Shown: piece after piece, positions 1-64,000 of the stretch
How positions within the stretch are numbered: position 1 is the first letter of the stretch
Layout: the number at the start of each line of letters is the position of its first letter
Source: Shigella phage Ag3
Length of the DNA: 64,000 nucleotides
Sequence record: FJ373894
Reading direction: 5' to 3' (one strand)
Made by a program: the position numbers and the translations under genes
Notes under the pieces: model-generated
Databases searched by the model: none
The model's input: the letters and a program-made list of their open reading frames with translations, nothing else
What the model was told of the DNA's origin: nothing

Positions 1-72
1 TTAATTTATTTGGTCTAAACATGCACGCGAAATAATATGTATGTCATGTTAACCAACACACGAGAGTAATAT

Positions 73-450
73 ATGAAACAGTTCGTAGGATTATATGCGG
101 TCGGATGCAGTAAGCCAGACGCCATCCTCACCGCAGGGCAATTTGTCACAGGCACCCCAGTTTGTCTGACGCAGCTGGCGTCAGACAAGAACTTACCATC
201 GGAGCCGCGATTTGTCCCTCTGGGTTTGATGACAGGCCTGAAAGTTGGTCTGTATGTCGGTGTGGTGACGTTTGAAAACGGCGTCGAAGCGAAGGTTCTG
301 CCATTCAAATTGGGCAGCGAACAAATGCTGAAGGACACTATCAGTGAACACCTGAACGCACAATGTCTGGTTTCTCTGGACAAATTGTTCGGCGCAGTAT
401 CTGATGAAGGCGAGGCCACCCCCGCCTATGTGAATCAAGATCAGTCGTGA
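73..450 (+). CDS. hypothetical protein (125 aa)
   Basis: ORF track; balanced composition, whereas the overlapping minus ORF 15..419 is S/T/P/R-rich; weak RBS. Confidence 0.35.
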   Translation: MKQFVGLYAVGCSKPDAILTAGQFVTGTPVCLTQLASDKNLPSEPRFVPLGLMTGLKVGLYVGVVTFENGVEAKVLPFKLGSEQMLKDTISEHLNAQCLVSLDKLFGAVSDEGEATPAYVNQDQS

Positions 451-1949
451 TTACCCAGCGCCACCTTCATGAACTCCACAGGGTGGCGCTCTGTCAGGTA
501 GAACTTGTATCGCTCATGAGAGTGCCTGATAGCGTGGTTCGTGCTGGCGTTGTACGACACATCATCCACTAAGTCCCATATCCACGCGACGTCCTTGGAG
601 GAGTGCTGACGCATCAGACGACCCAATGTCTGTATGACGCGGATATATGACTTGCTCGGGTGCGCCAGTACAAGGTGGTGTAGCTTCTTGATTGACACAC
701 CCTGTTGCATTGTCCCGTATGAAGCCAACAACGTGATATCCTCTCCATCCTCCATCGCTTTCTGTATGCGGCGGCGGTCTTCGATCTTCACTTCCCCGTT
801 GATGACAAACACGTTGGGCTTGACTGCGCTCAGCATATCGTACACAACCATCATGTGGGCGTCAATACGCTCGAACATGATGGCCACGTTCCCTTTCAGA
901 TTCAGTGCCATCTTGGCGATCAGTTCGTTGCGGGACTGGTGTGTAATAAGGTATTCTATTTCCTTGGTATAATCCCCGTCCAGACCAACAGCATCCGCCG
1001 GAGTGTGCTTTAGCTGAATCATCTTCACTTTGATGTCAGTGGCGTACCCGAGATTGATAAGGTCGCGAGCCGTGATGATCTTATGGTACGCCCCGAAGTG
1101 AGCCACCACCTGAAGCCCGGCAACTTTGGTGTTCGACAGCGTACCTGTAACCCCCAGGCGCTGGTCGGCGTAGATGCAGTTGTTGAGGATATAGGACAGT
1201 TTCTCAGACTTGGAGGTATGCACTTCATCCACCACGATGTCACCGAACTGGTGGAACCATTCCTTCGGCTGGTCTTGAATGCCCTGCCATGTACTGATGA
1301 CGATTGGTTTGCTGATTTCCTTTGTCGCGCCCTCAAAGATCAACTGAGTGTTGGCAACGGGCTTCCAATCGCTGCCGTGTGCGTACTCTTCAAAGTTGTC
1401 GTACAGCTGAGTGACCAGGTGAATCGACGGCACCACGATAAGCGTCTTCAGAGGACTTTCGAGAGCTTCTCTGCGCTGCCTGTAGTACCGCGCCATGACA
1501 TACAGAATAAAGGACTTACCAGCACTCGTAGCCAGTTCACAGACGCATCTGGTTTGACGCATAGCCTTGGCGATGGTGTCGTACTGATAGTCGCGGGTCT
1601 CAGCATCGATGTATTCGTGATTTTCGGTGCGGATCTTTGGATGGAGACTGTCGATGAAGTCATGGATTTCTTGATCTGGGATGTCCTGAATGTACTTCAG
1701 AGCCGGATCCAGTTCAATGGTGTATTTGTTGTTCTTGCAGAACTTGAACACCTCAAACAGTAGGCCGATATCAATCAGACCGGATGACTTGGTGAACAAG
1801 CGAACAACCCCGTCCCATTTAGAGAAGGGGTTGGGAACGAAGTTCGGGTCTTCGAATTTGAAGTAGTCATTCAGCTCTTCCCTGATAGAAAGATCTGCGA
1901 TGCAACGCATGCGGACTTCGTTAACCTTAACAATCTGAATGTCTGCCAT
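441..1949 (-). CDS. SF2 DNA helicase (UvsW-like)
   Basis: ORF track 441..2063; internal ATG at 1949 preceded by GGGAG; GKS Walker-A-like and VVDEVH motif II. Confidence 0.7.
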   Translation of the reverse strand: MADIQIVKVNEVRMRCIADLSIREELNDYFKFEDPNFVPNPFSKWDGVVRLFTKSSGLIDIGLLFEVFKFCKNNKYTIELDPALKYIQDIPDQEIHDFIDSLHPKIRTENHEYIDAETRDYQYDTIAKAMRQTRCVCELATSAGKSFILYVMARYYRQRREALESPLKTLIVVPSIHLVTQLYDNFEEYAHGSDWKPVANTQLIFEGATKEISKPIVISTWQGIQDQPKEWFHQFGDIVVDEVHTSKSEKLSYILNNCIYADQRLGVTGTLSNTKVAGLQVVAHFGAYHKIITARDLINLGYATDIKVKMIQLKHTPADAVGLDGDYTKEIEYLITHQSRNELIAKMALNLKGNVAIMFERIDAHMMVVYDMLSAVKPNVFVINGEVKIEDRRRIQKAMEDGEDITLLASYGTMQQGVSIKKLHHLVLAHPSKSYIRVIQTLGRLMRQHSSKDVAWIWDLVDDVSYNASTNHAIRHSHERYKFYLTERHPVEFMKVALGNHD

Positions 1950-1966
1950 ACAAAATCTCCCAAGAT

Positions 1967-1981
1967 ATATGGGGTATTTAG
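1967..1981 (-). promoter_or_regulatory. late-promoter-like motif CTAAATACCCCATAT
   Basis: Minus-strand motif about 20 nt upstream of helicase ATG. Confidence 0.35.
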
Positions 1982-2724
1982 CGATCCGGCCAGACTCCGT
2001 TCTGTTCTTTATCCATGCGATGGTACAGACGAACACGCTCAAACATCTTTGCCAGGATGTCATCGCGGTTGAACTCTATGATGGTTGGCGTCAACGATGA
2101 CTCGTTGGCAATCACATTGATGAGGCGGGTGATCTTGACACCGAACATCTGCTGGAACATAACAGAGTACAAGCACAGTTGGATACTGTAGTCCTCGATC
2201 ATTCCCCGCGTCTTCATGGTGTTCGATGTCTTGAAGTCGATGATAGCAGGCTTACCCTCATAAACCCCAATAAGGTCCACTCGACCTGCGAGACCAAGCA
2301 CCTCGCTATATAACGGGATCTCCTGAGCATAGATCTTTGTCATCTTGTTCAGATAGGGGAACAGCTGCTTGAACATGAACATGTATTCGCCAGCCGCTTC
2401 CAACACTTCTTTCATTGGGCGGTTCTTCAAATACAGTTCACATGCAAGGTGCAGCTTCTCCCCTCGGTCAGCGCAACGCATGGTCTCAAGGTCGGCGGCC
2501 TCTGCACCCAGCTTCTCCCTCCAAGCCTCAAGCCATTCATGATCACCAGTACGCCCCAGCATCGTCGTTACAGACGTCAGCTTGACACCAGTTGGTGACA
2601 CATAATGACGACCGTTCTCCGTCGTCACACACTCCAGTTCCTTATGAGGAAGTTCGTACTGCTGGAATGTGTAATGACGATTTTCGAAGTCGTTCAGCTT
2701 GCGCAGGGCTTGGAGAGATGCCAT
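1978..2724 (-). CDS. PD-(D/E)XK nuclease (RecB/Cas4-like)
   Basis: ORF track 1978..2802; ATG at 2724 overlaps upstream stop (ATGA); motifs GRVDLIG, IIDFKTS, QLCLY. Confidence 0.6.
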   Translation of the reverse strand: MASLQALRKLNDFENRHYTFQQYELPHKELECVTTENGRHYVSPTGVKLTSVTTMLGRTGDHEWLEAWREKLGAEAADLETMRCADRGEKLHLACELYLKNRPMKEVLEAAGEYMFMFKQLFPYLNKMTKIYAQEIPLYSEVLGLAGRVDLIGVYEGKPAIIDFKTSNTMKTRGMIEDYSIQLCLYSVMFQQMFGVKITRLINVIANESSLTPTIIEFNRDDILAKMFERVRLYHRMDKEQNGVWPDR

Positions 2725-3176
2725 CAGGAACCATCCATATATTTTCGCCAATCGATGGCATTCTTCACTTCGTATCCCAGCTTGTTCAGGCGATCCAAAC
2801 AAGTCTCGATGAACTTGACTTTTGCTTTTTGTTCTTGTAACAGAACAGACAGTTCTACATAGTCATCGTCGGCTTTGACCCATGTGTCCAGGTCAGACTT
2901 CAGGGGGCGAACCTTCAGGGGGCGCTCTGCGTAGATGTTCGGGGGTAACTCCCCTGCGTAGTAGCGGCGCAGATAGAGATCGATCTGGCGGAAGCGCCCG
3001 TTGAGGAATTCAAGATAACGCCCCTCACGCAGATAATGCCGTTGTACGGCCATCCAAGAGCGCCCGATTTTCAGTGAGATCTGGTCAAGGTTCATGTCTT
3101 CTGGGTCCACTGTAATCAGCGGCTCCAGTTCGTTCATGATGTCCTCGGTTGCCATTGTCTGTAGTTGTTCTTTCAT
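2724..3176 (-). CDS. hypothetical protein (150 aa)
   Basis: ORF track; tightly packed in minus-strand operon. Confidence 0.5.
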   Translation of the reverse strand: MKEQLQTMATEDIMNELEPLITVDPEDMNLDQISLKIGRSWMAVQRHYLREGRYLEFLNGRFRQIDLYLRRYYAGELPPNIYAERPLKVRPLKSDLDTWVKADDDYVELSVLLQEQKAKVKFIETCLDRLNKLGYEVKNAIDWRKYMDGS

Positions 3177-3218
3177 AAAATATCCCAGCTTGTCAATGTC
3201 ATAGAATTATACCGTATT

Positions 3219-3719
3219 TCATGGATTAGAATCAATCACCTTCCCACCAGATAGTGGGACCAGCTGCTGGAACTTGAACGTCACTGTCGTCACCAGCTGA
3301 GGTACAGCCGCATCCACGTCCACCAGTACGTTGTCCAGAGCAGTCGGACGGGCTTCCTCCAGCACGAGAGTGAGGCCAATCGGTCGGTTGAGGTTATCCA
3401 GTAATTCAATGGTAATGTCCTTGGAGACAGCCAAATCCTTGCCGACGTTGCTGGTGATCCATTGGTGGATCTGTAACCATGATTTCCAGTCCTCGTCTAT
3501 AACGAAAGTAAATACGACGGGATCATAGGTTAAACGTTCTGAAGGGATAGAAACCAGTACGTCGCCAGGAGACGGACCATCGATGCCTTCAGAGTATACT
3601 CCTGGTATACTGAAGTCGTGGATGTTACGGGTTAGGAGTACAAGGTCTCCGATAGTCAGACGCCACTTATCGGACGCCGCGAAATTAGGGTTTTCGTTCT
3701 TGAATTGTACGTCGGACAT
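3219..3719 (-). CDS. hypothetical protein (166 aa)
   Basis: ORF track. Confidence 0.5.
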   Translation of the reverse strand: MSDVQFKNENPNFAASDKWRLTIGDLVLLTRNIHDFSIPGVYSEGIDGPSPGDVLVSIPSERLTYDPVVFTFVIDEDWKSWLQIHQWITSNVGKDLAVSKDITIELLDNLNRPIGLTLVLEEARPTALDNVLVDVDAAVPQLVTTVTFKFQQLVPLSGGKVIDSNP

Positions 3720-3757
3720 AATAGCACCTTTTGCTGTGGAGATATTTTGTGACCCTG

Positions 3758-4399
3758 ATGCGCGGGATCAGTAGATTGTTGTTGGCATGCGCGATGCTCT
3801 TGCTTACGAGCTGTCGCATCTTTGTCACGCCAATAATTTCTGTTTCCGAACTCTGGAACCCAGAAGTACGCACCGTACCCGTGACGTTGTCGGCCAGTGT
3901 TCCTACTTGTAACAAGGGTATGCTGGACATCATCGTGCAAGAGTTCCAGACCTTTCAGAAGCTCGTGCCTTTGGGTTGCTTCGAGGAGAACACGAGCACC
4001 CTCAAGCCATACTGGAAGACCACGATTCCCCTCCTGCGTCGTGGCGATGAAGGGAAGATTCCATACCTATCAGCAAGTATTTATTACTCTCAGAACAACA
4101 GCATCATCATCACTTTTAATCCATCATTCTACGCCAAGCTGAAGCAACACATGGTTGGGCGACTGAGTGAAACGTCGGATATAATCGTGACGTTCAAGAT
4201 CATGAATGACTCAGACAAGCCAGTACGAATCGCAACTCAGGGTGTGTTTGTCAACAACGATGCTGTTGGGAATGAGATGAACATCTTCGAAGTTAACCCA
4301 GGGGGGACGATCTGGATTAGACTGAGTAATGTGGGTGTGAACTCCCTACTGTTGGATGGCATCGAACCAGTGGGAGTTCTTCCGGCGCGGGAGCGCTGA
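3758..4399 (+). CDS. putative lipoprotein
   Basis: ORF track 3731..4399 (TTG); ATG at 3758 gives MRGISRLLLACAMLLLTSC with lipobox-like LTSC. Confidence 0.45.
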   Translation: MRGISRLLLACAMLLLTSCRIFVTPIISVSELWNPEVRTVPVTLSASVPTCNKGMLDIIVQEFQTFQKLVPLGCFEENTSTLKPYWKTTIPLLRRGDEGKIPYLSASIYYSQNNSIIITFNPSFYAKLKQHMVGRLSETSDIIVTFKIMNDSDKPVRIATQGVFVNNDAVGNEMNIFEVNPGGTIWIRLSNVGVNSLLLDGIEPVGVLPARER

Positions 4400-4400
4400 A

Positions 4401-5129
4401 TTACTTCAGCGCGCTCTTCAGATTATCAGAACCGATGTTGTTGATAACGCCACCAGCACACAGGTCTTTAGCCCACTCAGACAGTACATTGGCGAACGAG
4501 AAGTTCAGACACTTGCTGACCATGTCTTGGATGTGGGCTAACTCTGAGGCAATACCATTGGCGATATCCTGACCGATTTGCGCCACCTGAGCAATAGCAT
4601 CGTTGATGTATCCGGTAACTTCGGCGGCCAGCGCCTGGATCTTTGCCAGGCCAGCGCTCACACCCTGCGCAACTAACTCAGCCAGTTCGGCCATCTTGGC
4701 AGTAACAGTGCTGAGAGCGCCCTCCATAGCCCCGATCCACTGGCGCCCAAGAGTCTGTATGACGCCGAAGGCATTGTTGATCAGATCACAGTTGGTCGGC
4801 TCGCGCTCGATTGACTTCAGGCCAGATTTGTACGACACGGAAGTCCCGATGCGGGAATACGCTTCGTTCACAGTCTGATCACCATAGTTGTTCAGTGTGG
4901 TGAGGCTGGTGTCGGCAGAGGTGAACATCGTGTTCGTTTCATTGAGTTTGGCTGTGGTTAGACCACCTGCCGTCAGAGCGCCCTGGATTTGCGTATTTCC
5001 GGTGTTTGCCAGTGCAGCTGTAGTCGCCTTGCCGCTGGTGATTAAACCCTGAGACGTGCTGCTGAGGGACGGGAGAGGATTGTTAAATGCGTTACCCTGC
5101 TCAAGGGCGTCATAGATCTGTGCGTTCAT
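4401..5129 (-). CDS. hypothetical protein, possible virion protein
   Basis: ORF track 4401..5144; two in-frame ATGs (5144, 5129); CTAAATA motif and hairpin just upstream. Confidence 0.5.
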   Translation of the reverse strand: MNAQIYDALEQGNAFNNPLPSLSSTSQGLITSGKATTAALANTGNTQIQGALTAGGLTTAKLNETNTMFTSADTSLTTLNNYGDQTVNEAYSRIGTSVSYKSGLKSIEREPTNCDLINNAFGVIQTLGRQWIGAMEGALSTVTAKMAELAELVAQGVSAGLAKIQALAAEVTGYINDAIAQVAQIGQDIANGIASELAHIQDMVSKCLNFSFANVLSEWAKDLCAGGVINNIGSDNLKSALK

Positions 5130-5130
5130 A

Positions 5131-5163
5131 GAAAATACCCCCATGGATGATGGGGGTATTTAG
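5131..5163 (-). promoter_or_regulatory. CTAAATACCCCC motif within an inverted repeat upstream of 4401..5129
   Basis: Arms AAATACCCCC / GGGGGTATTT around ATGGATGAT loop. Confidence 0.4.
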
Positions 5164-5167
5164 GTGA

Positions 5168-5335
5168 TCATGGCAGTTTGTAAACGAAGTTGGACCAGAA
5201 CTTCCGAGCGAACTTCTTGGCATAGACCTTCCAGTCGGCGTATTCGCCCTCCTTCAGGTCGTTGTAGGTCTCGAACCCTACTGCTCCCAGGAAGTACGCC
5301 GTGAAGATATAGCAGAACAGATTGACGACAAACAT
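5168..5335 (-). CDS. small hydrophobic protein (55 aa)
   Basis: Manually translated MFVVNLFCYIFTAYFLGAVGF...; GGAG RBS; below ORF-track length cutoff. Confidence 0.35.
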   Translation of the reverse strand: MFVVNLFCYIFTAYFLGAVGFETYNDLKEGEYADWKVYAKKFARKFWSNFVYKLP

Positions 5336-5376
5336 GATGTATCTCCGCTGTGTGAACTCAAATTATTTATGGTATG

Positions 5377-5799
5377 TTACAAAAGGCGCTTGGTCTTCGG
5401 CTTGCCCATCAGTGTGATGTCCACAGGGAGGCCAGCTTTCTTGCAACGGTTGATCATGTCCAGGGTGCCAGTGGACGAACCATCCCACATCGCAATCGGA
5501 TACACTTCCAGCTTGGTCTGCCTGACGAGATCCAATGCCTTGTCTAACATGTCCTGATTGCGTTTGTTGCCCATCCCTTTCCCATACTTTTCATAATAGC
5601 TCGGAGGGATTGGCATAGGAGTGATATGAACATAATTGATTTCAGCCCAATCACGGCAAATCGTGTCGACACCCGTGGCCTCACCCTCGATCAACGTATA
5701 GACTTCATGAGGATCGAGGAGTTCGTCCAGCTTGGCGAATACCTTATCCCGCTCGGTGATTGAGCGGGAACCTGTAACGAGTACGATATATTTCTTCAT
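5377..5799 (-). CDS. SLOG-fold protein (DprA/LOG-like, DUF2493-type)
   Basis: Internal start MKKYIVLVTGSRS; motifs VLVTGSR and EGEATGVDTICRDWA. Confidence 0.5.
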   Translation of the reverse strand: MKKYIVLVTGSRSITERDKVFAKLDELLDPHEVYTLIEGEATGVDTICRDWAEINYVHITPMPIPPSYYEKYGKGMGNKRNQDMLDKALDLVRQTKLEVYPIAMWDGSSTGTLDMINRCKKAGLPVDITLMGKPKTKRLL

Positions 5800-5804
5800 G
5801 GAAC

Positions 5805-6125
5805 TCACAGCGCCCCAAGATTGCCGATGACATACAGGGAGCACAGAGGAGTGCCTGACGAACGGGGTTCGATTGTCATCCCGCTCAGGCGGATCAGTTC
5901 CAGTAAGCCGTCAGTGGTTTGATACGCGCGTGTCGAACCGTTCGGGCGATAAAGCTCCAGCTCGGTTCTTCCTTCCTTTAATGCATTACGGATACGAGCG
6001 AACACACTGTGGTCGCCGAACTTCTGTTTCAGAAGGTCCAGCTTGGTGACCAGTCGACGACGCGATTTGCGCGCACGAGGGTTCTCTTTTACGACCGCTT
6101 CTAAAATTGGGATGCTGTTAGCCAT
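5805..6125 (-). CDS. hypothetical protein (106 aa)
   Basis: ORF track. Confidence 0.45.
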   Translation of the reverse strand: MANSIPILEAVVKENPRARKSRRRLVTKLDLLKQKFGDHSVFARIRNALKEGRTELELYRPNGSTRAYQTTDGLLELIRLSGMTIEPRSSGTPLCSLYVIGNLGAL

Positions 6126-6184
6126 GATAAAGTCCTCTATTTGTAGGGGATAGGGTATGCGGTTAACATACCCCGTTCAAAGGT

Positions 6185-6466
6185 TTAGAACAAATGCTCG
6201 CCTTCCACATGGTATGCTAACACGCCGTCAGAACATTCAAAATACATGTTATCATATTCCCACAGAGCGGTGATTTCTTCACCCTGGCAAACTACCGAAA
6301 ACTTCGGCTGGCTGGCCTTAACTGGAAATTTTTCAGGGGAAGAGATTGGGGTGAATTTGGCATTTCTGACGGCCATACCAACAAATTGCTGCAATGTTAC
6401 TTTGTAACGAGAGTGGGTGATAGTACCAGCATTCAGAGCTTCGATCAATTGCGCTTTAGTTGTCAT
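6185..6466 (-). CDS. hypothetical protein (93 aa)
   Basis: ORF track. Confidence 0.45.
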   Translation of the reverse strand: MTTKAQLIEALNAGTITHSRYKVTLQQFVGMAVRNAKFTPISSPEKFPVKASQPKFSVVCQGEEITALWEYDNMYFECSDGVLAYHVEGEHLF

Positions 6467-6519
6467 GATATAGTTCCTTCATTTCAGAGTCAGTGTCGTA
6501 CTGCTTATGGAATGAAGTA

Positions 6520-6567
6520 TACGGGGTTTATTGAAGAAGTAAACCCCGTATTCAACTTTTTATTGAA
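6520..6567 (-). promoter_or_regulatory. 11-bp stem hairpin with TTCTTCAATAAA in loop/stem, plus second TTCAATAAA copy
   Basis: TACGGGGTTTA / TAAACCCCGTA stem; second half-site at 6559..6567. Confidence 0.4.
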
Positions 6568-6568
6568 T

Positions 6569-6805
6569 TTATTTAAAACGGTCAGGAAGGGTGTCGTGCA
6601 GTTCAGCTGACAGCACCAAGAACTTACCATCCGTCGTTGGGAAGCAATAGTCTTTATTGATGTGACGCAAGTGTTCAGCTACAGCTGCCACGCAGTCATC
6701 TGTCACGTCGGTCTTCTCACCAACCCACATGCTGGTTTTGGTGTTCAGCCTACCCTGGAATATAGTACCAGTCAGAGGGCTTGCGCCGATCTTTTTGATA
6801 ATCAT
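6569..6805 (-). CDS. hypothetical protein (78 aa)
   Basis: ORF track. Confidence 0.45.
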   Translation of the reverse strand: MIIKKIGASPLTGTIFQGRLNTKTSMWVGEKTDVTDDCVAAVAEHLRHINKDYCFPTTDGKFLVLSAELHDTLPDRFK

Positions 6806-6813
6806 GTTTGACC

Positions 6814-7254
6814 TCAGTTAATGCGGAACAGATGTGGATAACCACCAGGATGACCCTGACCCGTAACGAACACGTCGAACTTCGAACCCTTGATCAGGCC
6901 AGGCAGATTGCCAGAGTCCAGCAGTTCTCGGATCTGATCCATCGCCAGCATCCAGTTCTTAGCAGGTTCAGCTTCAGCCTCTCCACGATTGAGGACGAGT
7001 TCACCTTCAGAATAATACTTCCCGCTGTCCTTCATGTAGTACAGCTTGATATGGATATACTGAGGGGATGGGACCAAACGCCAGCCGTCATCAATCAGAT
7101 CCTGGCGATCATTATCCAGGGACTGGTAATCGATCTCACCAGACGCCAGACCATAGCTGCGCATGTAGCGGAACTTCTCAACACGGTCTTTCACGTCAGA
7201 GATGAAGAACTCCTTCGTGGCAGGACTGATGAAAATGTATTTCTCTTTTGACAT
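6814..7254 (-). CDS. hypothetical protein (146 aa)
   Basis: ORF track. Confidence 0.5.
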   Translation of the reverse strand: MSKEKYIFISPATKEFFISDVKDRVEKFRYMRSYGLASGEIDYQSLDNDRQDLIDDGWRLVPSPQYIHIKLYYMKDSGKYYSEGELVLNRGEAEAEPAKNWMLAMDQIRELLDSGNLPGLIKGSKFDVFVTGQGHPGGYPHLFRIN

Positions 7255-7266
7255 GATATAGATCCT

Positions 7267-7524
7267 TCAGTTCAAAATGGGATGTTCGTCGATATCGGAC
7301 TGCGTTGCAATCTCCCAGCGGACGATGTTCTCGGTTGTGATGAAATCACGGTTCAGGTGAGAGGCTGGCACATACACCATCGTGTCGACCATGAAGTAAC
7401 GCTGCTCGTTGTTCCAGGAGTCAACGTAAGCCTCAATGAGGCATACTTCGATCACTTCGCCTTTCGGCTTCTTCACAGTCTTTTTCAGGTACATGACGCA
7501 GCCCTCGGATAGTAGACGGGGCAA
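7267..7524 (-). CDS. hypothetical protein (85 aa)
   Basis: ORF track. Confidence 0.45.
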   Translation of the reverse strand: MPRLLSEGCVMYLKKTVKKPKGEVIEVCLIEAYVDSWNNEQRYFMVDTMVYVPASHLNRDFITTENIVRWEIATQSDIDEHPILN

Positions 7525-7554
7525 TAATACCTCTCGCCCCGTTATTGAAAACTG

Positions 7555-7797
7555 TTATCCTTCTTGTTCTTCCCAACCCCATTCATCTTCCCAAGACTGG
7601 CGAGGGGTCTTGCCCGCTTCGTAATCATCACGCCATGCGTCGGCGTCGGCGGCTGAACCACCCTGGCTTTTCGCGACTTTGCACAATACGTCGTGCCACT
7701 CACGGAAGGTGGAGTTGGCGACTGTGGTGTTTACAGAATCTTCTTTCAGGCTCATTGTGATTTCCTCGATTAATAGAGAGGGTAATAATACCCTCAT
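7555..7797 (-). CDS. hypothetical acidic protein (80 aa)
   Basis: ORF track. Confidence 0.4.
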   Translation of the reverse strand: MRVLLPSLLIEEITMSLKEDSVNTTVANSTFREWHDVLCKVAKSQGGSAADADAWRDDYEAGKTPRQSWEDEWGWEEQEG

Positions 7798-7814
7798 GCA
7801 ATCTTTGAAACTCT

Positions 7815-8147
7815 TTATCCAGCCAAAGTCATATTCTGGGAACCAACCCCATCTTCACATTCTGGATGACATGAAGTGCCCAGTTTTTCATGGATTACAT
7901 CCAGATGGGTAAAGATAGCGTCGATGATATCGTCTTGGTCAGACTGGACGTCAATCACCAAGCCGACCAGACCAGGCGCGGCCATTTCTTTATCTTCACC
8001 TTTCTGAGTGGTTGGGTAATCACCGTCGAGTTGGATACGGATGTTTCTGATATTGGTGAGGAGGTTGCACAAACGCTCTTTATGAGAACGAGCATTGACC
8101 AGAATTTGGGACACGGATTGTGTTGGTGATACGAGGTTACTTGACAT
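7815..8147 (-). CDS. hypothetical protein
   Basis: ORF track 7815..8189; ATG at 8147 preceded by AGGAG. Confidence 0.45.
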   Translation of the reverse strand: MSSNLVSPTQSVSQILVNARSHKERLCNLLTNIRNIRIQLDGDYPTTQKGEDKEMAAPGLVGLVIDVQSDQDDIIDAIFTHLDVIHEKLGTSCHPECEDGVGSQNMTLAG

Positions 8148-8239
8148 GATTTGTACTCCTGTTGTATGGTTGACTGTACAAGCATACAACAGGCAGGTGT
8201 ATTGAACAACGCGGGTATTAAATCGACACGATAAAGGAA

Positions 8240-8479
8240 TTAACTCGGAATGTGTCTAGCGATCTTCTTGTTGATGTCGTCTAGCAGAATACTCATCGTA
8301 TCTTTGTAGACCTCTACAGCCAATATCGATTTGGAATTCATGAATGAGCTGAAGATACCAGATTTCAAACGCCTCAACTCCTTTTCCGCTTCTTCAATCT
8401 GTCCCATGATGTATTTCTTCGCGCCCTGTAGCTCTATAGCACGGATGTCTATTTCTTTATCGTTCATGATGGCCTCCAA
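8240..8479 (-). CDS. hypothetical protein (79 aa)
   Basis: ORF track; GGAGG RBS; directly downstream of capsid-gene terminator. Confidence 0.45.
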   Translation of the reverse strand: MEAIMNDKEIDIRAIELQGAKKYIMGQIEEAEKELRRLKSGIFSSFMNSKSILAVEVYKDTMSILLDDINKKIARHIPS

Positions 8480-8513
8480 TTAGTTTGGCACATCATATAG
8501 CGAATCCCCATAA

Positions 8514-8541
8514 TGAAAAACCCCGCCGAAGCGGGGTTTTG
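8514..8541 (-). terminator. rho-independent terminator after capsid gene
   Basis: Minus-strand CCCCGCTTCGGCGGGG followed by TTTTT. Confidence 0.7.
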
Positions 8542-8559
8542 TAGGACCAGCCTGTTGGA

Positions 8560-9891
8560 TTAGAACAGACCTTTGATCAGACCTTTACGGAAGTAAGGGT
8601 TGCTGTCCTGAGCGATACCATCGGCAGTCACGTAAACCTGTGGGTCCTGGTTCGCTGGGATCTGTACGAATGGGTTCGCGCAGATGCCGTAACGAGTTTT
8701 GAACGCCATACGTGGGCTGAAGGTGGTTTCACCCTGGGTGCGGTACATTTCCAGCGGTACATACGGCGCGAAGAAGATACCAGCATCCAGCGCGGTCGCG
8801 CCTTTGTATGCCAGGGTGATGTACTCTGCTACTGCATACGGGTCGATGTAAACGCGCATGCCGTTAGACAGAACACCAGCGAAGGTCTGACCAGTTGGGT
8901 CAATCGCCAGCTTGGTGTTTTCCTGTAGCGCCGGGGCGTAATCCAGCATGCCGGACATCGCCAGAGCAGATGCTACGTTCGGAGAACACAGAACACGGTT
9001 GCCTTTACCACGACGGGTGTCAACACCGATGCCGTTCGCTTCAACTTCCAGCATGAAAGTCATGTACTTCCATTTTTCCAGCGCCCAACGACCGGAGATG
9101 TCGGTGGAGATGTCTACAACGCCGTTTGCGCCGAATTTTTTGAAGCGTACTGCACTGAAGTTCATGGTACGGATGAACTCACGGTTCATTTCCGCCTGAA
9201 TTTCAGTTACCATCACGTCGGACAGGATGCTGTCAACGTCTTCGCCGTGGATCGCCATCATGTCCTGGCGCAGTTCATGGCTGTAGTCAGCGTACAGGCC
9301 ACGAGACTTCGCAGTCACGGTTGCTTTCTGAACGGTGATACCAACACGTGCCCATGGGTTGGTGGTGGTGCCCAGCAGTTCAGCGTCGGTGGTTGGCATG
9401 CCTTTACCGATGGTGGTCACGCCAGCGCCGGAACCTTCGATCTCGGCCTGAGTAAAGCCAGATGGATCGCCAGCCTGTACAGTACCGTCACCAGAGTAGC
9501 CGGAATCAGCTTCCTGCATGAACAGTTCTTTACGGGACTGTTGGGTGTTGGATGAGTCGCCGACGCCCTGGCGAGCACGCAGAGCAAAGATCTGACCGTC
9601 AGGACCAGACAGCGGCTGCACGCCGAAGAAGTCCATCGCGATGTTGATCGGAGCCAGACGTTTTGCCATGTCGATCAGGACTGGCTGCCATTTGCCCACA
9701 GAGTTGTTCACAGAACCAGGAGCGTCAGATTCGCCCAGGTTTTTGGCGTTCCACTCAGCCTGGTTTTGCAGCAGGCGGACAGCAACGTTTTCGGCAGAAA
9801 GCGGCTGGATACTTTCAGATTCTTTCTGAAGAACTGGCAGCCACTGCTCGCGCATTTGTTCGGTAACAAGTTTCTTAGCCATGATGGTCAT
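8560..9891 (-). CDS. major capsid protein (T4 gp23-like)
   Basis: N-terminus MTI... and FFGVQPLSGPDGQIFALRA resemble T4 gp23; sits after protease and scaffold; alternative start 9882. Confidence 0.8.
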   Translation of the reverse strand: MTIMAKKLVTEQMREQWLPVLQKESESIQPLSAENVAVRLLQNQAEWNAKNLGESDAPGSVNNSVGKWQPVLIDMAKRLAPINIAMDFFGVQPLSGPDGQIFALRARQGVGDSSNTQQSRKELFMQEADSGYSGDGTVQAGDPSGFTQAEIEGSGAGVTTIGKGMPTTDAELLGTTTNPWARVGITVQKATVTAKSRGLYADYSHELRQDMMAIHGEDVDSILSDVMVTEIQAEMNREFIRTMNFSAVRFKKFGANGVVDISTDISGRWALEKWKYMTFMLEVEANGIGVDTRRGKGNRVLCSPNVASALAMSGMLDYAPALQENTKLAIDPTGQTFAGVLSNGMRVYIDPYAVAEYITLAYKGATALDAGIFFAPYVPLEMYRTQGETTFSPRMAFKTRYGICANPFVQIPANQDPQVYVTADGIAQDSNPYFRKGLIKGLF

Positions 9892-9929
9892 TCCTTACAT
9901 TGATATTCAGTTAAGTTGAAATTACTTAG

Positions 9930-9960
9930 TAGTTCAAAATCAAGCCCCCTTTCGAGGGCT
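9930..9960 (-). terminator. hairpin/attenuator between scaffold and capsid genes
   Basis: GC stem with one mismatch, U-rich tail on minus strand. Confidence 0.4.
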
Positions 9961-9973
9961 GTGGCTGCTAAAA

Positions 9974-10840
9974 TTAGCCGTTGATGCCGAAGCGACGATT
10001 ATAGTCGGCCAACTGACGCTTGATAGATTCTTTCAGCTCTTTGTCTGTTTCATCTTCATCGTCTTTGCCATCGTCGTCGTCATCGCCTTCTTTCTTAGAC
10101 TTTTTGCCTTCGTCGACTTTGTCTTTGTCGCCTTTGTTGTCGTCGTCACCGTCTTTGCCGCCGACTTTGTCCTGGAAGTCATCGTCATCGCCTTCTTTCT
10201 TCGCGGACTTACCTTCTACCAGGTTGCGGAAGGTGTGTACGCGGGAAGCGAATTCGCTTTCGGTGGTGAACTGCACCGCTTCCAGCAGATTGACAACCGT
10301 TGCTTTCTTGGTGTCGACCATGCCTTCACAGATACGGGCGATCACAGAGTCGCGCAGAGTCGCATTCGCGGCTTCTTTGATTTGACGGTTTTCGCTTTCA
10401 GCAGCCGCAGCGCGTTGTTCTGCTTCGGTCAGGCGGGCAGTCAGCGCAGCGATCTGGCCGTTTTCGTCAGTCGCAAAGTTGATACCAGCTTCTTTCAGAA
10501 CGCCAGTCAGGCCAGTCAGCAGGTTTTCAGCTGCTTCACGCTTGATCTGAGCATCGATTGCAGGAGCGTTGGTGTTAGCCCACTCTTCTACAACAGCGTT
10601 CAGGAAGCTGTCAACTTTGGTTGCGATCTCCATCAAGTGAGACTCTTTCAGCTGAGCAATCTCAGACTGATGAGCTTCAACCAGACGCAGGCGCTCGACG
10701 TTGGCAGCGTTTTCGGTTTCTTGAATAGCGGTCAGGCGAGCGGCTTCTACTTTAGATTCCAGCAGACCAGACACTTTATCCAGGAAGTCGGTGCTGAGGC
10801 CGTTAACGCCCTCAAACAGTTTTTGCAATTCAGGTTTCAT
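9974..10840 (-). CDS. prohead scaffold protein (gp22-like)
   Basis: Helical, strongly acidic KKEGDDDD low-complexity tail; between protease and capsid genes. Confidence 0.65.
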   Translation of the reverse strand: MKPELQKLFEGVNGLSTDFLDKVSGLLESKVEAARLTAIQETENAANVERLRLVEAHQSEIAQLKESHLMEIATKVDSFLNAVVEEWANTNAPAIDAQIKREAAENLLTGLTGVLKEAGINFATDENGQIAALTARLTEAEQRAAAAESENRQIKEAANATLRDSVIARICEGMVDTKKATVVNLLEAVQFTTESEFASRVHTFRNLVEGKSAKKEGDDDDFQDKVGGKDGDDDNKGDKDKVDEGKKSKKEGDDDDDGKDDEDETDKELKESIKRQLADYNRRFGING

Positions 10841-10864
10841 GATTATTTCCTTCTGAACGATTTT

Positions 10865-10876
10865 CAGTATTTAGTG
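10865..10876 (-). promoter_or_regulatory. late-promoter-like CACTAAATACTG upstream of scaffold gene
   Basis: T4-late-like TAAATA core about 25 nt upstream of ATG. Confidence 0.35.
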
Positions 10877-10885
10877 AGGCTGAAT

Positions 10886-11554
10886 TCAGCCCAGATGTCT
10901 CAATGCGATATCGAGGCGGCGCAGGAAGTCGTCTTCGAACTGAATATTGGTTTTCACCAATGAATCGACCACTTGCCCTTTGATGTCTTTAGGAACCCAA
11001 ATTCCTGAAGATTCATCAAGCTGCCATTCAACAGATTCGCTCACAGCCTTTACATAACAAACTTGTCCAGAAGGACGGTCGACTGCATCAACAGCAGTGA
11101 GCATAAAGCCAGGTTGAACGTCGTCATAACCGTTCACCGACTTGGTCTCACCAAGGCCACGTGTAGACACGGCCAAGTTGAAGTCTGCTTCAGCCAGAGC
11201 ACGAATGATCTGGCCTTTTGGTGTATTTAGCACACGCGCTCGACCGATTGCGTTTGTACCCTCCCAACGGAGGCTCTCGGTCTTCAGCGCAGCTTCAGCA
11301 ATATCTGGGAAAGGGTAGTCGGGATGTTTGAGTTCACCGATTGCGCGACGATCCTGAACATACTCTTTGTCATATGCTTCGACAGCTGGTATGCCCACTT
11401 TCTGGAGATCGTAGTTGCGTCCATTACGGTTCACCTGATTACACATCACGAATGGACCTTCGATGAACATAGCCTTACCCCCGGTGGAGGTCGTGCTTTC
11501 ACCAATTTGGAGGTCTTTCCCTATCGCCGTGATCTCACGCAACAGTTTCATCAT
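10886..11554 (-). CDS. prohead core protease (T4 gp21-like)
   Basis: GELKHP...GRARVL...STRGLGE matches T4 gp21 GELNHP...GRARVI...SSRGLGS. Confidence 0.85.
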   Translation of the reverse strand: MMKLLREITAIGKDLQIGESTTSTGGKAMFIEGPFVMCNQVNRNGRNYDLQKVGIPAVEAYDKEYVQDRRAIGELKHPDYPFPDIAEAALKTESLRWEGTNAIGRARVLNTPKGQIIRALAEADFNLAVSTRGLGETKSVNGYDDVQPGFMLTAVDAVDRPSGQVCYVKAVSESVEWQLDESSGIWVPKDIKGQVVDSLVKTNIQFEDDFLRRLDIALRHLG

Positions 11555-11561
11555 TCGCTCC

Positions 11562-11867
11562 TTAACTCAGTCCCATCATTTTGCGGAACTTCATCGCTTT
11601 CTTCTTACGACGCTCAATCTTTCGACTGTAGCCCATACCCATGCGTTTCTTGGCTCGGATTGCCTTGCGGTTGCCCAGCTTGCGGGTACGGCGCTCACTG
11701 GCGACCATAACCTCACAACGAGAACCATCCGCAGACAATTTGAAACCAGGAGCGCACTGCAGGCGACGGCGGCGTTTACCTTTTGCATTCACCTTGTCAA
11801 TGACTTTCTGCTCGTCCATGCGGGAAGCCAGGAAATCAGCGAATGTTGCAACTTCTTCGATTTCCAT
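11562..11867 (-). CDS. highly basic small protein, possible internal head/core protein
   Basis: ORF track; Arg/Lys-rich; position equivalent to T4 gp68. Confidence 0.4.
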   Translation of the reverse strand: MEIEEVATFADFLASRMDEQKVIDKVNAKGKRRRRLQCAPGFKLSADGSRCEVMVASERRTRKLGNRKAIRAKKRMGMGYSRKIERRKKKAMKFRKMMGLS

Positions 11868-11877
11868 GATGCTCTCC

Positions 11878-12096
11878 TTATTCGTCTTGCGCAGGAGACA
11901 TGTCTTGACTCAGAGAGTTCATGACATATGCGGTGCCCTGTTGAACGAGTTCCTGGGCGCGAGCGGACAGTTCAGTTTGACATTCTGCAACAGCAGCATC
12001 GGTGTCACCAGCGATGATTGCTTTTACCAGATCGATAGCGGCCATGTTCATATCCTCTAAATGTTTTCTATACTTAGTCGAATTATTCTTCACCAC
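11878..12096 (-). CDS. small prohead core protein (gp67-like?)
   Basis: ORF track; position between portal and protease. Confidence 0.35.
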   Translation of the reverse strand: MVKNNSTKYRKHLEDMNMAAIDLVKAIIAGDTDAAVAECQTELSARAQELVQQGTAYVMNSLSQDMSPAQDE

Positions 12097-13774
12097 CAGG
12101 AGGGTTAGTCGCTGGGATGACGTTAGGTCTGAATTTCAGTGGGCTGACTTCACCGCCGCCGAAGCCGCCTGATTCATCTGCCTGCACTTCAGGATATTTG
12201 CCTTCTTTCTTCTCTTGCGCGATCTTCTCTTGCTGATCTTTGATGTCTTCGTCAGACATACGCAGCAGATTGCGCTGAGCATAATCGATAGAGAACAGGG
12301 TGCCAATGTACGGTTCGATCTGACCAAGAGCAGACATGCGTTGTGCCAGGATTTCGTTTTCCTGCTGCTCACGAATGAAGCTGTCAGATGTAAATTCGAA
12401 CTTGACAAACGGCTTGATCTTTTCGTTCCAATCAGTCTGGTCAGTGATGTTCTTCAGGATCAGCTGACGACGAAGAAGTTCAAGGAAGAATCCTGAATAA
12501 CGACGACGCAGGCCTGCGCAGAATTTGTTGAAGCGCAGTTCTTCCTGGGTGATTTCAGCAAGATTGGAACCACCGATGTTGATGGAACCTTCCTCTTGGA
12601 GGCGGCTCTTAGGGATCATCAGAGCCTCGTAGAGCTTCTCGCGGAAGTATACCACATGATCCATTTGACCCAGTTGATCGCCACCACCTACGTTGGATAT
12701 CTCCGTTGCGTTCTGCCCTTCGCGGCGCGGCAACCAGTAGTCTTCAGCGATACCCATCAGATGGGTATTGCCTGCCACTTTACCAGTGGTGCGATCATAC
12801 GCCAGACGGTTCTTGAATTTACCCATCATGGCTTGCATGTATTCTTCGGCCGACTTCTTGCCCAGCGTACCCACGTCGAGATAGAACGCTCGCTTCTCTG
12901 GAGCACGCGTGATGGCGTAGATGACCGTCGCATCCTCAGTTGTAACGAGGTTGTTCAGGGGACGGATAGCGGGGTTCAGCAAGCCTGGGATAACCCCATT
13001 GGCCAACGGATCTTCACCACTGTCGATGTAGACAACGCTTTCTTCATCAAACACCAGTTCCTGCTGTGACGGCTGGAAGTTCTGAGACGTGCCCGATTGC
13101 CCAGTAAACTGATTGCGGTTGTAGTTCGGGTTGTAGTAGTATTGAAGTTTGACTTCTCCAATTACCTCGATACCGTCGCGAACTTCTTTCTTCACGATGT
13201 ATACAGGGCGGATGCAGCGCGAATCCAGCATCACCAGTTTGGCAATACCACCTTTCTTGTTCTTTGGATCTACGACAACATGGTATGCTTGACGACCTTC
13301 TACATACCAACGACGGATCTTTTGATATGCGGTGTTGTTGAAGTCCATGAGTTCAAGAACTTCCTTGAAGGCATCATTGATCTTTTCTTTGATGGAGTCG
13401 TCGATGCCTTCAACCTTTTCCAGATTGATTGTGACGGGAGTCTCATCCTCTTCACAGGTGACGACGTCGTTCACGATAATATCGACAGCCTTACGGATCT
13501 CAGGTTGCTGAGCCATAGACTGATATTCTTCGACGACTTGTTTGACGCTGAGTAGTTCACTCTCAACGCCTACGAAATTGAATGTGTTGGCACCGCCCTG
13601 CAAGATGATAGAACCATCCTGAGCATCGTCCAGCGCAACAACAGCCGCTTTTGAAAGCAACTTCTCTTCTTGGTTCGTTACCAGTTTGTCGGTGTCTACC
13701 GGGGCTTCAATCTTCCCGCCAGTACCGAACAGACCGAAGAACCCGTTACCGAATGCACCATTACCGAATGCCAT
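12083..13774 (-). CDS. portal protein (gp20-like)
   Basis: 563 aa; synteny between tail tube and prohead core genes. Confidence 0.65.
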   Translation of the reverse strand: MAFGNGAFGNGFFGLFGTGGKIEAPVDTDKLVTNQEEKLLSKAAVVALDDAQDGSIILQGGANTFNFVGVESELLSVKQVVEEYQSMAQQPEIRKAVDIIVNDVVTCEEDETPVTINLEKVEGIDDSIKEKINDAFKEVLELMDFNNTAYQKIRRWYVEGRQAYHVVVDPKNKKGGIAKLVMLDSRCIRPVYIVKKEVRDGIEVIGEVKLQYYYNPNYNRNQFTGQSGTSQNFQPSQQELVFDEESVVYIDSGEDPLANGVIPGLLNPAIRPLNNLVTTEDATVIYAITRAPEKRAFYLDVGTLGKKSAEEYMQAMMGKFKNRLAYDRTTGKVAGNTHLMGIAEDYWLPRREGQNATEISNVGGGDQLGQMDHVVYFREKLYEALMIPKSRLQEEGSINIGGSNLAEITQEELRFNKFCAGLRRRYSGFFLELLRRQLILKNITDQTDWNEKIKPFVKFEFTSDSFIREQQENEILAQRMSALGQIEPYIGTLFSIDYAQRNLLRMSDEDIKDQQEKIAQEKKEGKYPEVQADESGGFGGGEVSPLKFRPNVIPATNPPGGEE

Positions 13775-13840
13775 GATTAAGTCCTCAACATTTTCTTGTA
13801 ATTAGTGAGGGGGAATAAGATTCCCCCAGCACTGAGGACA

Positions 13841-14374
13841 TTACAGGGACTTATCAGAAATGGCCTGGAAGTAACGCAGATCGACAGTGAACTGAGTATA
13901 TGAGTCCATTGCAGACATATCCAGTTCCAGCTGGCCGAGGTTCTGAGGCCAACCCCCCTGCAGAGTCCAGGTCTTAGTGACGTTGTCGTTCGCATCCAGT
14001 AACTCCATGATCACGTCACGGAAATAGTCATCTGGATTCGCCGCCGCACGGTTGCTGTTGCTTCCGTTAATGCACTGCTGCCAAACTTCAAAGGCGTTGT
14101 AAGCAGAGTTGTTCACGACGTTGATGAACGTAATAGGAAGCGCTTCGAAGCGACGATCACCAGGGAATGGAAGTTCACGGCCACCCCAAGGCACAAGGAT
14201 CTCACCCAGCTGGCCAGTAGGAGTGTTGGTTGTTACTGCCAACAGAGACACGTCGCGAATGGTATCCGCGCCAGCTACGAATGCTGGGAAGTTGACGGTC
14301 ACACGCCAGCGGTGCTGACGCTGTACGCCGCCCCCACGGGACATGGCCGCGCGAAATTCATTAACTGTAGCCAT
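13841..14374 (-). CDS. tail tube protein (gp19-like)
   Basis: 177 aa immediately downstream of sheath gene. Confidence 0.6.
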   Translation of the reverse strand: MATVNEFRAAMSRGGGVQRQHRWRVTVNFPAFVAGADTIRDVSLLAVTTNTPTGQLGEILVPWGGRELPFPGDRRFEALPITFINVVNNSAYNAFEVWQQCINGSNSNRAAANPDDYFRDVIMELLDANDNVTKTWTLQGGWPQNLGQLELDMSAMDSYTQFTVDLRYFQAISDKSL

Positions 14375-14427
14375 TATAGATTCTCCAAAAAGAGTTACAC
14401 AATTCTAATTAGTGCTTTCAATGAAAT

Positions 14428-14443
14428 TGCCCTCCGAAGAGGG
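14428..14443 (-). terminator. hairpin after tail sheath gene
   Basis: GCCCTC-TTCG-GAGGGC on minus strand; weak U tract. Confidence 0.4.
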
Positions 14444-14452
14444 CATGTTCCA

Positions 14453-16348
14453 TCAGGAAGCGGCTACGATGCCACCGCCAGTTTCGATCTCGCTGAACTC
14501 CATGTCCGGACGTACTGCAGCAAAGTCCAGATACACCCAGTTGATGGAGTATTCTGGTTTCAGCCAGATACCCGCAACCATCTGGTTCGCAGCGATGATG
14601 TCGGCGGTGTTGTTGTCGGCGTCGCACTTCACCTGACCATCGTAGATCGCACCCATGTTGGCCAGCTGGCGGATATACGGGCGTACAGCGTTGCTGAACA
14701 GGCTACGAGTGAATTCATCGTTGTTCTCACCAAGGTAGTATTTGGCGATGGCAGCGATGTTCTGCTCGGCCATGATGAACAGACCGCGAACGTTGATGCG
14801 GTCAAACGCAGACGGGCGAGTCAGACCAGTCTTGTCGCCGTACAGCACGATGCCTTCGTTGGAGAAGGTGACGATGCTGTTGATCTGGTTGCGATACAGC
14901 ACAGCACGCTCATCAGAAGACGCAGACCACGCCATGCGGTTATAGTTGTTGTATTTGCCACGGTTGTGGAACGCAGGGGATTTGTAGATGCCCGCGATCT
15001 CAATGCTGCGTGCCCAAACACCCGCCGTACCACCACAAGCAGGGATCCAGCGCATCTTATCGTTGTACTTGTCGTACACATACGCCCAGTTGTCGTCCAT
15101 GAAGAAGTAGGAAGAGTCACGTACCAGGCTTTCACGCCAGGCCACAACATCTTCCATCTCACGACCACGGTTGCCGACCACAACGTCACGCAGAGGAGAC
15201 ACGAAGGACACAGTGTCTTTGCGCTCGGTGGAGAGATCAATCAGTGTCTGTTGCTCAATGAGTTCTTCACAGAATGCAAACACAGGCTTGGCGTCATACG
15301 CTTCGGCATTGTTCAGGGCTTCAATGGCCGCCACACGGTTGCCAGTGTAATCGTCTACACCACCTTCGAGTTCAGTGACGCCAGCAGCCAGGGTAGTGGC
15401 GAAGGTGTACACCCAATTTGAGGTGTCGTTGATCACGTCTTTGAAGTACGCATTGGAGCCATCGGATTTCTTAGAACCCTGAGTGGCCTGCATCAGTTCA
15501 TATTTTTCGATAATAGAACCGGAAGCACCAACAGTGGTGGTCACTGCAGTCGCAGTCAGACCGTTCGCATCAGGCACGATAGCAGTCACAGTCTGAGGAC
15601 CGATTGCTTTGTGAGTGACGGTGACGGTGTTGGACTTCACGACAACAGAAGAATACACGTCAGTCAGAGCCGTCAACGCAGTGCCGATTTTGGTCGCCAG
15701 GGTGGCCGGGGTGTCAGTGTCAGTGTACGCCACGTCTTCGCCAGCAACAGAGATTGAGCCTGCACCAGTAGCCGTACCGGATACGGAGATACGATCAACC
15801 TGACCAACAGCGCCAGAAGAATCTGTGATGCGACCGACTTTGTCAACGATGACGATGTGGTATTCGCCAGCCTGTGGAGCATATGCGAAGTTGTTACGGA
15901 ATTCCCAAGTCGGGAATCCAGCAGCATCACACACGTTGATCGCAACGTCGTTACCCAGGGAGCCAGCATAGCGGCCTGTCCAGGTAATAGACGCAGATGG
16001 GGACGCGGTTTCGAAGTCCAGTTTGTTACGGATAAGGATTGCAGTCTGACCTTTGGTTACAGCGTTACGTGCCGCCGGACCGACCACACGGGTCACCCAT
16101 GCAACAGAGCTGTAAGACAGGAAGTCAGCAATCACCAGGAAGTCGGTGGCAGTTGCATCGTTTGGCTTGAAGAATTTCTTCACCAGACCAGTTTCACCAC
16201 CAGTGACCAACACAGGGAGTTCTGCTTCACCCCATTGGAATTTACCGACGGTCGCACCCTGAACAACAACGGATGGAGACGTCTGAAGCGTGGCATCACG
16301 CTCAGTCCACTGTACGGACGGCGCAACGCTGAAGCTTTGAGTTGCCAT
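14453..16348 (-). CDS. tail sheath protein (T4 gp18-like)
   Basis: ORF track 14453..16381; ATG at 16348 with GGAA RBS; YDKYNDKMRWIP and YGDKT...FDRINVRGLF match gp18. Confidence 0.85.
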   Translation of the reverse strand: MATQSFSVAPSVQWTERDATLQTSPSVVVQGATVGKFQWGEAELPVLVTGGETGLVKKFFKPNDATATDFLVIADFLSYSSVAWVTRVVGPAARNAVTKGQTAILIRNKLDFETASPSASITWTGRYAGSLGNDVAINVCDAAGFPTWEFRNNFAYAPQAGEYHIVIVDKVGRITDSSGAVGQVDRISVSGTATGAGSISVAGEDVAYTDTDTPATLATKIGTALTALTDVYSSVVVKSNTVTVTHKAIGPQTVTAIVPDANGLTATAVTTTVGASGSIIEKYELMQATQGSKKSDGSNAYFKDVINDTSNWVYTFATTLAAGVTELEGGVDDYTGNRVAAIEALNNAEAYDAKPVFAFCEELIEQQTLIDLSTERKDTVSFVSPLRDVVVGNRGREMEDVVAWRESLVRDSSYFFMDDNWAYVYDKYNDKMRWIPACGGTAGVWARSIEIAGIYKSPAFHNRGKYNNYNRMAWSASSDERAVLYRNQINSIVTFSNEGIVLYGDKTGLTRPSAFDRINVRGLFIMAEQNIAAIAKYYLGENNDEFTRSLFSNAVRPYIRQLANMGAIYDGQVKCDADNNTADIIAANQMVAGIWLKPEYSINWVYLDFAAVRPDMEFSEIETGGGIVAAS

Positions 16349-16388
16349 AATCTTATTCCTTCTCGGTAGAGTTTCGCTCAATTTGAAA

Positions 16389-16399
16389 GTTATTTAGTG
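16389..16399 (-). promoter_or_regulatory. late-promoter-like CACTAAATAAC upstream of tail sheath gene
   Basis: TAAATA core about 40 nt upstream of ATG 16348. Confidence 0.35.
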
Positions 16400-16400
16400 A

Positions 16401-18611
16401 TCACCGTCTCAGCCATTCTTCCATGGACATGCCAGAGCGTTCGTCATACACCTGAACTCCACCAAACCCTGGGATACTCTCTATAGAGTGAGGATCTGGT
16501 GTTGAAAGCACACCCCCGAAAGGTAACATCTGAGATTCTTCCATCGCAGATAATCTTCCTCTCATGTCCACAGAGATACTTGAGTTTGTGAGATCACTAA
16601 ACCATTCTTGTTTCACCGCCCATGCATAGAGCACGAGAGGCATCACACAGTCATCATGACAACCATCATCGGCTTCATACCTTGTCCCAGTCCATACGAA
16701 TGTACTGAGTTCATCTATCGTGTCTTGGTCATCAACCACCAGCATCTCACGTTCGATAAGCGCCTTGAGGTTAGCACAACCATTCGAACGCACTTTCTTG
16801 TTCGTGTTGATGCCAGGCTCAGGGCGGCGGCCACCAATTCGTTTGCCAGTACCCTTCGCATCTGTGGTAGTGAAGATGATCTCTGGGTATTCAATTTCCT
16901 GGTATAGAATTGTGATTACCTGGCCGCCCACGTCGTTGTTGGTTTCAACCAGCATCGGACACGTGCCATATTTCTCGCCCATGTCGGCGATAGTGTATGC
17001 ATACATCATTGGAGGTATCGTGTTGTTCCGATACTTGGCCGCAATCTTGTGAGGATAGTCTGTGATATCCAAGATGGTCAGAACAGAGTAATCCCCCTCC
17101 ACACCTTTGCCTGTATCGGCGATACCCATGTAGATGCGCTTCGGATCGTAATCGTGGTAGATCTTGGTGAACTCGTTCGGCTCCTGATAGAGTTTCGAGG
17201 TCATCTTGTCTAGACACTTGGCAGGTATCAGTGATCCTACAGAACCACGGAACTTGATACCGAATTCCTGATCGAAACGTGCATCGCCCAGCTTCGCCCT
17301 CTGTTTGGATTCCCAGTTCGGATCCTTGGTGTATGTTGGAACACGATACCATGGAACCTCTGTGAGTTTGAAGTCGTTGTACTGAGGGTGTTCTGGGTTC
17401 GCCTTGGTGACGATGTCGTAGAACAACCCGCGCTGACCTTTCGGCGTACTGGTCAGGATACAACGTGATGTATCTGCAGATGCAATCGCCGGGAATGTAG
17501 ACTCCCAGAATTCAAAGTCGTTTTCGATGAACGCCACTTCGTCCACATACAGTAGCGATACGGAACGACCACGGATAGAGTCAGAAGATGTCGCATAAGC
17601 ATAGATCTTCGATCCGTTTTCGAACTCGATGAGTGTGGAGCCGAACTTCTCACAACCCTGTTGGAGGAAGAATGGCAAATCCTGGTATGCCTTGCGGATA
17701 CGGTCTAGGATTTCAATCGCCTGCTTCTCTTTGTTCGCCAGTACCGCGATCTCTTTGTCAGAGTGGAACATCGCATACCAGAGCAGGAACGCTGCTACGA
17801 CTGTCGTGTTGTGGCTGAGGAAGCCGTTGGTGTAGTAGCGCTGATCACTAGATTTCACCTGCAGGTCAAACATGTGATGCATCTCACCAGTCTGCCATAC
17901 CTCAACGACTTCTTCTAGACCTTCTTCGGTCATTAGCCGTGAACCAGCAACCAGATCTTTAGCAAACACTTCCTTCATGTTCTGATTGAAGAACATGTGA
18001 TCATCGGCCACGTTGATACGACGACCACTGGAAGTGATGACAACGTACTCTTGGTACAGCTTAGTCTTGTGCGCGGCGATGACAGGCACCCAGCCTTTGT
18101 CACAGCGAACAAAATAACGCTTGCCGAAGCGGCTGTCTACGAACTTATCGTGTTTGCCAAAGGCATTCAGTGGCTCGGCGTGATTTGGTCCCTCGAAGCG
18201 GCTGTGAAGCTCCTCGATGGTGACTTTAAACTCTTCTTGGCTGAACGTATCGTAAACCTCGACGATGCTGTCACCCTTCACACACTTACCAGACTGACGC
18301 GCCTGAACCACGGCGTTGAAGCGGTGATCCTGGAAGTCATGGAACAGCTGCTTCTGATAATCATGCATATCGAAGAGGATGAAGCCCTTATCGATGGTCG
18401 TGATCTTGTAGTAGTTGGCGGCGAAGTAATGAGCGTCCATTGCGCACTCAACGAACTCCGATTCTTGATCGTCGGTCAACATCAACTCTACACGAGGAGC
18501 ACGCACAGACGGCTTGCGCATGAACGTCTGGTCCATACGCAATCTGACATCATCAATCTTGAATCCCGTCTTTATCGGGGCATATTCAATATCACGCTTC
18601 TGATACGCCAT
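16401..18611 (-). CDS. terminase large subunit (T4 gp17-like) carrying an intein
   Basis: MHDYQK, RQSGK|TTVVA and AYATSSDSIRG...YVDEVAFI match gp17; ORF track starts at GTG 18620, ATG 18611 has RBS. Confidence 0.9.
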   Translation of the reverse strand: MAYQKRDIEYAPIKTGFKIDDVRLRMDQTFMRKPSVRAPRVELMLTDDQESEFVECAMDAHYFAANYYKITTIDKGFILFDMHDYQKQLFHDFQDHRFNAVVQARQSGKCVKGDSIVEVYDTFSQEEFKVTIEELHSRFEGPNHAEPLNAFGKHDKFVDSRFGKRYFVRCDKGWVPVIAAHKTKLYQEYVVITSSGRRINVADDHMFFNQNMKEVFAKDLVAGSRLMTEEGLEEVVEVWQTGEMHHMFDLQVKSSDQRYYTNGFLSHNTTVVAAFLLWYAMFHSDKEIAVLANKEKQAIEILDRIRKAYQDLPFFLQQGCEKFGSTLIEFENGSKIYAYATSSDSIRGRSVSLLYVDEVAFIENDFEFWESTFPAIASADTSRCILTSTPKGQRGLFYDIVTKANPEHPQYNDFKLTEVPWYRVPTYTKDPNWESKQRAKLGDARFDQEFGIKFRGSVGSLIPAKCLDKMTSKLYQEPNEFTKIYHDYDPKRIYMGIADTGKGVEGDYSVLTILDITDYPHKIAAKYRNNTIPPMMYAYTIADMGEKYGTCPMLVETNNDVGGQVITILYQEIEYPEIIFTTTDAKGTGKRIGGRRPEPGINTNKKVRSNGCANLKALIEREMLVVDDQDTIDELSTFVWTGTRYEADDGCHDDCVMPLVLYAWAVKQEWFSDLTNSSISVDMRGRLSAMEESQMLPFGGVLSTPDPHSIESIPGFGGVQVYDERSGMSMEEWLRR
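17808..18284 (-). mobile_element. mini-intein (159 aa) in terminase Walker A motif
   Basis: Begins CVKGDSIVEV after RQSGK, ends HMFDLQV...NGFLSHN followed by T; removal restores RQSGKTTVVA. Confidence 0.8.
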
Positions 18612-19299
18612 CGTCTTCACCTTCTTCCTTCGGCTCTGCCTGAACTTCGATTACATCTTCTTCGGGATCAGGTCCTTTGGACGCAGCTTTCGCTGCAGTA
18701 CGTTCTTCAGCACGTTTACGGGCGTCTTCGATGGTCTTCAGTAGATCACGGGAAGACCTGGCCTGTTTGCCGACGTTGACCGTGGTTGTACCATCAGGGG
18801 ACGTGGTGACCTCGACGGTTGTTTCGTCCCCAGGAGGTGGCTCTTTGTCGCCTGTAACGGCCTTGATGGTCTTCTGGTTCTCCATCAGGTCTTTGTTCAG
18901 ACCGCGCATGAGTTCGCCCAACTCTTTGAAGACTGTGAACGCGCGGGGTGCTTCAGTGGTCGTCGCGAGTTTGGCCGCCTGTCCCATCATGAACATCGTG
19001 GCTTCCTGCATGGCATAAGTCGTGTCACGGATGCGTTTGTAGTCGGTGGTGGCGTCCGTGTCTTCGAAGTCTGGAACCTTAGACTCCTTGGACTTCAGCT
19101 CTTCTGGGTCCAGAGAAGGAGGGAACACCACAGGCTCATACCCTGCAGGCTTTTCACCCAACCATTCGCCTGTATCCGGATCATAATCTTTTCCAGCCAC
19201 AGGCGAGGTCTTCTCCATGACTTCTTGAGCGACCTCATCCCGCGCTTGGATAGCACCGAGGGTGGACAATAGGCGTTCTGACATAGCACTCATAATCAA
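18592..19299 (-). CDS. terminase small subunit (gp16-like)
   Basis: Directly upstream of and overlapping large terminase; central region resembles T4 gp16. Confidence 0.6.
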   Translation of the reverse strand: MIMSAMSERLLSTLGAIQARDEVAQEVMEKTSPVAGKDYDPDTGEWLGEKPAGYEPVVFPPSLDPEELKSKESKVPDFEDTDATTDYKRIRDTTYAMQEATMFMMGQAAKLATTTEAPRAFTVFKELGELMRGLNKDLMENQKTIKAVTGDKEPPPGDETTVEVTTSPDGTTTVNVGKQARSSRDLLKTIEDARKRAEERTAAKAASKGPDPEEDVIEVQAEPKEEGEDDGVSEA

Positions 19300-19991
19300 T
19301 CTCCAGGATGATGTACGCCGTCTTTGTCAACACGGAACCACTCTGGTAGTTCCGTCCACGGCGTTTTCAAATCATTAGACATTTCGATAATTATCTCTTT
19401 GATCCCGTTGGGATCCCCGCCACCGCCGTTGTCCACCCAATAGTCGTACCCATAGATGAAGCCGCTCAGCTGGAACATGAAGGAGCAGTCGACGTGTGGT
19501 GAATCAGAAGCATCCCCTTCCCAGTTATCGGACATCTGGTGGTTAATCAGTTGGATCTTGATCTTCTGGTCTTGCTGTAGTGTATCGTTGTCCTTGATGC
19601 CACAGTCTAGAGAGGGGGTGAATACCGAATAAACCTGCTCTAGCACCTGTAACATCTCAACCAATTTCTTGGTTCGGATATTGTACTCAAAATCGATAAT
19701 CAGGGGAATTCGCTGCTTCGCCCCGGCTGTTGGCGTCGATTGTCGATTGTGGTACGTCTTCGTCACTTGTTTGTTGATCTCAAACTGACCAAAAGAGAAG
19801 GTCGCAAATGGGAGCATGTTGGATGGCACGTTCCTGTTGAGGTCATTGCGTCTCCCGATGGCCATGTGTAATGGGACTTCCATAAGGCCACGCTCTGTGT
19901 TCACCTTCAGATCAGACATAATGGTGGCAAACAGATTGATGTATTTCATCAATGAATCATGGTAGAAGTAATTTTCAAATGGTCTGGCCAT
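19296..19991 (-). CDS. tail completion/sheath stabiliser (gp15-like)
   Basis: Synteny only. Confidence 0.45.
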   Translation of the reverse strand: MARPFENYFYHDSLMKYINLFATIMSDLKVNTERGLMEVPLHMAIGRRNDLNRNVPSNMLPFATFSFGQFEINKQVTKTYHNRQSTPTAGAKQRIPLIIDFEYNIRTKKLVEMLQVLEQVYSVFTPSLDCGIKDNDTLQQDQKIKIQLINHQMSDNWEGDASDSPHVDCSFMFQLSGFIYGYDYWVDNGGGGDPNGIKEIIIEMSNDLKTPWTELPEWFRVDKDGVHHPGD

Positions 19992-19993
19992 GA

Positions 19994-20644
19994 TTATTCT
20001 CCAAAGTCGATCTTCATCTTGTCTACTGCAAGCCCCTTCTCAAGCACATCCGCCAAAGCATTGTCGGTCTGCAGAGAAGAATCCTTGTACACGTCCGGTT
20101 CGTTCTCTTCGTCCAAGATGGACAGACGTTTGTCGATATCGTCGATCTCCGGAACGCCTGTATCGAAGTTTTCGTTGCCGTACTGGAACAACGTGCACGG
20201 CAGAGAGAACGTATACCATTTGCCAAATTGCATGAAGTCTTCATCGTTGTTTGGGTTGTTGACCTTGAAGATCTTGTTCGCCAGGGGCAGGTAGATCAGG
20301 TCACCTTCCTGAGGTTGTTGTTCAATCCCAACACCGTTGCCTATCACCTCAGCAAAGCGGCGGCGCGAGATAGAGAACGTCACCTCATCCTGTAGATTAA
20401 TACCCCCGAACTTCTCCCACATCTGGGTGTTGAAGCCCTGGTAATCCTGCATGTAAACTTCGATGTCGAACGCTTGGTCGAATCGATGGTTTGCATCGTT
20501 GGTGACTGGGAATTTTTCAACGATGGAACGTGGTATATACTTGACGTCTATCCCACGCAACTGAATCATTTCTTGCACCAAATCTTCAATCAGCTTCTGT
20601 GTGCCTTGGTGATTGGTGGCGTTGAAATATTTTGAAGTGGCCAT
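19994..20644 (-). CDS. neck protein (gp14-like)
   Basis: Synteny; GAGGG RBS; CTAAATACC motif upstream. Confidence 0.45.
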   Translation of the reverse strand: MATSKYFNATNHQGTQKLIEDLVQEMIQLRGIDVKYIPRSIVEKFPVTNDANHRFDQAFDIEVYMQDYQGFNTQMWEKFGGINLQDEVTFSISRRRFAEVIGNGVGIEQQPQEGDLIYLPLANKIFKVNNPNNDEDFMQFGKWYTFSLPCTLFQYGNENFDTGVPEIDDIDKRLSILDEENEPDVYKDSSLQTDNALADVLEKGLAVDKMKIDFGE

Positions 20645-20663
20645 ATCGATACCCTCAATTTTG

Positions 20664-20674
20664 AAGGTATTTAG
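20664..20674 (-). promoter_or_regulatory. late-promoter-like CTAAATACCTT upstream of gp14-like gene
   Basis: About 20 nt upstream of ATG 20644. Confidence 0.4.
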
Positions 20675-20703
20675 TCGAAGTTTATTCTTTTGAGGAATAA
20701 CTC

Positions 20704-20916
20704 ATGCAAGTGGAAGACATCAAAGAAGTTCGCAGCGGTCGTCGCGTCCGAATCATCTGTGTGGACGCCAAGATTGGAGGCGGTGATTACGACATCGTCG
20801 GTCTGGTGAAGGAAGTGGATGGCACAGACTTCATTGAGTGGTGGAACTCCAAAGACAAGACCGAAGACGGCCTGCTGCGTGGTAGTGGCAACGGAAACCT
20901 GGATTTGAAAATCTAA
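20704..20916 (+). CDS. small hypothetical protein (70 aa)
   Basis: GAGGAA RBS 6 nt upstream of ATG; hairpin immediately after stop. Confidence 0.4.
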   Translation: MQVEDIKEVRSGRRVRIICVDAKIGGGDYDIVGLVKEVDGTDFIEWWNSKDKTEDGLLRGSGNGNLDLKI

Positions 20917-20921
20917 AAGAA

Positions 20922-20941
20922 GGGCGGGGGAACCCGCCTTT
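20922..20941. terminator. bidirectional hairpin between small plus ORF and gp13-like gene
   Basis: AGGGCGGG-GGAA-CCCGCCTT flanked by A-run and T-rich sequence. Confidence 0.5.
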
Positions 20942-20943
20942 CC

Positions 20944-21714
20944 TTATCCCATATAGAAGTCAATCGGGTATTGCTGGCCAGTACGAAGTTCTTCCTCTAA
21001 ACGCTCGATCTCCGCTTCAGCCTCACTGAACATAGTATCACCATCCAGCTCAATACCGCCAGGGAGACGGATGCCTCTTGCCTTCTTCAGCACCTCCGCC
21101 CAACGGCGTTTTACCAGAGCTGTTGCATACGCCTTCAGCCACATGTCATTCCATGCTTCTTCATTACCCTCTACCTCTGGGTCGATGTTCTGGAAACATT
21201 TGAACGCCAGAGCCTCGTCCTTCGTCAGGGCGAATTGAGGGTAGAGTTTGCGCTGGAATTTCTTGTACACGAAGGTGCGCTTCACGTTCAGCACACTGGT
21301 GATGTCGGACAGACGCTGCTGCATTGAGACATAATCGATCAGGCGGATAGACACCAGCGCTGACTTCGGCACCAACATAGCCTGCGCCATTTGCCACTGA
21401 GGGGTTGCCCAGTTACCGATAGATTCAATAGGTGGTCCTGGAATGACTTCGGTGACGTCATCGATATCTTTCGGGAATTCGATGTAGCCCTTCGTGATAG
21501 TGTCGTCATCAACGACATGGACGAAGAACGCATCCTGGCTACCATCGCGGTGATACTCCCAGAATTTCTGTAGAGCGTCATCGACAGCGTCGGACACCTG
21601 TGATGGGTCGAGGTTGATCTGAATTACGGGTGCCCCCAATTTCTTGAGGATGTAATTCATAAACCCCTTGCGGTCTCTGATAGAATTAACGGCCATTGAC
21701 GTTCCCCTTACCAC
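20944..21714 (-). CDS. neck protein (gp13-like)
   Basis: Synteny only. Confidence 0.45.
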   Translation of the reverse strand: MVRGTSMAVNSIRDRKGFMNYILKKLGAPVIQINLDPSQVSDAVDDALQKFWEYHRDGSQDAFFVHVVDDDTITKGYIEFPKDIDDVTEVIPGPPIESIGNWATPQWQMAQAMLVPKSALVSIRLIDYVSMQQRLSDITSVLNVKRTFVYKKFQRKLYPQFALTKDEALAFKCFQNIDPEVEGNEEAWNDMWLKAYATALVKRRWAEVLKKARGIRLPGGIELDGDTMFSEAEAEIERLEEELRTGQQYPIDFYMG

Positions 21715-22048
21715 TCTGGAGATCAGATACCGTAATCCGCAGAGTTCGCACGTCGTCGGACAGACTGCTGCTATTGAGTTTTAATTCAGCAACGTTCTGC
21801 TTGACGTAGTTGACGTCTGTGTTCAATACAGCGATCTTCTCACTCATATCGTTGACTTTGACAAGGATCTGGTCAACCTTGTTGGAATCCCGCTCAACCA
21901 CATCAAGACGGTTTTCGAACTTACCCATCATCCAAACAACCGAGCCAACAGAGACTATCGCCGCCGTCAGCACCCCGGTGAGGATCGCTTTCACATCGAT
22001 CACAGTGTTAGTTTGAGTTGTCATCTTGGCCTCCTGACGGGAGTTCAA
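21686..22048 (-). CDS. membrane-anchored coiled-coil protein
   Basis: ORF track; one hydrophobic segment then heptad-like region. Confidence 0.4.
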   Translation of the reverse strand: MNSRQEAKMTTQTNTVIDVKAILTGVLTAAIVSVGSVVWMMGKFENRLDVVERDSNKVDQILVKVNDMSEKIAVLNTDVNYVKQNVAELKLNSSSLSDDVRTLRITVSDLQSGKGNVNGR

Positions 22049-22256
22049 TCCCGAGGTGTTCCGCCATGAGTTGTACCGTCGCTGTCAGTTGATCGATCTG
22101 CGCTGCCTGCGCTGCAATAGTTCTGTCCTTTTCTTCCTGATTACGACGGGCGTTCAGAGCCGCTAAACCAGCAGCGCTGTCTGTGCAGATGATAGCCCCA
22201 GGGCAAGAGCTACTTCTCATCATCGATGCATGCCCCTGTACTTTTACACCACGCAT
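22008..22256 (-). CDS. hypothetical protein (82 aa)
   Basis: ORF track. Confidence 0.35.
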   Translation of the reverse strand: MRGVKVQGHASMMRSSSCPGAIICTDSAAGLAALNARRNQEEKDRTIAAQAAQIDQLTATVQLMAEHLGIELPSGGQDDNSN

Positions 22257-22306
22257 GATAATATCCTCTGTTAATGGCGGGGTTGCCCCCGCCTTGGTAA
22301 TACTAC

Positions 22307-25300
22307 TTATGCCAGAGCAATCAAACGGAAATCTTTGAATGATGGCGGCGCTGTACGGTTGCCTCTCACCAGCAGGCGGATCTTCAGGCCAACGAAAGGA
22401 TTGGTGCTGTCCACAGTCTTGTCATATTCGTATTCAAAGAATGTAGAACCGTCATTGACCAGAGGGGATGTTGGAGTCACAGTTTCCCATGCCACGTCAT
22501 CCATCTCCTGACCAGCGCGGAGCAGTTTCACCTGTACAGTCATTGAAGACTGAGAAGGTAGCATCGCACCGAAGTACTGTTTCAGAGTGGTGCAAGGGTT
22601 ATCGAATCCGATATCCTTGGTCACATAACTGAACACGTCTTCAAACGGATCCACCCCGTAGGTGTTGAAGATGATAGTGAAATCATCTCCATCAATCATC
22701 GGAGCCGTGTACACGTTGCTTTCGTTACGCGTCATTGTCGCCCGCACCTGGAAGTCACCCACTTGGCGATAGATGCCTTCCGTCGACAGAGACACGTCCG
22801 TATCGGATTCGAACTCAGCCCAATCAGAGAATGAGTTGGAGGTCGCATCGCGGTAACGGTATTCCAGTTTCAACACAGAACCTTCCAGGGCTGAATTGGT
22901 GACGCTTGCGTAGAACATGTCTACCAAGTAGTTGCCCAGGAAAGAAGCCTCTTCACCACCAATCTGCCCGTCGGAGTCGGCGTTGGAACTCAGAACAAAT
23001 TTGAACGTCGTGAACGTCGCGTCTGTCACAGTGTGTTGGGCGTTCAGTTGCTCAGGAGTGAAACCACAACCACCCGTCAGACCAGACAGGGTAACACTTT
23101 CACCCGCAGTCAGGCCATGCCCCGGCGCGTACACTGTAACAGTTGAAGAACCGTTGACACATTTCACGGTGTTCAGACCCAGAGGGCGGATCTTCGGACC
23201 GACTTTAGCATCGAAGGTCACGATGTTTGAACCAGCGGAGAAGTTACAGCGATACACACGGAACTTCATATCGGCAGTCTGGTTTGGAGTCCAAGTCGTG
23301 CCGTTGGAAGACGTGAAGAACACACCAGTGTACGGCTGCTTGGCGATGTACTCGTTGGTCAGCAAGTTCTTTTTGCCCATCTCTGCGATGTATGCGTTGT
23401 AGTCCTGAGTGTTGGCCAGGAGCACGATCGCGAACTCAGTCTGCGCCTGCAGATACACAGGATAATCAAACTTGAACATCGTTGGTACAGAAGAGTCTGT
23501 GGAGACGGAAACTTCTGATGGGTTCAAAGTCTTACGAGTGACCACAGTCGTCGCAGGCAGGCCATTACTCATCTCACGGATTTCCAGAGTAATCGGGATA
23601 TCACGGGACTTGGTGGAGAAGAAGACTTCAATCCCTTCGATGTACTCGCCACCAATATTGGTAGCAACCATGAAGGATTGAGCAATCGGGTCTTTCCACT
23701 TCGCAACTTCAACCGTCTCCGTTTTGTTTTCGGTGGACTTGGTCGCAGTGTAACCCAGGACGCGAGTGTTGACATAGGTCTTCTGAATGCCCTGTTTCTT
23801 ACCGAAGGATTTGTGAACCGCTTCAGCATTGGTCAGGGTATCGTCAGCAGACTTGCTGTCCACAGGACTATCAGTCAGACGGAAGACGTTGTCGCCCGTG
23901 TTGAACTTAACAGTCTCGTTCTGAGGAACTGCGAACACGCCTTTGATGTTGCCGTTGGCGTCAGTATTCAACGCACCACCCAGGGAGCCGCCGTTGGGTG
24001 TACAGTACGCGCTAACATCGCGTCCAGAGAAGAACGGATACACGCGAGTAAACGGACGCAGGCCTGTGGCTTCGAAGTTGATGTTCGTTTTGCGCATGTA
24101 TGGGATAACCTGCGTTTCAACGATCTGCTCGCCAGTCAGGGTAGTGGTCGTCTTGTCGGTGTACGTGTACGTGGTGACGTCACGGGTAGACACAGTCGTG
24201 CGGTAGCGGTAGCCCCACCATACACCGCCTGCGCCATGCGGTTCCCACACACGCTCAGACACGGAAACAGTACGCCATGTGCCATACACAGAACCTTCTT
24301 TGATCGCGCCGCGTGTGTTGATCGTTTCGTTGATCACACGTGGAGCAACATAGTAGTTCTCGAACCAGTAGTCGGTGGTCGGGTTCAGCTTCAGGAAACC
24401 TTCCCAGTTGAATACCGCATATGGGTTCACGTTGATGGTCGTGGTCGCATAATCCTGGCGCACAGAGATCTCACGGGTGTAGTTGCATACAACCATGCCA
24501 TCCTGAACGTTGTTCCAGCCCACTGGCGTCAGGTCAACCGCATTCTGCTGAACGAACGGGCGTAGGCGACCATTGTCAGTGTCGATTGAACCTACCCAGT
24601 CAGCAGACAAATCGTCGATCAGACGGAAGTCTTTGAACGGGTCGGCAGCGATACCGTTTTTGAAGCGCGGGTTGCCAGTGATCGGGTCGAACACCTGCTG
24701 AGTCATAGCTGAAGATTCCAGCTGTGACAGTGAGGTGTAGTATTCAACATTGGAGATACGGGTCTCCAGTTTACCGATATCACGCATCGTGTAACGACGG
24801 TTGTCGATGGTACGAATCTGAATATCGTCGATGTTGGCCGTGTAAGGCGGGATCATCAATTCGTACAGACGCATGCCGTTGTCTGGGATCGCAGGCGAAG
24901 CCAGGTTGTTGGAACTCACACCACGCGCAACGTTAAACACGCCGTTGTCGGCCAGATACACAGCATCAATACGAGGCAGATAGTACTCCGCATCGAGGAC
25001 GATAGCAGTGTTCGGGCGAACCATATCAGTGTCGGAAGCACCGCTGGTGATCTTAGGACGGAAGTCCAGGCAGTCTGCCAGGCCATACACAGTACCAGAA
25101 CTGGACGAAACATAGTTCGGAATGTCTGGGTAATCGATGGAAGAATAGGAATCCGCTGTGAAGAAATCACCAGAGCTGTGAGCGAAATACTGATACACCA
25201 CCGTGAACGTCCCTGAAATGGCTCCAGTGCCCGATAACAGGTTAGAACGATAGTATGCAGCATCACGCTGGCCGCCGTCCAGAGTGAAGTTAGAGGTGAC

Positions 25301-27145
25301 GTCAGCGCCACTTGCATTCTTCACGCTGACCAGCTTGTAGCCGTCGTGGTTGTTCAGCTGTACGCTGGCCGCCGAAGTGAACGTCACAGTCTCGGTGACT
25401 TCGGTAACAGTCTTGGTCTTGATCGTCGCTGTGGTGCGGACCATCAGTGCCAACAGGTTGATAGACTGGTTGGCGTACCCCGCACCCAGGGAAATCTGCA
25501 GTGCTGAACCGACCGGAGTACCAGTCAGGGACAGTCCCGAAGAGATATCAAACTGAGCTGCAGTGCCGTCTGCCTTCGCCGCTGAGTACAAAGAGAATTC
25601 AGGGCTGAAGCTGTAACCCAGAGGAGCAGAGATAGAGCCTGCGCCTGCCGCGTTCAACGTGATCTTGTTTGACCGCAGGACGGTGTAGTTGATGTCGATG
25701 GTCCCCGTAGGAGCCAGCGTCTTCACACCAAATACAGGCAGAGGGAAGATCAGGTCAATTGCTGAACTCTGGCTGAACTGATTAGACTCCAGTTCGCAAG
25801 AGAACATTGTTGTACCGCTTTCTTCGTATGCAACTTTGGTGACAGTACCCATGTCCCCAGTGACAACGAGGTCGCGCATATACAGACGGAATTCCGCTCC
25901 AGAACGTTCTGCTGAAATCAGGAGGGCAGTGGCCTGGACAGCGCTGGATGCGTTCAGGAACTTGTAACGGATTGTGCGAGAGACAACCGGAACCCCTTTG
26001 GAGTTCTTGGACACCAGATAGTTGCCAGTCGCAACAGCCACAGGGTTGTTGTTCAGGGTATCGGTGTCACGGGCTTTATCAATAGTGACCAGCTCTTCGC
26101 CGAGGTTTTCGATACGACGGCCACGAACGTAGGAGATCCCTGGCTTCATGACCGCCACGAATTTGCTTGCGTCACCACCTTCGGCCGGAGTGTACACGCC
26201 GCCGTTGTTGTTCTCTTTCAGATGTTCACGCAGGTCGATCTGGTGAGTAGAGACGTTGTAATCCCCGTTGGTCTCATAAGTGCGCTGCGCCATACTGTCT
26301 TCGAGGATGTTGTAGGTGGACTGGGTCACCATGGACTGAATGCGCCCGTCTTTGACTTTCGCCAGTTCAACGAAGTCGGCCACTTCTTCATCATAACCGT
26401 AGCGAGACAACACGAGGTCGATGCGCAGGCGATGCGCACCAGGGGCTTTGGAGTTCGGAGTACCCTGAGCATTGGAGAACAGACTTTCGTCTTCGGTTTC
26501 GGTGACGATGGTCTCTGTCACTTTGAATCCAACGCGGTGTGAGGTGGAGTTGGATGCGTTGTCGACGATCAGGGTAGCAGCCTCAACATCCAGGAACATG
26601 CCGCGGACGAAGTAAACGCCTTTGGTCATGCGCGCAACAATAGAGCCACCGACAGTAGCAGCCACACCATAGCCGACACGAATGAAATTATCGTTCACGT
26701 CGTAGGTGTTGAAGTACAGGTTGTCACCAGCTTCGAAACCGTCTGAACTACCACTCTCAGTCATCTCTAAGATGGCGTACATTGTATCCGGCTCAGCCAG
26801 GTAACGTTCCAGAGACAGGACGCGCGCTTTCGCATTGTTGTCCTTACCCAGAACATAGAGTTCGGAGATACCTTCCAGATCGGTGAACTCGCTACCACCA
26901 GCCAGAGTGAACTTCATGGACACTGCGGTGTTGGTGATTGTCAGGCCGCCGGGGATAACCATCGAACCGTCTTTGAACAGATGGTTCCCGAGTTTCTCCA
27001 GCTGATCCTGGAAGATGGTCTGCATCTGGTTCAGTTCACGCGTCTGAACTTTGATAGGAGCCGGACGGAACAGGATGCGTGAAAAACGCTTCTCTGGATT
27101 CCAATCATCCCAGTATGGGCGGCGGTTGAGGTTCATTTCTTGCAT
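22307..27145 (-). CDS. large virion structural protein (about 1612 aa)
   Basis: ORF track 22307..27283; ATG at 27145 with GGAG RBS; T/S/G/N-rich beta-type composition. Confidence 0.7.
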   Translation of the reverse strand: MQEMNLNRRPYWDDWNPEKRFSRILFRPAPIKVQTRELNQMQTIFQDQLEKLGNHLFKDGSMVIPGGLTITNTAVSMKFTLAGGSEFTDLEGISELYVLGKDNNAKARVLSLERYLAEPDTMYAILEMTESGSSDGFEAGDNLYFNTYDVNDNFIRVGYGVAATVGGSIVARMTKGVYFVRGMFLDVEAATLIVDNASNSTSHRVGFKVTETIVTETEDESLFSNAQGTPNSKAPGAHRLRIDLVLSRYGYDEEVADFVELAKVKDGRIQSMVTQSTYNILEDSMAQRTYETNGDYNVSTHQIDLREHLKENNNGGVYTPAEGGDASKFVAVMKPGISYVRGRRIENLGEELVTIDKARDTDTLNNNPVAVATGNYLVSKNSKGVPVVSRTIRYKFLNASSAVQATALLISAERSGAEFRLYMRDLVVTGDMGTVTKVAYEESGTTMFSCELESNQFSQSSAIDLIFPLPVFGVKTLAPTGTIDINYTVLRSNKITLNAAGAGSISAPLGYSFSPEFSLYSAAKADGTAAQFDISSGLSLTGTPVGSALQISLGAGYANQSINLLALMVRTTATIKTKTVTEVTETVTFTSAASVQLNNHDGYKLVSVKNASGADVTSNFTLDGGQRDAAYYRSNLLSGTGAISGTFTVVYQYFAHSSGDFFTADSYSSIDYPDIPNYVSSSSGTVYGLADCLDFRPKITSGASDTDMVRPNTAIVLDAEYYLPRIDAVYLADNGVFNVARGVSSNNLASPAIPDNGMRLYELMIPPYTANIDDIQIRTIDNRRYTMRDIGKLETRISNVEYYTSLSQLESSAMTQQVFDPITGNPRFKNGIAADPFKDFRLIDDLSADWVGSIDTDNGRLRPFVQQNAVDLTPVGWNNVQDGMVVCNYTREISVRQDYATTTINVNPYAVFNWEGFLKLNPTTDYWFENYYVAPRVINETINTRGAIKEGSVYGTWRTVSVSERVWEPHGAGGVWWGYRYRTTVSTRDVTTYTYTDKTTTTLTGEQIVETQVIPYMRKTNINFEATGLRPFTRVYPFFSGRDVSAYCTPNGGSLGGALNTDANGNIKGVFAVPQNETVKFNTGDNVFRLTDSPVDSKSADDTLTNAEAVHKSFGKKQGIQKTYVNTRVLGYTATKSTENKTETVEVAKWKDPIAQSFMVATNIGGEYIEGIEVFFSTKSRDIPITLEIREMSNGLPATTVVTRKTLNPSEVSVSTDSSVPTMFKFDYPVYLQAQTEFAIVLLANTQDYNAYIAEMGKKNLLTNEYIAKQPYTGVFFTSSNGTTWTPNQTADMKFRVYRCNFSAGSNIVTFDAKVGPKIRPLGLNTVKCVNGSSTVTVYAPGHGLTAGESVTLSGLTGGCGFTPEQLNAQHTVTDATFTTFKFVLSSNADSDGQIGGEEASFLGNYLVDMFYASVTNSALEGSVLKLEYRYRDATSNSFSDWAEFESDTDVSLSTEGIYRQVGDFQVRATMTRNESNVYTAPMIDGDDFTIIFNTYGVDPFEDVFSYVTKDIGFDNPCTTLKQYFGAMLPSQSSMTVQVKLLRAGQEMDDVAWETVTPTSPLVNDGSTFFEYEYDKTVDSTNPFVGLKIRLLVRGNRTAPPSFKDFRLIALA

Positions 27146-27175
27146 TTTGATGCTCCATCGATAGGTGCCATTATA

Positions 27176-27191
27176 GAGATATTTAGTATAC
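27176..27191 (-). promoter_or_regulatory. late-promoter-like ACTAAATATCTC upstream of giant structural gene
   Basis: About 35 nt upstream of ATG 27145. Confidence 0.3.
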
Positions 27192-27203
27192 AGCCAACCG
27201 AGG

Positions 27204-27236
27204 AATAGAAAGAAAAAGCCCCTCATCTGAGGGGCT
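27204..27236 (-). terminator. rho-independent terminator after tailspike A
   Basis: Minus-strand AGCCCCTCAGATGAGGGGCT followed by TTTTTCTTTC. Confidence 0.65.
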
Positions 27237-27243
27237 TTGTCTA

Positions 27244-29028
27244 TCAAGCGGAAGCATTCCATTGACCAGCATTGATCACCCATGTGCTCGTTACTTTTGA
27301 ATACACCATTTTCACGAGATTCATTTTCGTGGTGGCGGTGTTGGCACCAGTCACATCGACAGGGACACCCGCTATGCTCAATGAAGCAATGTTTGAACCT
27401 CTCAGTAAAAACGTCAGCTCCATACCATCATATGGCGTACCGGTAAATGCGATGTTGGAACCAGAAGAAACGTTTCTTCGATAGCACCCATAACCGCTGT
27501 TTATGTCGACAGAGTCAGTTGTGAGCTGTAATGGCAATTTTCCACGACTTAATTTACATGCCGTTACAACGCCGAGATCATCAATGCCTCGACTTGCGCC
27601 CCAACGTGCGATGTTGACTATGTGGCCAGTCACACCAGCGTCTTGCGCACCACCAATGTCGAAGAAACCTCCAGCCCTTGTTCCCCATATCGGCTCATCA
27701 ATTAAGCTGTTGGTGGAGTTGGTTATACTATACCCATGCGCGAGGGTTCCTTGGCTTGGGGAAGAGTGTGTACAATCTCGGAATGTGGCATCTTGAGAAC
27801 CACTGATGCGGACATCAGAGATACTATTGTTCTCATAATACATTCCATACACCTTAGTTCCCTTGGCCTGATCCAAGAATCCATATTTCGTGGTATTCTG
27901 GCTGAATCCGTTAACAAAACAGACTGCTTCTGTAGGGAATGTTGTGGTATAATCCCAAGAAGTCCCGCCGTCGGTGGAGTGTCTTACGATAATACCATAA
28001 TCCGGCATATCCACTTCCGGAGCACCAGAATAACCATCAAACCCTGTTATAACGATAGCATTGGCTCCGTTCTGTACTATTAACCGACTCGAACCAGCCC
28101 CACCACCGATAACCTCACAACCGTCTATCTTCAATCCATAACACAAAGTCCCTATCTCTATCCCGATATTATTAATGGCTGTGCCCATGTCCACCCACAT
28201 CATATCTAGATGACCATGGTTCCTCCAATATTTGGCTCTGAAAGCGACGCAACCCGTTTTACCATTCAACGATATCCTGATATTGTGTAATTTGCAGTTT
28301 CTCACTGCATTCCCACCAGAACGAGAAGGATCAATCGTGAGTACACCAACGTTGTTTTCACCAGCCAAGAATAATGCGCCGGAATGTGCATAAATTTCAG
28401 AGTTAGGATAAAACGCCAACGCCTGGCCAGTTACCGTATAGTTGCCAGGAAGAAACTGGAATGTCCCACCCTGGGATAATTTAGTTTGTATAAGAGACTG
28501 AGACATCGAAGGGTCGATAACAGTTAGACGATAAAACCCAGAGTATAACTCATCTCTTAATGCATCTGGATCCAATTTCACCCAGTTAGAACTTGACAAT
28601 CCACCAGTATTGGCAATGGTGCCACCAGCGTTTACAGATTTGGGTAAAGTCCCACCCCAACGGTAAAGACTTGTACCATCAGAAACGACTTCATTTCTTA
28701 CACGTATCGTGAACCCCGAATCGAAGTTTTCGACCAAAGTTACAAATTCCTTCCGAAGTACTGCAAGAACCCCCAGGTCTACGGTGCCCGTATTGTGTAC
28801 GAGAATGCCGTCTGCCATGCTGGTGATGGTAGCGCCAGCAGGCAGGTTAGAAGGCAGAGCATAGGAGCGCTGGGGCACCTTGTCGTAGATCACCTTATAA
28901 CCAGTCAGGGTGGATCCTGGTTTAGCATACAGAACCTCGGACTTCTTGCACCCGAACTTGCGTGCAATAGAGTCCTTGTTGGTCTCTTTCGAGACCGTAC
29001 CTTTCGGCTGTGAAAATTGCGGATTCAT
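27244..29028 (-). CDS. tailspike protein A (594 aa)
   Basis: N-terminus MNPQFSQPKG shared with 31692..33713; Gly/Asn/Thr-rich beta-helix-like repeats. Confidence 0.7.
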   Translation of the reverse strand: MNPQFSQPKGTVSKETNKDSIARKFGCKKSEVLYAKPGSTLTGYKVIYDKVPQRSYALPSNLPAGATITSMADGILVHNTGTVDLGVLAVLRKEFVTLVENFDSGFTIRVRNEVVSDGTSLYRWGGTLPKSVNAGGTIANTGGLSSSNWVKLDPDALRDELYSGFYRLTVIDPSMSQSLIQTKLSQGGTFQFLPGNYTVTGQALAFYPNSEIYAHSGALFLAGENNVGVLTIDPSRSGGNAVRNCKLHNIRISLNGKTGCVAFRAKYWRNHGHLDMMWVDMGTAINNIGIEIGTLCYGLKIDGCEVIGGGAGSSRLIVQNGANAIVITGFDGYSGAPEVDMPDYGIIVRHSTDGGTSWDYTTTFPTEAVCFVNGFSQNTTKYGFLDQAKGTKVYGMYYENNSISDVRISGSQDATFRDCTHSSPSQGTLAHGYSITNSTNSLIDEPIWGTRAGGFFDIGGAQDAGVTGHIVNIARWGASRGIDDLGVVTACKLSRGKLPLQLTTDSVDINSGYGCYRRNVSSGSNIAFTGTPYDGMELTFLLRGSNIASLSIAGVPVDVTGANTATTKMNLVKMVYSKVTSTWVINAGQWNASA

Positions 29029-29198
29029 AAGAATCTCCTGTTGTTTATTCTCGATGGTATGCGCAACGGCTTATTTAGTTGTCGGCGAGTCCAGGTATGC
29101 CGCCACCGAATATGTTGCTGGTGAACGCGCAACTGGATTGGCTTATCGAACAGACTGGAACAAAGCGCGTTATCAGGTCTGACATGGACGAATGCGAC

Positions 29199-29223
29199 TG
29201 AAGAAAAGGTCCCTTTCGGGACC
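29199..29223 (-). terminator. rho-independent terminator after tailspike B
   Basis: Minus-strand GGTCCCGAAAGGGACC followed by TTTTCTTC. Confidence 0.65.
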
Positions 29224-29229
29224 TTGACT

Positions 29230-31506
29230 TTAGTTCTGAATCAACACGGCATTGTACGATAGTGGAAAATCACCAGAAGTTCCTGAACGGGTAAACTGGT
29301 AGTTAGACCCAGAAACACCAGCAGCGACAGACGCCAACTGACTCGCTGAAGTGGCTGTCACCGCAATGCTACGGCCAGATACCAGGCTAACTATACCGAC
29401 AGCGGCAGTAACGGACCCAACGCCATTCGGGATAGTAACTAACCCGACTTGCTTGTCCGGGTGTGTCGGGGAGTCATAATGGTAGAACTTACACGAAGCT
29501 CCACCCACAAAAACCTGCCCGTAAAAGTAACAATTTTTTGTTGTTACGCTAGAGCCACCAGTTTGGTTATCTAAAACAGTAATTCCCAGTGGCTTATTTG
29601 CCAGGAATGTACAATTTTCCGCAGTTACTCCAACTACAGAGTTCACTAAAAGGTCTCCCTGCTGTGCTGCATCAATGTCATTGTTCTGGAAAAGGCAATT
29701 CACAAGCTTTGGTCTTGCCGGTACTAGGCCACCTTCTTTAATAATCTCAAGACCAAAGTAACGGCTGTCAGAGAATTTAACACCTGTAGCCATAAACTCA
29801 TTACAAGAACCCTGAATTACCACACAAGATTTATTACCGCTGCGGTTGCTGCTGTAATACCCGTTTGTTAATTGTAAATACTGAGTATTAGTCGCTCTCA
29901 GTGCAATACCGGTGGCAAGGTCTGACATGACGTCAGTCAGCCATATCCACCGGCAGTTAACTATCTCTATAGCTGCGGTGCCTAAAGTGTTATCACCACA
30001 GGCGTAGAATCTATCGCCTAGCAGCTCAATACCCTCTATGTTCGTGCTCACATGAGAGCTGTTTTCGGTTATGAACAGCCCGCATTTACACCCATTGAAT
30101 GTATTCTGGTTAAATCGAGTGTTAATCTGTCCCCCACCAAGTACAACACCGTATGTACTGGCAGCGAATCTGTTGAACCTGAAATCAAGCTCTCCAGCCC
30201 CATAACCGCCGGGTGCATCTACGCAATATTTAAGGAAGGCAAAAGAACAATTTTCAACTGTAACCAAAGGCGCTTCGATTCGTATACCAGTTGATGTGGA
30301 TTCTACGGTAACTGACTGAATCGTAAAGTCCGCAAGTCTTGCAAATTCATGAGTAACCTTGAAACATGTATCTCCGTCATTTTCAGGGCAGAATGTCGTG
30401 TTGAGCTTGCCCGCTCCGATAAGATTGGCGGGGCTATCAATAACAATATCTTTTACGAAATATTTCTCCGTTGCCGCCGGGACAAATACTGTATTAGACG
30501 CTGTAGAGGCGAGCTTAGCTGCGGCCAATGCGGCATTGATGGCCTGTGACCATGTATTAGACCCAGTTTTATAGTCGGCGGCATTGAAATAGACGGCATG
30601 GCGGGCGTTAATTATAGCCTGCTCTACAGTAACACCAGAAGAAGTCCCGACTAACGTAGCCCCGGAGCTTGCCGCTAAATCGTTTCTTAAATTTGGGTCC
30701 GTTTGTGGAGTCCAGTCGGCAACAGCAACAGGGTTGGTACTTGCTGCGATTACATGCGGCAATGCACCACTCCAGGAATACCAGGTCTTACTTACCGGGT
30801 CATATACCACTTTGTCACGGTCATTAATTGTTAAAGTGCCGCCTACGCTAAAAGTTAAACCAGAGTCAGCGTAGCCATTTTCAATAGCCCAGTTGAGTTT
30901 TAACTTGATCAAATCATCACCAACAGAGTCTAAACTCTGTTGCACCGTTTGCCCCGACGTAGTTCCAACAAGGCTTGCCCCATTATCAGAAGCCAACGCC
31001 AGGTAATTTTGTTTTACGGACATTTCTGACACGACCCAAACTCCAGCCGCAGGCGAACCTGTGAGGAAACTCACAACTCCTGTTGTGCTGTTGTAGCTGT
31101 AGTTGACACCAGGAACCTGGAACTTCCCGTCAACATACAGAGACTGTACGCCGTAGGTTGTGAAGTCTGGCGTGAAAGTAGTCTCGTTACCGTCCGCCTG
31201 AAACTTGTAGATTCTGATCCCGTTTTCATAATCTTCTGGGGACAGGATCTTGTCAAACAGACAGTACACTACATCATCAGCCTCTAGTGCTCGACCGAGG
31301 TTGACTGTGTTGCCATCGATTTCATAGTTGTCGACAGGAACCTGAACACCACCATTGATAGTGATGAAGCCCGTAACGGGATAGAACGGGAGGGAGATAA
31401 ACGTCTCTCCACCCGTTGCGGTATAAGTGTATGGAATCTGGTGTGGTGCTGTTACAACCGCTCCAAAGATGCTCTCGACGTTTCTGGTCATTTGAAGATA
31501 CCCCAT
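29230..31506 (-). CDS. tailspike protein B (758 aa)
   Basis: Beta-helix-like repeats (NCSFAF, NCTFLANK); alternative start 31491. Confidence 0.65.
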   Translation of the reverse strand: MGYLQMTRNVESIFGAVVTAPHQIPYTYTATGGETFISLPFYPVTGFITINGGVQVPVDNYEIDGNTVNLGRALEADDVVYCLFDKILSPEDYENGIRIYKFQADGNETTFTPDFTTYGVQSLYVDGKFQVPGVNYSYNSTTGVVSFLTGSPAAGVWVVSEMSVKQNYLALASDNGASLVGTTSGQTVQQSLDSVGDDLIKLKLNWAIENGYADSGLTFSVGGTLTINDRDKVVYDPVSKTWYSWSGALPHVIAASTNPVAVADWTPQTDPNLRNDLAASSGATLVGTSSGVTVEQAIINARHAVYFNAADYKTGSNTWSQAINAALAAAKLASTASNTVFVPAATEKYFVKDIVIDSPANLIGAGKLNTTFCPENDGDTCFKVTHEFARLADFTIQSVTVESTSTGIRIEAPLVTVENCSFAFLKYCVDAPGGYGAGELDFRFNRFAASTYGVVLGGGQINTRFNQNTFNGCKCGLFITENSSHVSTNIEGIELLGDRFYACGDNTLGTAAIEIVNCRWIWLTDVMSDLATGIALRATNTQYLQLTNGYYSSNRSGNKSCVVIQGSCNEFMATGVKFSDSRYFGLEIIKEGGLVPARPKLVNCLFQNNDIDAAQQGDLLVNSVVGVTAENCTFLANKPLGITVLDNQTGGSSVTTKNCYFYGQVFVGGASCKFYHYDSPTHPDKQVGLVTIPNGVGSVTAAVGIVSLVSGRSIAVTATSASQLASVAAGVSGSNYQFTRSGTSGDFPLSYNAVLIQN

Positions 31507-31519
31507 AGAGGATTTGCCA

Positions 31520-31534
31520 ATATGGGGTATTTAG
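31520..31534 (-). promoter_or_regulatory. late-promoter-like CTAAATACCCCATAT upstream of tailspike B
   Basis: Identical 15-mer to 1967..1981. Confidence 0.4.
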
Positions 31535-31691
31535 CGAATGGATAAGAAGTCGCAGGACTACCCACTTGTTTTATCTGATTACGAATTTACCCAGGCTGAT
31601 ATCGTTAATCAGCGTAGCCACTATGTTTGCCAGTTGGGTGGTTGTTAACGTGTTCACATCACCACGCAATTGCTGGCTACAACAATGATTG

Positions 31692-33713
31692 TTAGCTTAG
31701 ATTTAGACTAAACCCACCATTTGACTTGCTTATCATACCACGAACAGTTTTGTTGCCTCCACCGCTGTATTCGTCATATTGCATTTTGACATTTACAGCG
31801 ATGTTGGCGTCAATTGAATCCCATCCAGCAAAGTTCAGGAACACATTTCCGCTAGTGTCTACTGATATTGTTGGCGTGGCTGCTGTTCCTTTTGTGAACG
31901 TACTTTGCACTGAACCTTCCATTGTGCTTGCTGCTGGAGTTGTACCCATCACTAATGTTCCCTGCAATCGCCCATGCCATGCGCTAGAAACACCTGAAAC
32001 CGGGGAGTTGGCTACAACATCAACCGTCCACAAACTTACGTTTCGGTACGTACTCACAGTGCCAATTTTAAAATTCCTGGAATCTCCAGCGGCTTTAATG
32101 AACAGCATTGAACCCGTAGCGCATTTACTTGAATCAGGCGCTGCACCTGCAGATGCAAAATCAGAGAATGTGCAATTATCAAATTTTACTTTGCTGTAAT
32201 CGGTAGCTGTTAACTTAGCTTCTGGTGCATTAACATTTTCGAATTTAACTCCGCCATAGTTCGCCACTGCGCCTGTAAGCTGATTGGTATTGACATATAC
32301 ATCACCACCATTCAGCTTTCGGACCACCAGGTCACGACAGATAAATCCATTAATAGAATCGCCTGACGTCCAGTTATCGTTGGTGTTGAAGTTAAAGAAC
32401 CATGCATGGTTACCAGAGTCTCCGCCGCCAAGTTCTATGCGTCCGGTGATCACAATATTTGAATAACCATAGCCACGCGGGTTATTATCTGCTACAGACT
32501 CGTCAATCAGCTTTGTTGTGCCAATAACACTTCCCCAATTCCCCCCGACGACATCATAATTGATGGTTATGTTACGCATCAGCCCGGCAATCATCGTCTC
32601 TGTTATGGTGCTGTCCCAACCCCAATCCAGCCATATTGGTGCTACGCGGTACGGAAGCGTGTAACGCCCTGTGCTACGATATTTGTAATTGACTGTAAGA
32701 TTAGATATTTGATTATCCATGTTACCGTTATAGAAATACATTTTGATTGGCGTACCCTGTTGAGTATCAATGGCATCAACAGTTATCTGGCCACCACCAC
32801 AATTGTTCGTCAGAAAGAAATCACGACGGCAACCATTATTAACTGTATGGATGTCAACTACACCAACATTACCAAGGAGATGTGGATAGCGAGTGTCATT
32901 GTTCACACTGCGAGCAAAGAGATTTTTTACATTAGTACATTCGTAGCCTTGATAGCACTTGTTAGTCTTGCCAATAAATGTGAAATTATTGCATCCATTC
33001 AGGCGCAGTGGGGTTAGTCCGCGTTTGTCATCACCGACATACTCAAGGGTGGAAGAAGCATCCACTTCAAACACCAGATTGGTGATATTCGTCAGGTCGA
33101 ACACGCGCGTCAGGTCAAATGCACCGGAGTAAAGCAGGGTGTCCCTGATAACCAGTCCGCGAATTTCAAGGCAGTCCATATTACTTAAAGTAAAGATGGT
33201 ACTAAGACCGCCACTACCAGGACCAAAGTTCACAACCTGGTCAAAAATAATTTCAACACTTTTTAGGTTGTTAGATGTGATGTAAGACTGCAAAGATTGC
33301 AGTGTACCGAATCGGGAGAAGTAAAGGACACGTTTGTTTACAACTGAATCAAGAGCATCTTTTACTGTAGATGATTCGTATCCGACAAGACTTGCCTTTT
33401 CACCCGTCAGCAGTTCAGAACCCAGCGTTTTGCTTTCAACGCTAACCCATGCTGAAGATGATACACCACCAGTTGATTGTGGTGTTGAGTTTTTGTTCAC
33501 AGTTTTGGGCAAAGACCCACCCCAGGTATAACACTGGGCACCATTGATATGCCACACGGCGTCGGTTGCAGTCGTCACAGTAGCACCGTCTTCAAAACTA
33601 CCTTCGACCAAATTAAGACCTAAATCCGACAAAGCCCGCCGCCACAATTCACGCGGGTTTTTGTTGATTTCTTTGGCTGTTGAACCTTTCGGCTGATTGA
33701 ATTGCGGATTCAT
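31692..33713 (-). CDS. tailspike protein C (673 aa)
   Basis: N-terminal module shared with 27244..29028 (MNPQFNQPKG, WGGSLPK, TGGVSSS); beta-helix-like repeats. Confidence 0.7.
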   Translation of the reverse strand: MNPQFNQPKGSTAKEINKNPRELWRRALSDLGLNLVEGSFEDGATVTTATDAVWHINGAQCYTWGGSLPKTVNKNSTPQSTGGVSSSAWVSVESKTLGSELLTGEKASLVGYESSTVKDALDSVVNKRVLYFSRFGTLQSLQSYITSNNLKSVEIIFDQVVNFGPGSGGLSTIFTLSNMDCLEIRGLVIRDTLLYSGAFDLTRVFDLTNITNLVFEVDASSTLEYVGDDKRGLTPLRLNGCNNFTFIGKTNKCYQGYECTNVKNLFARSVNNDTRYPHLLGNVGVVDIHTVNNGCRRDFFLTNNCGGGQITVDAIDTQQGTPIKMYFYNGNMDNQISNLTVNYKYRSTGRYTLPYRVAPIWLDWGWDSTITETMIAGLMRNITINYDVVGGNWGSVIGTTKLIDESVADNNPRGYGYSNIVITGRIELGGGDSGNHAWFFNFNTNDNWTSGDSINGFICRDLVVRKLNGGDVYVNTNQLTGAVANYGGVKFENVNAPEAKLTATDYSKVKFDNCTFSDFASAGAAPDSSKCATGSMLFIKAAGDSRNFKIGTVSTYRNVSLWTVDVVANSPVSGVSSAWHGRLQGTLVMGTTPAASTMEGSVQSTFTKGTAATPTISVDTSGNVFLNFAGWDSIDANIAVNVKMQYDEYSGGGNKTVRGMISKSNGGFSLNLS

Positions 33714-33759
33714 GTGAATCTCCTGTTGTTCTCATGAAGCCCCGAAGGGGCTTTATCAA

Positions 33760-36700
33760 TTAGAAGTTGCGAGACATCTCGAACCATATACCAGCTCGGC
33801 GCTGGAGAGTCATGATAGCCAAGCCACCGGAAGCCGTGGCGTTCACCCCACCTTTGAGGCGCATCACAGTACTATTGTGAGTGAGGACAACCCCATCACC
33901 CATACGCAGGTTGATAATATCACCCGATTGTGCACCAGTGAAGTCGGTGATGGTTCCTGAAGCGATATACAGATTCGGACCAAACACCGCAGATGGGGTG
34001 CCACCCGACACCGTCACTTCACCTTTCGGATCATCAAGAGCAGTGACGTCTCTTATCACGTTGAAAGCGCCGCGCCCACGGCTAAGATAATACTTGCTGG
34101 TAGTAGCCCCGCGAGCAGCAATGTTGGTCAGGGAACCATCAGTCATCAGGGTTCCGGCGTCGTATGCATAAACAACATGCGGACGAGACGTGACCGAGTT
34201 AATGACTTCGTCATGGATGTTGACGTTGTACATTGCTTTGTTATTGGTGGCGGCCAGATAGATAGCGCAAGATCCCGCTCCATACGCGTTACCGCCGATA
34301 TTGATGTTGCCTGTGTCGCCAGCGATAGGAGTGGTGTTCGGGTTACGGGAACTACTGTAGATCGCCAGAGGATAGTCTGCGGTCAACACCCAATCAGATT
34401 CCACGGCGATGCTCGCCAAGGAACCAGCAAACAAGCCGTTGGCATTGACAGACACGTTGGTGACGCCAGCGCCCATGTAAACGCTGTATTTCCAGTCGCC
34501 GAGGATTGTATTCCCACTGACGGTACATTGGTCAACGCCCTTGTAAAGCTGGATCGCTGCGTCATCTGATGGAGATACAGCCGCTGTCGAAGTCTGGATA
34601 TGGTTACCAGAGATATTGATCCAACGACACCCCCAAGCGACGTTGACGCCAGAACTACCACCATCAATCAGAAGGTTGCCAACGACATTTACTCGCTGGC
34701 AGTTTGGACTGAGGTTGATGTTTCGGTGGGTGTTCCCTATGATGTGGTTCTTCGTAATCAGTGTGCGGAACAGACCCAGCCCCTGAACACCATGGGTGCC
34801 CCCAGAAATGAAGTTTCCTTCAATGATGGTATCGCGCAACGTGATCGTAGACGGGAACAACGGAACCCCAGCATTGGTGTCTAGGCCACCATACAGAGAT
34901 GTGATCTGCCCGATCATCCCGATGCCACAAATCGCATAGTTGCCTGTGCCCGCCCAAGGATCGGTTGGCATCTCAATGACGTTTTCGCTGATTTTGTTGT
35001 TGATGTTCATGGAAGTCGTGCTGGTCGTACCGATACGGATACCGTATGCCTCGCCAGTCCCATCCAGACCATAAACATAGTTCTTTTCAATAGTCGCACG
35101 GATAACGCCGGAAACGATGATACCCTTCCTGGTGTTGTTGTTGCCATTTAGGATACAGTTTCTGATTTGTAAATCGGTGTGCCCAGTATCAACAAAGGAG
35201 TAGAGCAGTGTGTCTGTGTTGGCAACGATACACTTCAGCTTCAGACCATCGATAACTTTGACACCAACTGTCACCAGAACACGGCCTACACCATAAACCT
35301 TTTCTGTACCGCGGACGATAACTCCTGGATGGCTCGCGGCATAATCAACAGCACCCTGAACAGCCAGAGTGAAATCTGTGTTTTCATCGACGTACTCACC
35401 AGCCGTAACCAGATGAGAGAATTGCTCTGGCGTGACATAGTATTGCATTTCGGCCAAAGTGCCCTGGGGTGTTACAACGACAGCGTTTGCACCCACCAGA
35501 CCTGTATTCCCGGCCAGCAACTCGCCTTTGTACGCTTCAAGGGCGTCTTTACTGCCAGGGGCTGGTAAGAGTGGCACCACAACGTTGCCAGGAGCGTAGG
35601 ACAAGTTGCTTCCGCTCACAGATACGATGGACGCGCCTGTTGGGATACCAGAAGGCAGACCCCAGATCTTCTGTGCAACGACATCATAGATAACCGTCTT
35701 TCCGTCCAGTTTGGTGATGGTATCGGACGACAAAATAACCTGAGAATTCGGTACGTTCACGGAACGTGCCACTTCGTTTGGTGTACGGTCGATCTGATTG
35801 TACAGGGTTGGGTCACCATTGATGACGACAACAACTTCATCACCAGCTTCGAGTTCGTCGGCCAGCGTGATGATCTTCGTAACGGAGTCATAAGTGAAGC
35901 CCAGGCCTTTCTGCTGGCGGGATCCATCGATAAAGATCTCAGAAACATCTTCGGCATCGACATCCAACTCGATCTCAGTTTCACCACCCACAGCTGATCC
36001 GCTATTGTATATCCAAGTGATAACCGTACCGCCGCCGGAACCACCGGAGCCATCGCCCAACTGGATCGGGACATATTGGATGACCTGCAGCTCGGAACCT
36101 GATGGGATTGATGGACTGAAGTCGACATTGAAACCATTGAGGGAATACTTTGACTCCAGCAGGCGCTTCCCGTCAACATACACATCAACAATGGACGGCT
36201 GTGTGGTGAGAGTTACCTGAGCTGTATCTGATGCAACTGTCTCAGTGAAGATGGTACGACTGTAAACGCGCCCCTGGCCAAGACCGACGCCAGCAGTCAC
36301 AATCCAACCACGCGCGTCTCCAGACCAGGTAAAGGTCGCAGACACGCTATCGGTGGAGAGAGTCATAGGCTCTACAGAGCCGTACATTGGGTGACCATTT
36401 GGGTCAATGGTCAGAGGATACAGGGAGAACTTTCCATACAAGTCACAGACTGTAACAGAATCGCCAATGCGCGTAGGGGAAGGGAACACCACCGTAGAGA
36501 CGCCTGTGGAGTTGTCTACCAGATAGCCTCGCCCTTCAGTGAGCGTTGCCGTAGAGGCATGCGGAAGGGCTTCCCAGCGGATACCACCGCCACCCAGCGG
36601 CAACCATCCACCATTTTCGTAGAAGCCCTCAAATTCGTCGGAGTCGGCATTGTAGCGAACAGAAGACGGGAGGCCTGCGCTGGCATTACCCTCGGGTAAA

Positions 36701-36819
36701 GTCAGGACAGCATCTGGTCCATGCTCAATCGTACCCGTGTTGAGGATACCAGCCAAAGTAGACTGTTCTTCAGCCACCAGACCGAGAGGGAAAACAGGCT
36801 GTGTTGGTTTATTAGCCAT
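33760..36819 (-). CDS. tailspike protein D (about 1019 aa, TSP4-like)
   Basis: ORF track 33760..36849; ATG at 36819 with GGGG RBS; long N-terminal domain plus C-terminal repeats. Confidence 0.7.
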   Translation of the reverse strand: MANKPTQPVFPLGLVAEEQSTLAGILNTGTIEHGPDAVLTLPEGNASAGLPSSVRYNADSDEFEGFYENGGWLPLGGGGIRWEALPHASTATLTEGRGYLVDNSTGVSTVVFPSPTRIGDSVTVCDLYGKFSLYPLTIDPNGHPMYGSVEPMTLSTDSVSATFTWSGDARGWIVTAGVGLGQGRVYSRTIFTETVASDTAQVTLTTQPSIVDVYVDGKRLLESKYSLNGFNVDFSPSIPSGSELQVIQYVPIQLGDGSGGSGGGTVITWIYNSGSAVGGETEIELDVDAEDVSEIFIDGSRQQKGLGFTYDSVTKIITLADELEAGDEVVVVINGDPTLYNQIDRTPNEVARSVNVPNSQVILSSDTITKLDGKTVIYDVVAQKIWGLPSGIPTGASIVSVSGSNLSYAPGNVVVPLLPAPGSKDALEAYKGELLAGNTGLVGANAVVVTPQGTLAEMQYYVTPEQFSHLVTAGEYVDENTDFTLAVQGAVDYAASHPGVIVRGTEKVYGVGRVLVTVGVKVIDGLKLKCIVANTDTLLYSFVDTGHTDLQIRNCILNGNNNTRKGIIVSGVIRATIEKNYVYGLDGTGEAYGIRIGTTSTTSMNINNKISENVIEMPTDPWAGTGNYAICGIGMIGQITSLYGGLDTNAGVPLFPSTITLRDTIIEGNFISGGTHGVQGLGLFRTLITKNHIIGNTHRNINLSPNCQRVNVVGNLLIDGGSSGVNVAWGCRWINISGNHIQTSTAAVSPSDDAAIQLYKGVDQCTVSGNTILGDWKYSVYMGAGVTNVSVNANGLFAGSLASIAVESDWVLTADYPLAIYSSSRNPNTTPIAGDTGNINIGGNAYGAGSCAIYLAATNNKAMYNVNIHDEVINSVTSRPHVVYAYDAGTLMTDGSLTNIAARGATTSKYYLSRGRGAFNVIRDVTALDDPKGEVTVSGGTPSAVFGPNLYIASGTITDFTGAQSGDIINLRMGDGVVLTHNSTVMRLKGGVNATASGGLAIMTLQRRAGIWFEMSRNF

Positions 36820-36822
36820 TTC

Positions 36823-36863
36823 AAATACCCCTAAATGTGTTCGTTTCATCTAGGGGTATTTAG
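36823..36863 (-). promoter_or_regulatory. CTAAATACCCCTAG motif plus inverted repeat upstream of tailspike D
   Basis: Arms AAATACCCCTA / TAGGGGTATTT; downstream arm supplies GGGG RBS. Confidence 0.4.
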
Positions 36864-36871
36864 TTTTCACT

Positions 36872-38083
36872 TTAGAAAGAAGCGACTAGATTGTAGTCAA
36901 CGGAGCAAGCAGTCGTCGTGTTCGCATTTGTTATCGTCAAACGAAGTTTTGAAGACACCACAGAACCCGCGAATGTCACCGTACCGGAAGTGGACTTCTG
37001 AATCAACAGCTCGGTCTTGATTGTCCCGTCACGGGTGATCGTCACACGATACGTATCCACGACGTTGCCTGTACCCCATTGTGCACTGATCAACACCTGG
37101 CAAAGGTTCACCAAATCGAAGTCGGGCAACGCAGAGTTCCCCGAAGCAGAGACAGTGATGCTGCTTGGGTTGGTCTTCCCGATCTTCACACGGGCAGCAA
37201 TGTCGGCGTCCAGGCTTGTCATTTTGGCGTTGTAGGTCGATGTGTTGACCTTTCCAGACAACGTGGTATTGATCGTGCCGATATCACTCTGAATGCCGCT
37301 GATGGAACTGTCCAACGCCGCCATCTTCGTGTTATACGTACTGACGTTCACTTTGTTGTTCGTCAGATCCAGTATACTGGTGTCCAGGCTAGACATCTTG
37401 GAGTTGTAAGTCGACGTGTTGACCTTCGCTGCCAGAGTGGTGTTCACAGTGTTGAACTGAGACTGGATATCCAACATATCGGCGTCGTAATCAACAACCT
37501 TCAGATAAGCGTTGAAACGCGTATCATTGAAGATAGAAGTCACAAACGCAGATGTGTCGTACTTGACAGTGTCGGTTCCACTCACCAGTAACATGGTAGT
37601 TGGCACACCAGTACCAGAGTAAGTGACCAGATTTGTGCCGTCGAAAGTGAGTTTGTTGTAGCCGCCAGATAACAACTCGATTTTCAGACCAGAGTTAACC
37701 CCGGCAGTGTCTTCACTCACGCCGTGCTTGCGCAGCATAGACAGATTGACGCCATCAGTGGAATCAACTGGCTCATCTGCGATGGTAAGTTTCTTCCCCG
37801 TAGGGATACTGACACCAGCATTGGCTCGGATTTCTGTGGCAAAAGTCTTCCGCCCGTTGATAGTTTGTTCCCCACCGTCGGTGCGAATCACCTTATTATC
37901 CAACGTGTCGTAGATGTCATCCACAGAACGCTTCAGCTCATACGTCAGATGAGCTGAAGGAGGAAACAACGGATCGTCAACAGCGAAATCGTTGATAACA
38001 TCGTTCTTGCTTACTTTGTCGTCAACAGAACCAAGAATTGCGTCAATCTGCTGACCTGTATATTGACTCAGGAAATCGGCCAT
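36872..38083 (-). CDS. tail fibre protein with internal tandem repeats
   Basis: Three repeats of about 33 aa (KVNTSTYNxKMxxLDxxI). Confidence 0.6.
   Translation of the reverse strand: MADFLSQYTGQQIDAILGSVDDKVSKNDVINDFAVDDPLFPPSAHLTYELKRSVDDIYDTLDNKVIRTDGGEQTINGRKTFATEIRANAGVSIPTGKKLTIADEPVDSTDGVNLSMLRKHGVSEDTAGVNSGLKIELLSGGYNKLTFDGTNLVTYSGTGVPTTMLLVSGTDTVKYDTSAFVTSIFNDTRFNAYLKVVDYDADMLDIQSQFNTVNTTLAAKVNTSTYNSKMSSLDTSILDLTNNKVNVSTYNTKMAALDSSISGIQSDIGTINTTLSGKVNTSTYNAKMTSLDADIAARVKIGKTNPSSITVSASGNSALPDFDLVNLCQVLISAQWGTGNVVDTYRVTITRDGTIKTELLIQKSTSGTVTFAGSVVSSKLRLTITNANTTTACSVDYNLVASF
37186..37486 (-). repeat. in-frame tandem repeat inside tail fibre gene
   Basis: Repeated GTTGACCTT...GTGTT...CAT units visible in nucleotide sequence. 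Confidence 0.5.
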
Positions 38084-38085
38084 TT

Positions 38086-38940
38086 TTAACTCCTTGAACT
38101 TTCCAGGAATACGGTAAACCCAGCAGGATGGAAATGCTGACGGAAGACGCGCTCAAACACACCTTCAAAATCAGATACGTCGCCAGGAACTCTTATCACA
38201 TACGTGAATTCATCATAGTAGTAATCGTCACGCATTCCTGTCGCGCCGTCACATTCAAAGTTATCGTCCAAACCACCAATTTCTTCCTTGGGATAGTACA
38301 CACTCACTGGGCAACCAAAGTAAATCCAGAAGAACAATTCAATCGCTTTCTTCGTCCCGCGAATGCGATAAATGTGTTTAAGCAACTTCAACCAGCGGAC
38401 ATGGTCCAGCGTTCGACGTTTGGTTCCCTCGACATACACAGAGAGCGTGTCTCCGTCTGAAGTCACCAAACTGTCCGAACCAACTGGCACAAACTTCCCG
38501 AACTCCAGGAAGGTCTTATCAACCGTTCTCTGGAATCCGAAATCAGCATACCAATCGTCGATGCGTTCGTTCTTGTCTTCCATTGAGATTAATGGCCGAC
38601 CGTCTACATCCAGCAAATTTTCGAAGTCTAGCGCCATCATGTTCTCAAACGTGCGCGTCAGGAACTTGTCTTCCAAGAAGTCCTTGGCCTCGGTCCCTGG
38701 TGTCTTGCGCTTCTTGATGTCAATCAGCTGCTCAATAGGAGATTGATCCGTATTTGGGTTCACCCAACCATCAGTGTCTGCCAGATACGCCAAGATCTCC
38801 TCTTCGGTGAATCCCTGCTGGCGATACAGCCAGTTGAAGAACGTGTCCATGAACTCGATGAACACTGGGAATTCATTCTGGTAGAACAATGGGGTTTCAT
38901 ATTTCACCCCATTGTGTCCGTTATTGAGATCTTTGGACAT
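38086..38940 (-). CDS. virion/baseplate-associated protein (284 aa)
   Basis: ORF track; overlaps upstream gene by 20 nt. Confidence 0.45.
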   Translation of the reverse strand: MSKDLNNGHNGVKYETPLFYQNEFPVFIEFMDTFFNWLYRQQGFTEEEILAYLADTDGWVNPNTDQSPIEQLIDIKKRKTPGTEAKDFLEDKFLTRTFENMMALDFENLLDVDGRPLISMEDKNERIDDWYADFGFQRTVDKTFLEFGKFVPVGSDSLVTSDGDTLSVYVEGTKRRTLDHVRWLKLLKHIYRIRGTKKAIELFFWIYFGCPVSVYYPKEEIGGLDDNFECDGATGMRDDYYYDEFTYVIRVPGDVSDFEGVFERVFRQHFHPAGFTVFLESSRS

Positions 38941-40702
38941 AACGCACCTCCGGCTCCACAGTTACAGCACCGATGCGAAGCACCTGGTTCTGTGTGGCCT
39001 GAATGTTCTGGTCAAGACCGTCTGGAGACACGATGATAGTCACTCCCTCGGTGTTGTAGTTGGATACTGTGATGCGCTGGAGTTCAACAACGCCATTCAC
39101 ATAATCAACCGTTCCAACAGCTTGTACCAGATATTCCTTGGTCGTGTCTGCTGTACTCACCTTGTACATATTCAGGACACCGCTGACATCGCGCATGTAG
39201 TAAGTGAAGTCGACCTCGGCCGGAAGCGGCTTAAACCCACTGATACGCACAGAACCAGATGCAATTGAGCGTCCATAATCGAACGTGAAGCTGTCCAGTA
39301 CCCCATAGTCTGGCTTGAAGTGGCGCTTGTACTTCACGGAAGCGATGTTTGACGCTATCGATCTGTCCATGTCGGTGATGGCCGACTGCAACTGCTCTTT
39401 ATCGAACAGTTCGTCGAATCCTTCCAGGTTCCCCAAGCCCCAGTTGACAACACCGTTCTTTACGACTGTCTTCAACTGCTCTTCGGTGTAGGCCGTGGAA
39501 GTCGGATCCCAGAACACGCGGGTGGTGACATCAACATAAGTCAGTTCGGCGTCGACAATCTTGGGTGTGATCGTACCCACATTGTACTTGTCCAAAGTCG
39601 CCACGATATCTGCCTTCTCAGCGTCCGACAGCGTCTCACCAACAGAAGGTACTACAGCAATGTAAACGTATCCAGAGTCGGGCGGAGATAGCGTGTCGCC
39701 GCCATATGCTTTGGCGCGGGAGACGTTGGAGAACAGACGCTCGGCCAACACAGCATAATCGACTTCGGCTACCGCCGCACCCTCAGCCTGATAAGCCAGC
39801 GGAGCAAGGCGCTTGATATCCTCAATGCTCTCTGGGTCTGTACCGCCAGAAGAACGTTCTGACACCAGCTCAACATCTACAAGGTTGAAGCCCCCGATGG
39901 AAGACGCAGAGGACAAGGCAGTGATGTCATTGCCGTCTGCACCAGATGTCTCCAGATACTGAAGGTACACGACGTTCCCGTCTTCTACTCGCTTGCAGAT
40001 ATAACCGTCGCCGAATTCAAACGTGTACATCCCGTCCAACCCCAGCTCAACGAAGTAGAGTTGTGCATACTGGCTCAAATCGAACGGGCTGACATATCGT
40101 GAGAAGGTAGACCGCACGTCGGAGGTCTCAGATTCTTGCACCTGCACCACCATGTGGTTGATGTCCACGGAAGAAGACGGGATCACATAGGTGGAGATCG
40201 CGCTGCCTTCCACGTCATAGGACTTGTACAGCCAGTTGCCCTGCACGAGTTTGATGTTCTCGAACTTGTAAGAGCCGTCTACAAGAGAGGCGCTCACAGG
40301 TTGGTCAACCGTGAAGTTGTAGGATTTGCCATCCTTCGCTCCAATGAACATCGCCCGGCGGTCCATTACAATCGTATCTGGAGCCGTGCTGGCGTCATAT
40401 GGAGTGACTGTGACGTTTGCGTACAGGAACGCCGCCTGGTGGTTGTGAGGGGTGTAAGACAAGAACCCCGCCGCCAGACCGACATTAGAACGCTGTTGTG
40501 CAGAGTGAAGATGGCTTTCGCCATTCAGCATGTTCTGCATGAACCCGATAGAGTTGGCATCCGAGGCCAAGATACGCACGATTGCACTGAGACCAGAACC
40601 TTCAAAGTCATAATCCTTGAAAGTTGGATCAGCTTTCATGCGCTTCTTGATAAGATACTCGAAAGCCCTGACATCGAGTGAAGGAACTGTTTGTGTGGCC
40701 AT
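38921..40702 (-). CDS. baseplate wedge protein (gp6/J-like?)
   Basis: ORF track 38921..40717; ATG at 40702 with GGAG RBS; first gene of late operon. Confidence 0.5.
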   Translation of the reverse strand: MATQTVPSLDVRAFEYLIKKRMKADPTFKDYDFEGSGLSAIVRILASDANSIGFMQNMLNGESHLHSAQQRSNVGLAAGFLSYTPHNHQAAFLYANVTVTPYDASTAPDTIVMDRRAMFIGAKDGKSYNFTVDQPVSASLVDGSYKFENIKLVQGNWLYKSYDVEGSAISTYVIPSSSVDINHMVVQVQESETSDVRSTFSRYVSPFDLSQYAQLYFVELGLDGMYTFEFGDGYICKRVEDGNVVYLQYLETSGADGNDITALSSASSIGGFNLVDVELVSERSSGGTDPESIEDIKRLAPLAYQAEGAAVAEVDYAVLAERLFSNVSRAKAYGGDTLSPPDSGYVYIAVVPSVGETLSDAEKADIVATLDKYNVGTITPKIVDAELTYVDVTTRVFWDPTSTAYTEEQLKTVVKNGVVNWGLGNLEGFDELFDKEQLQSAITDMDRSIASNIASVKYKRHFKPDYGVLDSFTFDYGRSIASGSVRISGFKPLPAEVDFTYYMRDVSGVLNMYKVSTADTTKEYLVQAVGTVDYVNGVVELQRITVSNYNTEGVTIIVSPDGLDQNIQATQNQVLRIGAVTVEPEVRYVQRSQ

Positions 40703-40740
40703 GTTTATCTCCATCACCTGAACTTGAATATGGTGTTGAA

Positions 40741-40752
40741 GATATTTAGTGG
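40741..40752 (-). promoter_or_regulatory. late-promoter-like CACTAAATATC upstream of baseplate gene
   Basis: About 35 nt upstream of ATG 40702. Confidence 0.35.
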
Positions 40753-40985
40753 GATGGGATTGAAACTTCCTCGCGCGTTATTTTATTATACTATCACTCG
40801 CTTCACTGCGTTCCGCTCGGATAACACCGCCTTGACAGGCAGTCCCATTCCACAGCCATGGAGGCTGCTTTTCGTTGTTCGTTAACACTCACAACTCAAA
40901 GGGCACAGCGATACGATACAGTCTCTGAGTGGTGTAGAAAAGTAGTTTTTGCCTATTAATAAACCGCGCTCCTATTTGTTGGCCT

Positions 40986-41015
40986 TTAATTCAATAACAC
41001 CTTCACCAATATAAT
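40986..41015 (+). promoter_or_regulatory. sigma70-like promoter candidate
   Basis: TATAAT at 41010..41015; weak -35 TTAATT 18 nt upstream. Confidence 0.3.
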
Positions 41016-41051
41016 AGTGCGGTCAATTAACCATATATTAAGGAACCTCTC

Positions 41052-41624
41052 ATGCACATCAACACTGCTATCACGAAACACATCATTCCTTTGTTAGAGA
41101 AATATGAAGGGAAGAAATCAAAGGATATTTCGTTTGAAGATATATCCGCCGAAGTGAAGCGCTTGACACGTAAAGAAGTCAATTTCCGCCGTGTTCCCCC
41201 ATCTGCAGTAGATCGGGCAAAGTCAGATTTGAACACGGCTTCCACTTTCTCCTTTAATATCGATGCCACGGCGACATTGGTATCCGAATTAACGCAGTCG
41301 TCACAAGCCCGTCGCGATCGCTTCCGCCATTTATGTGTGGCCAACGACTATCCTAGCACCCGTGTCGGCATCAAGCTTGAAGCAATCCGCTCCGAGGTGT
41401 GCTTCACAGTGAACTATATCCTGGAGCCTGAAACCAGCAACATTTATTTCGCAGCCATCATCGGCTTCTATGGTACATCCATTAATGGTTGGGCTGAGCG
41501 CGTTGAATTAAAAGAGACTCTGAACAAACACAGCATCCCGTCCACCCATTATATGTCGCTCGCAGCCGCCCGTGAATATGTGTATCTGCTCGAGCGTGAT
41601 GTGAAGTTAAAAGTGGTAAAATAA
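41052..41624 (+). CDS. hypothetical protein (190 aa)
   Basis: AAGGAA RBS; TATAAT-like hexamer 41010..41015 upstream. Confidence 0.5.
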   Translation: MHINTAITKHIIPLLEKYEGKKSKDISFEDISAEVKRLTRKEVNFRRVPPSAVDRAKSDLNTASTFSFNIDATATLVSELTQSSQARRDRFRHLCVANDYPSTRVGIKLEAIRSEVCFTVNYILEPETSNIYFAAIIGFYGTSINGWAERVELKETLNKHSIPSTHYMSLAAAREYVYLLERDVKLKVVK

Positions 41625-41681
41625 CGCTTTATTCAATACAGAATTGCAGTAAAGTTAGTTGCATGGAAGGGAGGGAACACT

Positions 41682-41828
41682 ATGTTTTACATGATGTTGC
41701 TCCTCATCCTCCTGATCGGGATTACCTTTACTCTCCTGGGTCTACCCGATCAGTCCGGTACTCAGTCGCCCACTTCGGCGCATCCGGTTTTGAGTGAAGG
41801 TTCGTCCGCACTGCTGTGGGCAGTGTAG
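41682..41828 (+). CDS. small hydrophobic peptide (48 aa)
   Basis: Manually found; GGAAGGGAGGG RBS; MFYMMLLLILLIGITF. Confidence 0.25.
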   Translation: MFYMMLLLILLIGITFTLLGLPDQSGTQSPTSAHPVLSEGSSALLWAV

Positions 41829-43681
41829 CTCAAAGAGGAGAGGACTTTTCAAATTAGCTGGTCTGTGGTAAAGTATTAAACACGAGGGAAACAGCGCATT
41901 GAGTTAGGCATCTAAAGCCGACCTCACTAATCCCAGTCTCAGGGGCATGCGTGAATAGAGGCGTGACATCCACCTTGCATGGTGTTAGTGGACGCACTGA
42001 CCGTCGGAGAACGAAACTCCCTGTTGTAGCGTGATTAGCTCAGAAATAGAGAGCACCCCGTTGGCAAGTCGACACCAACACATAGGGGAGGTCGGGGGCG
42101 CTAATCTCCATCACGCCGACAACATTATGAGTCTTCATAGAGGGTTCATAATGTTGCGTCAAAGGGCAACAAAGGTTCCTGTTGGTTGAATTAACTTGAT
42201 TCATAGTTCCTGCTGATCTTCCCGGATTCGAAGGAGCACCAACAGGCGAGGCCGGATGCGTAAGTTCCGGCAAATCGATGGCGAGGTGGTGCATTGGTGA
42301 CACGGGGTAGCGCCCAGAAGTGTGGTTCGATTCCACACCCTCGCCAACAAATTAAAGGGTTTTCAATAATGGATTGCAGAGTATAGTTAACCCACTGAAC
42401 GAAAAGCTGTTTGGGCACTAGACAAACACTTCGATGTGAACCCAGGACATGGCGTCTTGTGCTCAAACAGGTTTTCGTTTTCGTTGTGCGTGACTTTGCG
42501 GGTTTTAAGAAACAGACCACAAAAATAAATGCAAACGATGATGTAGTTCTGATGGCGGCGTAATAGCCTATAAGTCAGTGAGGTCTTCCGACTCCTCATA
42601 ACAAAATTCGGCGCACTAAAAATAGGCGGGAGGGTGTGATTAATAAGCTCCCGCCGACATCTGAGAGGGCACTTGATCGAGGTCGGTATCCGCTATACGG
42701 GATGCTGTAAAATGAATCCACGGAGTGTCCTCCCAGATGTGTCTCACAGCGCATCAGTTTGCAGTTATGCAAGCTTCAATAAGTTAAAACGCGCCTCAGG
42801 CGTTATGGGATAAAGCCTTAAACAGTGGAATCCCCAGGGCTGGCAATCCCTGTTAAAGAAGTAGCCGTGTGGGGGTCAGCCCCCACAACGCAAAGTAGAG
42901 TCCTCTGGACGTTGAACTTAACCCAAGGGTTGATTCACATGGTGAACGTTCCCGGCGGCGATAGTACAAGATGAGGGGTCATTGAAGTTCAGAGAACTCT
43001 ACTTTGCGGCAGGTACTGCAAAACAGTGATCATCCTGACAAGCGTGATCACTCTTCGACAAAGCATCGCATCGTGGCCATCAACCACATCCTCGCTCTAG
43101 TGATGAGTGGTGTTATGTTCTGTCGGCCAGCCTCGTTTGGTCCGAGCGTAGAGGACAAGTGCTGAAGTGTGACGAAGACACTGAAGTGCGGGTTGTTTAG
43201 TGAATCCTGCTAAGCGCAAGGGTTGAGTGGCAAGAAACACCTGAGGATAAGTCAACGCCATTATTCGCCATGATAATGGCATCGGGAGGCACCCGACGCT
43301 AAACCGTTTGGCCTGACGAAACAGGCAAGTATCTGGGGTCGATCACCTTATCCTCACCCAGATGCGGGTTGTAGCATGGCTGCAACTCTGATGGCTCTCA
43401 ATATTCCATAATGTGTATCGGTTGTGGATGACAGGTAAATGAGCGGAAAGGCGAGAGCCATCAGAGTTGTGACCAACCCGATCTTGCAAGCCCGTATCCC
43501 TGTATGGTTAAGACTTGCAAGTGGAAAGCCCTGGAAAAATAAACGCCTGTGGTGAGGCTACGGTGCAAGCCAAAGACCCACAGAAGCGCGTTGCCGTGAG
43601 GCGCACAAACAGGCATGCATGAACTGATCATGCACAAACGGGATAAAGGGTTGACAGTCCTTGGTTGGTCACACAATAATT

Positions 43682-43761
43682 TGGAGGATGATGGAAGGGG
43701 TAGACATTCCCTGAGGGGATGGCGGCAGCCGTTGAAGGTTCGAATCCTTCTCCTCCAACCA
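43682..43761 (+). tRNA. tRNA-Ser-like (anticodon UGA), non-canonical
   Basis: Perfect acceptor TGGAGGA/TCCTCCA and T-arm GAAGGTTCGAATCCTTC; long variable arm; C at position 33 and poor D-stem. Confidence 0.4.
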
Positions 43762-43946
43762 AATTGAGGGGCGATAGTTTAAGGGATAGTTGTCCGGACA
43801 GCGAATCCTCATAGAGAACGGCTGGGCGGCCAAACCCAGCAGGTGAGGTGAAAATCCTCAAACCCCGCCAAACATTGTTGGACTGCCAGCAAGCTCCGGT
43901 CTACGGCAGGCGTGATGGGATCGCGGAATTCAAATACCGCCTTGGG

Positions 43947-43956
43947 AGCACCTAAA
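43947..43956 (+). promoter_or_regulatory. late-promoter-like CTAAATAAAC upstream of small ORF
   Basis: About 35 nt upstream of ATG 43989. Confidence 0.3.
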
Positions 43957-43988
43957 TAAACCAGTTGTTCAATAAACAACTGGTGAGT

Positions 43989-44189
43989 ATGATGAAAACG
44001 TTCGGTGATTTTATTGCTGAGTGGGATGGCCTCGCCACCGACAACAAAGAGATTGTCGAGTTTGTTGAAAAGCGAGGTGACAAGTGGGTTGTCCTTGACC
44101 ACACCAAGACGAAGGTTCTTGGTACACATGACACCAAAGCTGACGCTGATGCCCAATTAAGGGCGATTGAAGCGAACAAGCACGGATAA
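43989..44189 (+). CDS. small hypothetical protein (66 aa)
   Basis: ORF track 43965..44189; ATG at 43989 after GGTGAG; CTAAATAA motif upstream. Confidence 0.4.
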   Translation: MMKTFGDFIAEWDGLATDNKEIVEFVEKRGDKWVVLDHTKTKVLGTHDTKADADAQLRAIEANKHG

Positions 44190-44190
44190 A

Positions 44191-44266
44191 GACGATGTAG
44201 TTCAGTCGGTAGAACGGCGGTCTGTTAAACCGTATGTCGCAGGTTCAAGTCCTGCCATCGTCGCCA
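44191..44266 (+). tRNA. tRNA-Asn (anticodon GUU)
   Basis: Cloverleaf by hand: acceptor GACGATG/CATCGTC, loop CTGTTAA, T-arm GCAGGTTCAAGTCCTGC, encoded CCA. Confidence 0.85.
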
Positions 44267-44523
44267 GACAATGGGTGTGAACGAAAGTGAATAGGCACGA
44301 AGTACGCGACCGACAAGCTCCAAGCCTCTGTCCAATAGCCGAACGGAATCTGAAGACGACGATAGTAACGCCCACCAAATTCAGAGTGTAGAGGCTACAG
44401 TAGTGCGCACCTCACGGGTTGCTACACCGGACACTCTGATACAAATCTGCCGCTGCGTGGATTAGCTGAGGAAGGATGGCCGATGTCCTCGAGCGTGGCC
44501 CAGCACGCAGCGGTAGACCAAAT

Positions 44524-44607
44524 GTGAGTGTGGCAGAGCGGTCGAATGCAGGAGACTGTAAATCTCCCCGTAACAGCGCGGTGGTTCGAATCCATCCACT
44601 CACACCA
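44524..44607 (+). tRNA. tRNA-Tyr (anticodon GUA)
   Basis: Acceptor GTGAGTG/CACTCAC, anticodon arm GGAGACTGTAAATCTCC, long variable arm, T-arm GGTGGTTCGAATCCATC, CCA. Confidence 0.85.
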
Positions 44608-44829
44608 AACACAGTAAGCGTTGCAGCCAGCTGTGTATAAAATGGGGTGACTCCACATCGGAAACGATGCCCCAACTTCCAGAAATGGTCGGGCGCAAAG
44701 CCTGTAAAGTTCCAGGAGATCGAACCAGAAGGCACTGGTCGCCAGTTAACCAATCGGCGCTGAGAAGCGCGGGGAGTTGGGCTACGGCAGATCAAATGCT
44801 CAATCGGGTGTGAATCCCGTTCAAATTTC

Positions 44830-44913
44830 GCGGGAGCCATAGGGGTTGGACAGTAGCCGACTGATCATCGGCGACGATCACTGGACAGGTTCGAATCCTG
44901 ATCTCCCGCTCCA
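44830..44913 (+). tRNA. tRNA-like gene, possibly Ile (GAU) or pseudo-tRNA
   Basis: Acceptor GCGGGAG/CTCCCGC, anticodon stem GCCGA/TCGGC with loop CTGATCA, T-loop TTCGAAT; extra base and 12-nt variable region. Confidence 0.35.
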
Positions 44914-44917
44914 AATT

Positions 44918-45006
44918 GGAAGGTTGCCCGAGAGGTTTAAGGGACTCGACTGCTAATCGAGTGGGGCTTTTAGCCCCCGAAGGTTCGAATCCTTCACCTT
45001 CCGCCA
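44918..45006 (+). tRNA. tRNA-Ser (anticodon GCU)
   Basis: Acceptor GGAAGGT/ACCTTCC, D-stem CCC/GGG, loop CTGCTAA, variable arm GGGGC/GCCCC, T-arm GAAGGTTCGAATCCTTC, CCA. Confidence 0.85.
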
Positions 45007-45570
45007 AATTTGCGATCATCGCGGAAATCCCAGACGCGAGTGGAGGCCAGGGTGAAGACTGGCACATGGGCACTGACGGCAAAGGTGTTCTACCTCCTGG
45101 AATTGGGTGGCCTGAATGGTAGGGAAAGCAGCCAAGCGTTGTGGGTTCAACTCCCACTCACCCAGCCCCAGATGGAATGGGTCCATCATCGCAAATCATA
45201 TTTTGGGCGTGACTTCCTGAAGAGTTAGAAGGTGTGCATGCCGACTCTCTCGTAATCGGGTGTTTAGGAAGTTAAGAAAATCGCGGCGAGGATAGTGAAA
45301 TGCAAATAGCTTTCTCTACGCCGACGACTTCAGGTTCGATTCCTGACGCGCTCTCCCATAAGGCAGTACCAGTGCGAAGTGTGTAGTCTTTTCAACCCAT
45401 CCCCATCGATGTGGTATAGCCAGGTAAGGAAACCTGGCTTTCTTTTGCCCCCAGCTTAATGTCTTCTTATCACCCCAAATATGTAATCCTTCGTCGTAGT
45501 TTGTTCAATGATACAAAGGGGTTTAAAATTTAACCGTTAAAACCCCTATCATTGATTTGAGGATACACCA

Positions 45571-46224
45571 ATGCGTAATGTTTCTATCTGGGAAAATACT
45601 GAAGAATGGGAATTGCAGTCCACCCCAACTATAATCCGTATGTTCCAATACAAAGGCAACAAGCGTACTCTGAACGAGTTCTTGTCGCCGAATTATATCC
45701 ATCGCGGCTCCCAGCTCGCTCCGCGTGATCTCAACCAGCCTGGCGAATGCACACCCTTTGATCTCGGCGTGAAGGGGCAGGTTGTCCTTATGGGTTACTC
45801 TAGTATTACCGCCGCCGAAGAGGGCAACGGTCAACCGTTCAAAGTATTCCATACACGCGAACAGGCAATCCATTGGCTGGTCAAAAACTTCTTCTATTTC
45901 TATGGCGATGAAAGCGCAACCCGCCGTTGTCGTAAAGCCGTTTCTATGGACTTCGACGCAGAGAATCGGAAGTACCAGGCCATGGCTCGCGAGTATGAAA
46001 AGAATCTCGTCAAGCCTGTCACTGTGGTTGACAACAAATACGTCGCTGAAGCCCCGCGTCATACAGTGAATATCGTTCCGGCCTGTGAAACGAAAGCGCC
46101 GACACCGCCTACTCCTCCGGTCAGTCGTGTTCTGAATGATCAGGGCGCTCCGGTAAAACAAAAGGCCAAGAAATCGTCATTTGTGGATAACATGATGAAG
46201 TTCCTGCGGTTGTTCGGGAAATAA
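45571..46224 (+). CDS. hypothetical protein (217 aa)
   Basis: GAGGA RBS; hairpin upstream. Confidence 0.55.
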   Translation: MRNVSIWENTEEWELQSTPTIIRMFQYKGNKRTLNEFLSPNYIHRGSQLAPRDLNQPGECTPFDLGVKGQVVLMGYSSITAAEEGNGQPFKVFHTREQAIHWLVKNFFYFYGDESATRRCRKAVSMDFDAENRKYQAMAREYEKNLVKPVTVVDNKYVAEAPRHTVNIVPACETKAPTPPTPPVSRVLNDQGAPVKQKAKKSSFVDNMMKFLRLFGK

Positions 46225-46280
46225 TAGAAGGGGGGTGTCTCTCTGCAGTAAATAATAGACACCCCTTATGGAGAATTACC

Positions 46281-46790
46281 ATGAAAGCATTTTCTGATTT
46301 TGTTAACAACCGCCTCCAAGAAATAGACCACCCTCTCATGAAGGGTAAGACACCGCTCACCACACAGGAAATGGTGAAAACAATCAATGATTACTCTGGC
46401 ATCCAGTTCAAACATGCGTCCAGCAAACAAGGCGGTTTACAACGACTAGACCACCAAATCGAATTAGGATACAGAACAACAGTAGGTGGTAAAACTGTTT
46501 CTGTAAACACGTCATTCCGCCCTATCGATCAGGCGACTATAAGAAAGTTGGATCTAGACAAGAATATCACTAGTGGTATGGATAACACTCACTATGAAAA
46601 TTCTGAGATCATATTCGAAGTAGGCGGTGATGGTTACTACAAGACAATGAAAGGCAAGAACGACGGAAATACCAAATCCATTAATGAACTTAAGAACGAA
46701 TTAAAAACGGCAGGCAGCGCCCTGAAATCTAGTAAAAACTCGGAAGACCTGGTCGAAAAATTGAAGTCTGCTGGATACCAGTCCTTCTAG
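46281..46790 (+). CDS. hypothetical protein (169 aa)
   Basis: GGAG RBS. Confidence 0.55.
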   Translation: MKAFSDFVNNRLQEIDHPLMKGKTPLTTQEMVKTINDYSGIQFKHASSKQGGLQRLDHQIELGYRTTVGGKTVSVNTSFRPIDQATIRKLDLDKNITSGMDNTHYENSEIIFEVGGDGYYKTMKGKNDGNTKSINELKNELKTAGSALKSSKNSEDLVEKLKSAGYQSF

Positions 46791-46872
46791 ATTCAGGAAA
46801 TAATCTGAGATTCTCCTTTTCTATACTCCTGTAGATACGCTATGATAAGCCAATGTCTACAGGAGAAATAGA

Positions 46873-48129
46873 ATGAACAAATTCGCTGCACAACCCCTCG
46901 CTCCATATATTCCGTTTCACACGTTAGGGAAAGGTCCATACAAAACGATTTTTGATGTCCTCTCTCTTCATCGTGAACATATTCACTGGGAAGACTACCT
47001 CTACAAACACACTCCGTGTGAACTCGTCGCCAACCCCGAAACTAACCAGCAGGTCTGGTTCAAGCGTGAAGATTACTTCGCGCCGCTATCTTGTTATATG
47101 AATGGCAAGCAGGGCATCAACGGCAGCAAACTCCGTCAGGCCATCTGGCTCATGGTTGAGCACCTGAAGGCCGGAGGCTCCCCTGACATCATCCACGGCA
47201 CTGTCGTTGGTAGTCCGCAGTCCCCTATGGCGACGGCAGTCTCTCGGCACTTCGGCGGCAAGACAACCACTGTACTCGGCGCGACCAAACCCACCACTTG
47301 TATGAACCATGATATGGTGGAAATGAGTGCCTGGTTCGGTAGTGAGTTCAACTTCGTCGGCTCCGGCTACAACAGCACCATCCAACCTCGCTGTAAGAAG
47401 CTCATCGAGCAGGTGAATCCAAAGGCGTACTACCTGGAATATGGTATTACCCTGGACCACACAGTGCATTCCCCCGAGCGCATCGCAGGATTCCATATGC
47501 TGGGCGGCGAGCAGGTTGCTAACATCCCTGACCATATCACCGATCTGATCATCCCTGCTGGATCATGCAACTCATGCACAAGCATCCTGACCGGGCTGGC
47601 GATGCACCCTAAGCCTAATCTGAAGCGTGTTTATCTGATTGGGATTGGACCAAACCGCCTGGACTTCATTGAGAGCCGCCTGCGCATCATCGGCAAACAG
47701 GCCAATCTGCCTCACATTGTCGACTTCACCCGTCGTTATCACGACAACCCAGACTATGTCCACGGCAAGAAGGAGCTTCAGCATGCCTCTAAGAGCGTTT
47801 CGCTGGCTGTCCTCCTAAGTGGTATCAGGCAGAAGGGAGAGCCAGAGGTCGTGCTTCCTCGTTTTGAGGTACACCATTGGGATCTTCACACCACCAATTG
47901 GGTTCGTTACAATGACCTGATGGATTATCAGTGGGGTGATATTGAGTTGCACCCTCGCTATGAAGGCAAGGTCATGACCTGGATCCAGCAGAACAAGCCC
48001 GAGTTGCTCAATGAGAACACTCTGTTCTGGATTGTGGGTAGCAAGCCGTACATCGAGCCAATGAAGGCCGCATGCCCTGAGCTGGCTATCCCAGATGAAG
48101 TGAACGTCAACACCTTCACTCCTTCCTGA
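46873..48129 (+). CDS. PLP-dependent enzyme, fold type II (ACC deaminase/D-cysteine desulfhydrase-like)
   Basis: FKREDYF...NGSKLRQA resembles KRDD...GGNKLRK lysine motif; 418 aa. Confidence 0.6.
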   Translation: MNKFAAQPLAPYIPFHTLGKGPYKTIFDVLSLHREHIHWEDYLYKHTPCELVANPETNQQVWFKREDYFAPLSCYMNGKQGINGSKLRQAIWLMVEHLKAGGSPDIIHGTVVGSPQSPMATAVSRHFGGKTTTVLGATKPTTCMNHDMVEMSAWFGSEFNFVGSGYNSTIQPRCKKLIEQVNPKAYYLEYGITLDHTVHSPERIAGFHMLGGEQVANIPDHITDLIIPAGSCNSCTSILTGLAMHPKPNLKRVYLIGIGPNRLDFIESRLRIIGKQANLPHIVDFTRRYHDNPDYVHGKKELQHASKSVSLAVLLSGIRQKGEPEVVLPRFEVHHWDLHTTNWVRYNDLMDYQWGDIELHPRYEGKVMTWIQQNKPELLNENTLFWIVGSKPYIEPMKAACPELAIPDEVNVNTFTPS

Positions 48130-48135
48130 TCCCTT

Positions 48136-48149
48136 CTAAATACCCCATA
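48136..48149 (+). promoter_or_regulatory. late-promoter-like CTAAATACCCCATA (copy 1)
   Basis: Followed by GGGGTATCTATG. Confidence 0.35.
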
Positions 48150-48235
48150 CAACCCGTGTGGGGTATCTATGAAACCTTTCTTGAATATTTCCGTGATATC
48201 GTCCTGTGCAAACCCGGCCTGGCAGTGCGGGAAGC

Positions 48236-48250
48236 CTAAATACCCCATAT
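48236..48250 (+). promoter_or_regulatory. late-promoter-like CTAAATACCCCATAT (copy 2)
   Basis: 25 nt upstream of ATG 48275 with GAGGAA RBS. Confidence 0.4.
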
Positions 48251-48274
48251 GGCTAACCCACTGAGGAACCCAAC

Positions 48275-48733
48275 ATGCCAACCTCCAAATTGTTTGAATC
48301 AGAATACACCAATGACATCCCCGTATGGACTGGTGTTCAAGACGGTATCACGATTGAGCTGTTTGATCGTGAAGAGACGGGCGCGGAAGAGATCTATGCA
48401 GGCGTTGAAGGCACTGATGTTGTCCGCGCCGCCGTAGCCCTTGCCACCTTCCTGGAAGATGCGCCGATTGATGGTGTGCCGTTCGAGGCGCACGTAGATC
48501 CCGAGGATCCAACGTCTATTATCATCACGGTGAATGGAGTGCCATACACTTCGTACAGCATCGAGACGGACGAAGAGGGCAGCGGAGCGCTGTATATTGC
48601 CACTGACCTGCAGCTGGAAGACGATGAGATGGATTATCTGATTCAGAATGGGGTACTGCCACCGTTCACAGATGAAGACCTGGACACAGAACTGGCCGCC
48701 GTCGGTGACGATGACGACTTCTGGGAAGAATAA
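48275..48733 (+). CDS. highly acidic protein (152 aa)
   Basis: GAGGAA RBS; about 30 percent Asp/Glu; two CTAAATACCCCAT motifs upstream. Confidence 0.6.
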   Translation: MPTSKLFESEYTNDIPVWTGVQDGITIELFDREETGAEEIYAGVEGTDVVRAAVALATFLEDAPIDGVPFEAHVDPEDPTSIIITVNGVPYTSYSIETDEEGSGALYIATDLQLEDDEMDYLIQNGVLPPFTDEDLDTELAAVGDDDDFWEE

Positions 48734-48736
48734 CAA

Positions 48737-48763
48737 AAAGGGGCATTAAGCCCCTTTCTTTTA
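48737..48763. terminator. bidirectional terminator between convergent genes
   Basis: AAAGGGGC-ATTAA-GCCCCTTT then CTTTT; A-run on other side. Confidence 0.65.
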
Positions 48764-49132
48764 GAACTCGCCCGTGTGGGCTGTGAATCTCATGGTAACG
48801 GTTTCGGTTCGCTCATCCTTTCGGAATTCGAATTTCAGACCTTCCTGGAGCATCCTTTCTCCCAGCAACTTCTTGAACTTTTTCATTTCGTGCTCTGACG
48901 GATAATGAGGACATCTGTAAGCCTGGTGGAATGCCGTGAACATATTGTCAAAGGTATACCCGCAAACGACGTATGCCATATCGTCAATTTCAACGCCTCG
49001 TGACGCCTCGAGCATAAGGGCTTTCTTCACTTCTTTGACAAAGATGTCGACAGCCTTTTCAACTTTGCTCATAGCATTCCAGGCCTGAGCCTGGGTTATG
49101 GTTGCTTGTAGTTCCTGTGCGAAGTTGCTCAT
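48761..49132 (-). CDS. hypothetical protein (123 aa)
   Basis: ORF track. Confidence 0.5.
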   Translation of the reverse strand: MSNFAQELQATITQAQAWNAMSKVEKAVDIFVKEVKKALMLEASRGVEIDDMAYVVCGYTFDNMFTAFHQAYRCPHYPSEHEMKKFKKLLGERMLQEGLKFEFRKDERTETVTMRFTAHTGEF

Positions 49133-49515
49133 TTCACTTCTCCTTCACGGTAGTCCGGGTGCACCACAGAGTTCTTCGCCTGACCATTCAAGAACTCTTC
49201 CACGATTTGTTTGGCTTCTGCAATGGAAGAAGCGCGCTTGTTCAACACACGCCATTCGAATCCCCAGCGCCCGTCTTCTTTCTGATCCCATTTGGCGATG
49301 TGAAGTTTAATGACGAGATCAGTCGCGTTTCGGTGAACAGACGGCTCATAGCTTTCTTCGTGGGACATATAGGCCGCACAAGCGCCGTTCTTGTACTCAG
49401 CTGCTGGCCATGCGCGGCGCTCAAAGGAGCGATAACGCCCCGTTGGTTCAGGGGCGACACGCCAGGTCAATTTGATCTTGGCTTCCAAACGAGCAGGAGT
49501 TTTGGGCATAGTCAT
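49129..49515 (-). CDS. hypothetical protein (128 aa)
   Basis: ORF track; AAGGA RBS. Confidence 0.5.
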   Translation of the reverse strand: MTMPKTPARLEAKIKLTWRVAPEPTGRYRSFERRAWPAAEYKNGACAAYMSHEESYEPSVHRNATDLVIKLHIAKWDQKEDGRWGFEWRVLNKRASSIAEAKQIVEEFLNGQAKNSVVHPDYREGEVK

Positions 49516-49563
49516 GATATAGTCCTTCAGTTCAAAGTAAGCCCCCGAAGGGGCTTGGTCATA

Positions 49564-50121
49564 TTAAAGACGGGAATCCAGCCAGGCGTTCTTTTCGTTC
49601 TGCCACTCCCAAGCGGCCTGACCGCCTGCCATGATCACTTCCAGGGAAGGAGTATTGTCGTCCTCGCCGCCGTGAAGGTCAGGGTCGAAGCCGTCGTCTT
49701 CAGGATCGTCTTCGCACTCATTCTGATAAGCGGAATATTCGATGTAATGGGCTTCGGCTTCACAATCCATGTCACCCAGAGCTTCCTCGAGGGACATTTT
49801 ACCTTCGGCGATCAGTTCGGCAGTCGCGTCGTCCAGGCCTGCGTCTTTCGCTTCAACGAACAGTTCGTGACGTTTCTGGAAGAAAAAGAACTGCATGGCT
49901 TCAATGCGTGAGTCGAAGAACTCTTGGCGAGGAGCAGTGATTTCACGACCATCAACCTTGCTTACCATCACGACGCGAGAACCGTACTCAACCAGGAAGC
50001 GGCCACCTTTCACTGGGTTGGAACCGTCAATTGTGCCCAGAGTGGTGATTGCGCGGCCTTCTTCAGTCCCGAACATTACGGTTTTGCCTGATTTGGACTG
50101 AGCGATAATCTCGATTGCCAT
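49564..50121 (-). CDS. hypothetical protein (about 185 aa)
   Basis: ORF track 49564..50301; internal ATG at 50121 with AAGGAAATACATC RBS. Confidence 0.5.
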   Translation of the reverse strand: MAIEIIAQSKSGKTVMFGTEEGRAITTLGTIDGSNPVKGGRFLVEYGSRVVMVSKVDGREITAPRQEFFDSRIEAMQFFFFQKRHELFVEAKDAGLDDATAELIAEGKMSLEEALGDMDCEAEAHYIEYSAYQNECEDDPEDDGFDPDLHGGEDDNTPSLEVIMAGGQAAWEWQNEKNAWLDSRL

Positions 50122-50182
50122 GATGTATTTCCTTCTCTTCAGATTGTTGTTTGTTCGTACTACAATTAGAAGTATACGCCAG

Positions 50183-50212
50183 TTATTGAAGAAGTAAACT
50201 TTATTCAATAAA
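50183..50212. promoter_or_regulatory. inverted repeat TTATTGAAGAAG...TTATTCAATAA
   Basis: Both orientations of the TTCAATAA half-site within 30 nt. Confidence 0.35.
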
Positions 50213-50216
50213 TATT

Positions 50217-50429
50217 TTAATAAATTTTGAACTCTGCTCCCTTGTACGTCGCCGACCCTCGTTCTATGAGACCGTCTGGGACAATCACCTTTGTCGGCCA
50301 ACCGCCATCGGGAGCCTTAACAGTCAGGCGTGTCTTGTGATCACCCAGCTGTGTCTGTTCATAGATCCTTCCGCGCACTATCGTCGCCCCGCCCTGGGTG
50401 ACGAGCAATCTCTTGTTTACCACTTTCAT
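50217..50429 (-). CDS. hypothetical protein (70 aa)
   Basis: ORF track. Confidence 0.4.
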   Translation of the reverse strand: MKVVNKRLLVTQGGATIVRGRIYEQTQLGDHKTRLTVKAPDGGWPTKVIVPDGLIERGSATYKGAEFKIY

Positions 50430-50471
50430 TCCCTAAACACCAAAAGAAAGGGGAGTTTCCTCCCCTTGAAC

Positions 50472-51062
50472 TTATTTCTTCAGATCAGGCCACGCACCAG
50501 AGGTCGCAGTAGACCCAGCTGGGGGAGCAGACTCAAGATCGGGAGCACCCGACTGAGTAACAACAGTGGGATCTTTTTGTACGACCCTGACCCCAAACTG
50601 CTTGAGAGCATCCACAGCCTGGGCTTTTCGCCCGTTGCTTTTGTAGTGGTTGTAGCCTTTGATACCGAATGATGCACTAATTGCTGTCAATAATGAATAG
50701 GTATACCATTCAGGTGCGGTATCGAGCGCCTGGAGGCCACCGATTACTGCTTTGATGAAATCCCCTTTATGATACTCACCAGGGAACAAAATCAGTTCCA
50801 CAACCGGAGCAGTCATGACGAGGATAGCGGGTACGGCCAACACAATAGTCCAGAATTCGTCTTTCCAAGATCCGCCGACTTCGGTGATCTTAGACAGCTC
50901 CCAATCAGAGGAGGACTTGATGGCCTCCAGCTTGACGTCGTGTTTGGCCTGAACAACTTCCCGCTTATATTGGATCAAATCAGTCCCGAGGTTCCAGAGT
51001 TGCTTGAGCGCCCCTGGGATCATACCAACGAGGGGGATTGCCATAATAAACTCCTTGGTCAA
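50472..51062 (-). CDS. membrane protein (196 aa)
   Basis: ORF track; several hydrophobic segments. Confidence 0.5.
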   Translation of the reverse strand: MTKEFIMAIPLVGMIPGALKQLWNLGTDLIQYKREVVQAKHDVKLEAIKSSSDWELSKITEVGGSWKDEFWTIVLAVPAILVMTAPVVELILFPGEYHKGDFIKAVIGGLQALDTAPEWYTYSLLTAISASFGIKGYNHYKSNGRKAQAVDALKQFGVRVVQKDPTVVTQSGAPDLESAPPAGSTATSGAWPDLKK

Positions 51063-51123
51063 TGAATGGCTCTATGGTTAAATATGCCCACGTGCTAACG
51101 GCACGGATAACCTGGAGAATTAC

Positions 51124-54123
51124 ATGACCGTCTTCTATACGAACGTTGCCCGCCGGGGCAATGACCTGTTGATTCGAATCGCAGATGACATGGGTAATCG
51201 CCGTCTGTTGAAAAAGAAATTCGAACCCACTCTCTATTTACCCACGGCTGATTATTCAAATGTTGAAAAGGTCGGCTTGCTCAACGAACCCCTGGTCTCC
51301 AAGAAGTTCCCTGACATGCGCACTGCCGACAACTACCTTGAGGAGTATAAGGAAGTCCAGGGCGCGGCCATCTATGGACAGACGGATTATGCATACCAGT
51401 TCATCGCCCACAGTTTCCCTGGAAAGATTGAGCCGGATTACTCCAACATCCATATTGCTAACCTCGATATCGAAGTGTTCACCGCTGGGTGGAAAGACGG
51501 GGAGATGACCAAGGGTCCATTCCCTCATCCGACTATTGAGCAGCAGACGTTCAAAGGTAGCGAGGCACGCATCCGCCGCTTCCATCAGCAGGTACTGGCT
51601 AACCATGACTTCATCCGTGAGCACTTTCCCAGTTCCTTTATCAGCAACAACGTGACCGACCAGTTCCCTATCATTGATAGCAATGGCAAGATCACCCAGG
51701 ACATGAATGCAGCGTTCCCTATCACGCTCATCCAGCTTCAGGACATGGCGACCAATAAGTTCATGGTGTGGGGTATGCCGTGCGCGAAGGATCGTGCGAA
51801 GTTCAGATACGATCCAGAAGACGCGGAGATCGGTGGACTTGAGGTGGAGTACAAGGAGTTTGTCACCGAGCAGGATCTGCTGCGATCTTTCCTTGACTTC
51901 TGGTCACAGCGTCAGTTTGATGGCTGGACAGGCTGGAACATTGAAACGTTCGATAGCCCGTATCTTGTTGAGCGCATGAACCAGGTTCTGGGCGAAGCCG
52001 AAACATCGCGCCTCAGTCCTTGGGGTATCATCAAGAAGCGTATCATTCGCGATAAGAAGGGCGATATCACGACGTATCAGTTCGTGGGCTGTCCTATGCT
52101 CGATTATATGCAGATCTACAAGAAGCACACGTACACCACCCGTGAGCGGTACTCTCTTGATTGGATTGCTTACTGTGAGCTGGGTGAGAAGAAGATGGAC
52201 TACAGTGAGAGCAAGTCGCTCTTTGACCTGTACTTCAACGACTATGCCAAACACACCCGATATGGTATCAAGGACGTCAAGCTGGTATGGCGTCTTGAGC
52301 AGAAGCTGCGTTTGCTTCAGCTGATGTTCGTCCTTGCGTACCGCACCAAGTCCAACTATGAAGACGGCCTGGGTACAGTGGCTCCGTGGCTGGCCATGTG
52401 CTACTATCGTCTGTATGAGAAGGGGATAGTGCCTAAGATCCAGCGTGTATACGATGGTCCGACCGATTTTGAGGGCGCATACGTCATGGAGGTGACACCA
52501 GGAATCTACTTCTGGGTCTTCTCTGAGGACTTGAACTCCCTCTACCCTCACATCATCCAGCAATACAACCTCGGTCCTGAGACTATCGTTGGCGACAAAC
52601 ACCAGCGCCGTGAGATCATTGAGGCTATGTGTGAAGAGCTGGCTACTCAGATGAATAACATGGCAACGCCGATGCACAAACGTCGGTTGATGAAAGCCCT
52701 TCACGACAAACTGTTGCGTGCGATTGACGAACGCCTGCAGGTTGTTGATGAACTGGTTGCCCTGGGTGAGTTCCACTTTGAAACCCTGCGCCGCTACAAC
52801 GTGTCCTTCACGCCGAACGTTCAGTTCTTCAGCAACGAGAAGATGTCGTTCCTGTCTGAAATCATGCGCGGTATCTACAGTGACCGTAAAGTAGAGAAGG
52901 CCAAGGGGCTGAAGTACGAGCAGTGGGCTGGTTGGTGTAAAGAGATGGCGAAGGGTGACTTCCATCTTGAGTCTGCGATGAAGTCCCGCTACTACGATCC
53001 AGAGTGGTATGAAGAGCACAAGAACATTGATCTTGATGCACTGACCGAAGTGATGAAGAAGTGGGAAGATCTGGGCGTTGCTCAAGACACCCTACAGCAA
53101 GGTCTGAAGATCTTGATGAACGCAGGTTATGGCGCGATCTCAAACGTCTGGTTCAAAGAGTACTTCAACCTCAACATCGCCGAAGCCATCACCACATCTG
53201 GCCAGCTGATCAACAAATGGAACAAGCGTTACACCGATGATTACCTGAACAAGCTGTGTGGTACGACAGGCCAGGACTTCGTCATCGCGGGTGATACCGA
53301 CTCCAACTACATCTGCATTGAGCGTCTTGTCAAGCAGTTGTGGCCTGATGTTACTGACCATCATGCTATGGTTGATAATATCGACCAATGGATCAAAGAC
53401 AACTACCAGCCGAAGACCAATGAGTGGGCACAGCTTCTGTGTAACACCATGAACGGATTTGAACAGCGCATGGTGTGGGAGCGTGAAGTAATTGCATCAG
53501 CTGCCGTCTGGCGAGCCAAGAAGATGTATGCCATGGCCGTGTACGACAGTGAGGGTATCAAGTACGAGAAGCCGAAGATCAAGTTCAAAGGTCTGGAAGC
53601 CCGTAAGTCCACCACGCCGGAATGGTGTCGTGAGCGTCTTGTTAAGTGCTATGAGAAGATCCTACTCGGCACAGAAGAGGAAGTACAGACGCTCATCTCC
53701 CAGTACAAAGAGGAGTACATGAAGCTCTCTGTAGACGATATCGCCAAGGCGTCAGGCGTGTCCGACATAGAGAAGTGTGTGGCCGCCGACGGCTCGTTCA
53801 TCTCTGGTGCTCACTATGCTGCCAAGGCATGTGTGGGTTACAACCGCATGGTAGAGAAGAACGAAGACCTCGGCCTGCCGATGATTGAGTCGGGTGATAA
53901 GGTCAACATGGTACTGCTGAAGAATGGCAACCCGTTTGGCCAGAATTACTTCGCATATCCTGAGTTCTTCCCCGAGGAACTGGGTATGGGTAAATGGGTG
54001 GATTACCATACAGCCTTTGAGAAGTCCTTCATCGACCCGATTCAGTCCATCCTTGACGTGGTCGGCTGGTCGCACAAGCGTCGTGTGAACCTTCTTGCCA
54101 TGATGCAAAAGAAGAAAGGTTGA
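51124..54123 (+). CDS. DNA polymerase, family B (T4 gp43-like)
   Basis: FTGWNIETFD exo motif, SLYPHII, VIAGDTDS; 999 aa; GGAG RBS. Confidence 0.95.
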   Translation: MTVFYTNVARRGNDLLIRIADDMGNRRLLKKKFEPTLYLPTADYSNVEKVGLLNEPLVSKKFPDMRTADNYLEEYKEVQGAAIYGQTDYAYQFIAHSFPGKIEPDYSNIHIANLDIEVFTAGWKDGEMTKGPFPHPTIEQQTFKGSEARIRRFHQQVLANHDFIREHFPSSFISNNVTDQFPIIDSNGKITQDMNAAFPITLIQLQDMATNKFMVWGMPCAKDRAKFRYDPEDAEIGGLEVEYKEFVTEQDLLRSFLDFWSQRQFDGWTGWNIETFDSPYLVERMNQVLGEAETSRLSPWGIIKKRIIRDKKGDITTYQFVGCPMLDYMQIYKKHTYTTRERYSLDWIAYCELGEKKMDYSESKSLFDLYFNDYAKHTRYGIKDVKLVWRLEQKLRLLQLMFVLAYRTKSNYEDGLGTVAPWLAMCYYRLYEKGIVPKIQRVYDGPTDFEGAYVMEVTPGIYFWVFSEDLNSLYPHIIQQYNLGPETIVGDKHQRREIIEAMCEELATQMNNMATPMHKRRLMKALHDKLLRAIDERLQVVDELVALGEFHFETLRRYNVSFTPNVQFFSNEKMSFLSEIMRGIYSDRKVEKAKGLKYEQWAGWCKEMAKGDFHLESAMKSRYYDPEWYEEHKNIDLDALTEVMKKWEDLGVAQDTLQQGLKILMNAGYGAISNVWFKEYFNLNIAEAITTSGQLINKWNKRYTDDYLNKLCGTTGQDFVIAGDTDSNYICIERLVKQLWPDVTDHHAMVDNIDQWIKDNYQPKTNEWAQLLCNTMNGFEQRMVWEREVIASAAVWRAKKMYAMAVYDSEGIKYEKPKIKFKGLEARKSTTPEWCRERLVKCYEKILLGTEEEVQTLISQYKEEYMKLSVDDIAKASGVSDIEKCVAADGSFISGAHYAAKACVGYNRMVEKNEDLGLPMIESGDKVNMVLLKNGNPFGQNYFAYPEFFPEELGMGKWVDYHTAFEKSFIDPIQSILDVVGWSHKRRVNLLAMMQKKKG

Positions 54124-54176
54124 TTCAATAAACCAAAGGGGGATATAATTCCCCCTGTTAACCCTTTGACAAACAG

Positions 54177-54527
54177 GTGATTGAAATGAAACTCAATAAG
54201 ATTCTTCTGGTGTGCGCTCTGGCTTTCTCTACCACTGCATGCTCCACCCTTCTGGACGTTGCGTCTACTGTAGACCTTGACGCTCCGTCGTTCACCAATG
54301 AACAAGCCGTGTCTAAGATGGAAGATACCATCAAGGCTCATGCCGCTCTTGACAACACCACTCCTGGTCCATTACAGACCGTCTGCAACTATGACGATTC
54401 CATCCAGGAAGACGAAACCTACCACTGCACCACCTACGTGAAGCAGGCCTCTGTCGTACTGTATGCTGACTGCACCGAAGAGCAGTGCGTTGCCACAGGC
54501 TATGACAAAGTGGAGAAAGATCAATGA
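54177..54527 (+). CDS. putative lipoprotein (116 aa)
   Basis: Signal peptide MKLNKILLVCALAFSTTAC. Confidence 0.5.
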   Translation: MIEMKLNKILLVCALAFSTTACSTLLDVASTVDLDAPSFTNEQAVSKMEDTIKAHAALDNTTPGPLQTVCNYDDSIQEDETYHCTTYVKQASVVLYADCTEEQCVATGYDKVEKDQ

Positions 54528-55303
54528 ACAACCTGGTCTGTCTTTACGACGCAAACACGAAGGTCGGCGGCCTGTATCGCGTCCTGGTGGATGTTGATCT
54601 GACGTTGGTCGATAGCCTGTCCCCTTGGGTTCAGTGGTTCAATGAAGAGAACATCGCCGCCGCTGCTATCGCTACGGGGGAACATAAGTCATATCAGTTC
54701 CAGCCGATCACCAAAGAGTGTTATATGGCTCATGCTGGCGACCTGGCTATTCTGATGCGCGAACGTGCACATCCGGCGTGGTTGATACGCCGCGTGTACC
54801 TCGCTGGGCAATGGATGTATGCTCCTACAGGGCGTGATCCTATGGATTGGTGGCGTCGCCCCGATCTGTATGCCAAGATGAACCCGCTTCCTGGTGCTTA
54901 CGAGTTCCTGGTGAATCTGAAGAAGATTCTGCTCGAAGACTTTGACAATGTTGAATTCATCGCAGTGTCCAAGTGTGAGCCGGAACACGAGCGCAGCAAG
55001 CGCCAGTTTGTCTACGACAAGTTCCCTGGTATCTTCAACGGATTTGTCAGTACTGACGAAAAGCATCTGCTGGCAGGCGATGTCCTGATTGATGACAATC
55101 CGAAGTATGTTGAGCCGTGCGGCCTGAACAACATCTTCGTCATCTTTGTTCCTCAGGGCAATTATGAAAAACTGGATCTTTCGAATTCGGAAGATATGCT
55201 TTATATTAAACCAGTAGAAGGCCAGAACCACTTCGACTTCCTGAACCGCAATATTGTCGAAGTGGTGAATCGCCTGATTGGTCATTATCAATACGTCCGA
55301 TAG
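54524..55303 (+). CDS. HAD-superfamily 5'(3')-deoxyribonucleotidase-like phosphatase
   Basis: VLVDVDLTLVD (DxDxT) and DVLIDDNP motifs. Confidence 0.55.
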   Translation: MNNLVCLYDANTKVGGLYRVLVDVDLTLVDSLSPWVQWFNEENIAAAAIATGEHKSYQFQPITKECYMAHAGDLAILMRERAHPAWLIRRVYLAGQWMYAPTGRDPMDWWRRPDLYAKMNPLPGAYEFLVNLKKILLEDFDNVEFIAVSKCEPEHERSKRQFVYDKFPGIFNGFVSTDEKHLLAGDVLIDDNPKYVEPCGLNNIFVIFVPQGNYEKLDLSNSEDMLYIKPVEGQNHFDFLNRNIVEVVNRLIGHYQYVR

Positions 55304-55312
55304 GAGGACATC

Positions 55313-55618
55313 GTGCAAGAACAATCCAAGTTTGGGGAAACCCCAGACAAGCGTTCCGGTGATAGCGATATGGATGGCGTGATTATCCATGTCAACAACT
55401 TTATTCGCCAGCAGGAGACTCCGACTCCTATCGGCGCAGCCAAGGCTCTCCATGACGTACTGGTGGAGATCGGTCAGCGCTCTGAAGCGGATGAAATCTT
55501 CTATAACTTCGACGACCAGTATAAAGTGAAGTTTGAAGAGAATGGTCGTCCGCAGGTTGCTGTATTCTGGGCACCTTGGATGGGCGGCGTGAGCTGGCGT
55601 ATTGAGGATGCTATGTAA
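55313..55618 (+). CDS. hypothetical protein (101 aa)
   Basis: AGGAGGA RBS. Confidence 0.45.
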   Translation: MQEQSKFGETPDKRSGDSDMDGVIIHVNNFIRQQETPTPIGAAKALHDVLVEIGQRSEADEIFYNFDDQYKVKFEENGRPQVAVFWAPWMGGVSWRIEDAM

Positions 55619-56304
55619 TGCTGTCGCTCTACCTGATCACGAATCTCGTCAATCATAAATTCTATATCGGTGTCACTTCAGAACCGGATAGGCGGTTGGC
55701 TGAGCATAAGTGTGGTCAGGGGAGCATTGCATTACAACGAGCGTTCAAGAAATATGGTGAAGACCAGTTCACGTTTGAAGTTCTGTTCCGAGGGAAGGAA
55801 TCAGTTATCCTTGAGATAGAGTCTGAACTGGTCTGTCAGGAGATCCTTGACTCTGGGTGGTGCTACAATATGGTCGTCGGTGGTGGGAAGCCTCCATTGG
55901 CCACGCCTGATTCATCCGCAAAGAGTGCTGCAACCCGCAAACGTTTGATCGCTGAGGGTAAGATCAAGCCACCTCCCCGCATATCGGCTGAGTCACAAAG
56001 AAGGGGTGGTGAAACCAGAAGGAAACTGATATCCGAGGGAGTGATAAAGAAGCCATTACCTCCCTCTCCAGAAGCCCAGAGGCGAGCAGGTGAAACAAGG
56101 AAACAGTTGCATGCTCTTGGCCTGATAGACATTGGTCCTGGCCGCGATGAAACGATTTACAAATGGCAGCACAAAGATGGTCGCATTGTTGAGTTAAGAA
56201 GATGCGATATGGAACTTCAATATGGCCTCCCTTCTGGTAATATAACGAATCTCTTGAAAGGTAGGGCTAAAACATGTCTCGGTTGGAGAATAATGAATGG
56301 CTAA
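55618..56304 (+). CDS. GIY-YIG homing endonuclease (Seg/I-TevI-like)
   Basis: LYLITNLVNHKFYIGVTS...RRLAEH matches GIY-YIG; Arg-rich C-terminal repeats. Confidence 0.8.
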   Translation: MLSLYLITNLVNHKFYIGVTSEPDRRLAEHKCGQGSIALQRAFKKYGEDQFTFEVLFRGKESVILEIESELVCQEILDSGWCYNMVVGGGKPPLATPDSSAKSAATRKRLIAEGKIKPPPRISAESQRRGGETRRKLISEGVIKKPLPPSPEAQRRAGETRKQLHALGLIDIGPGRDETIYKWQHKDGRIVELRRCDMELQYGLPSGNITNLLKGRAKTCLGWRIMNG

Positions 56305-57214
56305 AATAATTGTAGTGAAGGGAACAAGTGGCGTGGGCAAGGGTACGAGAGTGGTCCAGTTCATCGAATGGCTCCGTACGAAGCTGGAGCCTACCGAACT
56401 CACCTACACCATTGGTGACAAGACGCGCCCGTTTGGCCTGAAATTCGAAGAGCTGAAGTTAATCTTCGTCGGCCAGTACACTGTGTCCAACAAATCTGGC
56501 CTGGCCTCCTGGACTTCCATGGATGCTATTCATGCTACCACAGGCTCGGGTGATATCGCTCGTGATCTGGTCAAAGGCTGGCTGGCCCAGGGTTACACTC
56601 TGGTGTGCGAGGGCGAACCTCTGATGCTGTCGGATAAATGGCGTCCTGAATGGATGTTCAAGAACTATCCGATTGAATCACTGTCACTGCTGTACTTTGC
56701 ATACCCTGACCGCTATCAGTACGATGCCCGCATCCGTGGTCGCTCTGGTAAAGAAGCAGGGGACTCCGGCTGGTCGCGCAACGAATCTTACTCCAAGGAG
56801 TTTGAGAAGTCGAAGGCCGAAATGCTGGCGCTGGGCTTCACTGTGGCTGTTGATGATTACAGCGGACAGGATATCCTGTATAAATCACCGGATGCCAACA
56901 CCCAGGAGTTCCTGACCAGGCAGCAGTCGGAGTTGGCGGTACTGCCGTTCGACGCCCCGCTTTGGGTGGTGGGTAATGCGATTTGTCATCAGATACGCTC
57001 TGAACTGCGCGATGTTGACATGCACACCAAAGACTTCTACGCCTACTGCGAAACCAATCCGATGACCCGTGAGGTCGGTGGCCGGGATCCTTTGGCGCAC
57101 AGAGTCCCTGAGAAGCCGCAGAAGGCATCCAAAACTAAAACCAAGGCGAGCGCCCAGCCAGAAGCACCGAAGGCGGCGTCGCGCTCTCTCCTTGACCTGA
57201 TGAAGAAGGGGTGA
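56297..57214 (+). CDS. P-loop kinase (candidate DNA/nucleotide kinase)
   Basis: Walker A VVKGTSGVGKGT; 305 aa; overlaps endonuclease stop. Confidence 0.6.
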   Translation: MAKIIVVKGTSGVGKGTRVVQFIEWLRTKLEPTELTYTIGDKTRPFGLKFEELKLIFVGQYTVSNKSGLASWTSMDAIHATTGSGDIARDLVKGWLAQGYTLVCEGEPLMLSDKWRPEWMFKNYPIESLSLLYFAYPDRYQYDARIRGRSGKEAGDSGWSRNESYSKEFEKSKAEMLALGFTVAVDDYSGQDILYKSPDANTQEFLTRQQSELAVLPFDAPLWVVGNAICHQIRSELRDVDMHTKDFYAYCETNPMTREVGGRDPLAHRVPEKPQKASKTKTKASAQPEAPKAASRSLLDLMKKG

Positions 57215-57414
57215 TCATGAAACGGTTGTCTAATTATCTGTTATTCGTCGGTCTGGTTATGGCAGCCGTTTCAATGTGCGCTGCCCTAGCCTATCATTTC
57301 ACCCCTCTGGGCTTAACAACCTCAGAGAAGTTGAACGTGACTGTGATGTACTGTATTGGCGCGGTGATGTCTATCGGCGCTGCTGGTTACAAAATATTCA
57401 AGGAACCAAAATGA
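57211..57414 (+). CDS. small membrane protein (67 aa)
   Basis: ORF track; hydrophobic. Confidence 0.4.
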   Translation: MIMKRLSNYLLFVGLVMAAVSMCAALAYHFTPLGLTTSEKLNVTVMYCIGAVMSIGAAGYKIFKEPK

Positions 57415-57791
57415 AAATTCAAATCCCTCGCGATGCTGTGGCTGTCGCAATTGACTACACCGGAAACGCCAAGCACATTACTGCCGTGCGCCTGATTCCT
57501 GAAAAGAACTGCGTGATCCCTCAGTTCCAGCTGAACGCCAACCCGTCGTCCAAAGACTTCGGTCAGTGGCTGCAGGCTGCTCCGTTCCGTACCCAGACGA
57601 ATGCCCAGATGTTCATCTCGGGTAAGACCCACACTGCAGCCCGTCTGTGGTTCGTGACCGCTGACCGTCGCTTTGTCGATATGTGGGAGCGCCCGATGGG
57701 GTTCGTGAAACCAGAAGACATTCAGCTGGCTCCTGAGCCTGAAGTTGTTGCTCCTGCCGAGGAAGCGAAAGATGAAGATCAGGTCGGTTGA
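57411..57791 (+). CDS. hypothetical protein (126 aa)
   Basis: ATG overlaps upstream stop (ATGA); AAGGAA RBS; ORF track gives 57276..57791. Confidence 0.5.
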   Translation: MKIQIPRDAVAVAIDYTGNAKHITAVRLIPEKNCVIPQFQLNANPSSKDFGQWLQAAPFRTQTNAQMFISGKTHTAARLWFVTADRRFVDMWERPMGFVKPEDIQLAPEPEVVAPAEEAKDEDQVG

Positions 57792-57957
57792 TTTTATCTT
57801 CATGATGCTGATGTTCGTTATCTTTACGGTTTCACTCGTCGGTGTCATGGTCACAGAAGGGGTTCCACAACGCCCCTTCCTGGTGATTTGTCCTATATCG
57901 ATCACCACTTTCTTCTATCTGGCGTTCCGTGTTGAACTGGGGACCAAACTCAAATGA
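57772..57957 (+). CDS. small membrane protein
   Basis: ORF track 57745..57957; ATG at 57772 after GGAAG. Confidence 0.35.
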   Translation: MKIRSVDFIFMMLMFVIFTVSLVGVMVTEGVPQRPFLVICPISITTFFYLAFRVELGTKLK

Positions 57958-59180
57958 CCCATCTATCTAAAATGCCGACGGGCTACGCGCCCCCGGCTGA
58001 ATGGAAGTACCCGATTGACCTGGCTGTTGATTATCGTAAGCCTGAGAATCGCATGTACCTGCTCAAGGCTTGGGTGGAGGCGCTGTCCTACACCGAAGAG
58101 CACAACCAGCAGATGCGTCTGATGGATTATGCGATCGAAGTCACTGAAGGTATCAGCCTCGAACAGAAAGTCGAGCGCAAGATCTGGATGGCATTCCTTT
58201 GGGGTTGTTGCTACAACGCCATCGGTCCATGGACGATCTACAGTGAGTTCCCTGTGCCACCACAGTCCAAAGAAGAGATGCAGCGCTTCTCTGATTGGTA
58301 CAACCTGAACTTTGATCGCATGCGCTTCGATACCGACTGTCGCTACCGCAAGTCGAAGATGATTCCATGTGTTCAGTCCTATATTGACTGGCTGGCTGGC
58401 CGTACTCAATATGACGCTTTCCGTGAGATGTTGGTGTGCATCGATAAAGCAGAACAATTCACTCAGCTGTGGGACACGGCGATGTCCTGGAAATACTTCG
58501 GTCGCCTCAGTGCCTGGAACTTCCTAGAAGCCCTGAACATGGTCTTCGGGGACGAATACACCATTGACGTCCCTGGCTTCATGCTGCGTGACCGTGATGG
58601 CAGTGAGTCCAACCGTAATGGCGCGGCGTTCTTGTCCAACCGTGATGATTGGGTGACCAAGCATGGGAAGAAAAAGATCAATGGCTGTCCTATCACTGAT
58701 GAAGAGTGTGACATCCTTGAGGCCGACCTTGAACAGGCGTTCAAGGAATGCGTGGCTGAGTTCGGGCATCTGACGTTCATCAATCGCCTGAACTTTGAAA
58801 CCTCCGGCGCATGCTGGCTGAAGAAGTTCTTCCGTGAAAAGAACACCCGTTACATTGGGTGGGATGCCGAGCGTACCTGGGATGAGATCGACTACATGGA
58901 ACGCATCTGGCCGGAGTACTCCTGTGCAGCGCTCTGGGAAGCCCGTTCACTCTGGCTACCAGATACCCTGTTATGCGAAAAGGCACCTCCAGGGCACGTT
59001 CCAGGCGTTCAGAAGTGGAAGATGCCTGTGTTCTTTGAGACTGGCGTTCCTCTGCACATCTGGCATCTGCAAAAGGGTACGCGCTGGGAGCCTGACCAGG
59101 TGTATCGAGAATTGGGTAAACCGAAGATTGATAAACCGAAGTCCAACAGCGTCAACCTCATGGCACTCTTGAAACGCTGA
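57954..59180 (+). CDS. hypothetical protein (408 aa)
   Basis: ORF track; coupled to neighbours. Confidence 0.55.
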   Translation: MTHLSKMPTGYAPPAEWKYPIDLAVDYRKPENRMYLLKAWVEALSYTEEHNQQMRLMDYAIEVTEGISLEQKVERKIWMAFLWGCCYNAIGPWTIYSEFPVPPQSKEEMQRFSDWYNLNFDRMRFDTDCRYRKSKMIPCVQSYIDWLAGRTQYDAFREMLVCIDKAEQFTQLWDTAMSWKYFGRLSAWNFLEALNMVFGDEYTIDVPGFMLRDRDGSESNRNGAAFLSNRDDWVTKHGKKKINGCPITDEECDILEADLEQAFKECVAEFGHLTFINRLNFETSGACWLKKFFREKNTRYIGWDAERTWDEIDYMERIWPEYSCAALWEARSLWLPDTLLCEKAPPGHVPGVQKWKMPVFFETGVPLHIWHLQKGTRWEPDQVYRELGKPKIDKPKSNSVNLMALLKR

Positions 59181-59216
59181 TATAAATATCCTCGCCTATA
59201 AAGTGAGGATATTATC

Positions 59217-59384
59217 ATGTTACAAGATCTGTTGGTCTACGCACTTCCGGGTGTGGTTGTTGGATTCATCGCAGGTGCTCTGGTCTTCCGCAAACACGCG
59301 CAAGACGGTGAAGTGATTGTTCAGAAGGGTAAAGACATCCTGGAACAAATCGAAGCCAAACTGGACGAGCTGAAGAAAAAGTAA
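59217..59384 (+). CDS. small membrane protein (55 aa)
   Basis: Manually found; GTGAGGA RBS; MLQDLLVYALPGVVVGFIAGALVF. Confidence 0.4.
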   Translation: MLQDLLVYALPGVVVGFIAGALVFRKHAQDGEVIVQKGKDILEQIEAKLDELKKK

Positions 59385-59400
59385 TCTGATTGCGATTGCG

Positions 59401-59412
59401 TTCTTCAATAAA
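59401..59412 (+). promoter_or_regulatory. conserved TTCTTCAATAAA motif
   Basis: Also at 62321..62332; reverse orientation at 6527..6538 and 50183..50194. Confidence 0.35.
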
Positions 59413-59450
59413 GGGGAATGGGTTAATATTAGCCCGTTCCCCTTTCTTTT
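59413..59450 (+). terminator. rho-independent terminator
   Basis: GGGGAATGGG...CCCGTTCCCC 10-bp stem then TTTCTTTTT. Confidence 0.65.
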
Positions 59451-59466
59451 TGCAAGGAAATACATC

Positions 59467-59679
59467 ATGGCAATGAAACGAATTGAAGATATGTCCCTAC
59501 TGGATATGGAAGCGACTTTTGGTGATTACTTTGAGTCCACTCCGAAACAAAAAGACCCTCTGGTTGGCCGTCTGGTGGTTTCTGAAGCGTTCGCACAGAA
59601 AGTTCGCGAAGGTCTTCCGCCTGAATATGGGCGCTTCCGTAATGGCGCTTCCGTTATCGTCATGGGTGAATCTAAATGA
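59467..59679 (+). CDS. hypothetical protein (70 aa)
   Basis: AAGGAAATACATC RBS. Confidence 0.45.
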   Translation: MAMKRIEDMSLLDMEATFGDYFESTPKQKDPLVGRLVVSEAFAQKVREGLPPEYGRFRNGASVIVMGESK

Positions 59680-60062
59680 CACAGTCCGAATACAAACAGT
59701 ACCTGTACGATCTGTTCATGAAAGAAACGGATGGTACACTCCACCCTAAGAAAGCCACTATCGTCGTGCTGCATTCACAAGGCGCCCTGTCATTCTCCTA
59801 TCTTTTCAAAGAATTGGATCTGATGGGCATTGAATATAAAAAGCACATTACGCCAGAACGCACTCTGAAGCGCGCAATCGCTCACTGCGTCCATTCAGTG
59901 GCAACTGTTATGTTCCGCCATCACATCACATTTGATGAAGCGCTGGACCCACAGTACCATGAAGAGCGTTGGGATCTGTTGTTAAAGAACGGTGCCAAGC
60001 CTGAGCACAAAGATCAACTCCTTGGGATGACCAAGGCGCAACTCGTGGATGGTGTGTTATGA
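59676..60062 (+). CDS. hypothetical protein (128 aa)
   Basis: ORF track; start overlaps upstream stop. Confidence 0.5.
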   Translation: MTQSEYKQYLYDLFMKETDGTLHPKKATIVVLHSQGALSFSYLFKELDLMGIEYKKHITPERTLKRAIAHCVHSVATVMFRHHITFDEALDPQYHEERWDLLLKNGAKPEHKDQLLGMTKAQLVDGVL

Positions 60063-61171
60063 TCTATCTCCTGTTTGGTGTGCCATTGATACTGGCCATC
60101 CTGTTTGTGGTCTACCACCGCAAGACCCATGAGCCGAAAGAGACTCTGATTGCGACGGCGATTGTGGTGGTGCTGTCCTGTCTGATTCAGGTCGGGGCTT
60201 ATGCTGCGTTCTCCCTCGGCAGTTCAGGGGACGTTGAGATCCTGAACGGATACGTCACTGGCAAGGAGCGCAATAAGGTGAGCTGCGAGCACTCGTATCA
60301 GTGCAACTGCTACTACACCACATCATGCTCCGGTTCCGGTAGCAGCAAGTCCTGTACCCGTACTCGCCATTGCAGCACCTGCTATGAGCATTCGTATGAC
60401 GTGGACTGGGATGTGCTGACGACTGTTGGTAATCTGACGATTGACCGCATTGACCGCCGTGGTCTTGGCCAGCCGCCGCGCTGGGCGCAGGTTCAGATTG
60501 GTGAGCCAGCCGCCCGTGAGCACTCCTACATGAACTATGTGCTGGGCAACAAGGACTCTCTGTTCTCCCGCTCAGACCAGCAGTTTGCTGAGCGCTTCAA
60601 AGACAAGATTCCCAAGTACCCTGAGGTCTATGACTACTATCGTGTCACTCGTGTCCTGAACGTGTCCGGCCTGGCTTTGCCAACCACATACTGGAACGAC
60701 TACCTGAATGATGTTCTGAAGAAGCTGGGCGCGGCCAAGCAGGTGAACATCGTCTGGGTTGTGACATCCGGTCAGCCAGTTGAATATTTCCAGGGCTTGG
60801 TCTATGCATGGGATGGCGGTAAAAAGAACGACGTTATCGTCGTGACCGACATCAGCAAAGACCTGAAGATCAATTGGGGTAAGAGCACTTCGTTCGCTGA
60901 TGGTATGCACAACCGTGAACTTCACTCCCGCAACGGTATGGACCTGACTGGGCATGATATGGGCATCGGCGTCATGACAGACGTTGTCGCCAACATCACT
61001 AAAGGCTACAACCGCGTTGAGATGAAGGAAATGGAGTACCTGAAGTGGCGGGAACTCAAGACCTGGGAAGTTGTGGTTGTTGTTCTGCTGGGCTGCTTGC
61101 CATTCACCGCAATTTTCATATTGCAGCGAATGGAGTACAATGGTGGCCGTCGTTATCCGTTTAATTTTTAA
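60059..61171 (+). CDS. Cys-rich membrane protein (370 aa)
   Basis: N- and C-terminal hydrophobic segments; CEHSYQCNCYYTTSCSGSGSSKSCTRTRHCSTC cluster. Confidence 0.55.
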   Translation: MIYLLFGVPLILAILFVVYHRKTHEPKETLIATAIVVVLSCLIQVGAYAAFSLGSSGDVEILNGYVTGKERNKVSCEHSYQCNCYYTTSCSGSGSSKSCTRTRHCSTCYEHSYDVDWDVLTTVGNLTIDRIDRRGLGQPPRWAQVQIGEPAAREHSYMNYVLGNKDSLFSRSDQQFAERFKDKIPKYPEVYDYYRVTRVLNVSGLALPTTYWNDYLNDVLKKLGAAKQVNIVWVVTSGQPVEYFQGLVYAWDGGKKNDVIVVTDISKDLKINWGKSTSFADGMHNRELHSRNGMDLTGHDMGIGVMTDVVANITKGYNRVEMKEMEYLKWRELKTWEVVVVVLLGCLPFTAIFILQRMEYNGGRRYPFNF

Positions 61172-61189
61172 TCAAAAGAGGAAGTAAGA

Positions 61190-61759
61190 ATGTCTCAATC
61201 TAAGAGTATTGCAACAGGTTGGATCGTTGGTTTGGCTTTGCTGGGCATGGTGATTGTCTGCATCGGTACAGTCATCAGCTACTTCAACGACTTCAACCGC
61301 ACCGAACAGCAGGTCAAGAAGTTCAACAAAGACTCCGAGAACTACCTGAGCAACTACACGCTCAAAGTTCAGGAGACGGCGCAGATTCCTGACATGTACA
61401 AAGACGGCCTGAAGGAAGTGATCAAAGGTACGTTCGAAGGGCGTTATGGCGCTGATGGTTCCAAGGCGGTCATGCAGTGGATCCAGGAGCAGAACATTCA
61501 GTTCGATTCCAGCCTGTACAAAGAGATCCAGGTGGTGATCAGTTCTGGGCGTGATGAATTCCGCATCAGCCAGACCAAGAAGCTGGATATCTGCGCAATG
61601 TACGAAACCAAGCTGGCTCAGTTCCCTGGTTCGTTGATCGCTGGCATGTTTGGCTACCCGCGCATCGACCTTGACAAGACCTGCCAGGTGGTGAGCGATA
61701 CCCGTACCCAGGCCGCGTTCGACGCTGGGGTTCAGAAACCGATCAACTTCAAAGGCTGA
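61190..61759 (+). CDS. LemA-family protein
   Basis: N-terminal TM helix; C-terminal FPGSLIAGMFGY...PINF resembles LemA FPNNIVAGMFGF...KVNF. Confidence 0.55.
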   Translation: MSQSKSIATGWIVGLALLGMVIVCIGTVISYFNDFNRTEQQVKKFNKDSENYLSNYTLKVQETAQIPDMYKDGLKEVIKGTFEGRYGADGSKAVMQWIQEQNIQFDSSLYKEIQVVISSGRDEFRISQTKKLDICAMYETKLAQFPGSLIAGMFGYPRIDLDKTCQVVSDTRTQAAFDAGVQKPINFKG

Positions 61760-61891
61760 TATCATGTCAGAACGTGATAAAGAAATCGTCAAGCACGCCA
61801 ACACGCTGGCAAAGGAGCTTGGCATTGAAATTGAAGTCAAGAACATGGATGACGTTCTGACTTTCTTAAACAAATGTTTGGGGTACGAATA

Positions 61892-62317
61892 ATGGCTCTG
61901 AAACTTACTGAATCACTGACGCTGGACCAGCAGCAGGCGCTGTTAGACGAAGTGGTGATCTCTGCTGTCAAACAGGGGATCATCCGTGACGACACGTTAC
62001 TCACCCGCCCTGAGATGATTCATCATCTGGTGGTGTGCCTTGGCGAGGCCAACAATCCTCGCAAAAAGATCCGCATGTTCAAAGGCGGCGTGATCTATCC
62101 AAACGGGCGTTTCGGTTTCATTGAACCAGTGTTGAAGACTGATGGCACCCCAAACAATAATGGTGGGCATATCAAGACCTCAATCCCAGTGACACCGTAC
62201 ACCGAAGGGGTTGATGCACTTTCTTGGTTCGAGACAATCAACACCATTTATGTGATGGCACCGGACGGTAAACCAGTTCAGGATCTGCGAGGCGGCAAAG
62301 TAGAATCTGAAGACTAA
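61892..62317 (+). CDS. hypothetical protein (141 aa)
   Basis: ORF track 61874..62317; ATG at 61892 overlaps stop of a 42-aa upstream ORF. Confidence 0.5.
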   Translation: MALKLTESLTLDQQQALLDEVVISAVKQGIIRDDTLLTRPEMIHHLVVCLGEANNPRKKIRMFKGGVIYPNGRFGFIEPVLKTDGTPNNNGGHIKTSIPVTPYTEGVDALSWFETINTIYVMAPDGKPVQDLRGGKVESED

Positions 62318-62320
62318 TCG

Positions 62321-62332
62321 TTCTTCAATAAA
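62321..62332 (+). promoter_or_regulatory. conserved TTCTTCAATAAA motif
   Basis: Immediately after stop of 61892..62317, before terminator. Confidence 0.35.
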
Positions 62333-62333
62333 A

Positions 62334-62367
62334 GGGGATAGGGTATTATTGCTCTATCCCCTTTTTC
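62334..62367 (+). terminator. rho-independent terminator
   Basis: GGGGATAG...CTATCCCC stem then TTTTTC. Confidence 0.7.
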
Positions 62368-62742
62368 ATGGACAAGAACATGACAGACAAGCCAAGAAAG
62401 ATTGCGATTGTTGGAGCCGGACTGGGCTCTCGGTTGATCAAAGTTCTACTGGAAGAGAAGCTACCAGGAGTTGAGGTTGTGCACATCACTCCCGACGATA
62501 TTCCGAAGCGTCGGAGTGAGCCTGGTGAGCGTATGATCATCTGTGACGAGCTACAACAGATGCCGGACACCAAGGCTCTGCTTGTCAAGCTGAAACAACG
62601 AGACACGGAGATGTCTGCTGAATGTGATATGCGGGAGTTCTATGCCGACCGCCGCTATCAAGAACCCACACGCCTGCGTGGAGCCGCTGCTCACAAACGT
62701 CAGGCCACTAAAATGAAGAACAAACGCCGGAGCAAACGCTGA
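62368..62742 (+). CDS. hypothetical basic protein (124 aa)
   Basis: ORF track; follows terminator. Confidence 0.5.
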   Translation: MDKNMTDKPRKIAIVGAGLGSRLIKVLLEEKLPGVEVVHITPDDIPKRRSEPGERMIICDELQQMPDTKALLVKLKQRDTEMSAECDMREFYADRRYQEPTRLRGAAAHKRQATKMKNKRRSKR

Positions 62743-63194
62743 TGACTACCAAACCAACTTATGAAGAATTGGCACAGACCATTCTGACCTTTGACAGTAC
62801 TCTGAAGACCCTGTACAAGGTGCTGGGGAATAACCCGACTTCGGAGTCAGGCAACACAGTCAATCTTCTGTTACTGCTGAACCCTCTGTGGGATATTGAT
62901 GCCACTGTTGCTGCCCTGAAAGATCCTGGGGCACAGGAACCGGAACCGGAGCCAGCCCCTGTATCCACGGGGATTCAGAATTATCTGGAGAACTTTGATG
63001 AGTACTCCTTCACTGACCTGCTCCTGCGCGATATGATCAACGCAGAACGCCGTCGCCAGGAAAAGAACTGTCCTGTGGTCCAGTCTGATGAAGAAATCGA
63101 GCAGAGCGTTCGCGAAGGACTGGAGGCTTCTATAGGCCTGGCTGTGATGATTGTTCAGGCGCTGTCCTATGCTGCCAAGGGGGAAACGAAATGA
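62742..63194 (+). CDS. hypothetical acidic protein (150 aa)
   Basis: ORF track; ATGA overlap with upstream stop. Confidence 0.5.
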   Translation: MTTKPTYEELAQTILTFDSTLKTLYKVLGNNPTSESGNTVNLLLLLNPLWDIDATVAALKDPGAQEPEPEPAPVSTGIQNYLENFDEYSFTDLLLRDMINAERRRQEKNCPVVQSDEEIEQSVREGLEASIGLAVMIVQALSYAAKGETK

Positions 63195-63391
63195 AGAAAT
63201 CATCTGCGGCTGTTGCTGCTATGCTAGCGCTGTCAGAAATGGAAATCGCCGCCGCGCATCGTGGTGATGATATGTGGGGGCGTCGTTACACTCAGGGTGG
63301 CACACCCGGCGAACCGGGACATGGTCGCCCGTCTGTAACCCGCAAGAAGAAGGCGAAGACCAATGGAAAGAACAAGCGCAAACGTAAGTGA
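63191..63391 (+). CDS. small basic protein (66 aa)
   Basis: ORF track. Confidence 0.4.
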   Translation: MKKSSAAVAAMLALSEMEIAAAHRGDDMWGRRYTQGGTPGEPGHGRPSVTRKKKAKTNGKNKRKRK

Positions 63392-63546
63392 GGAGCGCCT
63401 GAAGGATTTGTCCGTTGGCAATCCCAAGTTAGCCAGATCATGGGTGATGTTTGAAGAAGGTAAGATGATGGCCGACGAGATCATCTTCCTTCGAGCAGAG
63501 GTCGCTCGATTAAGTAAAACCGAACCCAAAAAGTAGAGGATATGTT

Positions 63547-63894
63547 ATGAGTTCTATTGAACAGCTGATCACCCCACAGTATGTGTACTCCAACATTGTT
63601 GAGCACCTGCGCTCACAGTTGAACGTGGGAACCCTGAGCAGCACTGACCTGAAAGATCTACAGATCACTGAAGTTGAAGTGGCCGCGTTCGGTAGCCGTT
63701 ATCACTTCAATGTGGACTACACGCGTGTAGAAGAGCAGCAGTCCTCTATCATCGCACTGGCCACTCCGGTCAACCCTCGCAAAGAGCCTGTGTCGGTCAC
63801 CCGCACCGTCGTGGGCTATCTTGAGGAAACCCTTGAGCCTGGGGCAACCCGACCGACATTCAACTTCCAGGCACGATTTGCCACCGAAGATTGA
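63547..63894 (+). CDS. hypothetical protein (115 aa)
   Basis: ORF track; terminator follows. Confidence 0.5.
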   Translation: MSSIEQLITPQYVYSNIVEHLRSQLNVGTLSSTDLKDLQITEVEVAAFGSRYHFNVDYTRVEEQQSSIIALATPVNPRKEPVSVTRTVVGYLEETLEPGATRPTFNFQARFATED

Positions 63895-63902
63895 TCTGAA
63901 CA

Positions 63903-63926
63903 AAGCCCTCAGCCGAGGGCTTTTTC
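63903..63926 (+). terminator. rho-independent terminator
   Basis: AGCCCTC-AGCC-GAGGGCT followed by TTTTT. Confidence 0.7.
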
Positions 63927-64000
63927 AATTGAAGCCCACCACAGTATCATACCCACTCAATCAATATGTTTCCCTTTGACATTGATAGGATTTCTATACT

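Follow-up and report, generated by a model that had tools for sequence, protein, structure and literature searches.

The giant open reading frame beside the neck genes of Shigella phage Ag3 is the conserved gene vriC, and its product is probably a tripod-type baseplate protein

Introduction

What is encoded by a frame of 1612 codons that lies between the tail spikes and the neck genes of Shigella phage Ag3? The frame was found in a stretch of 64,000 nucleotides of this phage (FJ373894), which as a whole is called the window here. A preliminary description had presented it as a giant structural gene with no evident T4 counterpart. It is the already known, named and family-wide gene vriC/VrlC (DUF4815), here in an Ackermannviridae phage of the Agtrevirus type, and it is a conserved marker that flanks the Ackermannviridae tail-spike cluster, with the baseplate wedge genes on the cluster's other side. 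Its product, VriC, belongs to a family of abundant virion proteins and is a full-length homologue of the tripod protein gp119 of phage 812 and of gp106 of phage A511. We estimate a probability of about 70% that it also works as a trimeric tripod at the baseplate periphery.

Results

Gene model and upstream signals

In the program-made list of open reading frames, the vriC frame is on the minus strand and is open from 22307 to 27283. Translation most sensibly begins at the ATG at 27145, from which 1612 codons and a stop follow, because GGAG stands 7 nt 5' of it, the upstream tail-spike ORF terminates at 27244, a hairpin and a promoter-like site are present upstream, and the counterpart CDS in Salmonella phage SKML-39 (4839 nt) has exactly this length. 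The extent given in the preliminary description was thus confirmed. A start at 27283, the longest ORF, was rejected, as it crosses the stop of the upstream gene, the terminator hairpin and the promoter-like site, and relatives begin at the equivalent of ATG 27145. By our own arithmetic, the chance of a 1612-codon open frame in DNA of ~50% GC is ~(61/64)^1612, or ~1e-34. The gene and its signals are as follows.

22307..27145, minus strand: vriC/VrlC-family gene for a probable DUF4815 baseplate "tripod"-type virion protein (ORF, Pfam DUF4815, SKML-39 CDS, PDB 9euf_0)
27153..27156, minus strand: ribosome-binding site GGAG, 7 nt before ATG 27145 (sequence inspection)
27170..27197, minus strand: putative sigma-70-like promoter upstream of vriC, TTGGCT-16-TATAAT, 10/12 (consensus scan, a pattern match alone)
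27215..27238, minus strand: intrinsic-terminator-like hairpin (10 pairs, 6 GC) with a T-run, 3' of the last tail-spike gene (sequence)

Family membership and conservation

VriC matches Pfam PF16075 (DUF4815) in three stretches, scoring 205.1 bits (E 2.1e-60) where the cutoff is 30, as well as PHROGs 358 and 877, and all listed homologues have PF16075. It is 99.8% identical to the equally long product AFU64346.1 of SKML-39 (Agtrevirus), and proteins of the same 1612 aa with 96–99.8% identity occur in phages from Salmonella, Shigella, E. coli, Enterobacter and Dickeya, under the names VriC, virulence-associated protein or unknown structural protein. Further away, ~100 metagenomic and phage homologues (31–40% identity, 1564–2077 aa) have a collinear, gap-poor architecture of ~1600 aa. 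This collinearity in distant phages, together with the full-length alignment of a shorter homologue in phage 812, runs against the earlier suggestion of a fusion of baseplate and fibre functions. An assembly or frameshift artefact that merged separate genes had also been a worry, and nothing but the unusual length of the ORF speaks for it. We reject it as of negligible probability, since 394 phage records span at least 80% of vriC, hundreds of independent genomes share the same ORF, the SKML-39 CDS has identical length, and the collinear homologues include the same gene in the distant Delftia phage PhiW-14. A reading of DUF4815 as a glycosidase was discarded separately; the one published mention of a "DUF4815 enzyme" is a misprint of DUF4185.

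Close relatives are nearly gap-free, with at most 6% gaps per 50-residue window, and the homologue alignment contained no hypervariable segment along VriC, its conservation being even over the whole length in contrast to the mosaic tail-spike cluster beside the gene. At the extreme N-terminus, the motif PY.D.[FW]...K.F..ILFRP...VQ.RELNQ.Q is present as RRPYWDDWNPEKRFSRILFRPAPIKVQTRELNQMQ, which aligns with residues 3–69 of the 812 protein and with the family consensus and includes the invariant P10, Q34, R36, E37 and Q42; the family consensus C-terminus ...KDFRxIALA is present at the other end. Since VriC hardly varies between phages of different host genera, it is very unlikely to determine host range.

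Within the Ackermannviridae (SKML-39, Shigella phage MK-13, Dickeya phage LIMEstone1 and Sajous1, where it is gp140), it is the same gene at the same site, with the tail-spike cluster on one side and the neck genes on the other, and with nothing material different. VrlC-type proteins of other large myoviruses (T4-like cyanophages, the rhizobiophages PhiM9 and PhiM12, PhiW-14, Ralstonia phage RSP15 and Vibrio phages) share the ~1600-aa architecture at 31–40% identity and, like VriC, are abundant virion proteins, whereas their sequences are divergent and the adjoining host-recognition cassettes differ from those of the window. For virion association we draw on the literature, which supports the earlier view of a virion structural gene: gp140 gave 311 spectra and ranked among the top five proteins of the CsCl-purified kuttervirus Sajous1 (PMC10892097), VrlC is one of the abundant proteins of the PhiM12 proteome, and immunolocalisation placed the homologue of A511 at the baseplate (PMC4621102).

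Gene neighbourhood

The order of genes around vriC was taken from Pfam, PHROG and PDB matches.

22008..22256, minus strand: gene for a small 82-aa virion structural protein, immediately 3' of vriC (PHROG 4322 at 8.5e-44)
27244..36849, minus strand: four tail-spike genes (594, 758, 673 and 1029 aa), immediately 5' of vriC (PHROG tail-spike families)
36872..40717, minus strand: three baseplate genes, encoding a gp6-like protein (598 aa), a PF23786 wedge subunit (284 aa) and a 403-aa protein (Pfam, PHROG)

Downstream of vriC on the minus strand come two small genes, for 82 and 120 aa, and then gp13-, gp14- and gp15-like genes, followed by TerS, TerL, sheath, tube and portal, so that the gene does lie just upstream of the neck genes, as first described. 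The order of gp6-like gene, PF23786 wedge, 403-aa protein, four tail spikes (TSPs) and vriC agrees with the published Ackermannviridae vriC locus. The baseplate genes matched Pfam Gp6-like and Baseplate_wedge (494 bits) and PHROGs 219, 3465 and 3838, and in the PDB the sequences of the 284-aa and 403-aa proteins found only spurious ubiquitin and haemagglutinin matches. All three are candidate docking partners for VriC. The 1029-aa tail spike bears the anchor/assembly N-terminus of CBA120 TSP4 (PDB 7rej/7rfo TSP4-N, E ~1e-151), and the tail-spike set as a whole differs from that of every collection phage, the best DNA match covering 72% of the 20-kb region. Conserved synteny reaches beyond the family, as PhiW-14 keeps the gp6-like gene, wedge, host-recognition cassette, DUF4815 gene, small gene and gp13/14/15; the small gene after the DUF4815 gene encodes 67 aa there and 52 aa in a Kayvirus.

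T4 carries gp11-gp12-wac before gp13–gp15. The map position noted earlier, that of the T4 fibritin/short-fibre/baseplate block, is indeed occupied by vriC, between the gp6-like/wedge/tail-spike block and the gp13/14/15-like genes, and this position, from wedge/gp10-type genes to gp13–gp15, is all that it shares with T4 gp11, gp12 and wac. No T4 protein was among the sequence and fold matches of VriC in Pfam, PDB, profile and Foldseek searches, and VrlC is absent from T4 and its nearest relatives (PMC4621102), so the impression that there is no evident T4 counterpart holds.

Relationship to the tripod of phage 812

The sole PDB relative of VriC is a 1152-aa DUF4815 chain in baseplate entries of phage 812 (9euf_0, E 5e-53; profile search, E 2.8e-120), and four collinear blocks with ~26–30% identity cover chain residues 3–1130. 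The Kayvirus orthologue was matched by BLASTP at 5e-46. Judging by gene order, we assign this chain to the tripod protein gp119, because the Kayvirus order (wedge, arm scaffold, 173-aa arm segment, DUF4815 in fourth place, small gene, RBP1, coupler, RBP2) agrees with the published gp116–gp123 order of phage 812 (PMC13433997). Tripod structures are available as PDB 9EUF, 9EUI, 9EUJ, 9EUK, 9TIC and others (EMBO J 2026, PMC13433997), and known gp119 homologues are gp106 of Listeria phage A511 and Gp176 and Gp120 of the Bacillus phages Deep-Blue and Vp4. The published tripod has three "spine helices", a flap/fiber region and CBM/lectin-like base, fin and leg domains, and it re-orients towards the cell with a conformational change. 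It docks on loops of the arm scaffold gp117, borne on dimers of the arm segment gp118, and the C-terminal sandwiches of the 812, A511 and Deep-Blue homologues have been proposed to bind the cell wall.

Both proteins share the N-terminal DUF4815 region with its conserved motif and three spine helices, beyond which come C-terminal sandwiches of the CBM/lectin-like type, they align over the whole chain, and both genes have a small gene immediately downstream. VriC is 460 aa longer, with insertions at aa ~72–202, 381–676 and 1309–1452 that form three beta-domain blocks. The phages that carry it infect Gram-negative hosts, unlike the Gram-positive-infecting 812, and vriC adjoins gp10-type tail spikes and T4-type neck genes, whereas the 812 tripod gene adjoins RBP1/RBP2.

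A tblastn search of the 64-kb window with Kayvirus gp117 and gp118 gave no credible match, although it was insensitive and also missed the gp6-like wedge. BLASTP of the Kayvirus proteins against the 284-aa and 403-aa baseplate proteins yielded one marginal match and no other, between the N-terminus of the arm scaffold gp117 and the 284-aa PF23786 wedge protein (E 0.018). With homologues of the 812 docking partners undetected in the window, the attachment of VriC may differ.

Domain map and predicted structure

AlphaFold (AF2) models were made of the monomer, with the two halves predicted separately from alignments of 47 sequences. They are almost entirely beta except for three helices (aa 32–56, 279–290 and 787–815), which fits the earlier remark on a beta-type protein rich in T, S, G and N (10.2%, 8.1%, 7.6% and 6.3%, respectively; 32% in sum). 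No further long helix interrupts the beta structure, and the number agrees with the three spine helices of the published tripod. The resulting map of VriC is as follows.

24356..27145, minus strand: DUF4815 region, aa 1–930, with three predicted "spine"-type helices between beta domains (Pfam, AF2 pLDDT 79, Foldseek)
25118..26005, minus strand: largest insertion relative to the 812/Kayvirus tripod, aa ~381–676, ~215 extra residues (alignment gaps)
23249..24121, minus strand: two predicted beta-sandwich, carbohydrate-binding-module-like domains, aa ~1009–1299 (AF2, Foldseek)
22883..23155, minus strand: possible small "phage spike trimer"-like beta domain, aa ~1331–1421 (Pfam Phage_spike_2 and profile match, weak)
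22310..22789, minus strand: C-terminal beta-sandwich region, aa 1453–1612 (alignment to 812 residues ~1007–1135, pLDDT ~90)

Structure prediction had been suggested as a check in the preliminary description, and in Foldseek both modelled halves matched the 812 tripod chain first. For the N-terminal half, the best matches were the tripod chains 9eui_Q (5e-22), 9euj_G and 9euf_0 with probability 1.0, while global superposition on the tripod was poor (TM 0.19), which leaves the relative placement of the domains unconfirmed. For the C-terminal half, 9euf_0 was best (E 3.3e-23, TMq 0.52, probability 1.0), and the CBM22 tandem 4xup (probability 0.93–1.0) and endosialidases were also found. The best Pfam DUF4815 stretch joins aa 581–930 to profile positions 275–566, and the largest insertion (aa ~381–676) is predicted as confident beta-sandwich domains with pLDDT of ~90 or higher. 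The most conserved C-terminal block is aa ~1009–1299, which aligns to 812 residues ~680–949 and carries the motif DPIAQSF ... KQPY.GV.F.S.N..TW; its fold resemblance would make carbohydrate binding a candidate role of these domains. Residues ~1331–1421 fall within an insertion of ~90 aa relative to the 812 tripod, and their matches are weak, with Phage_spike_2 at 0.0013 (below the cutoff) and the phi92 endosialidase 4hiz at E 0.0016. Low-confidence linkers occupy aa 826–1005 and 1126–1152, and the low pLDDT of helix 787–815 and of the long hairpins is compatible with, though no proof of, a need for partner chains.

The Pfam scan of VriC returned DUF4815 and Phage_spike_2 and no others. It contained no LysM family up to an E of 0.1, and likewise none in the Kayvirus orthologue, so that this result does not discriminate between the two; the "hook" of 812 was called LysM-like, with proposed peptidoglycan binding, through sequence similarity alone (PMC13433997). 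Neither a right-handed beta-helix catalytic domain nor any other glycanase domain was found in VriC with Pfam and PHROGs, the fold matches being beta-sandwich, CBM and tripod proteins.

Discussion

The above analyses suggest that VriC is most likely a trimeric protein of the baseplate periphery and a candidate for the "prongs" seen by electron microscopy, a hypothesis already raised in a review of the Ackermannviridae (PMC11721090). Our searches of the PDB and the literature found neither an Ackermannviridae baseplate structure nor an experiment that places VriC in the virion, and we infer its trimeric state, prong location, conformational switch and ligand. The results above do show that the gene is intact, which family it belongs to, and how its fold, conservation and synteny compare with those of its relatives. 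By homology with 812, VriC would form homotrimers held by the three spine helices, which would dock via the N-terminal DUF4815 part onto a peripheral baseplate protein, with the carbohydrate-binding-like beta-sandwich domains of the C-terminus facing the cell; such trimers would be the best candidate for the "prong-like" structures beneath the Ackermannviridae baseplate. The branched tail-spike complex would first bind and cleave O-antigen or capsule, after which the VriC trimers may re-orient or refold, touch some conserved component of the envelope and fix the baseplate in the post-contraction state. Tentatively, and at a little short of even odds, we propose that the trimer is the Ackermannviridae prong and a host-independent second-stage sensor, a refolding tripod of the Herelleviridae type whose three extra domains would adapt it to the Gram-negative outer membrane and which would dock on another partner, be it the PF23786 wedge, the 403-aa protein or the TSP4 anchor.

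Conservation across host genera, the lack of a variable region and abundance in virions would fit a purely architectural VriC, which spaces or scaffolds the tail-spike complex and neither binds the cell surface nor acts in triggering. We consider this unlikely, given that the CBM-like sandwiches of the C-terminal half resemble those of the 812, A511 and Deep-Blue homologues with their proposed cell-wall binding, that 812 tripods turn towards the cell, and that the TSP complex is thought to be anchored to the baseplate by the N-terminal domain of TSP4 and not by VriC. The same conservation makes a role of VriC in host range, as a host-specific tail fibre for receptor binding, improbable, as 96–99.8% identity across phages of five host genera and the absence of a hypervariable segment stand against it, and host specificity in the Ackermannviridae maps to the four mosaic TSPs.

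An enzyme or true virulence factor, for example a depolymerase, might be read from the name "virulence-associated protein", which was inherited via database annotation, and from the weak similarity of aa 1331–1421 to a non-catalytic endosialidase domain. That similarity spans just ~70 residues at E ~1e-3, searches of Pfam and PHROGs revealed no catalytic family in VriC, and the best fold matches are a structural baseplate protein and CBMs, which together render such a function very improbable. Equally small is the probability that VriC belongs to the neck, collar or whiskers, as a fibritin analogue, or decorates the head. The gene does sit where T4 has wac, but whole-length homology to a protein whose structure is known from the 812 baseplate, the baseplate localisation of the A511 homologue (PMC4621102) and AF2 models without a long fibritin-type coiled coil oppose a neck location, and the decoration protein considered in the preliminary description found no support.

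The flagged "giant ORF" is thereby settled as a conserved vriC marker gene, an ordinary and known feature of these genomes. Its product is among the most abundant virion proteins in a phage family that is used for biocontrol and therapy, and the tripod structure published for phage 812 in 2026 offers a template for it. With its three insertions, uniform conservation and no LysM family found, the domain map makes the prong hypothesis concretely testable. If the trimer is in addition the refolding second-stage sensor proposed above, the tripod would be a pan-myovirus triggering module and not a speciality of the Herelleviridae.

The giant gene and its surroundings

A single unbroken reading frame runs from 27283 to 22307 on the minus strand, a length that simple arithmetic rules out as chance in DNA of ~50% GC. 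From the ATG at 27145, which has GGAG located 7 nt 5' of it, the gene comprises 1612 codons plus stop, exactly the extent (22307-27145, about 1612 codons) assigned in the preliminary description. The longest-ORF start was rejected, as its 46 added codons cross hairpin and promoter-like signals and fall outside the gene.

Features around the giant gene, in minus-strand order
38921..40717, minus: gp6-like wedge protein, first in the order
38086..38940, minus: PF23786 'baseplate wedge subunit' (284 aa), after the gp6-like gene
36872..38083, minus: 403-aa protein, phrog_3838, between the wedge gene and the TSP4-type tail-spike protein gene
36849..27244, minus: four tail-spike genes, between the 403-aa gene and the giant gene
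27244, minus: end of the upstream tail-spike ORF (ORF listing)
27238..27215, minus: GC-rich hairpin of 10 bp with T-run, between the tail-spike gene and vriC
27197..27170, minus: TTGGCT-16-TATAAT match, near-consensus sigma-70-type promoter, directly after the terminator-like hairpin
22307..27145, minus: giant gene (vriC)
22008-22256, minus: 82-aa 'virion structural protein' (phrog_4322), between vriC and the gp13-like gene
21686-22048, minus: 120-aa protein with weak, coiled-coil-type Pfam matches, between vriC and the gp13-like gene
minus, after the two small genes: gp13-like, gp14-like and gp15-like neck and tail-terminator genes
minus, after the gp15-like gene: small and large terminase, sheath, tube and portal

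The giant gene thus sits at the map position where T4 holds gp11, gp12 and wac, as had been proposed, and the earlier view that it has no T4 counterpart was right. The order of hairpin then promoter match (27170-27238, minus) suggests that vriC may have transcription separate from the tail-spike cassette; the intergenic gap here is ~100 nt, versus ~430 nt for its counterpart in SKML-39 (Salmonella phage, Agtrevirus).

The first tail-spike gene encodes the N-terminal anchor/assembly domains of CBA120 TSP4 (PDB 7REJ, E ~1e-151). The neighbouring 403-aa protein carries repeated 'KVNTSTYN(A/S)KM(T/S)SLD'-like motifs and a sub-threshold match to BppL_N (lower baseplate protein N-terminal); it may be an adaptor or a fibre, and the tail spikes or VriC might dock with it. 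Small genes also lie 3' of DUF4815 in PhiW-14 (67 aa) and in a Kayvirus (52 aa), and a putative chaperone has been reported at this position in A511 and Deep-Blue (PMC11406892). On the opposite strand, a 70-aa gene (20704-20916, plus; phrog_4466, E 5e-35) lies between the gp13-like and gp14-like genes, and this antisense CDS is annotated in SKML-39 too. A four-tRNA cluster (43682-45006, plus: Ser-TGA, Asn-GTT, Tyr-GTA, Ser-GCT) occupies a region otherwise devoid of long ORFs, the same count as the 'four tRNA genes' reported in the related phage PhiSboM-AG3.

Family identity and conservation

The product matches DUF4815 (Pfam) with 205 bits against a cutoff of 30 and is assigned to PHROG 358/877; every feature tested agrees with placing it in the DUF4815/VrlC family and its gene at the Ackermannviridae vriC locus. 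The gene had been taken as unrecognised, but it is named vriC/VrlC in GenBank, where orthologues appear as 'VriC', 'virulence-associated protein', 'putative VrlC protein', 'unknown structural protein' or 'hypothetical protein', and in the Ackermannviridae literature, where vriC is a conserved marker beside the tail-spike cluster (PMC8432352; PMC11721090; PMC10791037). Gene, name, conservation and resemblance to A511 and 812 baseplate proteins are therefore already known. The 'virulence' label seems to have been carried over from database names, and no enzymatic or toxin family was detected in the protein by Pfam or PHROGs.

The possibility that the frame is an assembly artefact, or a fusion of baseplate and fibre functions, was refuted on several grounds. 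The SKML-39 CDS is exactly equal in length and its product 99.8% identical; homologues occur in 1695 phage records, 394 of which cover at least 80% of the query. A large protein collection yielded 547 matches, and about 100 of the best 120 were full-length (1564-2077 aa, only 31-40% identity), the full-length ones including proteins from Ralstonia phage RSP15, Delftia phage PhiW-14 and a Vibrio phage. In the full-length alignment the 24 closest relatives are essentially gap-free (no 50-residue window exceeds 6%); distant relatives are mostly collinear and rich in gaps only at aa ~951-1000 and ~1101-1150. PhiW-14 also shares the module order: gp6-like, wedge, variable cassette, DUF4815, small gene, gp13, gp14, gp15, terminases, sheath, tube, portal.

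VriC is 96-99.8% identical across phages isolated on Salmonella, Shigella, E. coli, Enterobacter and Dickeya, and no hypervariable segment was seen in the full-length alignment. Conservation extends to the baseplate genes as well as vriC on either side of the tail-spike cluster (27244-36849, minus), but the cluster itself is mosaic. Together, these sequence patterns argue against a part for VriC in determining host range; any ligand it has would be a conserved envelope feature. In the best-matching genome, that of Shigella phage MK-13 (97% identity), the match extends over only 72% of positions 20000-40000, and this tail-spike combination may be absent from the phage collection.

Homology to the phage 812 tripod

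The only sequence relative in the PDB was the 1152-aa 'DUF4815 domain-containing protein' of Staphylococcus phage 812 baseplate entries (E 5e-53; E 2.8e-120 in a profile search with 47 sequences). The gene order in a Kayvirus (wedge, ~1200-aa, 173-aa, DUF4815, small gene, 634-aa, 121-aa and 457-aa genes) reproduces the published 812 order of wedge gp116, arm scaffold gp117, arm segment gp118, tripod gp119, RBP1 gp121, coupler gp122 and RBP2 gp123 (PMC13433997), and the PDB chain was on this basis identified as the tripod, gp119. VriC is homologous to it at both sequence and fold level. Pairwise comparison with the 812 tripod and with its Kayvirus orthologue showed that VriC has ~455 residues more, mostly in three places.

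Pairwise alignment of VriC with the 812/Kayvirus tripod
Shared block: VriC aa 4-71, tripod aa 3-69
Insertion: VriC aa 72-202
Shared block: VriC aa 203-380, tripod aa 104-281
Insertion: VriC aa 381-676, confidently predicted beta-sandwich domains
Shared block: VriC aa 677/712-1308, tripod aa 364/393-955
Insertion: VriC aa 1309-1452, including a weak 'Phage_spike_2'/phi92-endosialidase-like domain of ~70 residues
Shared block: VriC aa 1453-1592, tripod aa 1007-1135

Structure was modelled in two parts, aa 1-940 and 900-1612 (mean pLDDT 79 and 80), each from a 47-sequence alignment. The models are almost entirely beta and T+S+G+N make up 32% of the protein, in agreement with the beta-type, T/S/G/N-rich composition noted from sequence. 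In Foldseek searches of the PDB, tripod chains ranked top for the N-half (E 5e-22); the low global TM is unsurprising, since the model is a monomer and the protein has several domains and insertions. The C-half best matched the pre-contraction chain 9euf_0 (E 3.3e-23, TMq 0.52, 740 columns), followed by tandem CBM22 modules (probability ~1) and, more weakly, endosialidase non-catalytic regions. The model contains exactly three substantial helices (aa 32-56, 279-290 and 787-815), which agrees with the three 'spine helices' of the published 812 tripod. The C-half monomer AlphaFold model (22310-24448, minus) fitted post-contraction tripod chains with a TMq of only 0.21; this preference for the pre-contraction state may be mere model bias, but it is consistent with a protein whose domains can be arranged in two ways.

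No LysM family was found by Pfam in VriC, nor in the Kayvirus orthologue, and its absence is hence uninformative. Homologues of the Kayvirus arm scaffold and arm segment were not detectable in the window by tblastn; the 284-aa wedge protein showed marginal resemblance to the arm-scaffold N-terminus (E 0.018).

Proposed role in the virion

The VriC orthologue is among the top five proteins (311 spectra) of CsCl-purified kuttervirus virions (PMC10892097), and VrlC is abundant in the PhiM12 proteome (PMC4621102). The earlier assignment as a structural protein was right. The earlier suggestion of a decoration protein does not hold, since its relatives are baseplate proteins of A511 and 812. Listeria phage A511 gp106 was immunolocalised to the baseplate, and the protein correlates with double-layered baseplates (PMC4621102). 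Homologues in A511, Deep-Blue and Vp4 form pyramidal structures with C-terminal CBM folds, for which cell-wall contact has been proposed (PMC11406892). The baseplate arms of 812 carry twelve docked tripod trimers, which rotate and refold during contraction; their CBM/lectin-like domains then point towards the cell, and contacts from tripod to tripod lock the baseplate in its contracted form (PMC13433997). An Ackermannviridae review already proposes VriC as the unexplained 'prong-like structures' under the baseplate (PMC11721090).

By analogy with 812, we consider it fairly likely (roughly 70%) that VriC forms trimers at the baseplate periphery, probably as the prongs, and stabilises the contracted state. 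The trimer would be held by the spine helices and docked via its DUF4815 part; tail-spike engagement and baseplate rearrangement would then carry the C-terminal sandwich domains to the cell surface, where VriC would stabilise the committed, contracted state. The 812 template makes the composition of the prongs, and the ligand of VriC in Gram-negative hosts, testable questions.

What the first reader, a model, noticed from the sequence alone, without database searches (positions are those of the whole stretch)
27244..36819. Four tandem tailspike genes with shuffled N-terminal modules
Four consecutive large genes (594, 758, 673 and about 1019 aa) carry Gly/Asn/Thr-rich beta-helix-like repeats. 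Spikes A and C share an N-terminal module (MNPQF(S/N)QPKG, WGG(T/S)LPK, TGG(L/V)SSS) and a near-identical upstream region (ATTGCGGATTCAT..GAATCTCCTGTTGTT at about 28995-29045 and 33695-33735) but have divergent C-termini. This indicates cassette exchange of receptor-binding domains and a branched multi-spike adsorption apparatus.
Basis: partly seen in the sequence, partly recalled or inferred. Interest (0 to 1): 0.55.

Follow-up and report, generated by a model that had tools for sequence, protein, structure and literature searches.

The report
Known four-tailspike cluster of phage Ag3
These four genes are the tailspike cluster of Shigella phage Ag3, a well-studied kind of branched multi-spike host-recognition device whose sugar-binding ends are swapped between phages, so the finding is correct but already known.

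Summary
Four consecutive minus-strand genes of 594, 753, 673 and 1019 aa lie at 27244-36819. All four are exact matches to gp175-gp178 of Shigella phage Ag3 (phiSboM-AG3), the type Agtrevirus of the Ackermannviridae.

They are TSP1-TSP4 of the branched tailspike complex described for phage CBA120. TSP4 carries the baseplate anchor plus XD1-3 hub domains. TSP2 carries the matching N-terminal hub region. TSP1 and TSP3 carry small head domains. All four end in right-handed beta-helix receptor-binding domains (RBDs).

Cassette exchange is directly supported:
- Each RBD has a different set of relatives. TSP1 matches MK-13 and ChubbyThor, TSP3 matches Gloob, and TSP4 matches P46FS4, SKML-39 and Dickeya RC-2014. 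TSP2 matches only a Koutsourovirus podophage, at 70%.
- The TSP3 RBD also occurs on T7-like, SU10-like and P22-like phages.
- Two intergenic relics mark past replacements.

The shared "upstream region" is the ribosome-binding site plus the first 14 coding bases (29 of 31 identical).

One correction: TSP3 shares only the first 19 aa and the D2 domain with TSP1, and lacks D1.

All of this was published for Ackermannviridae, including Ag3 (Sorensen 2021 and 2023; Plattner 2019; Chao 2022). Verdict: supported, already known, low interest.

The parts
27244..29028 (-). TSP1 (Ag3 gp175, 594 aa). N-terminal 19 aa, then D1 (about 20-92), D2 (94-151, Pfam Tail_spike_N), a neck helix (154-164) and a beta-helix RBD (168-594).
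   Evidence: The RBD is 99.8% identical to MK-13 and 99.1% to ChubbyThor.
27215..27238 (-). Terminator-like hairpin just after the TSP1 stop codon, in the true TSP1-VriC intergenic region.
   Evidence: The VriC start at 27145 is supported.
29015..29045 (-). 31-mer (RBS AACAACAGGAGATTC plus ATGAATCCGCAATT) at the TSP1 start, shared 29/31 with the TSP3 start.
29124..29201 (+). Relic of the 3' end of a siphovirus gene. It reads NAQLDWLIEQTGTKRVIRSDMDECD*, the C-terminus of FSL SP-038 gp45, a gene that lies convergently downstream of the tailspike gene in Guernseyvirinae.
   Evidence: Window 29120-29235 is 82% identical to the FSL SP-038 3' flank and 87% to Yersinia phage CAU_YEP3.
29206..29225 (.). 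GC-rich hairpin (AAGGTCCC-GAAA-GGGACCTT, then a T-rich run) after the TSP2 stop codon. Terminator-like on both strands.
29230..31491 (-). TSP2 (Ag3 gp176, 753 aa from M6). N-terminal hub region (residues 6-183 in first-ATG numbering), one TD domain (213-259) and a beta-helix RBD.
   Evidence: The RBD's best match is 69.7% to Salmonella phage KKP 3828 (Koutsourovirus).
31524..31534 (-). Viunalikevirus motif CTAAATACCCC upstream of TSP2. It is the 5' arm of a hairpin that pairs with GGGGTAT just before the start codon.
31571..31672 (-). Relic of a displaced TSP3 gene. It reads QLRGDVNTLTTTQLANIVATLINDISLGKFVIR*, the C-terminal 33 residues of the G7C gp63.1-like TSP3 of MK-13 and fGh-Ecl02. It is out of frame with the present TSP3.
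31692..33713 (-). TSP3 (Ag3 gp177, 673 aa). N-terminal 19 aa, a helix (20-30), D2 only (37-92), a neck and a beta-helix RBD (from about 100).
   Evidence: The RBD is 99.7% identical to Gloob gp167.
33700..33730 (-). 31-mer at the TSP3 start, shared with TSP1.
33737..33753 (-). Short GC hairpin (AAGCCCC-TTCG-GGGGCTT) between TSP4 and TSP3. It has no T-run.
   Evidence: read from the sequence.
33760..36819 (-). TSP4 (Ag3 gp178, 1019 aa from M11). Anchor plus XD1-XD2-XD3 (residues 11-348 in first-ATG numbering), D1 (358-428), no D2 detected, then a beta-helix RBD.
   Evidence: The RBD is 100% identical to P46FS4, 97.7% to SKML-39 and 96.5% to Dickeya RC-2014.
36822..36863 (-). CTAAATACCCC motif (36853-36863) and the 16-bp hairpin it forms with the sequence just upstream of the TSP4 start codon.
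   Evidence: -21 kcal/mol, z -6.9.

Best explanation
The window is part of the genome of Shigella phage Ag3 (Agtrevirus, Ackermannviridae), and the four genes are its tsp1-tsp4 cluster.

By homology to the CBA120 system, TSP4 trimers attach to the baseplate through their N-terminal anchor domain. They present T4-gp10-like XD domains as docking hubs. TSP2 docks on TSP4 through its own XD2, TSP1 docks on TSP4 XD3 through its D1-D2 head, and TSP3 docks on the TSP2:TSP4 complex. The virion then carries four different trimeric beta-helix spikes. Each binds, and probably cleaves or deacetylates, a different O-antigen or capsule, which widens the host range.

The conserved 5' parts of the genes (hub and head modules) serve two roles. 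They are the structural adaptor, and they provide the upstream homology arm for recombination. The 3' receptor-binding parts are replaced as cassettes taken from other Ackermannviridae and from unrelated podo- and siphoviruses and prophages.

Shown here: gene identity, domain homology, beta-helix folds (two by Pfam, two by prediction), the mosaic pattern, cross-family sharing of RBDs, and two relics of displaced or imported sequence. Inferred: physical assembly, enzymatic activity and receptor identities.
For: Identity.
- All four proteins are exact matches to Ag3 gp175-gp178.
- The flanking backbone is 96-97% identical to Agtrevirus genomes.

Architecture.
- D 11-348 matches PDB 7rej/7rfo, CBA120 TSP4-N (E=3e-151).
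- B 6-183 matches PDB 6w4q, TSP2 residues 1-178 (E=5e-74).
- A 1-165 matches the heads of 4oj5, 6nw9 and 4qnl.
- C 36-114 matches the D2 domains of the same structures.
- A 19-88 resembles D 358-428 (D1 paralogues, E=4e-7), and B 104-147 resembles D 286-329 (E=0.002).

Folds.
- Pfam Beta_helix is found in B and D.
- AlphaFold2 plus Foldseek assign tailspike beta-helices to A and C.

Mosaicism.
- Breakpoints lie at 29046-57, 30937, 33460-81, 33714 and 35575, which are the module junctions.
- Each RBD has different relatives.
- The C RBD occurs at 82-88% identity on a T7-like phage, an SU10-portal phage and a P22-like E. coli prophage. The A RBD family sits behind PF09008, PF03906 and PF18668 anchors.

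Relics.
- The 3' end of a gp63.1-like TSP3 lies at 31571-31672.
- A siphovirus 3' flank lies at 29120-29235.

Literature.
- The branched complex and its assembly order.
- Ag3 tsp1 is like ChubbyThor and tsp4 is like P46FS4; subtype TSP4-14 is shared with Limestonevirus.
- Ag3 virions show a complex network of baseplate spikes and infect four Shigella species.
Against: - No experiment on Ag3 TSPs is available in what I read. Assembly, activity and receptors are inferred from CBA120 and AV101.
- TSP3 lacks the D1 domain that the published model uses for docking on XD3, and TSP4 lacks a detectable D2. The Ag3 complex therefore cannot be an exact copy of the CBA120 model.
- The A and C models are monomers. 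Foldseek TM-scores are low (0.2-0.35) because of domain orientation, so fold assignment rests on Foldseek probability and secondary structure.
- The C alignment was shallow (at least 59% identity to the query).
Confidence: 0.92

Rival explanations
1. Duplication and divergence only. On this view the four genes are paralogues that arose by tandem duplication, and their C-termini diverged in place, without import of foreign cassettes.
For: The N-terminal modules are clearly paralogous. A resembles C, A D1 resembles D D1, and a stretch of the B hub region resembles one in D. The literature also proposes an origin by duplication from TSP4.
Against: - The RBDs show no significant similarity to each other apart from one marginal B-C match (E about 7e-4).
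- The same RBDs are 70-100% identical to RBDs of other phages whose N-terminal anchors are unrelated, namely P22 head-binding, T7 tail-fibre N-terminus and SU10-like.
- The backbone is 96-97% identical to other Agtrevirus genomes, whereas homology in the tsp region drops abruptly at the module junctions.
- Relics of displaced and imported sequence remain.
Confidence: 0.04
2. Only some of the four are functional spikes. In particular, the D1-less TSP3 may not be incorporated into the virion, or may be a decaying gene.
For: TSP3 lacks D1. In CBA120, binding needs the TSP3 head. TSP3 is absent from Limestonevirus, and P46FS4 TSP3 is annotated as two ORFs. The Ag3 TSP3 has no CTAAATACCCC motif of its own.
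Against: - The D1-less N-module is intact and 93-98% conserved at DNA level in MK-13, P46FS4, SKML-39, fGh-Ecl02 and Gloob, in front of four or more different RBDs. That pattern indicates selection on a working adaptor.
- The ORF is full length with a strong RBS.
- The RBD is 99.7% identical to Gloob and has a confident beta-helix core.
Confidence: 0.08
3. The C-terminal domains are non-enzymatic adhesins (fibre-like binders) rather than depolymerising tailspikes.
For: No catalytic residues were identified here. Pfam finds only generic Beta_helix in B and D and nothing in A or C. Some beta-helix matches are adhesins, for example PfbA.
Against: - The closest structural matches are enzymatically active tailspikes: CBA120 TSP1-4, HK620, P22, Det7 and Acinetobacter depolymerases.
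- All characterised Ackermannviridae TSPs produce halos or cleave O-antigen.
Confidence: 0.1

Closest known systems
Kuttervirus CBA120 TSP1-TSP4 branched receptor-binding complex (Plattner 2019; Chao 2022; PDB 4oj5, 6w4q, 5w6f/6nw9, 5w6h, 7rej)
   Same: - The four tsp genes lie in the same order between VriC and the baseplate genes.
- The TSP4 anchor-XD1-XD2-XD3 region, the TSP2 N-terminal hub region and the TSP1 D1-D2 head are homologous at E=1e-40 to 1e-151.
- All end in beta-helix RBDs.
   Different: - All four RBDs are unrelated in sequence to the CBA120 RBDs.
- The Ag3 TSP3 head is D2 only, and the TSP4 head is D1 only. CBA120 has D1+D2 in both.
- The Ag3 TSP3 lacks its own CTAAATACCCC motif, which Kuttervirus Det7 has.
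Agtrevirus tsp clusters (AV101, MK-13, Gloob, ChubbyThor, P46FS4, SKML-39; Sorensen 2021 and 2023)
   Same: Same genus and same N-terminal modules (81-98% DNA identity). Individual RBDs are shared: TSP1 with MK-13 and ChubbyThor, TSP3 with Gloob, TSP4 with P46FS4 and SKML-39. Ag3 itself was included in those analyses.
   Different: The combination of four RBDs is unique to Ag3. The TSP2 RBD has no close relative in the phage collection searched (best 69.7%, in a Koutsourovirus). Receptors are known for AV101 but not for Ag3.
Podovirus G7C gp63.1/gp66 two-spike system, and the Shigella phage B2 Gp48/Gp49 complex (PDB 4qnl, 9d80-9d84)
   Same: TSP1 residues 1-165 are homologous to the gp63.1 and Gp48 N-terminal heads (E=9e-43 and 7e-45). 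The relic at 31571-31672 is the C-terminus of a gp63.1-like spike. The logic is the same: a branching hub plus a docked second spike.
   Different: Those are podovirus tails carrying two spikes, not four on a myovirus baseplate.
Klebsiella KP32-type RBP1 branching domain / RBP2 conserved docking peptide
   Same: A secondary spike is attached to a primary spike through a short conserved N-terminal element (abstract seen). Ag3 TSP1 and TSP3 share a conserved 19-aa N-terminus that is predicted to be disordered in the monomer.
   Different: No sequence homology was tested. In CBA120, TSP1 residues 14-166 are enough for binding, so the peptide is not required there.

Membership tests
Ackermannviridae branched TSP complex (CBA120 type) | tsp gene cluster located between vriC and the baseplate-wedge genes of an Ackermannviridae genome | tested here: met
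   VriC (DUF4815, 1612 aa) lies downstream. A 403-aa structural protein and the wedge genes lie upstream. Related phages show the same layout. The backbone is 96-97% identical to Agtrevirus. The proteins are exact matches to Ag3.
Ackermannviridae branched TSP complex (CBA120 type) | TSP4 with an N-terminal baseplate anchor plus XD1, XD2 and XD3 (T4 gp10-like) domains | tested here: met
   D 11-348 aligns to residues 1-336 of PDB 7rej/7rfo, E=3e-151. This is sequence homology; no structure was predicted here.
Ackermannviridae branched TSP complex (CBA120 type) | TSP2 with N-terminal XD2 and XD3 domains | tested here: met
   B 6-183 aligns to residues 1-178 of PDB 6w4q, E=5e-74. B 104-147 resembles D 286-329.
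Ackermannviridae branched TSP complex (CBA120 type) | TSP1 with a D1-D2 (TD1-TD2) head | tested here: met
   A 1-165 aligns to the heads of 4oj5, 6nw9 and 4qnl. The AF2 model shows two small beta domains before the neck helix.
Ackermannviridae branched TSP complex (CBA120 type) | TSP3 with a D1-D2 head, with D1 docking on TSP2 XD3 | tested here: not met
   C has only the first 19 aa plus D2. The D1 beta-sandwich (A residues 20-82) is absent. The same holds in MK-13, Gloob, P46FS4, SKML-39 and fGh-Ecl02, whereas Det7 TSP3 has D1. This is a variation in one component and does not remove the cluster from the family.
Ackermannviridae branched TSP complex (CBA120 type) | C-terminal right-handed parallel beta-helix receptor-binding domain in each TSP | tested here: met
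   Pfam PF13229 passes its cut-off in B and D. AF2 plus Foldseek support it for A and C.
Ackermannviridae branched TSP complex (CBA120 type) | Physical assembly of the four trimers into one branched complex on the baseplate | not testable with these tools
   Support is indirect only. Electron microscopy of Ag3 shows a complex network of baseplate spikes, and assembly was shown for CBA120.
Ackermannviridae branched TSP complex (CBA120 type) | Polysaccharide-degrading activity, with each TSP specific for one O- or K-antigen | not testable with these tools
   Not shown for Ag3 in the papers read. Shown for CBA120 and AV101.

The most novel reading that the evidence does not exclude
In the Shigella/Salmonella clade of Agtrevirus, TSP3 has lost the D1 head domain but keeps the 19-residue N-terminus it shares with TSP1 (MNPQF.QPKG..., disordered in monomer models). 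TSP3 would then dock on the TSP2:TSP4 hub through this peptide plus D2, a mode different from the CBA120 model. This bears on the open question, stated in the 2024 review, of how TSP3 binds TSP2.
Probability: 0.3. Interest if true: 0.4.

Novelty: already known. Interest (0 to 1): 0.15.

Why it matters
Multi-spike complexes explain how one phage infects several serotypes, and they are the main handle for engineering host range. That is established knowledge, and this cluster belongs to a phage sequenced in 2011 and re-analysed in 2021 and 2023.

This look adds small details only:
- Two sequence relics show that RBD cassettes came in with their 3' flanks, one from a siphovirus-type tailspike locus. 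They also show that a gp63.1-like TSP3 was overwritten.
- The Agtrevirus TSP3 adaptor lacks D1.

Tried and rejected
- I looked for the whole 9.6-kb cluster in the phage collection. No record covers more than 42%. This first suggested a new phage, but exact protein look-up showed it is Ag3, which that collection does not appear to hold.
- I considered that the 19-aa N-terminus is the docking element, by analogy with KP32-type peptides. Chao 2022 shows that CBA120 TSP1 residues 14-166 bind TSP4-N without it, so I keep this only as a possibility for the D1-less TSP3.
- I checked whether the open frame across the B-A intergenic region is a gene. It is not in frame with TSP1 and has no homologue. 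The real signal is on the other strand, where the siphovirus relic lies.
- A paper search for PDB code 8x8m returned only irrelevant hits. The entry's identity (Klebsiella K64 ORF41 spike) came from Foldseek.
- Adriaenssens 2012 could not be read, so the origin of the CTAAATAcCcc motif is cited only through the EspM4VN paper.
Full report
**Observation**

The region holds four consecutive minus-strand ORFs.

| Gene | Coordinates | Length |
|---|---|---|
| A | 27244-29028 | 594 aa |
| B | 29230-31506 | 758 aa from the first ATG |
| C | 31692-33713 | 673 aa |
| D | 33760-36849 | 1029 aa from the first ATG |

B similarly starts at M6 (31491, 753 aa).

A and C are related at the N-terminus with BLASTP E=2e-12, and both pass the Pfam Tail_spike_N threshold. 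The 'near-identical upstream region' is a 31-mer at 29015-29045 and 33700-33730, with 29 of 31 bases identical. It gives two matches in the window against none expected. It consists of the ribosome-binding site AACAACAGGAGATTC, two variable bases, and ATGAATCCGCAATT.

**Identity**

Exact-sequence look-up shows that A, B (from M6), C and D (from M11) are gp175, gp176, gp177 and gp178 of Shigella phage Ag3 (phiSboM-AG3, 158,006 bp). The neighbouring 24 kb is 96-97% identical to other Agtrevirus genomes: ChubbyThor, P46FS4, Gloob, MK-13 and SKML-39. The phage collection available for DNA search does not appear to hold Ag3, which is why no record covered more than 42% of the cluster.

**Anatomy**

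- D residues 11-348 match the crystallised anchor-XD1-XD2-XD3 region of CBA120 TSP4 (E=3e-151).
- B residues 6-183 match the N-terminal 178 residues of full-length CBA120 TSP2 (E=5e-74).
- A residues 1-165 match the D1-D2 heads of CBA120 TSP1 and TSP3, G7C gp63.1 and Shigella phage B2 Gp48 (E=1e-40 to 7e-45).
- Within the cluster, A 19-88 resembles D 358-428 (D1 paralogues). B 104-147 resembles D 286-329 within the hub region, but only weakly (E=0.002).
- Pfam Beta_helix passes its cut-off in B and D.
- A and C had no Pfam hit in the C-terminal part. I built alignments of homologues and predicted structures. A has pLDDT 87 and C has 78, both with long runs of beta-coils after a neck helix.
- Foldseek against the PDB returns CBA120 TSP3/TSP1/TSP4, HK620, P22, Det7 and Acinetobacter-phage tailspikes, alginate epimerases and polygalacturonase, at probability 1.0. 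TM-scores are low because the monomer models place the domains arbitrarily.

**A correction on the N-terminal module**

C is not a copy of A's module. C shares residues 1-19 (MNPQFNQPKGSTAKEINKN) with A and then goes through a helix into the D2 domain. The D1 beta-sandwich (A residues 20-82) is missing.

The same short module precedes different RBDs in MK-13, Gloob, P46FS4, SKML-39 and fGh-Ecl02, whereas Kuttervirus Det7 TSP3 has D1 and D2. D has D1 but no detectable D2.

Head composition therefore differs from CBA120, where TSP1, TSP3 and TSP4 have D1+D2 and TSP2 has one domain. The published model lets D1 dock on XD3, and the 2024 review says that TSP3-TSP2 binding is still unclear.

**Cassette exchange**

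Local BLASTN against eight related tsp loci gives a clean mosaic.

| Gene | DNA similarity to related loci |
|---|---|
| TSP1 | Whole gene matches MK-13 (96.9%) and ChubbyThor (95.1%) |
| TSP2 | Only the 5' 570 nt is conserved |
| TSP3 | Whole gene matches Gloob (96%) |
| TSP4 | Whole gene matches P46FS4 (98.5%), SKML-39 (93%) and Dickeya phage RC-2014 (87.7%); other phages match only the 5' 1.27 kb |

The breakpoints are at 29046-57, 30937, 33460-81, 33714 and 35575. These are the start of tsp1, the hub/RBD junction of tsp2, the D2/RBD junction and the start of tsp3, and the D1/RBD junction of tsp4.

At protein level the RBD relatives are as follows.

| RBD | Closest relatives |
|---|---|
| TSP1 | 99.8% MK-13, 99.1% ChubbyThor |
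| TSP2 | 69.7% Salmonella phage KKP 3828 (Koutsourovirus podophage); 50% a Kuttervirus |
| TSP3 | 99.7% Gloob only |
| TSP4 | 100% P46FS4, 97.7% SKML-39, 96.5% Limestonevirus RC-2014 |

In the large protein collection, the TSP3 RBD recurs at 60-88% identity behind several unrelated anchors: P22-type head-binding domains, T7 tail-fibre N-termini, 948-999-aa proteins, and Enterobacter prophage proteins. Context look-ups confirm three of these settings:
- a T7-like genome;
- a roughly 70-kb phage with an SU10-type portal;
- a P22-like E. coli prophage, next to a gtrABC O-antigen modification operon.

The TSP1 RBD family shows the same variety of anchors.

**Relics**

Two intergenic stretches are molecular fossils of these exchanges.

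1. Downstream of tsp3, 31571-31672 reads QLRGDVNTLTTTQLANIVATLINDISLGKFVIR*. This is the C-terminal 33 residues of the gp63.1-like TSP3 of MK-13 and fGh-Ecl02. It is out of frame with the present gene and is shared with Gloob. The present RBD therefore overwrote a gp63.1-like one and left its 3' end behind.
2. Downstream of tsp2, 29120-29235 is 82% identical to the 3' flank of the tailspike gene of Guernseyvirinae siphophages (FSL SP-038/031/049). On the plus strand it still encodes the last 25 residues of the convergent gene that follows the tailspike in those phages, next to a bidirectional hairpin. The same piece lies downstream of TSP4 in Yersinia phage CAU_YEP3.

**Expression signals**

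- The Viunalikevirus motif CTAAATACCCC occurs six times exactly in the window against 0.44 expected. It precedes tsp4 and tsp2 but not tsp3 or tsp1.
- A variant of the motif precedes VriC.
- In Gloob, fGh-Ecl02 and Det7, tsp3 has its own motif. In Ag3, MK-13, P46FS4 and SKML-39 the tsp3 leader is the tsp1-type RBS instead.
- Terminator-like hairpins follow tsp2 and tsp1, and a hairpin without a T-run follows tsp4.

**Comparison with what is known**

- The branched CBA120 complex and its assembly order: Plattner 2019 as cited, and Chao 2022.
- TSP subtypes and RBD swapping across 99 Ackermannviridae. These include the two-phage Agtrevirus subtype TSP1-24 and subtype TSP4-14, which is shared between Agtrevirus and Limestonevirus.
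- The Agtrevirus comparison, which states that Ag3 tsp4 resembles P46FS4 and tsp1 resembles ChubbyThor, and that RBDs come from prophages and distant virulent phages.
- Experimental tsp swapping.
- The 2011 Ag3 genome paper, which already noted three contiguous tailspike homologues, the spike network seen in EM, and a host range across four Shigella species.

**Verdict**

The feature is already known. The only additions are minor: the two relics, the D1-less TSP3 adaptor, and the promoter/RBS hairpins.

Noticed in passing
window 36822-36863, 31494-31534, 5130-5163 (all minus strand) and 48136-48170 (plus strand): CTAAATACCCC is the 5' arm of a strong hairpin. Its 3' arm (GGGGTAT..) lies 3-6 nt before the start codon of tsp4, tsp2 and two other genes. 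RNA MFE is -16 to -21 kcal/mol and z is -3.8 to -6.9. The arrangement is conserved in Agtrevirus, Limestonevirus, Kuttervirus Det7 and CAU_YEP3. It looks like the T4 arrangement, recalled from memory, in which read-through transcripts sequester the RBS and late-promoter transcripts start inside the stem. Three other motif copies lack the partner arm.
   Followed up: partly
window 33714-33759, compared with L003 9826-9857, L007 7492-7522 and L008 about 11110-11146: The tsp3 leader exists in two forms. Gloob, fGh-Ecl02 and Det7 have a CTAAATACCCC motif of their own. Ag3, MK-13, P46FS4 and SKML-39 have a hairpin plus the tsp1-type RBS and no motif. In Ag3, tsp3 would therefore depend on transcription from the tsp4 promoter.
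   Followed up: partly
window 22307-27283: The first-ATG ORF of VriC (1658 aa) is over-extended. The real start is ATG 27145, giving 1612 aa and 177.2 kDa, exactly the mass reported for virion band A of Ag3. Homology to RC-2014 ends there, a variant motif CTAAATATCTC lies 41 nt upstream, and the tsp1 terminator (27215-27238) sits in the gap. The apparent 40-nt overlap with tsp1 is therefore not real.
   Followed up: yes
window 33760-36849 and 29230-31506: The first-ATG starts of D (M1) and B (M1) lie inside the promoter/hairpin element. The annotated and homology-supported starts are M11 (36819) and M6 (31491).
   Followed up: yes
L011 6001-10799 (E. coli GCA_052551635.1 contig): A P22-like prophage carries a tailspike whose RBD is 82% identical to the Ag3 TSP3 RBD. 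It lies directly next to a gtrA/gtrB/gtrC-like O-antigen glucosylation operon. This strain's serotype may hint at the TSP3 receptor.
   Followed up: no
L015 6001-6293 (Yersinia phage CAU_YEP3) and L004 6438-6629 (Dickeya phage RC-2014): Other Ackermannviridae carry debris where tsp3 would be. CAU_YEP3 has the same siphovirus-flank relic plus a 31-aa 'tail spike protein' fragment. RC-2014 has a 63-aa ORF. P46FS4 TSP3 is annotated as two ORFs (L005 5947-7954).
   Followed up: no
window 27244-29028: TSP1 is the only RBD that Ag3 shares with MK-13, a phage reported to be specific for Shigella boydii type 1. That O-antigen is therefore the obvious candidate receptor for gp175. This is inference only.
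   Followed up: no

What the first reader, a model, noticed from the sequence alone, without database searches (positions are those of the whole stretch)
41830..43680. About 1.9 kb non-coding block rich in hairpins and tRNA-like fragments upstream of the tRNA cluster
No credible ORF is present; the ORF-track entries are short, overlapping and in mixed frames. The region contains strong stems (GTGGGGG-TCAG-CCCCCAC near 42872, an 11-bp stem TGATGGCTCTC / GAGAGCCATCA around 43389-43463) and a tRNA-like T-arm plus acceptor at 42284..42350 lacking a normal anticodon arm. Possibilities are a large structured ncRNA, degenerate tRNA genes or an intron-like element.
Basis: seen in the sequence. Interest (0 to 1): 0.6.

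Follow-up and report, generated by a model that had tools for sequence, protein, structure and literature searches.

The report
Phage small-RNA array with tmRNA-targeting RNA
This "empty" 1.9 kb stretch of an Ackermannviridae phage is a row of separate small structured RNA genes, and one of them, also found unannotated in hundreds of unrelated enterobacterial phages and prophages, carries its own tmRNA-style degradation-tag template joined to a segment complementary to the host's tmRNA, so it may reprogram or block the host's ribosome-rescue system.

Summary
Window 41830-43680 is non-coding, its hairpins fold better than chance, and a tRNA-like element without an anticodon arm lies at 42280-42346. 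The block is not one giant RNA or an intron. It is a mosaic of independently gained and lost structured-RNA modules leading into the tRNA cluster, and it is more conserved than the neighbouring protein gene.

Best-supported modules:
- **210-nt RNA (43468-43673):** nine helices, 14 compensatory pairs, present in every Ackermannviridae locus examined, no Rfam match.
- **tRNA-shaped core (42029-42117):** sits inside a ~235-nt closed domain.
- **Tag RNA (~42390-42655):** has its own promoter and is derived from tmRNA.

The tag RNA has a conserved resume context, a 10-codon tag (ANDDVVLMAA) under peptide-like constraint, a helix-5 analogue and a covarying pseudoknot, but no tRNA-like domain. Its conserved 5' arm (42477-42521) is complementary to host tmRNA nt 54-107, which cover PK1, the resume codon and codons 1-5.

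The tag module occurs in 732 phage records and 573 of 5,426 complete E. coli genomes. It was unannotated, or lay under hypothetical-protein calls, in every record I listed.

The inferred mechanism is docking on host tmRNA, followed either by a tag swap or by antisense blockade. This has not been tested experimentally.

The parts
41830..42016 (+). Conserved leader segment (module A) with small hairpins; function unknown
   Evidence: 75-100% identical across Agtrevirus, Kuttervirus and Taipeivirus. RNAalifold predicts helices, but with little covariation.
42017..42250 (+). Module B: ~235-nt domain closed by the helix CUCCCUGUUG (42017-42026) / CAACAGG.CGAG (42240-42250). It contains a tRNA-shaped core and a 19-bp hairpin (42117-42158).
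   Evidence: Alignment A5 and RNAalifold. It is 81-97% identical in Agtrevirus, Kuttervirus and Taipeivirus, which is higher than the flanking CDS.
42029..42117 (+). tRNA-shaped RNA with a 7-bp acceptor (GCGUGAU/AUCACGC), a D arm and a T-like arm with a non-canonical loop. The anticodon arm is replaced by CCC..GGG enclosing the hairpin UUGG-N10-CCAA. No CCA is encoded.
   Evidence: Rfam tRNA model 24.2 bits, below the gathering score of 29. Compensatory changes occur in the acceptor, the inner hairpin and the T-like stem. Taipeivirus copies carry 20-45 nt insertions in the D loop.
42251..42271 (+). Conserved hairpin GCCGGAUGCGUAAGUUCCGGC
   Evidence: Nearly invariant in 14 sequences; two of its eight pairs change on one side only.
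42280..42346 (+). Module C: tRNA-like mini-RNA with acceptor, D stub and canonical T arm but no anticodon arm. Pair 3:70 is C-G, not G-U, and the 3' end reads A-ACA.
   Evidence: It is a clean presence/absence polymorphism: absent in EspM4VN, May and P46FS4-like loci that keep all neighbouring modules.
42360..42387 (+). Sigma-70-type promoter of the tag RNA (TTTTCA-16-TATAGT here; TTGTCA in six of the seven aligned relatives, one of which (Kevin) has a 17-nt spacer; D5lw reads TTATCA)
   Evidence: Promoter scan. Both hexamers are conserved while the spacer varies, in Agtre-, Kutter-, Taipei-, Limestone- and Miltonvirus.
42397..42480 (+). 5' hairpin of the tag RNA (about 35 bp)
   Evidence: z = -6.2. 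The stem is rewritten by compensatory changes in D5lw and Kevin.
42477..42521 (+). Antisense arm, complementary to host tmRNA nt 54-107 (pseudoknot 1, A-rich linker with U85/A86, resume codon, tag codons 1-5)
   Evidence: BLAST plus/minus match. RNAduplex gives -41 to -49 kcal/mol on the same tmRNA target in 13 of 16 family representatives. Dinucleotide shuffles give z -3.3 to -3.7, with 1 of 400 shuffles as good. The arm binds its own 3' part 6-25 kcal/mol less well. The conserved blocks of the family alignment are the blocks that pair.
42522..42530 (+). A-rich linker with U(-5) and A(-4) before the resume codon
   Evidence: These two positions are kept in all family variants inspected, while -3 to -1 vary. 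They correspond to U85 and A86 of E. coli tmRNA; A86 is the main frame determinant (PMC2481249).
42531..42563 (+). Tag reading frame GCA AAC GAU GAU GUA GUU CUG AUG GCG GCG UAA, encoding ANDDVVLMAA*
   Evidence: There are 22 distinct family tag sequences (plus one bona fide permuted tmRNA counted with them), all 10 codons long, starting AND[DN] and ending [AV]A-stop. Entropy by codon position is 0.70/0.38/0.94. Codons 1-3 and 10 vary only at the third position.
42549..42578 (+). Helix-5 analogue with the stop codon in its apical part (CUGA/UCAG outer pairs, GGC/GCC inner pairs)
   Evidence: Outer helix is 97% paired and two of its pairs change on both sides.
42579..42611 (+). H-type pseudoknot. 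Stem 1 is 42579-42583 with 42594-42598. Stem 2 is loop positions 42588-42591 with 42608-42611.
   Evidence: Stem 1 is 94% paired. Stem 2 is 92.5% paired and all four of its pairs show double changes: CCGA/UCGG, CCAA/UUGG, CCAG/CUGG, CUAG/CUAG, GUCG/CGAC.
42625..42655 (+). Hairpin 3: the stem covaries and the 15-nt loop GGUGUGAUUAAUAAG is conserved
   Evidence: z = -3.8. Stem changes with a conserved loop are seen across the family.
42661..42887 (+). Module E: hairpin-rich segment that includes GUGGGGG-UCAG-CCCCCAC (42868-42887)
   Evidence: Present only in some Agtrevirus and Kuttervirus loci. Predicted helices rest on low sequence diversity. z = -3.1 for the terminal hairpin.
42889..43008 (+). 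Module F: 120-nt hairpin with a stem of about 22 bp
   Evidence: z = -3.8. Found in the Agtrevirus loci L154, L148, L147 and L125; not found in the Kuttervirus, Taipeivirus, Limestonevirus or Miltonvirus loci, some of which do not extend this far upstream.
43011..43196 (+). Module G: conserved segment with a near-invariant core at 43126-43160
   Evidence: 90-98% identical in Agtrevirus and Kuttervirus. The core is 93-97% identical in Taipeivirus and Limestonevirus.
43195..43304 (+). Module H: distant relative of the prophage sRNA family STnc100/PasD
   Evidence: Rfam RF02076, 33.7 bits, below the gathering score of 47. z = -2.7. The segment 43197-43362 is missing in EspM4VN and D5lw. A similar sub-threshold match lies in P1.
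43381..43471 (+). Module I: hairpin with a 19-bp stem, abutting the next RNA
   Evidence: z = -5.7. Present only in the closest relatives.
43468..43673 (+). Module J: ~210-nt RNA with nine helices, directly 5' of the first tRNA-like gene
   Evidence: 50 pairs, 99.1% paired, 14 pairs with compensatory changes; slid controls pair at 27-37%. Present in all 25 Ackermannviridae loci examined, including Limestonevirus (92%) and Miltonvirus (77%). No Rfam match.
43682..43761 (+). Module K: atypical tRNA-Ser(UGA)-like gene with a good acceptor, T arm and CCA but a disrupted D arm and C at position 33
   Evidence: ARAGORN calls it. Its best Rfam match in the tRNA clan is tRNA-Sec at 24.5 bits, below threshold. 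Other genera have a tRNA-Met or nothing at this position.

Best explanation
The block is the 5' part of the phage's tRNA and small-RNA locus. It is a mosaic array of separate structured-RNA genes on the + strand, not one RNA, an intron or a protein gene.

Shown by comparison:
- The DNA is non-coding yet more conserved than the flanking gene.
- Modules are gained and lost independently.
- At least three modules keep their base pairs through compensatory changes: the 210-nt RNA (43468-43673), the tRNA-shaped core (42029-42117) and the tag RNA.

Inferred: the array is transcribed from sigma-70-type promoters (one conserved at 42360-42387). The tRNA-like elements and long stems then serve as cutting points for host tRNA-processing enzymes and RNase III, releasing stable small RNAs.

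The most informative module is the tag RNA (about 42390-42655). It is tmRNA-derived and has no tRNA-like domain. It keeps the resume-codon context (U-5, A-4), a 10-codon tag frame (ANDDVVLMAA-stop), a helix-5 analogue and a pseudoknot. Its 5' arm (42477-42521) is complementary to the host tmRNA from pseudoknot 1 to tag codon 5.

The mechanism I think most likely is as follows. The arm docks on host tmRNA, replaces pseudoknot 1 and masks the host's frame determinants and resume codon. The phage's own resume codon then sits about 10 nt from the end of the duplex, close to the 11-nt distance between PK1 and the resume codon in the host. Rescued ribosomes would therefore add the phage tag instead of ANDENYALAA. 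Failing that, the duplex simply blocks the host tmRNA or triggers its cleavage.

The anatomy and the complementarity are shown. Docking, tag swapping and RNA processing are inferred.
For: Non-coding but constrained. Modularity. The internal promoter is conserved across five genera.

210-nt RNA: 14 compensatory pairs, 99.1% paired against 27-37% in slid controls.

tRNA-shaped core: compensatory changes.

Tag RNA:
- The tag frame sits in the same position in 22 distinct family sequences and has a coding-type substitution pattern.
- Helix 5, the pseudoknot and hairpin 3 are 85% paired against 69% in shuffles, and every pseudoknot stem-2 pair covaries.
- Sub-threshold hits to Rfam tmRNA families fall on every copy tested.
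- No tRNA-like domain: ARAGORN finds none, although it finds permuted tmRNAs in 35 other viral contigs. The complete phage C1 genome has no T-arm/acceptor element.

Antisense arm:
- Duplex of -41 to -49 kcal/mol on tmRNA nt 54-107 in 13 of 16 representatives from Ackermannviridae, P1, siphoviruses and prophages.
- z -3.3 to -3.7 against dinucleotide shuffles, with 1 of 400 as good.
- 6-25 kcal/mol better than pairing with the RNA's own tag region.
- Weaker on Yersinia (-30), Aeromonadaceae (-32) and reversed (-28) tmRNA than on the E. coli type (-40).
- The target region is essentially invariant across Enterobacterales, which matches the conserved arm.
- U(-5) and A(-4) are invariant; their equivalents set the frame in E. 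coli, where PK1 and the coding sequence can be altered without loss of rescue (PMC2481249).

Distribution: 732 of 50,697 phage records and 573 of 5,426 E. coli genomes. In every listed row nothing was annotated under the match, or only a hypothetical-protein call.
Against: - There are no expression, processing or interaction data; everything is sequence inference.
- For the window alone, BLAST significance of the arm match is marginal (E about 0.1 in a small search space).
- Per-sequence shuffle tests give p of about 0.003, which is not overwhelming.
- Part of the arm (GCGG..., CGAC...UUUGCG) could instead be sense homology to tmRNA PK1 or its 5' region, because those tmRNA segments are themselves partly self-complementary.
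- Three family members pair weakly (Felix O1-type wV8) or not at that target (L045, L095).
- Arm/target covariation across hosts could not be tested, because the target does not vary among the hosts. The Aeromonas phage arm is not adapted to the one Aeromonadaceae tmRNA available.
- A ribosome using a template held only in trans has no precedent.
- The cost of unfolding PK1 is not captured by the energy model.
- The functions of the 210-nt RNA and the tRNA-like RNAs remain unknown.
Confidence: 0.6

Rival explanations
1. The tag RNA is purely an antisense inhibitor or decoy of host trans-translation. The arm masks the tmRNA resume region, or makes it an RNase III substrate, and the tmRNA-like 3' part only soaks up tmRNA-binding factors such as S1 or SmpB. 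No phage tag is ever translated.
For: The same antisense complementarity applies. The RNA has no tRNA-like domain. There is a precedent for a partial tmRNA acting as an inhibitor: the TLD-only RNA of mycobacteriophage DS6A, and a similar molecule that inhibits E. coli tmRNA (PMC4131195; PMC11915505).
Against: The tag frame shows peptide-type constraint. Its length is fixed at 10 codons. Codons 1-3 and 10 change only at the third position. All copies have an AND[DN] start, a hydrophobic [AV]A end and a stop codon kept in the helix-5 loop. The frame-setting U(-5)/A(-4) is invariant. An inhibitor would not need any of this.
Confidence: 0.25
2. The whole 1.9 kb is one giant ornate RNA of the GOLLD/ROOL kind. 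Those are large phage-associated RNAs that often sit beside tRNA genes or contain them (from my own knowledge of those families).
For: The setting fits: a phage, immediately upstream of a tRNA cluster, with tRNA-like elements nested inside. No + strand terminator is predicted until 45418. Conservation exceeds that of the neighbouring gene.
Against: Modules C, E, F, H and I are each missing in relatives that keep their neighbours. A conserved promoter lies inside the block. The tag module works as a free-standing unit with its own promoter in phages C1 and pIS4-A. No Rfam family, which would include GOLLD and ROOL if held in the library, matches at E up to 5. No long-range pairing joins the modules in the alignments made.
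Confidence: 0.05
3. The block is a graveyard of decaying tRNA and tmRNA gene fragments with no present function.
For: It contains several tRNA-like elements that fail tRNA models. Their presence is patchy. More T-arm remnants lie downstream. The tmRNA-like module lacks a tRNA-like domain.
Against: The block is 83-94% identical where the neighbouring protein gene is 69-70%. Compensatory changes maintain helices in three modules. The tag module is kept in at least six unrelated phage groups, with conservative changes in the tag.
Confidence: 0.07
4. The region encodes several very small proteins, as annotated in some relatives (for example six short CDSs in Klebsiella phage May).
For: Short ORFs exist, and some depositors annotated them.
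Against: Substitutions show no codon periodicity, and frame-breaking indels occur between relatives. Inside the 210-nt RNA, 1- and 2-nt indels and compensatory pairs cross the 35-aa ORF. The annotated ORFs differ from one record to another.
Confidence: 0.03

Closest known systems
tmRNA (ssrA), especially two-piece/permuted tmRNAs (Rfam RF00023, RF04321, RF01849-51)
   Same: Shares an A-rich linker with U(-5)A(-4), a GCA resume codon, a 10-codon AND...[AV]A tag, a stop codon in a helix-5-like hairpin and a following pseudoknot. All copies give weak hits to tmRNA models.
   Different: It has no acceptor stem, T arm or CCA, so it cannot be charged. It has no PK1 of its own. All scores are below the gathering thresholds and ARAGORN is negative. 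It carries an arm antisense to the host tmRNA, which no described tmRNA has.
TLD-only mini-tmRNA of mycobacteriophage DS6A
   Same: Both are phage-encoded partial tmRNAs, and the DS6A type is thought to interfere with host trans-translation (PMC4131195, PMC11915505).
   Different: It is the mirror image. [quoted passage not shown] The window's own anticodon-less tRNA-like element (42280-42346) lacks the G3:U70 pair and is dispensable in relatives.
Trans-acting antisense small RNAs of phages and prophages (for example DicF; STnc100/PasD)
   Same: Short, promoter-driven, phage-borne RNA with a conserved single-stranded region complementary to a host RNA. One module (43195-43304) is a distant STnc100/PasD relative (bioRxiv 10.64898/2026.05.13.724894).
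   Different: The target is a stable non-coding RNA (tmRNA), not an mRNA. The predicted duplex is about 43 bp, not a short seed. The RNA also carries a template-like domain.
Stable RNAs 'species 1 and 2' in the phage T4 tRNA gene cluster (from my own knowledge; not checked here)
   Same: Small stable structured RNAs of unknown function, encoded with phage tRNAs and released by tRNA-processing enzymes.
   Different: No sequence relation was tested or is expected. The array here is larger and contains tmRNA-derived and tRNA-shaped members.
GOLLD and ROOL large phage-associated RNAs
   Same: Same genomic setting: phage DNA next to tRNA genes, highly structured.
   Different: No match to any Rfam family at permissive thresholds. 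The region here is modular rather than one RNA.

Membership tests
tmRNA | tRNA-like domain: 7-bp acceptor stem with G3:U70, T arm, 3' CCA | tested here: not met
   ARAGORN finds no tmRNA in the window or in any family member. No T arm is consistently linked to the module. There is none anywhere in the phage C1 genome. In Ackermannviridae the region 5' of the arm is locked in a covarying hairpin.
tmRNA | Resume codon preceded by a linker with U85/A86 equivalents, and a short tag frame ending in hydrophobic residues plus a stop | tested here: met
   functional meaning from PMC2481249.
tmRNA | Helix 5 carrying the stop codon, followed by a pseudoknot | tested here: met
   Covariation counts on alignment A6, including all four pairs of pseudoknot stem 2.
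tmRNA | Pseudoknot 1 upstream of the tag | tested here: not met
   The homologous stretch does not form a pseudoknot within the phage RNA. Felix O1-type, L045 and L095 copies lack the segment altogether.
tmRNA | Score at or above the Rfam gathering threshold | tested here: not met
   RF04321 scores 24-30 bits (threshold 47). RF01849/RF01850 score 14-20 bits (thresholds 50 and 84).
tRNA | Cloverleaf with a 7-nt anticodon loop and canonical T loop; Rfam RF00005 at 29 bits or more | tested here: not met
   42029-42117 scores 24.2 bits and has an expanded anticodon region and a non-canonical T loop. 42280-42346 has no anticodon arm. For 43682-43761 the best match in the tRNA clan is tRNA-Sec at 24.5 bits.
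STnc100/PasD prophage sRNA | Rfam RF02076 at 47 bits or more | tested here: not met
   33.7 bits over model positions 30-148 of 206, so at most a distant relative.
Group I / group II intron | Match to intron covariance models; conserved catalytic core | tested here: not met
   No such match at E up to 5-10 in any sub-region. The HNH gene in a relative lies between modules.
GOLLD / ROOL | Match to the family covariance models | tested here: not met
   No GOLLD or ROOL match was returned at gathering or permissive thresholds. I did not separately confirm that both families are in the library.
RNase P RNA (considered for the 210-nt RNA because of a GGAAAGCCCUGG motif) | CR-I/CR-V forming P4; similarity to bacterial RNase P RNA | tested here: not met
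   No Rfam RNase P hit. No BLAST similarity to E. coli M1 RNA at that position. The P4-like pairs do not line up (inspection).

The most novel reading that the evidence does not exclude
Enterobacterial phages, P1-type plasmids and lambdoid prophages carry a previously unrecognised class of RNA that hijacks the host's ribosome-rescue machinery in trans. The RNA anneals to host tmRNA, borrows its alanine-charged tRNA-like domain and SmpB, and substitutes its own template. Stalled-ribosome products would then receive a phage-specified tag (ANDDVVLMAA, ANDDLMMVAA, ANDNTFLAVA and others) in place of the ANDENYALAA degron, changing their fate. Under this reading the surrounding array, including the 210-nt RNA conserved in all Ackermannviridae loci examined, would be a toolkit of RNAs aimed at host translation and RNA metabolism.
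Probability: 0.35. Interest if true: 0.95.

Novelty: new variant of a known kind. Interest (0 to 1): 0.8.

Why it matters
**A new kind of phage-host interaction.** tmRNA is universal in bacteria, and phage-encoded versions were known only from mycobacteriophages and Bacillus phage G (PMC4131195). Here a tmRNA-derived RNA with no tRNA-like domain turns up in model phages (P1, Felix O1, HK620), in Ackermannviridae used for biocontrol, and in about a tenth of complete E. coli genomes. In the records I inspected it was unannotated or overlaid only by hypothetical-protein calls. If it re-templates or blocks host tmRNA, that would be a new kind of phage-host interaction at the ribosome. It would also be a natural example of a trans-supplied tmRNA template, and a possible tool for programmable protein tagging.

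**Directly testable.** The idea can be tested with existing strains: P1 lysogens, E. coli 55989 and Felix O1.

**Other gains.** The work defines a new, well-supported structured RNA family specific to Ackermannviridae. It also shows that the 'gaps' next to phage tRNA clusters are gene-dense in RNA, which annotation pipelines currently fill with spurious small ORFs.

Tried and rejected
- **A tRNA-like partner for the tag module.** I scanned for T-arm motifs and ran relaxed ARAGORN around all family members and across the whole C1 genome. There was no consistent partner. T-arm-bearing elements lie at variable distance and on either side and are absent in C1-type phages.
- **The window's tRNA-like element 42280-42346 as the missing acceptor piece.** Rejected. 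It is a closed mini-helix without G3:U70, and it is absent in EspM4VN, May and P46FS4-like phages that keep the tag RNA.
- **A permuted-tmRNA reading** (acceptor strand upstream, as in contig L004). The Ackermannviridae 5' hairpin occupies that place but has no T arm. It covaries as a plain hairpin.
- **A conventional small ORF.** An AUG two bases upstream of the tag gives MQTMM* in the window, but it is not conserved: D5lw and Kevin have no AUG there.
- **RNase P-like identity for the 210-nt RNA.** No support.
- **Arm/target covariation across hosts.** Uninformative, because the target is invariant in Enterobacterales. The Aeromonas phage arm is E. coli-like.
- **Literature searches.** I searched for phage tmRNA-like RNAs, antisense RNAs against tmRNA, and Ackermannviridae non-coding RNAs and found no prior description.
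- **Flanking proteins.** Pfam and PHROGs gave only 'unknown function'.
- **Technical failures.** One script timed out. One cofold used truncated C1 coordinates and should be ignored.
Full report
**Context.** The window comes from an Ackermannviridae phage of the Agtrevirus type. Its best matches are Shigella phage ChubbyThor and Salmonella phages P46FS4 and SKML-39, at 94-97% identity. The finding lies between a conserved 190-aa gene of unknown function (41052-41624, phrog_3788) followed by a 48-aa ORF (41682-41828), and the tRNA cluster. ARAGORN calls tRNA genes at 43682, 44191, 44524 and 44918. Depositors leave the homologous ~2 kb of related phages empty or fill it with short 'hypothetical protein' calls that differ from record to record.

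**Checking the observation.** The region has only short, overlapping ORFs in mixed frames. I compared it with Kuttervirus and Taipeivirus relatives and used the flanking CDS as a control:
- The CDS is 69-70% identical, with mismatches concentrated at third codon positions (p about 1e-8).
- Regions 41830-42275 and 42352-42660 are 83-94% identical to the same phages. They show no periodicity and carry 1-, 2-, 4- and 5-nt indels.

So the DNA is non-coding and under stronger constraint than its protein-coding neighbour. The tRNA-like element without an anticodon arm is at 42280-42346.

**The block is modular.** Comparison with 25 Ackermannviridae loci gave this pattern:

| Module | Window coordinates | Distribution |
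|---|---|---|
| J | 43465-43676 | In every locus, including Limestonevirus and Miltonvirus |
| B | 42018-42262 | Agtre-, Kutter- and Taipeivirus |
| D (promoter, hairpin, tag module) | 42352-42660 | Agtre-, Kutter- and Taipeivirus |
| C | 42276-42351 | Present or absent independently of neighbours |
| E, F, H, I | 42661-43464 | Present or absent independently of neighbours |

No + strand terminator is predicted before 45418. A sigma-70-type promoter is conserved in five genera, with both hexamers kept and the spacer variable. It reads TTGTCA-TATAGT in six of the seven aligned relatives (D5lw has TTATCA; Kevin's spacer is 17 nt rather than 16) and TTTTCA-16-TATAGT in the window at 42360-42387. 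In Salmonella phage pSal-SNUABM-02 an HNH endonuclease gene sits exactly between two modules, between window positions 42482 and 42470 with a 13-nt duplication. No intron model matches anywhere.

**Module J (43468-43673).** I aligned 24 sequences (23 distinct). RNAalifold gives nine helices and 50 pairs. Of the pair cells, 99.1% are paired and 14 pairs show changes on both sides. No shuffle out of 500 reached the observed covariation score. Sliding the 3' partners by 1-3 columns drops pairing to 27-37%. An invariant 24-nt strand (GUGGAAAGCCCUGGAAAAAUAAAC) and a GNRA-capped helix stand out. An exact-motif scan of IMG/VR found the RNA only on contigs of ~152-162 kb, the size of Ackermannviridae genomes. 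Rfam has no match. A resemblance of one motif to RNase P conserved region I did not hold up. This is a well-supported new structured RNA of unknown function. It ends 5-14 nt before the first tRNA or tRNA-like gene in most genera.

**Module B (42017-42250).** A 10-bp helix closes a domain that holds two elements:
- A tRNA-shaped RNA at 42029-42117. Its acceptor, inner hairpin and T-like stem all show compensatory changes. Taipeivirus copies tolerate 20-45 nt insertions in the D loop. The Rfam tRNA score is 24.2 bits, below threshold.
- A 19-bp hairpin.

**Modules C, K and H.** Modules C (42280-46) and K (43682-43761) are further atypical tRNA-like genes. Module H (43195-43304) is a sub-threshold relative of the prophage sRNA family STnc100/PasD (33.7 bits against a threshold of 47; bioRxiv 10.64898/2026.05.13.724894).

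**The tag RNA: discovery and distribution.** A BLAST of the block against phage genomes showed that window 42477-42618 alone matches many unrelated phages. These include Felix O1 and relatives, P1 and P7, N4-like phages of ~72 kb, siphoviruses of 46-49 kb such as C1, HK620, and Erwinia, Klebsiella and Cronobacter phages. In total 732 of 50,697 phage records match. So do 573 of 5,426 complete E. coli genomes, with 466 places on P1-like plasmids and 150 on chromosomes. In E. coli 55989 the module lies between the Q antiterminator gene and the holin gene. In every listed row nothing was annotated under the match, or only a hypothetical-protein call.

**The tag RNA: tmRNA-like features.**
- The shared core reads AAAUAAAU GCA AAC GAU GAU GUA GUU CUG AUG GCG GCG UAA. 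This is a tmRNA-style resume context and tag (ANDDVVLMAA*; host tmRNA encodes ANDENYALAA).
- I collected 22 distinct family tag sequences. A 23rd sequence counted with them is contig L004, a bona fide permuted tmRNA. All are 10 codons, begin AND[DN] and end [AV]A-stop.
- Entropy by codon position is 0.70/0.38/0.94. Codons 1-3 and 10 change only at the third position; for example, Kuttervirus uses GCU AAU where others have GCA AAC.
- U(-5) and A(-4), the equivalents of E. coli U85 and A86, are kept in every variant, while -3 to -1 vary. A86 is the main determinant of the reading frame in E. coli (PMC2481249).
- Downstream lie a helix-5 analogue holding the stop codon, an H-type pseudoknot in which all four stem-2 pairs covary (CCGA/UCGG, CCAA/UUGG, CCAG/CUGG, CUAG/CUAG, GUCG/CGAC), and a hairpin with a conserved 15-nt loop.
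- Overall, 85% of cells are paired against 69% in shuffles and 35-49% in slid controls.
- Rfam tmRNA families hit every copy tested, always below threshold at 14-30 bits.

**The tag RNA: no tRNA-like domain.** ARAGORN recognises permuted tmRNAs in 35 other viral contigs from the same scan, but none in this family. No T arm is consistently nearby. The entire phage C1 genome contains none. In Ackermannviridae the sequence 5' of the module is locked in a hairpin that covaries. In my literature searches, phage ssrA is reported only from mycobacteriophages and Bacillus phage G, plus a TLD-only form in DS6A (PMC4131195; PMC11915505). I found no description of this RNA.

**The tag RNA: how it might work without a tRNA-like domain.** Comparison with E. 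coli ssrA showed that the family's conserved 5' blocks are the reverse complement of tmRNA nt ~54-107. The blocks are UAGUUUUCGUC, GCGACU, UUUGCGG and UUUUUAGAAACUGACCAC. The tmRNA stretch covers pseudoknot 1, the linker with U85/A86, the resume codon and codons 1-5.
- The 11-nt block is a perfect complement of GACGAAAACUA. That is the host-specific part of the tag, which the phage's own tag (GAU GAU GUN) does not share.
- RNAduplex places the best duplex on this same target in 13 of 16 representatives from six phage groups, at -41 to -49 kcal/mol and up to 43 pairs.
- Dinucleotide-preserving shuffles give z of -3.3 to -3.7, with 1 of 400 as good.
- The arm binds the RNA's own 3' part 6-25 kcal/mol less well.
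- Cofolding keeps the intermolecular duplex in the minimum-energy dimer for the window and P1 RNAs.
- Binding is weaker to Yersinia, Aeromonadaceae and reversed tmRNA (-30, -32 and -28 against -40 kcal/mol).
- The target is essentially invariant across Enterobacterales. This explains the conserved arm, but it also removes the chance to test covariation with the host.
- The variable stretch between blocks 1 and 2 of the arm falls opposite a bulge.

**The tag RNA: proposed mechanism (inference).** The 3' end of the arm pairs at the base of host PK1, and the phage resume codon follows about 10 nt later. In the host, 11 nt separate PK1 from the resume codon, and PK1 and the coding sequence can be altered without loss of rescue (PMC2481249). 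I therefore favour a model in which the RNA docks on host tmRNA. It masks the host template and presents its own, so that the host's charged tRNA-like domain and SmpB deliver a phage-specified tag. The main rival is plain antisense blockade or RNase III-mediated destruction of tmRNA, but this does not explain the peptide-type constraint on the tag.

**Caveats.**
- There are no experimental data.
- Per-sequence statistics are moderate.
- Part of the arm could reflect sense homology to self-complementary tmRNA segments.
- Felix O1-type, L045 and L095 copies pair weakly or not at that target.
- The energy model ignores the cost of opening the pseudoknot.

**Verdict.** The block is an array of small structured RNA genes, of which two are well-supported new families. 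One of these has an anatomy, and a plausible mechanism, that would surprise specialists in trans-translation and phage biology.

Noticed in passing
window 44830-44909, ~45080-45165, ~45270-45350: Three more canonical T-arm motifs followed by acceptor-like strands lie downstream of or between the ARAGORN tRNAs (T loops at 44885, 45141, 45330). The first gives a weak Rfam tRNA-Sec-like hit (21.4 bits). So the tRNA cluster contains more tRNA-like elements than the four that were called.
   Followed up: partly
window 41682-41828 and 43965-44189: Two small conserved ORFs border or interrupt the RNA array. One is a hydrophobic 48-aa protein (phrog_8415). The other is a 74-aa protein (phrog_3684) between the tRNA-like gene and tRNA-Asn. 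Both are of unknown function.
   Followed up: partly
L154 (pSal-SNUABM-02) 1347-1895, equivalent to window 42470/42482: A free-standing HNH endonuclease gene is inserted exactly between the 5' hairpin and the antisense arm of the tag RNA, flanked by a 13-nt duplication. The window itself has a tandem GUUUUCGUUUUCG at that junction, possibly a scar.
   Followed up: partly
L152 (E. coli 55989 prophage) 3402-3470 and 3651-3728; also L003, L012, L026, L028, L045, L073, L126, P1 L001 ~2110-2210: Outside Ackermannviridae, the tag module is bracketed by repeated 17-18-bp stems (CACAACAGGUAAGAGCAUU ... AGUGCUCUUWYCGUUGUG). These covary (P1: GGGUA/UACCC) and enclose variable inserts, sometimes a T-arm-bearing tRNA-like element. 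They may be RNase III-type processing sites or boundaries for module shuffling.
   Followed up: partly
L152 3796-3854: About 230 nt downstream of the tag module in the E. coli 55989 prophage, a T arm followed by CGCCACA-A-CCC gives a weak hit to the standard tmRNA model (RF00023, 20.2 bits). A possible 5' partner UGUGGUG lies at ~3723. It could be a TLD-like element but lacks G3:U70, and it is not conserved in other contexts.
   Followed up: partly
L147, L148 (P46FS4-like contigs, the window's closest relatives): These near-identical phages carry a different tag (ANDNAYLAVA) in an otherwise 87%-identical module. Tag variants are therefore exchanged between very close relatives.
   Followed up: no
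L001 (phage P1) 2695-2814: P1 also has a sub-threshold STnc100-like element (33.4 bits) about 1.1 kb downstream of its tag module and tRNA genes. This mirrors the co-occurrence seen in the window.
   Followed up: no
L004 and 34 other IMG/VR loci: Many viral contigs carry bona fide permuted (two-piece) tmRNA genes with longer tags such as ANDNFAPSGFALAA. They are probably phages of alphaproteobacteria or host flanks. L004 has a 10-residue tag (ANDNVWALAA) and a complete tRNA-like domain.
   Followed up: partly
L012 and L028, +115 to +230 after the tag start: An extra structured insert follows hairpin 3 in these two contigs. It is closed by CCCAUUCA/UGAAUGGG and ACCCUC/GAGGGU and contains a covarying T-arm-like hairpin.
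   Followed up: no
window 43126-43160: A 35-nt core (GGCCAGCCUCGUUUGGUCCGAGCGUAGAGGACAAG) is 93-97% identical even in Taipeivirus and Limestonevirus, where the surrounding module G has diverged. Its role is unknown.
   Followed up: no
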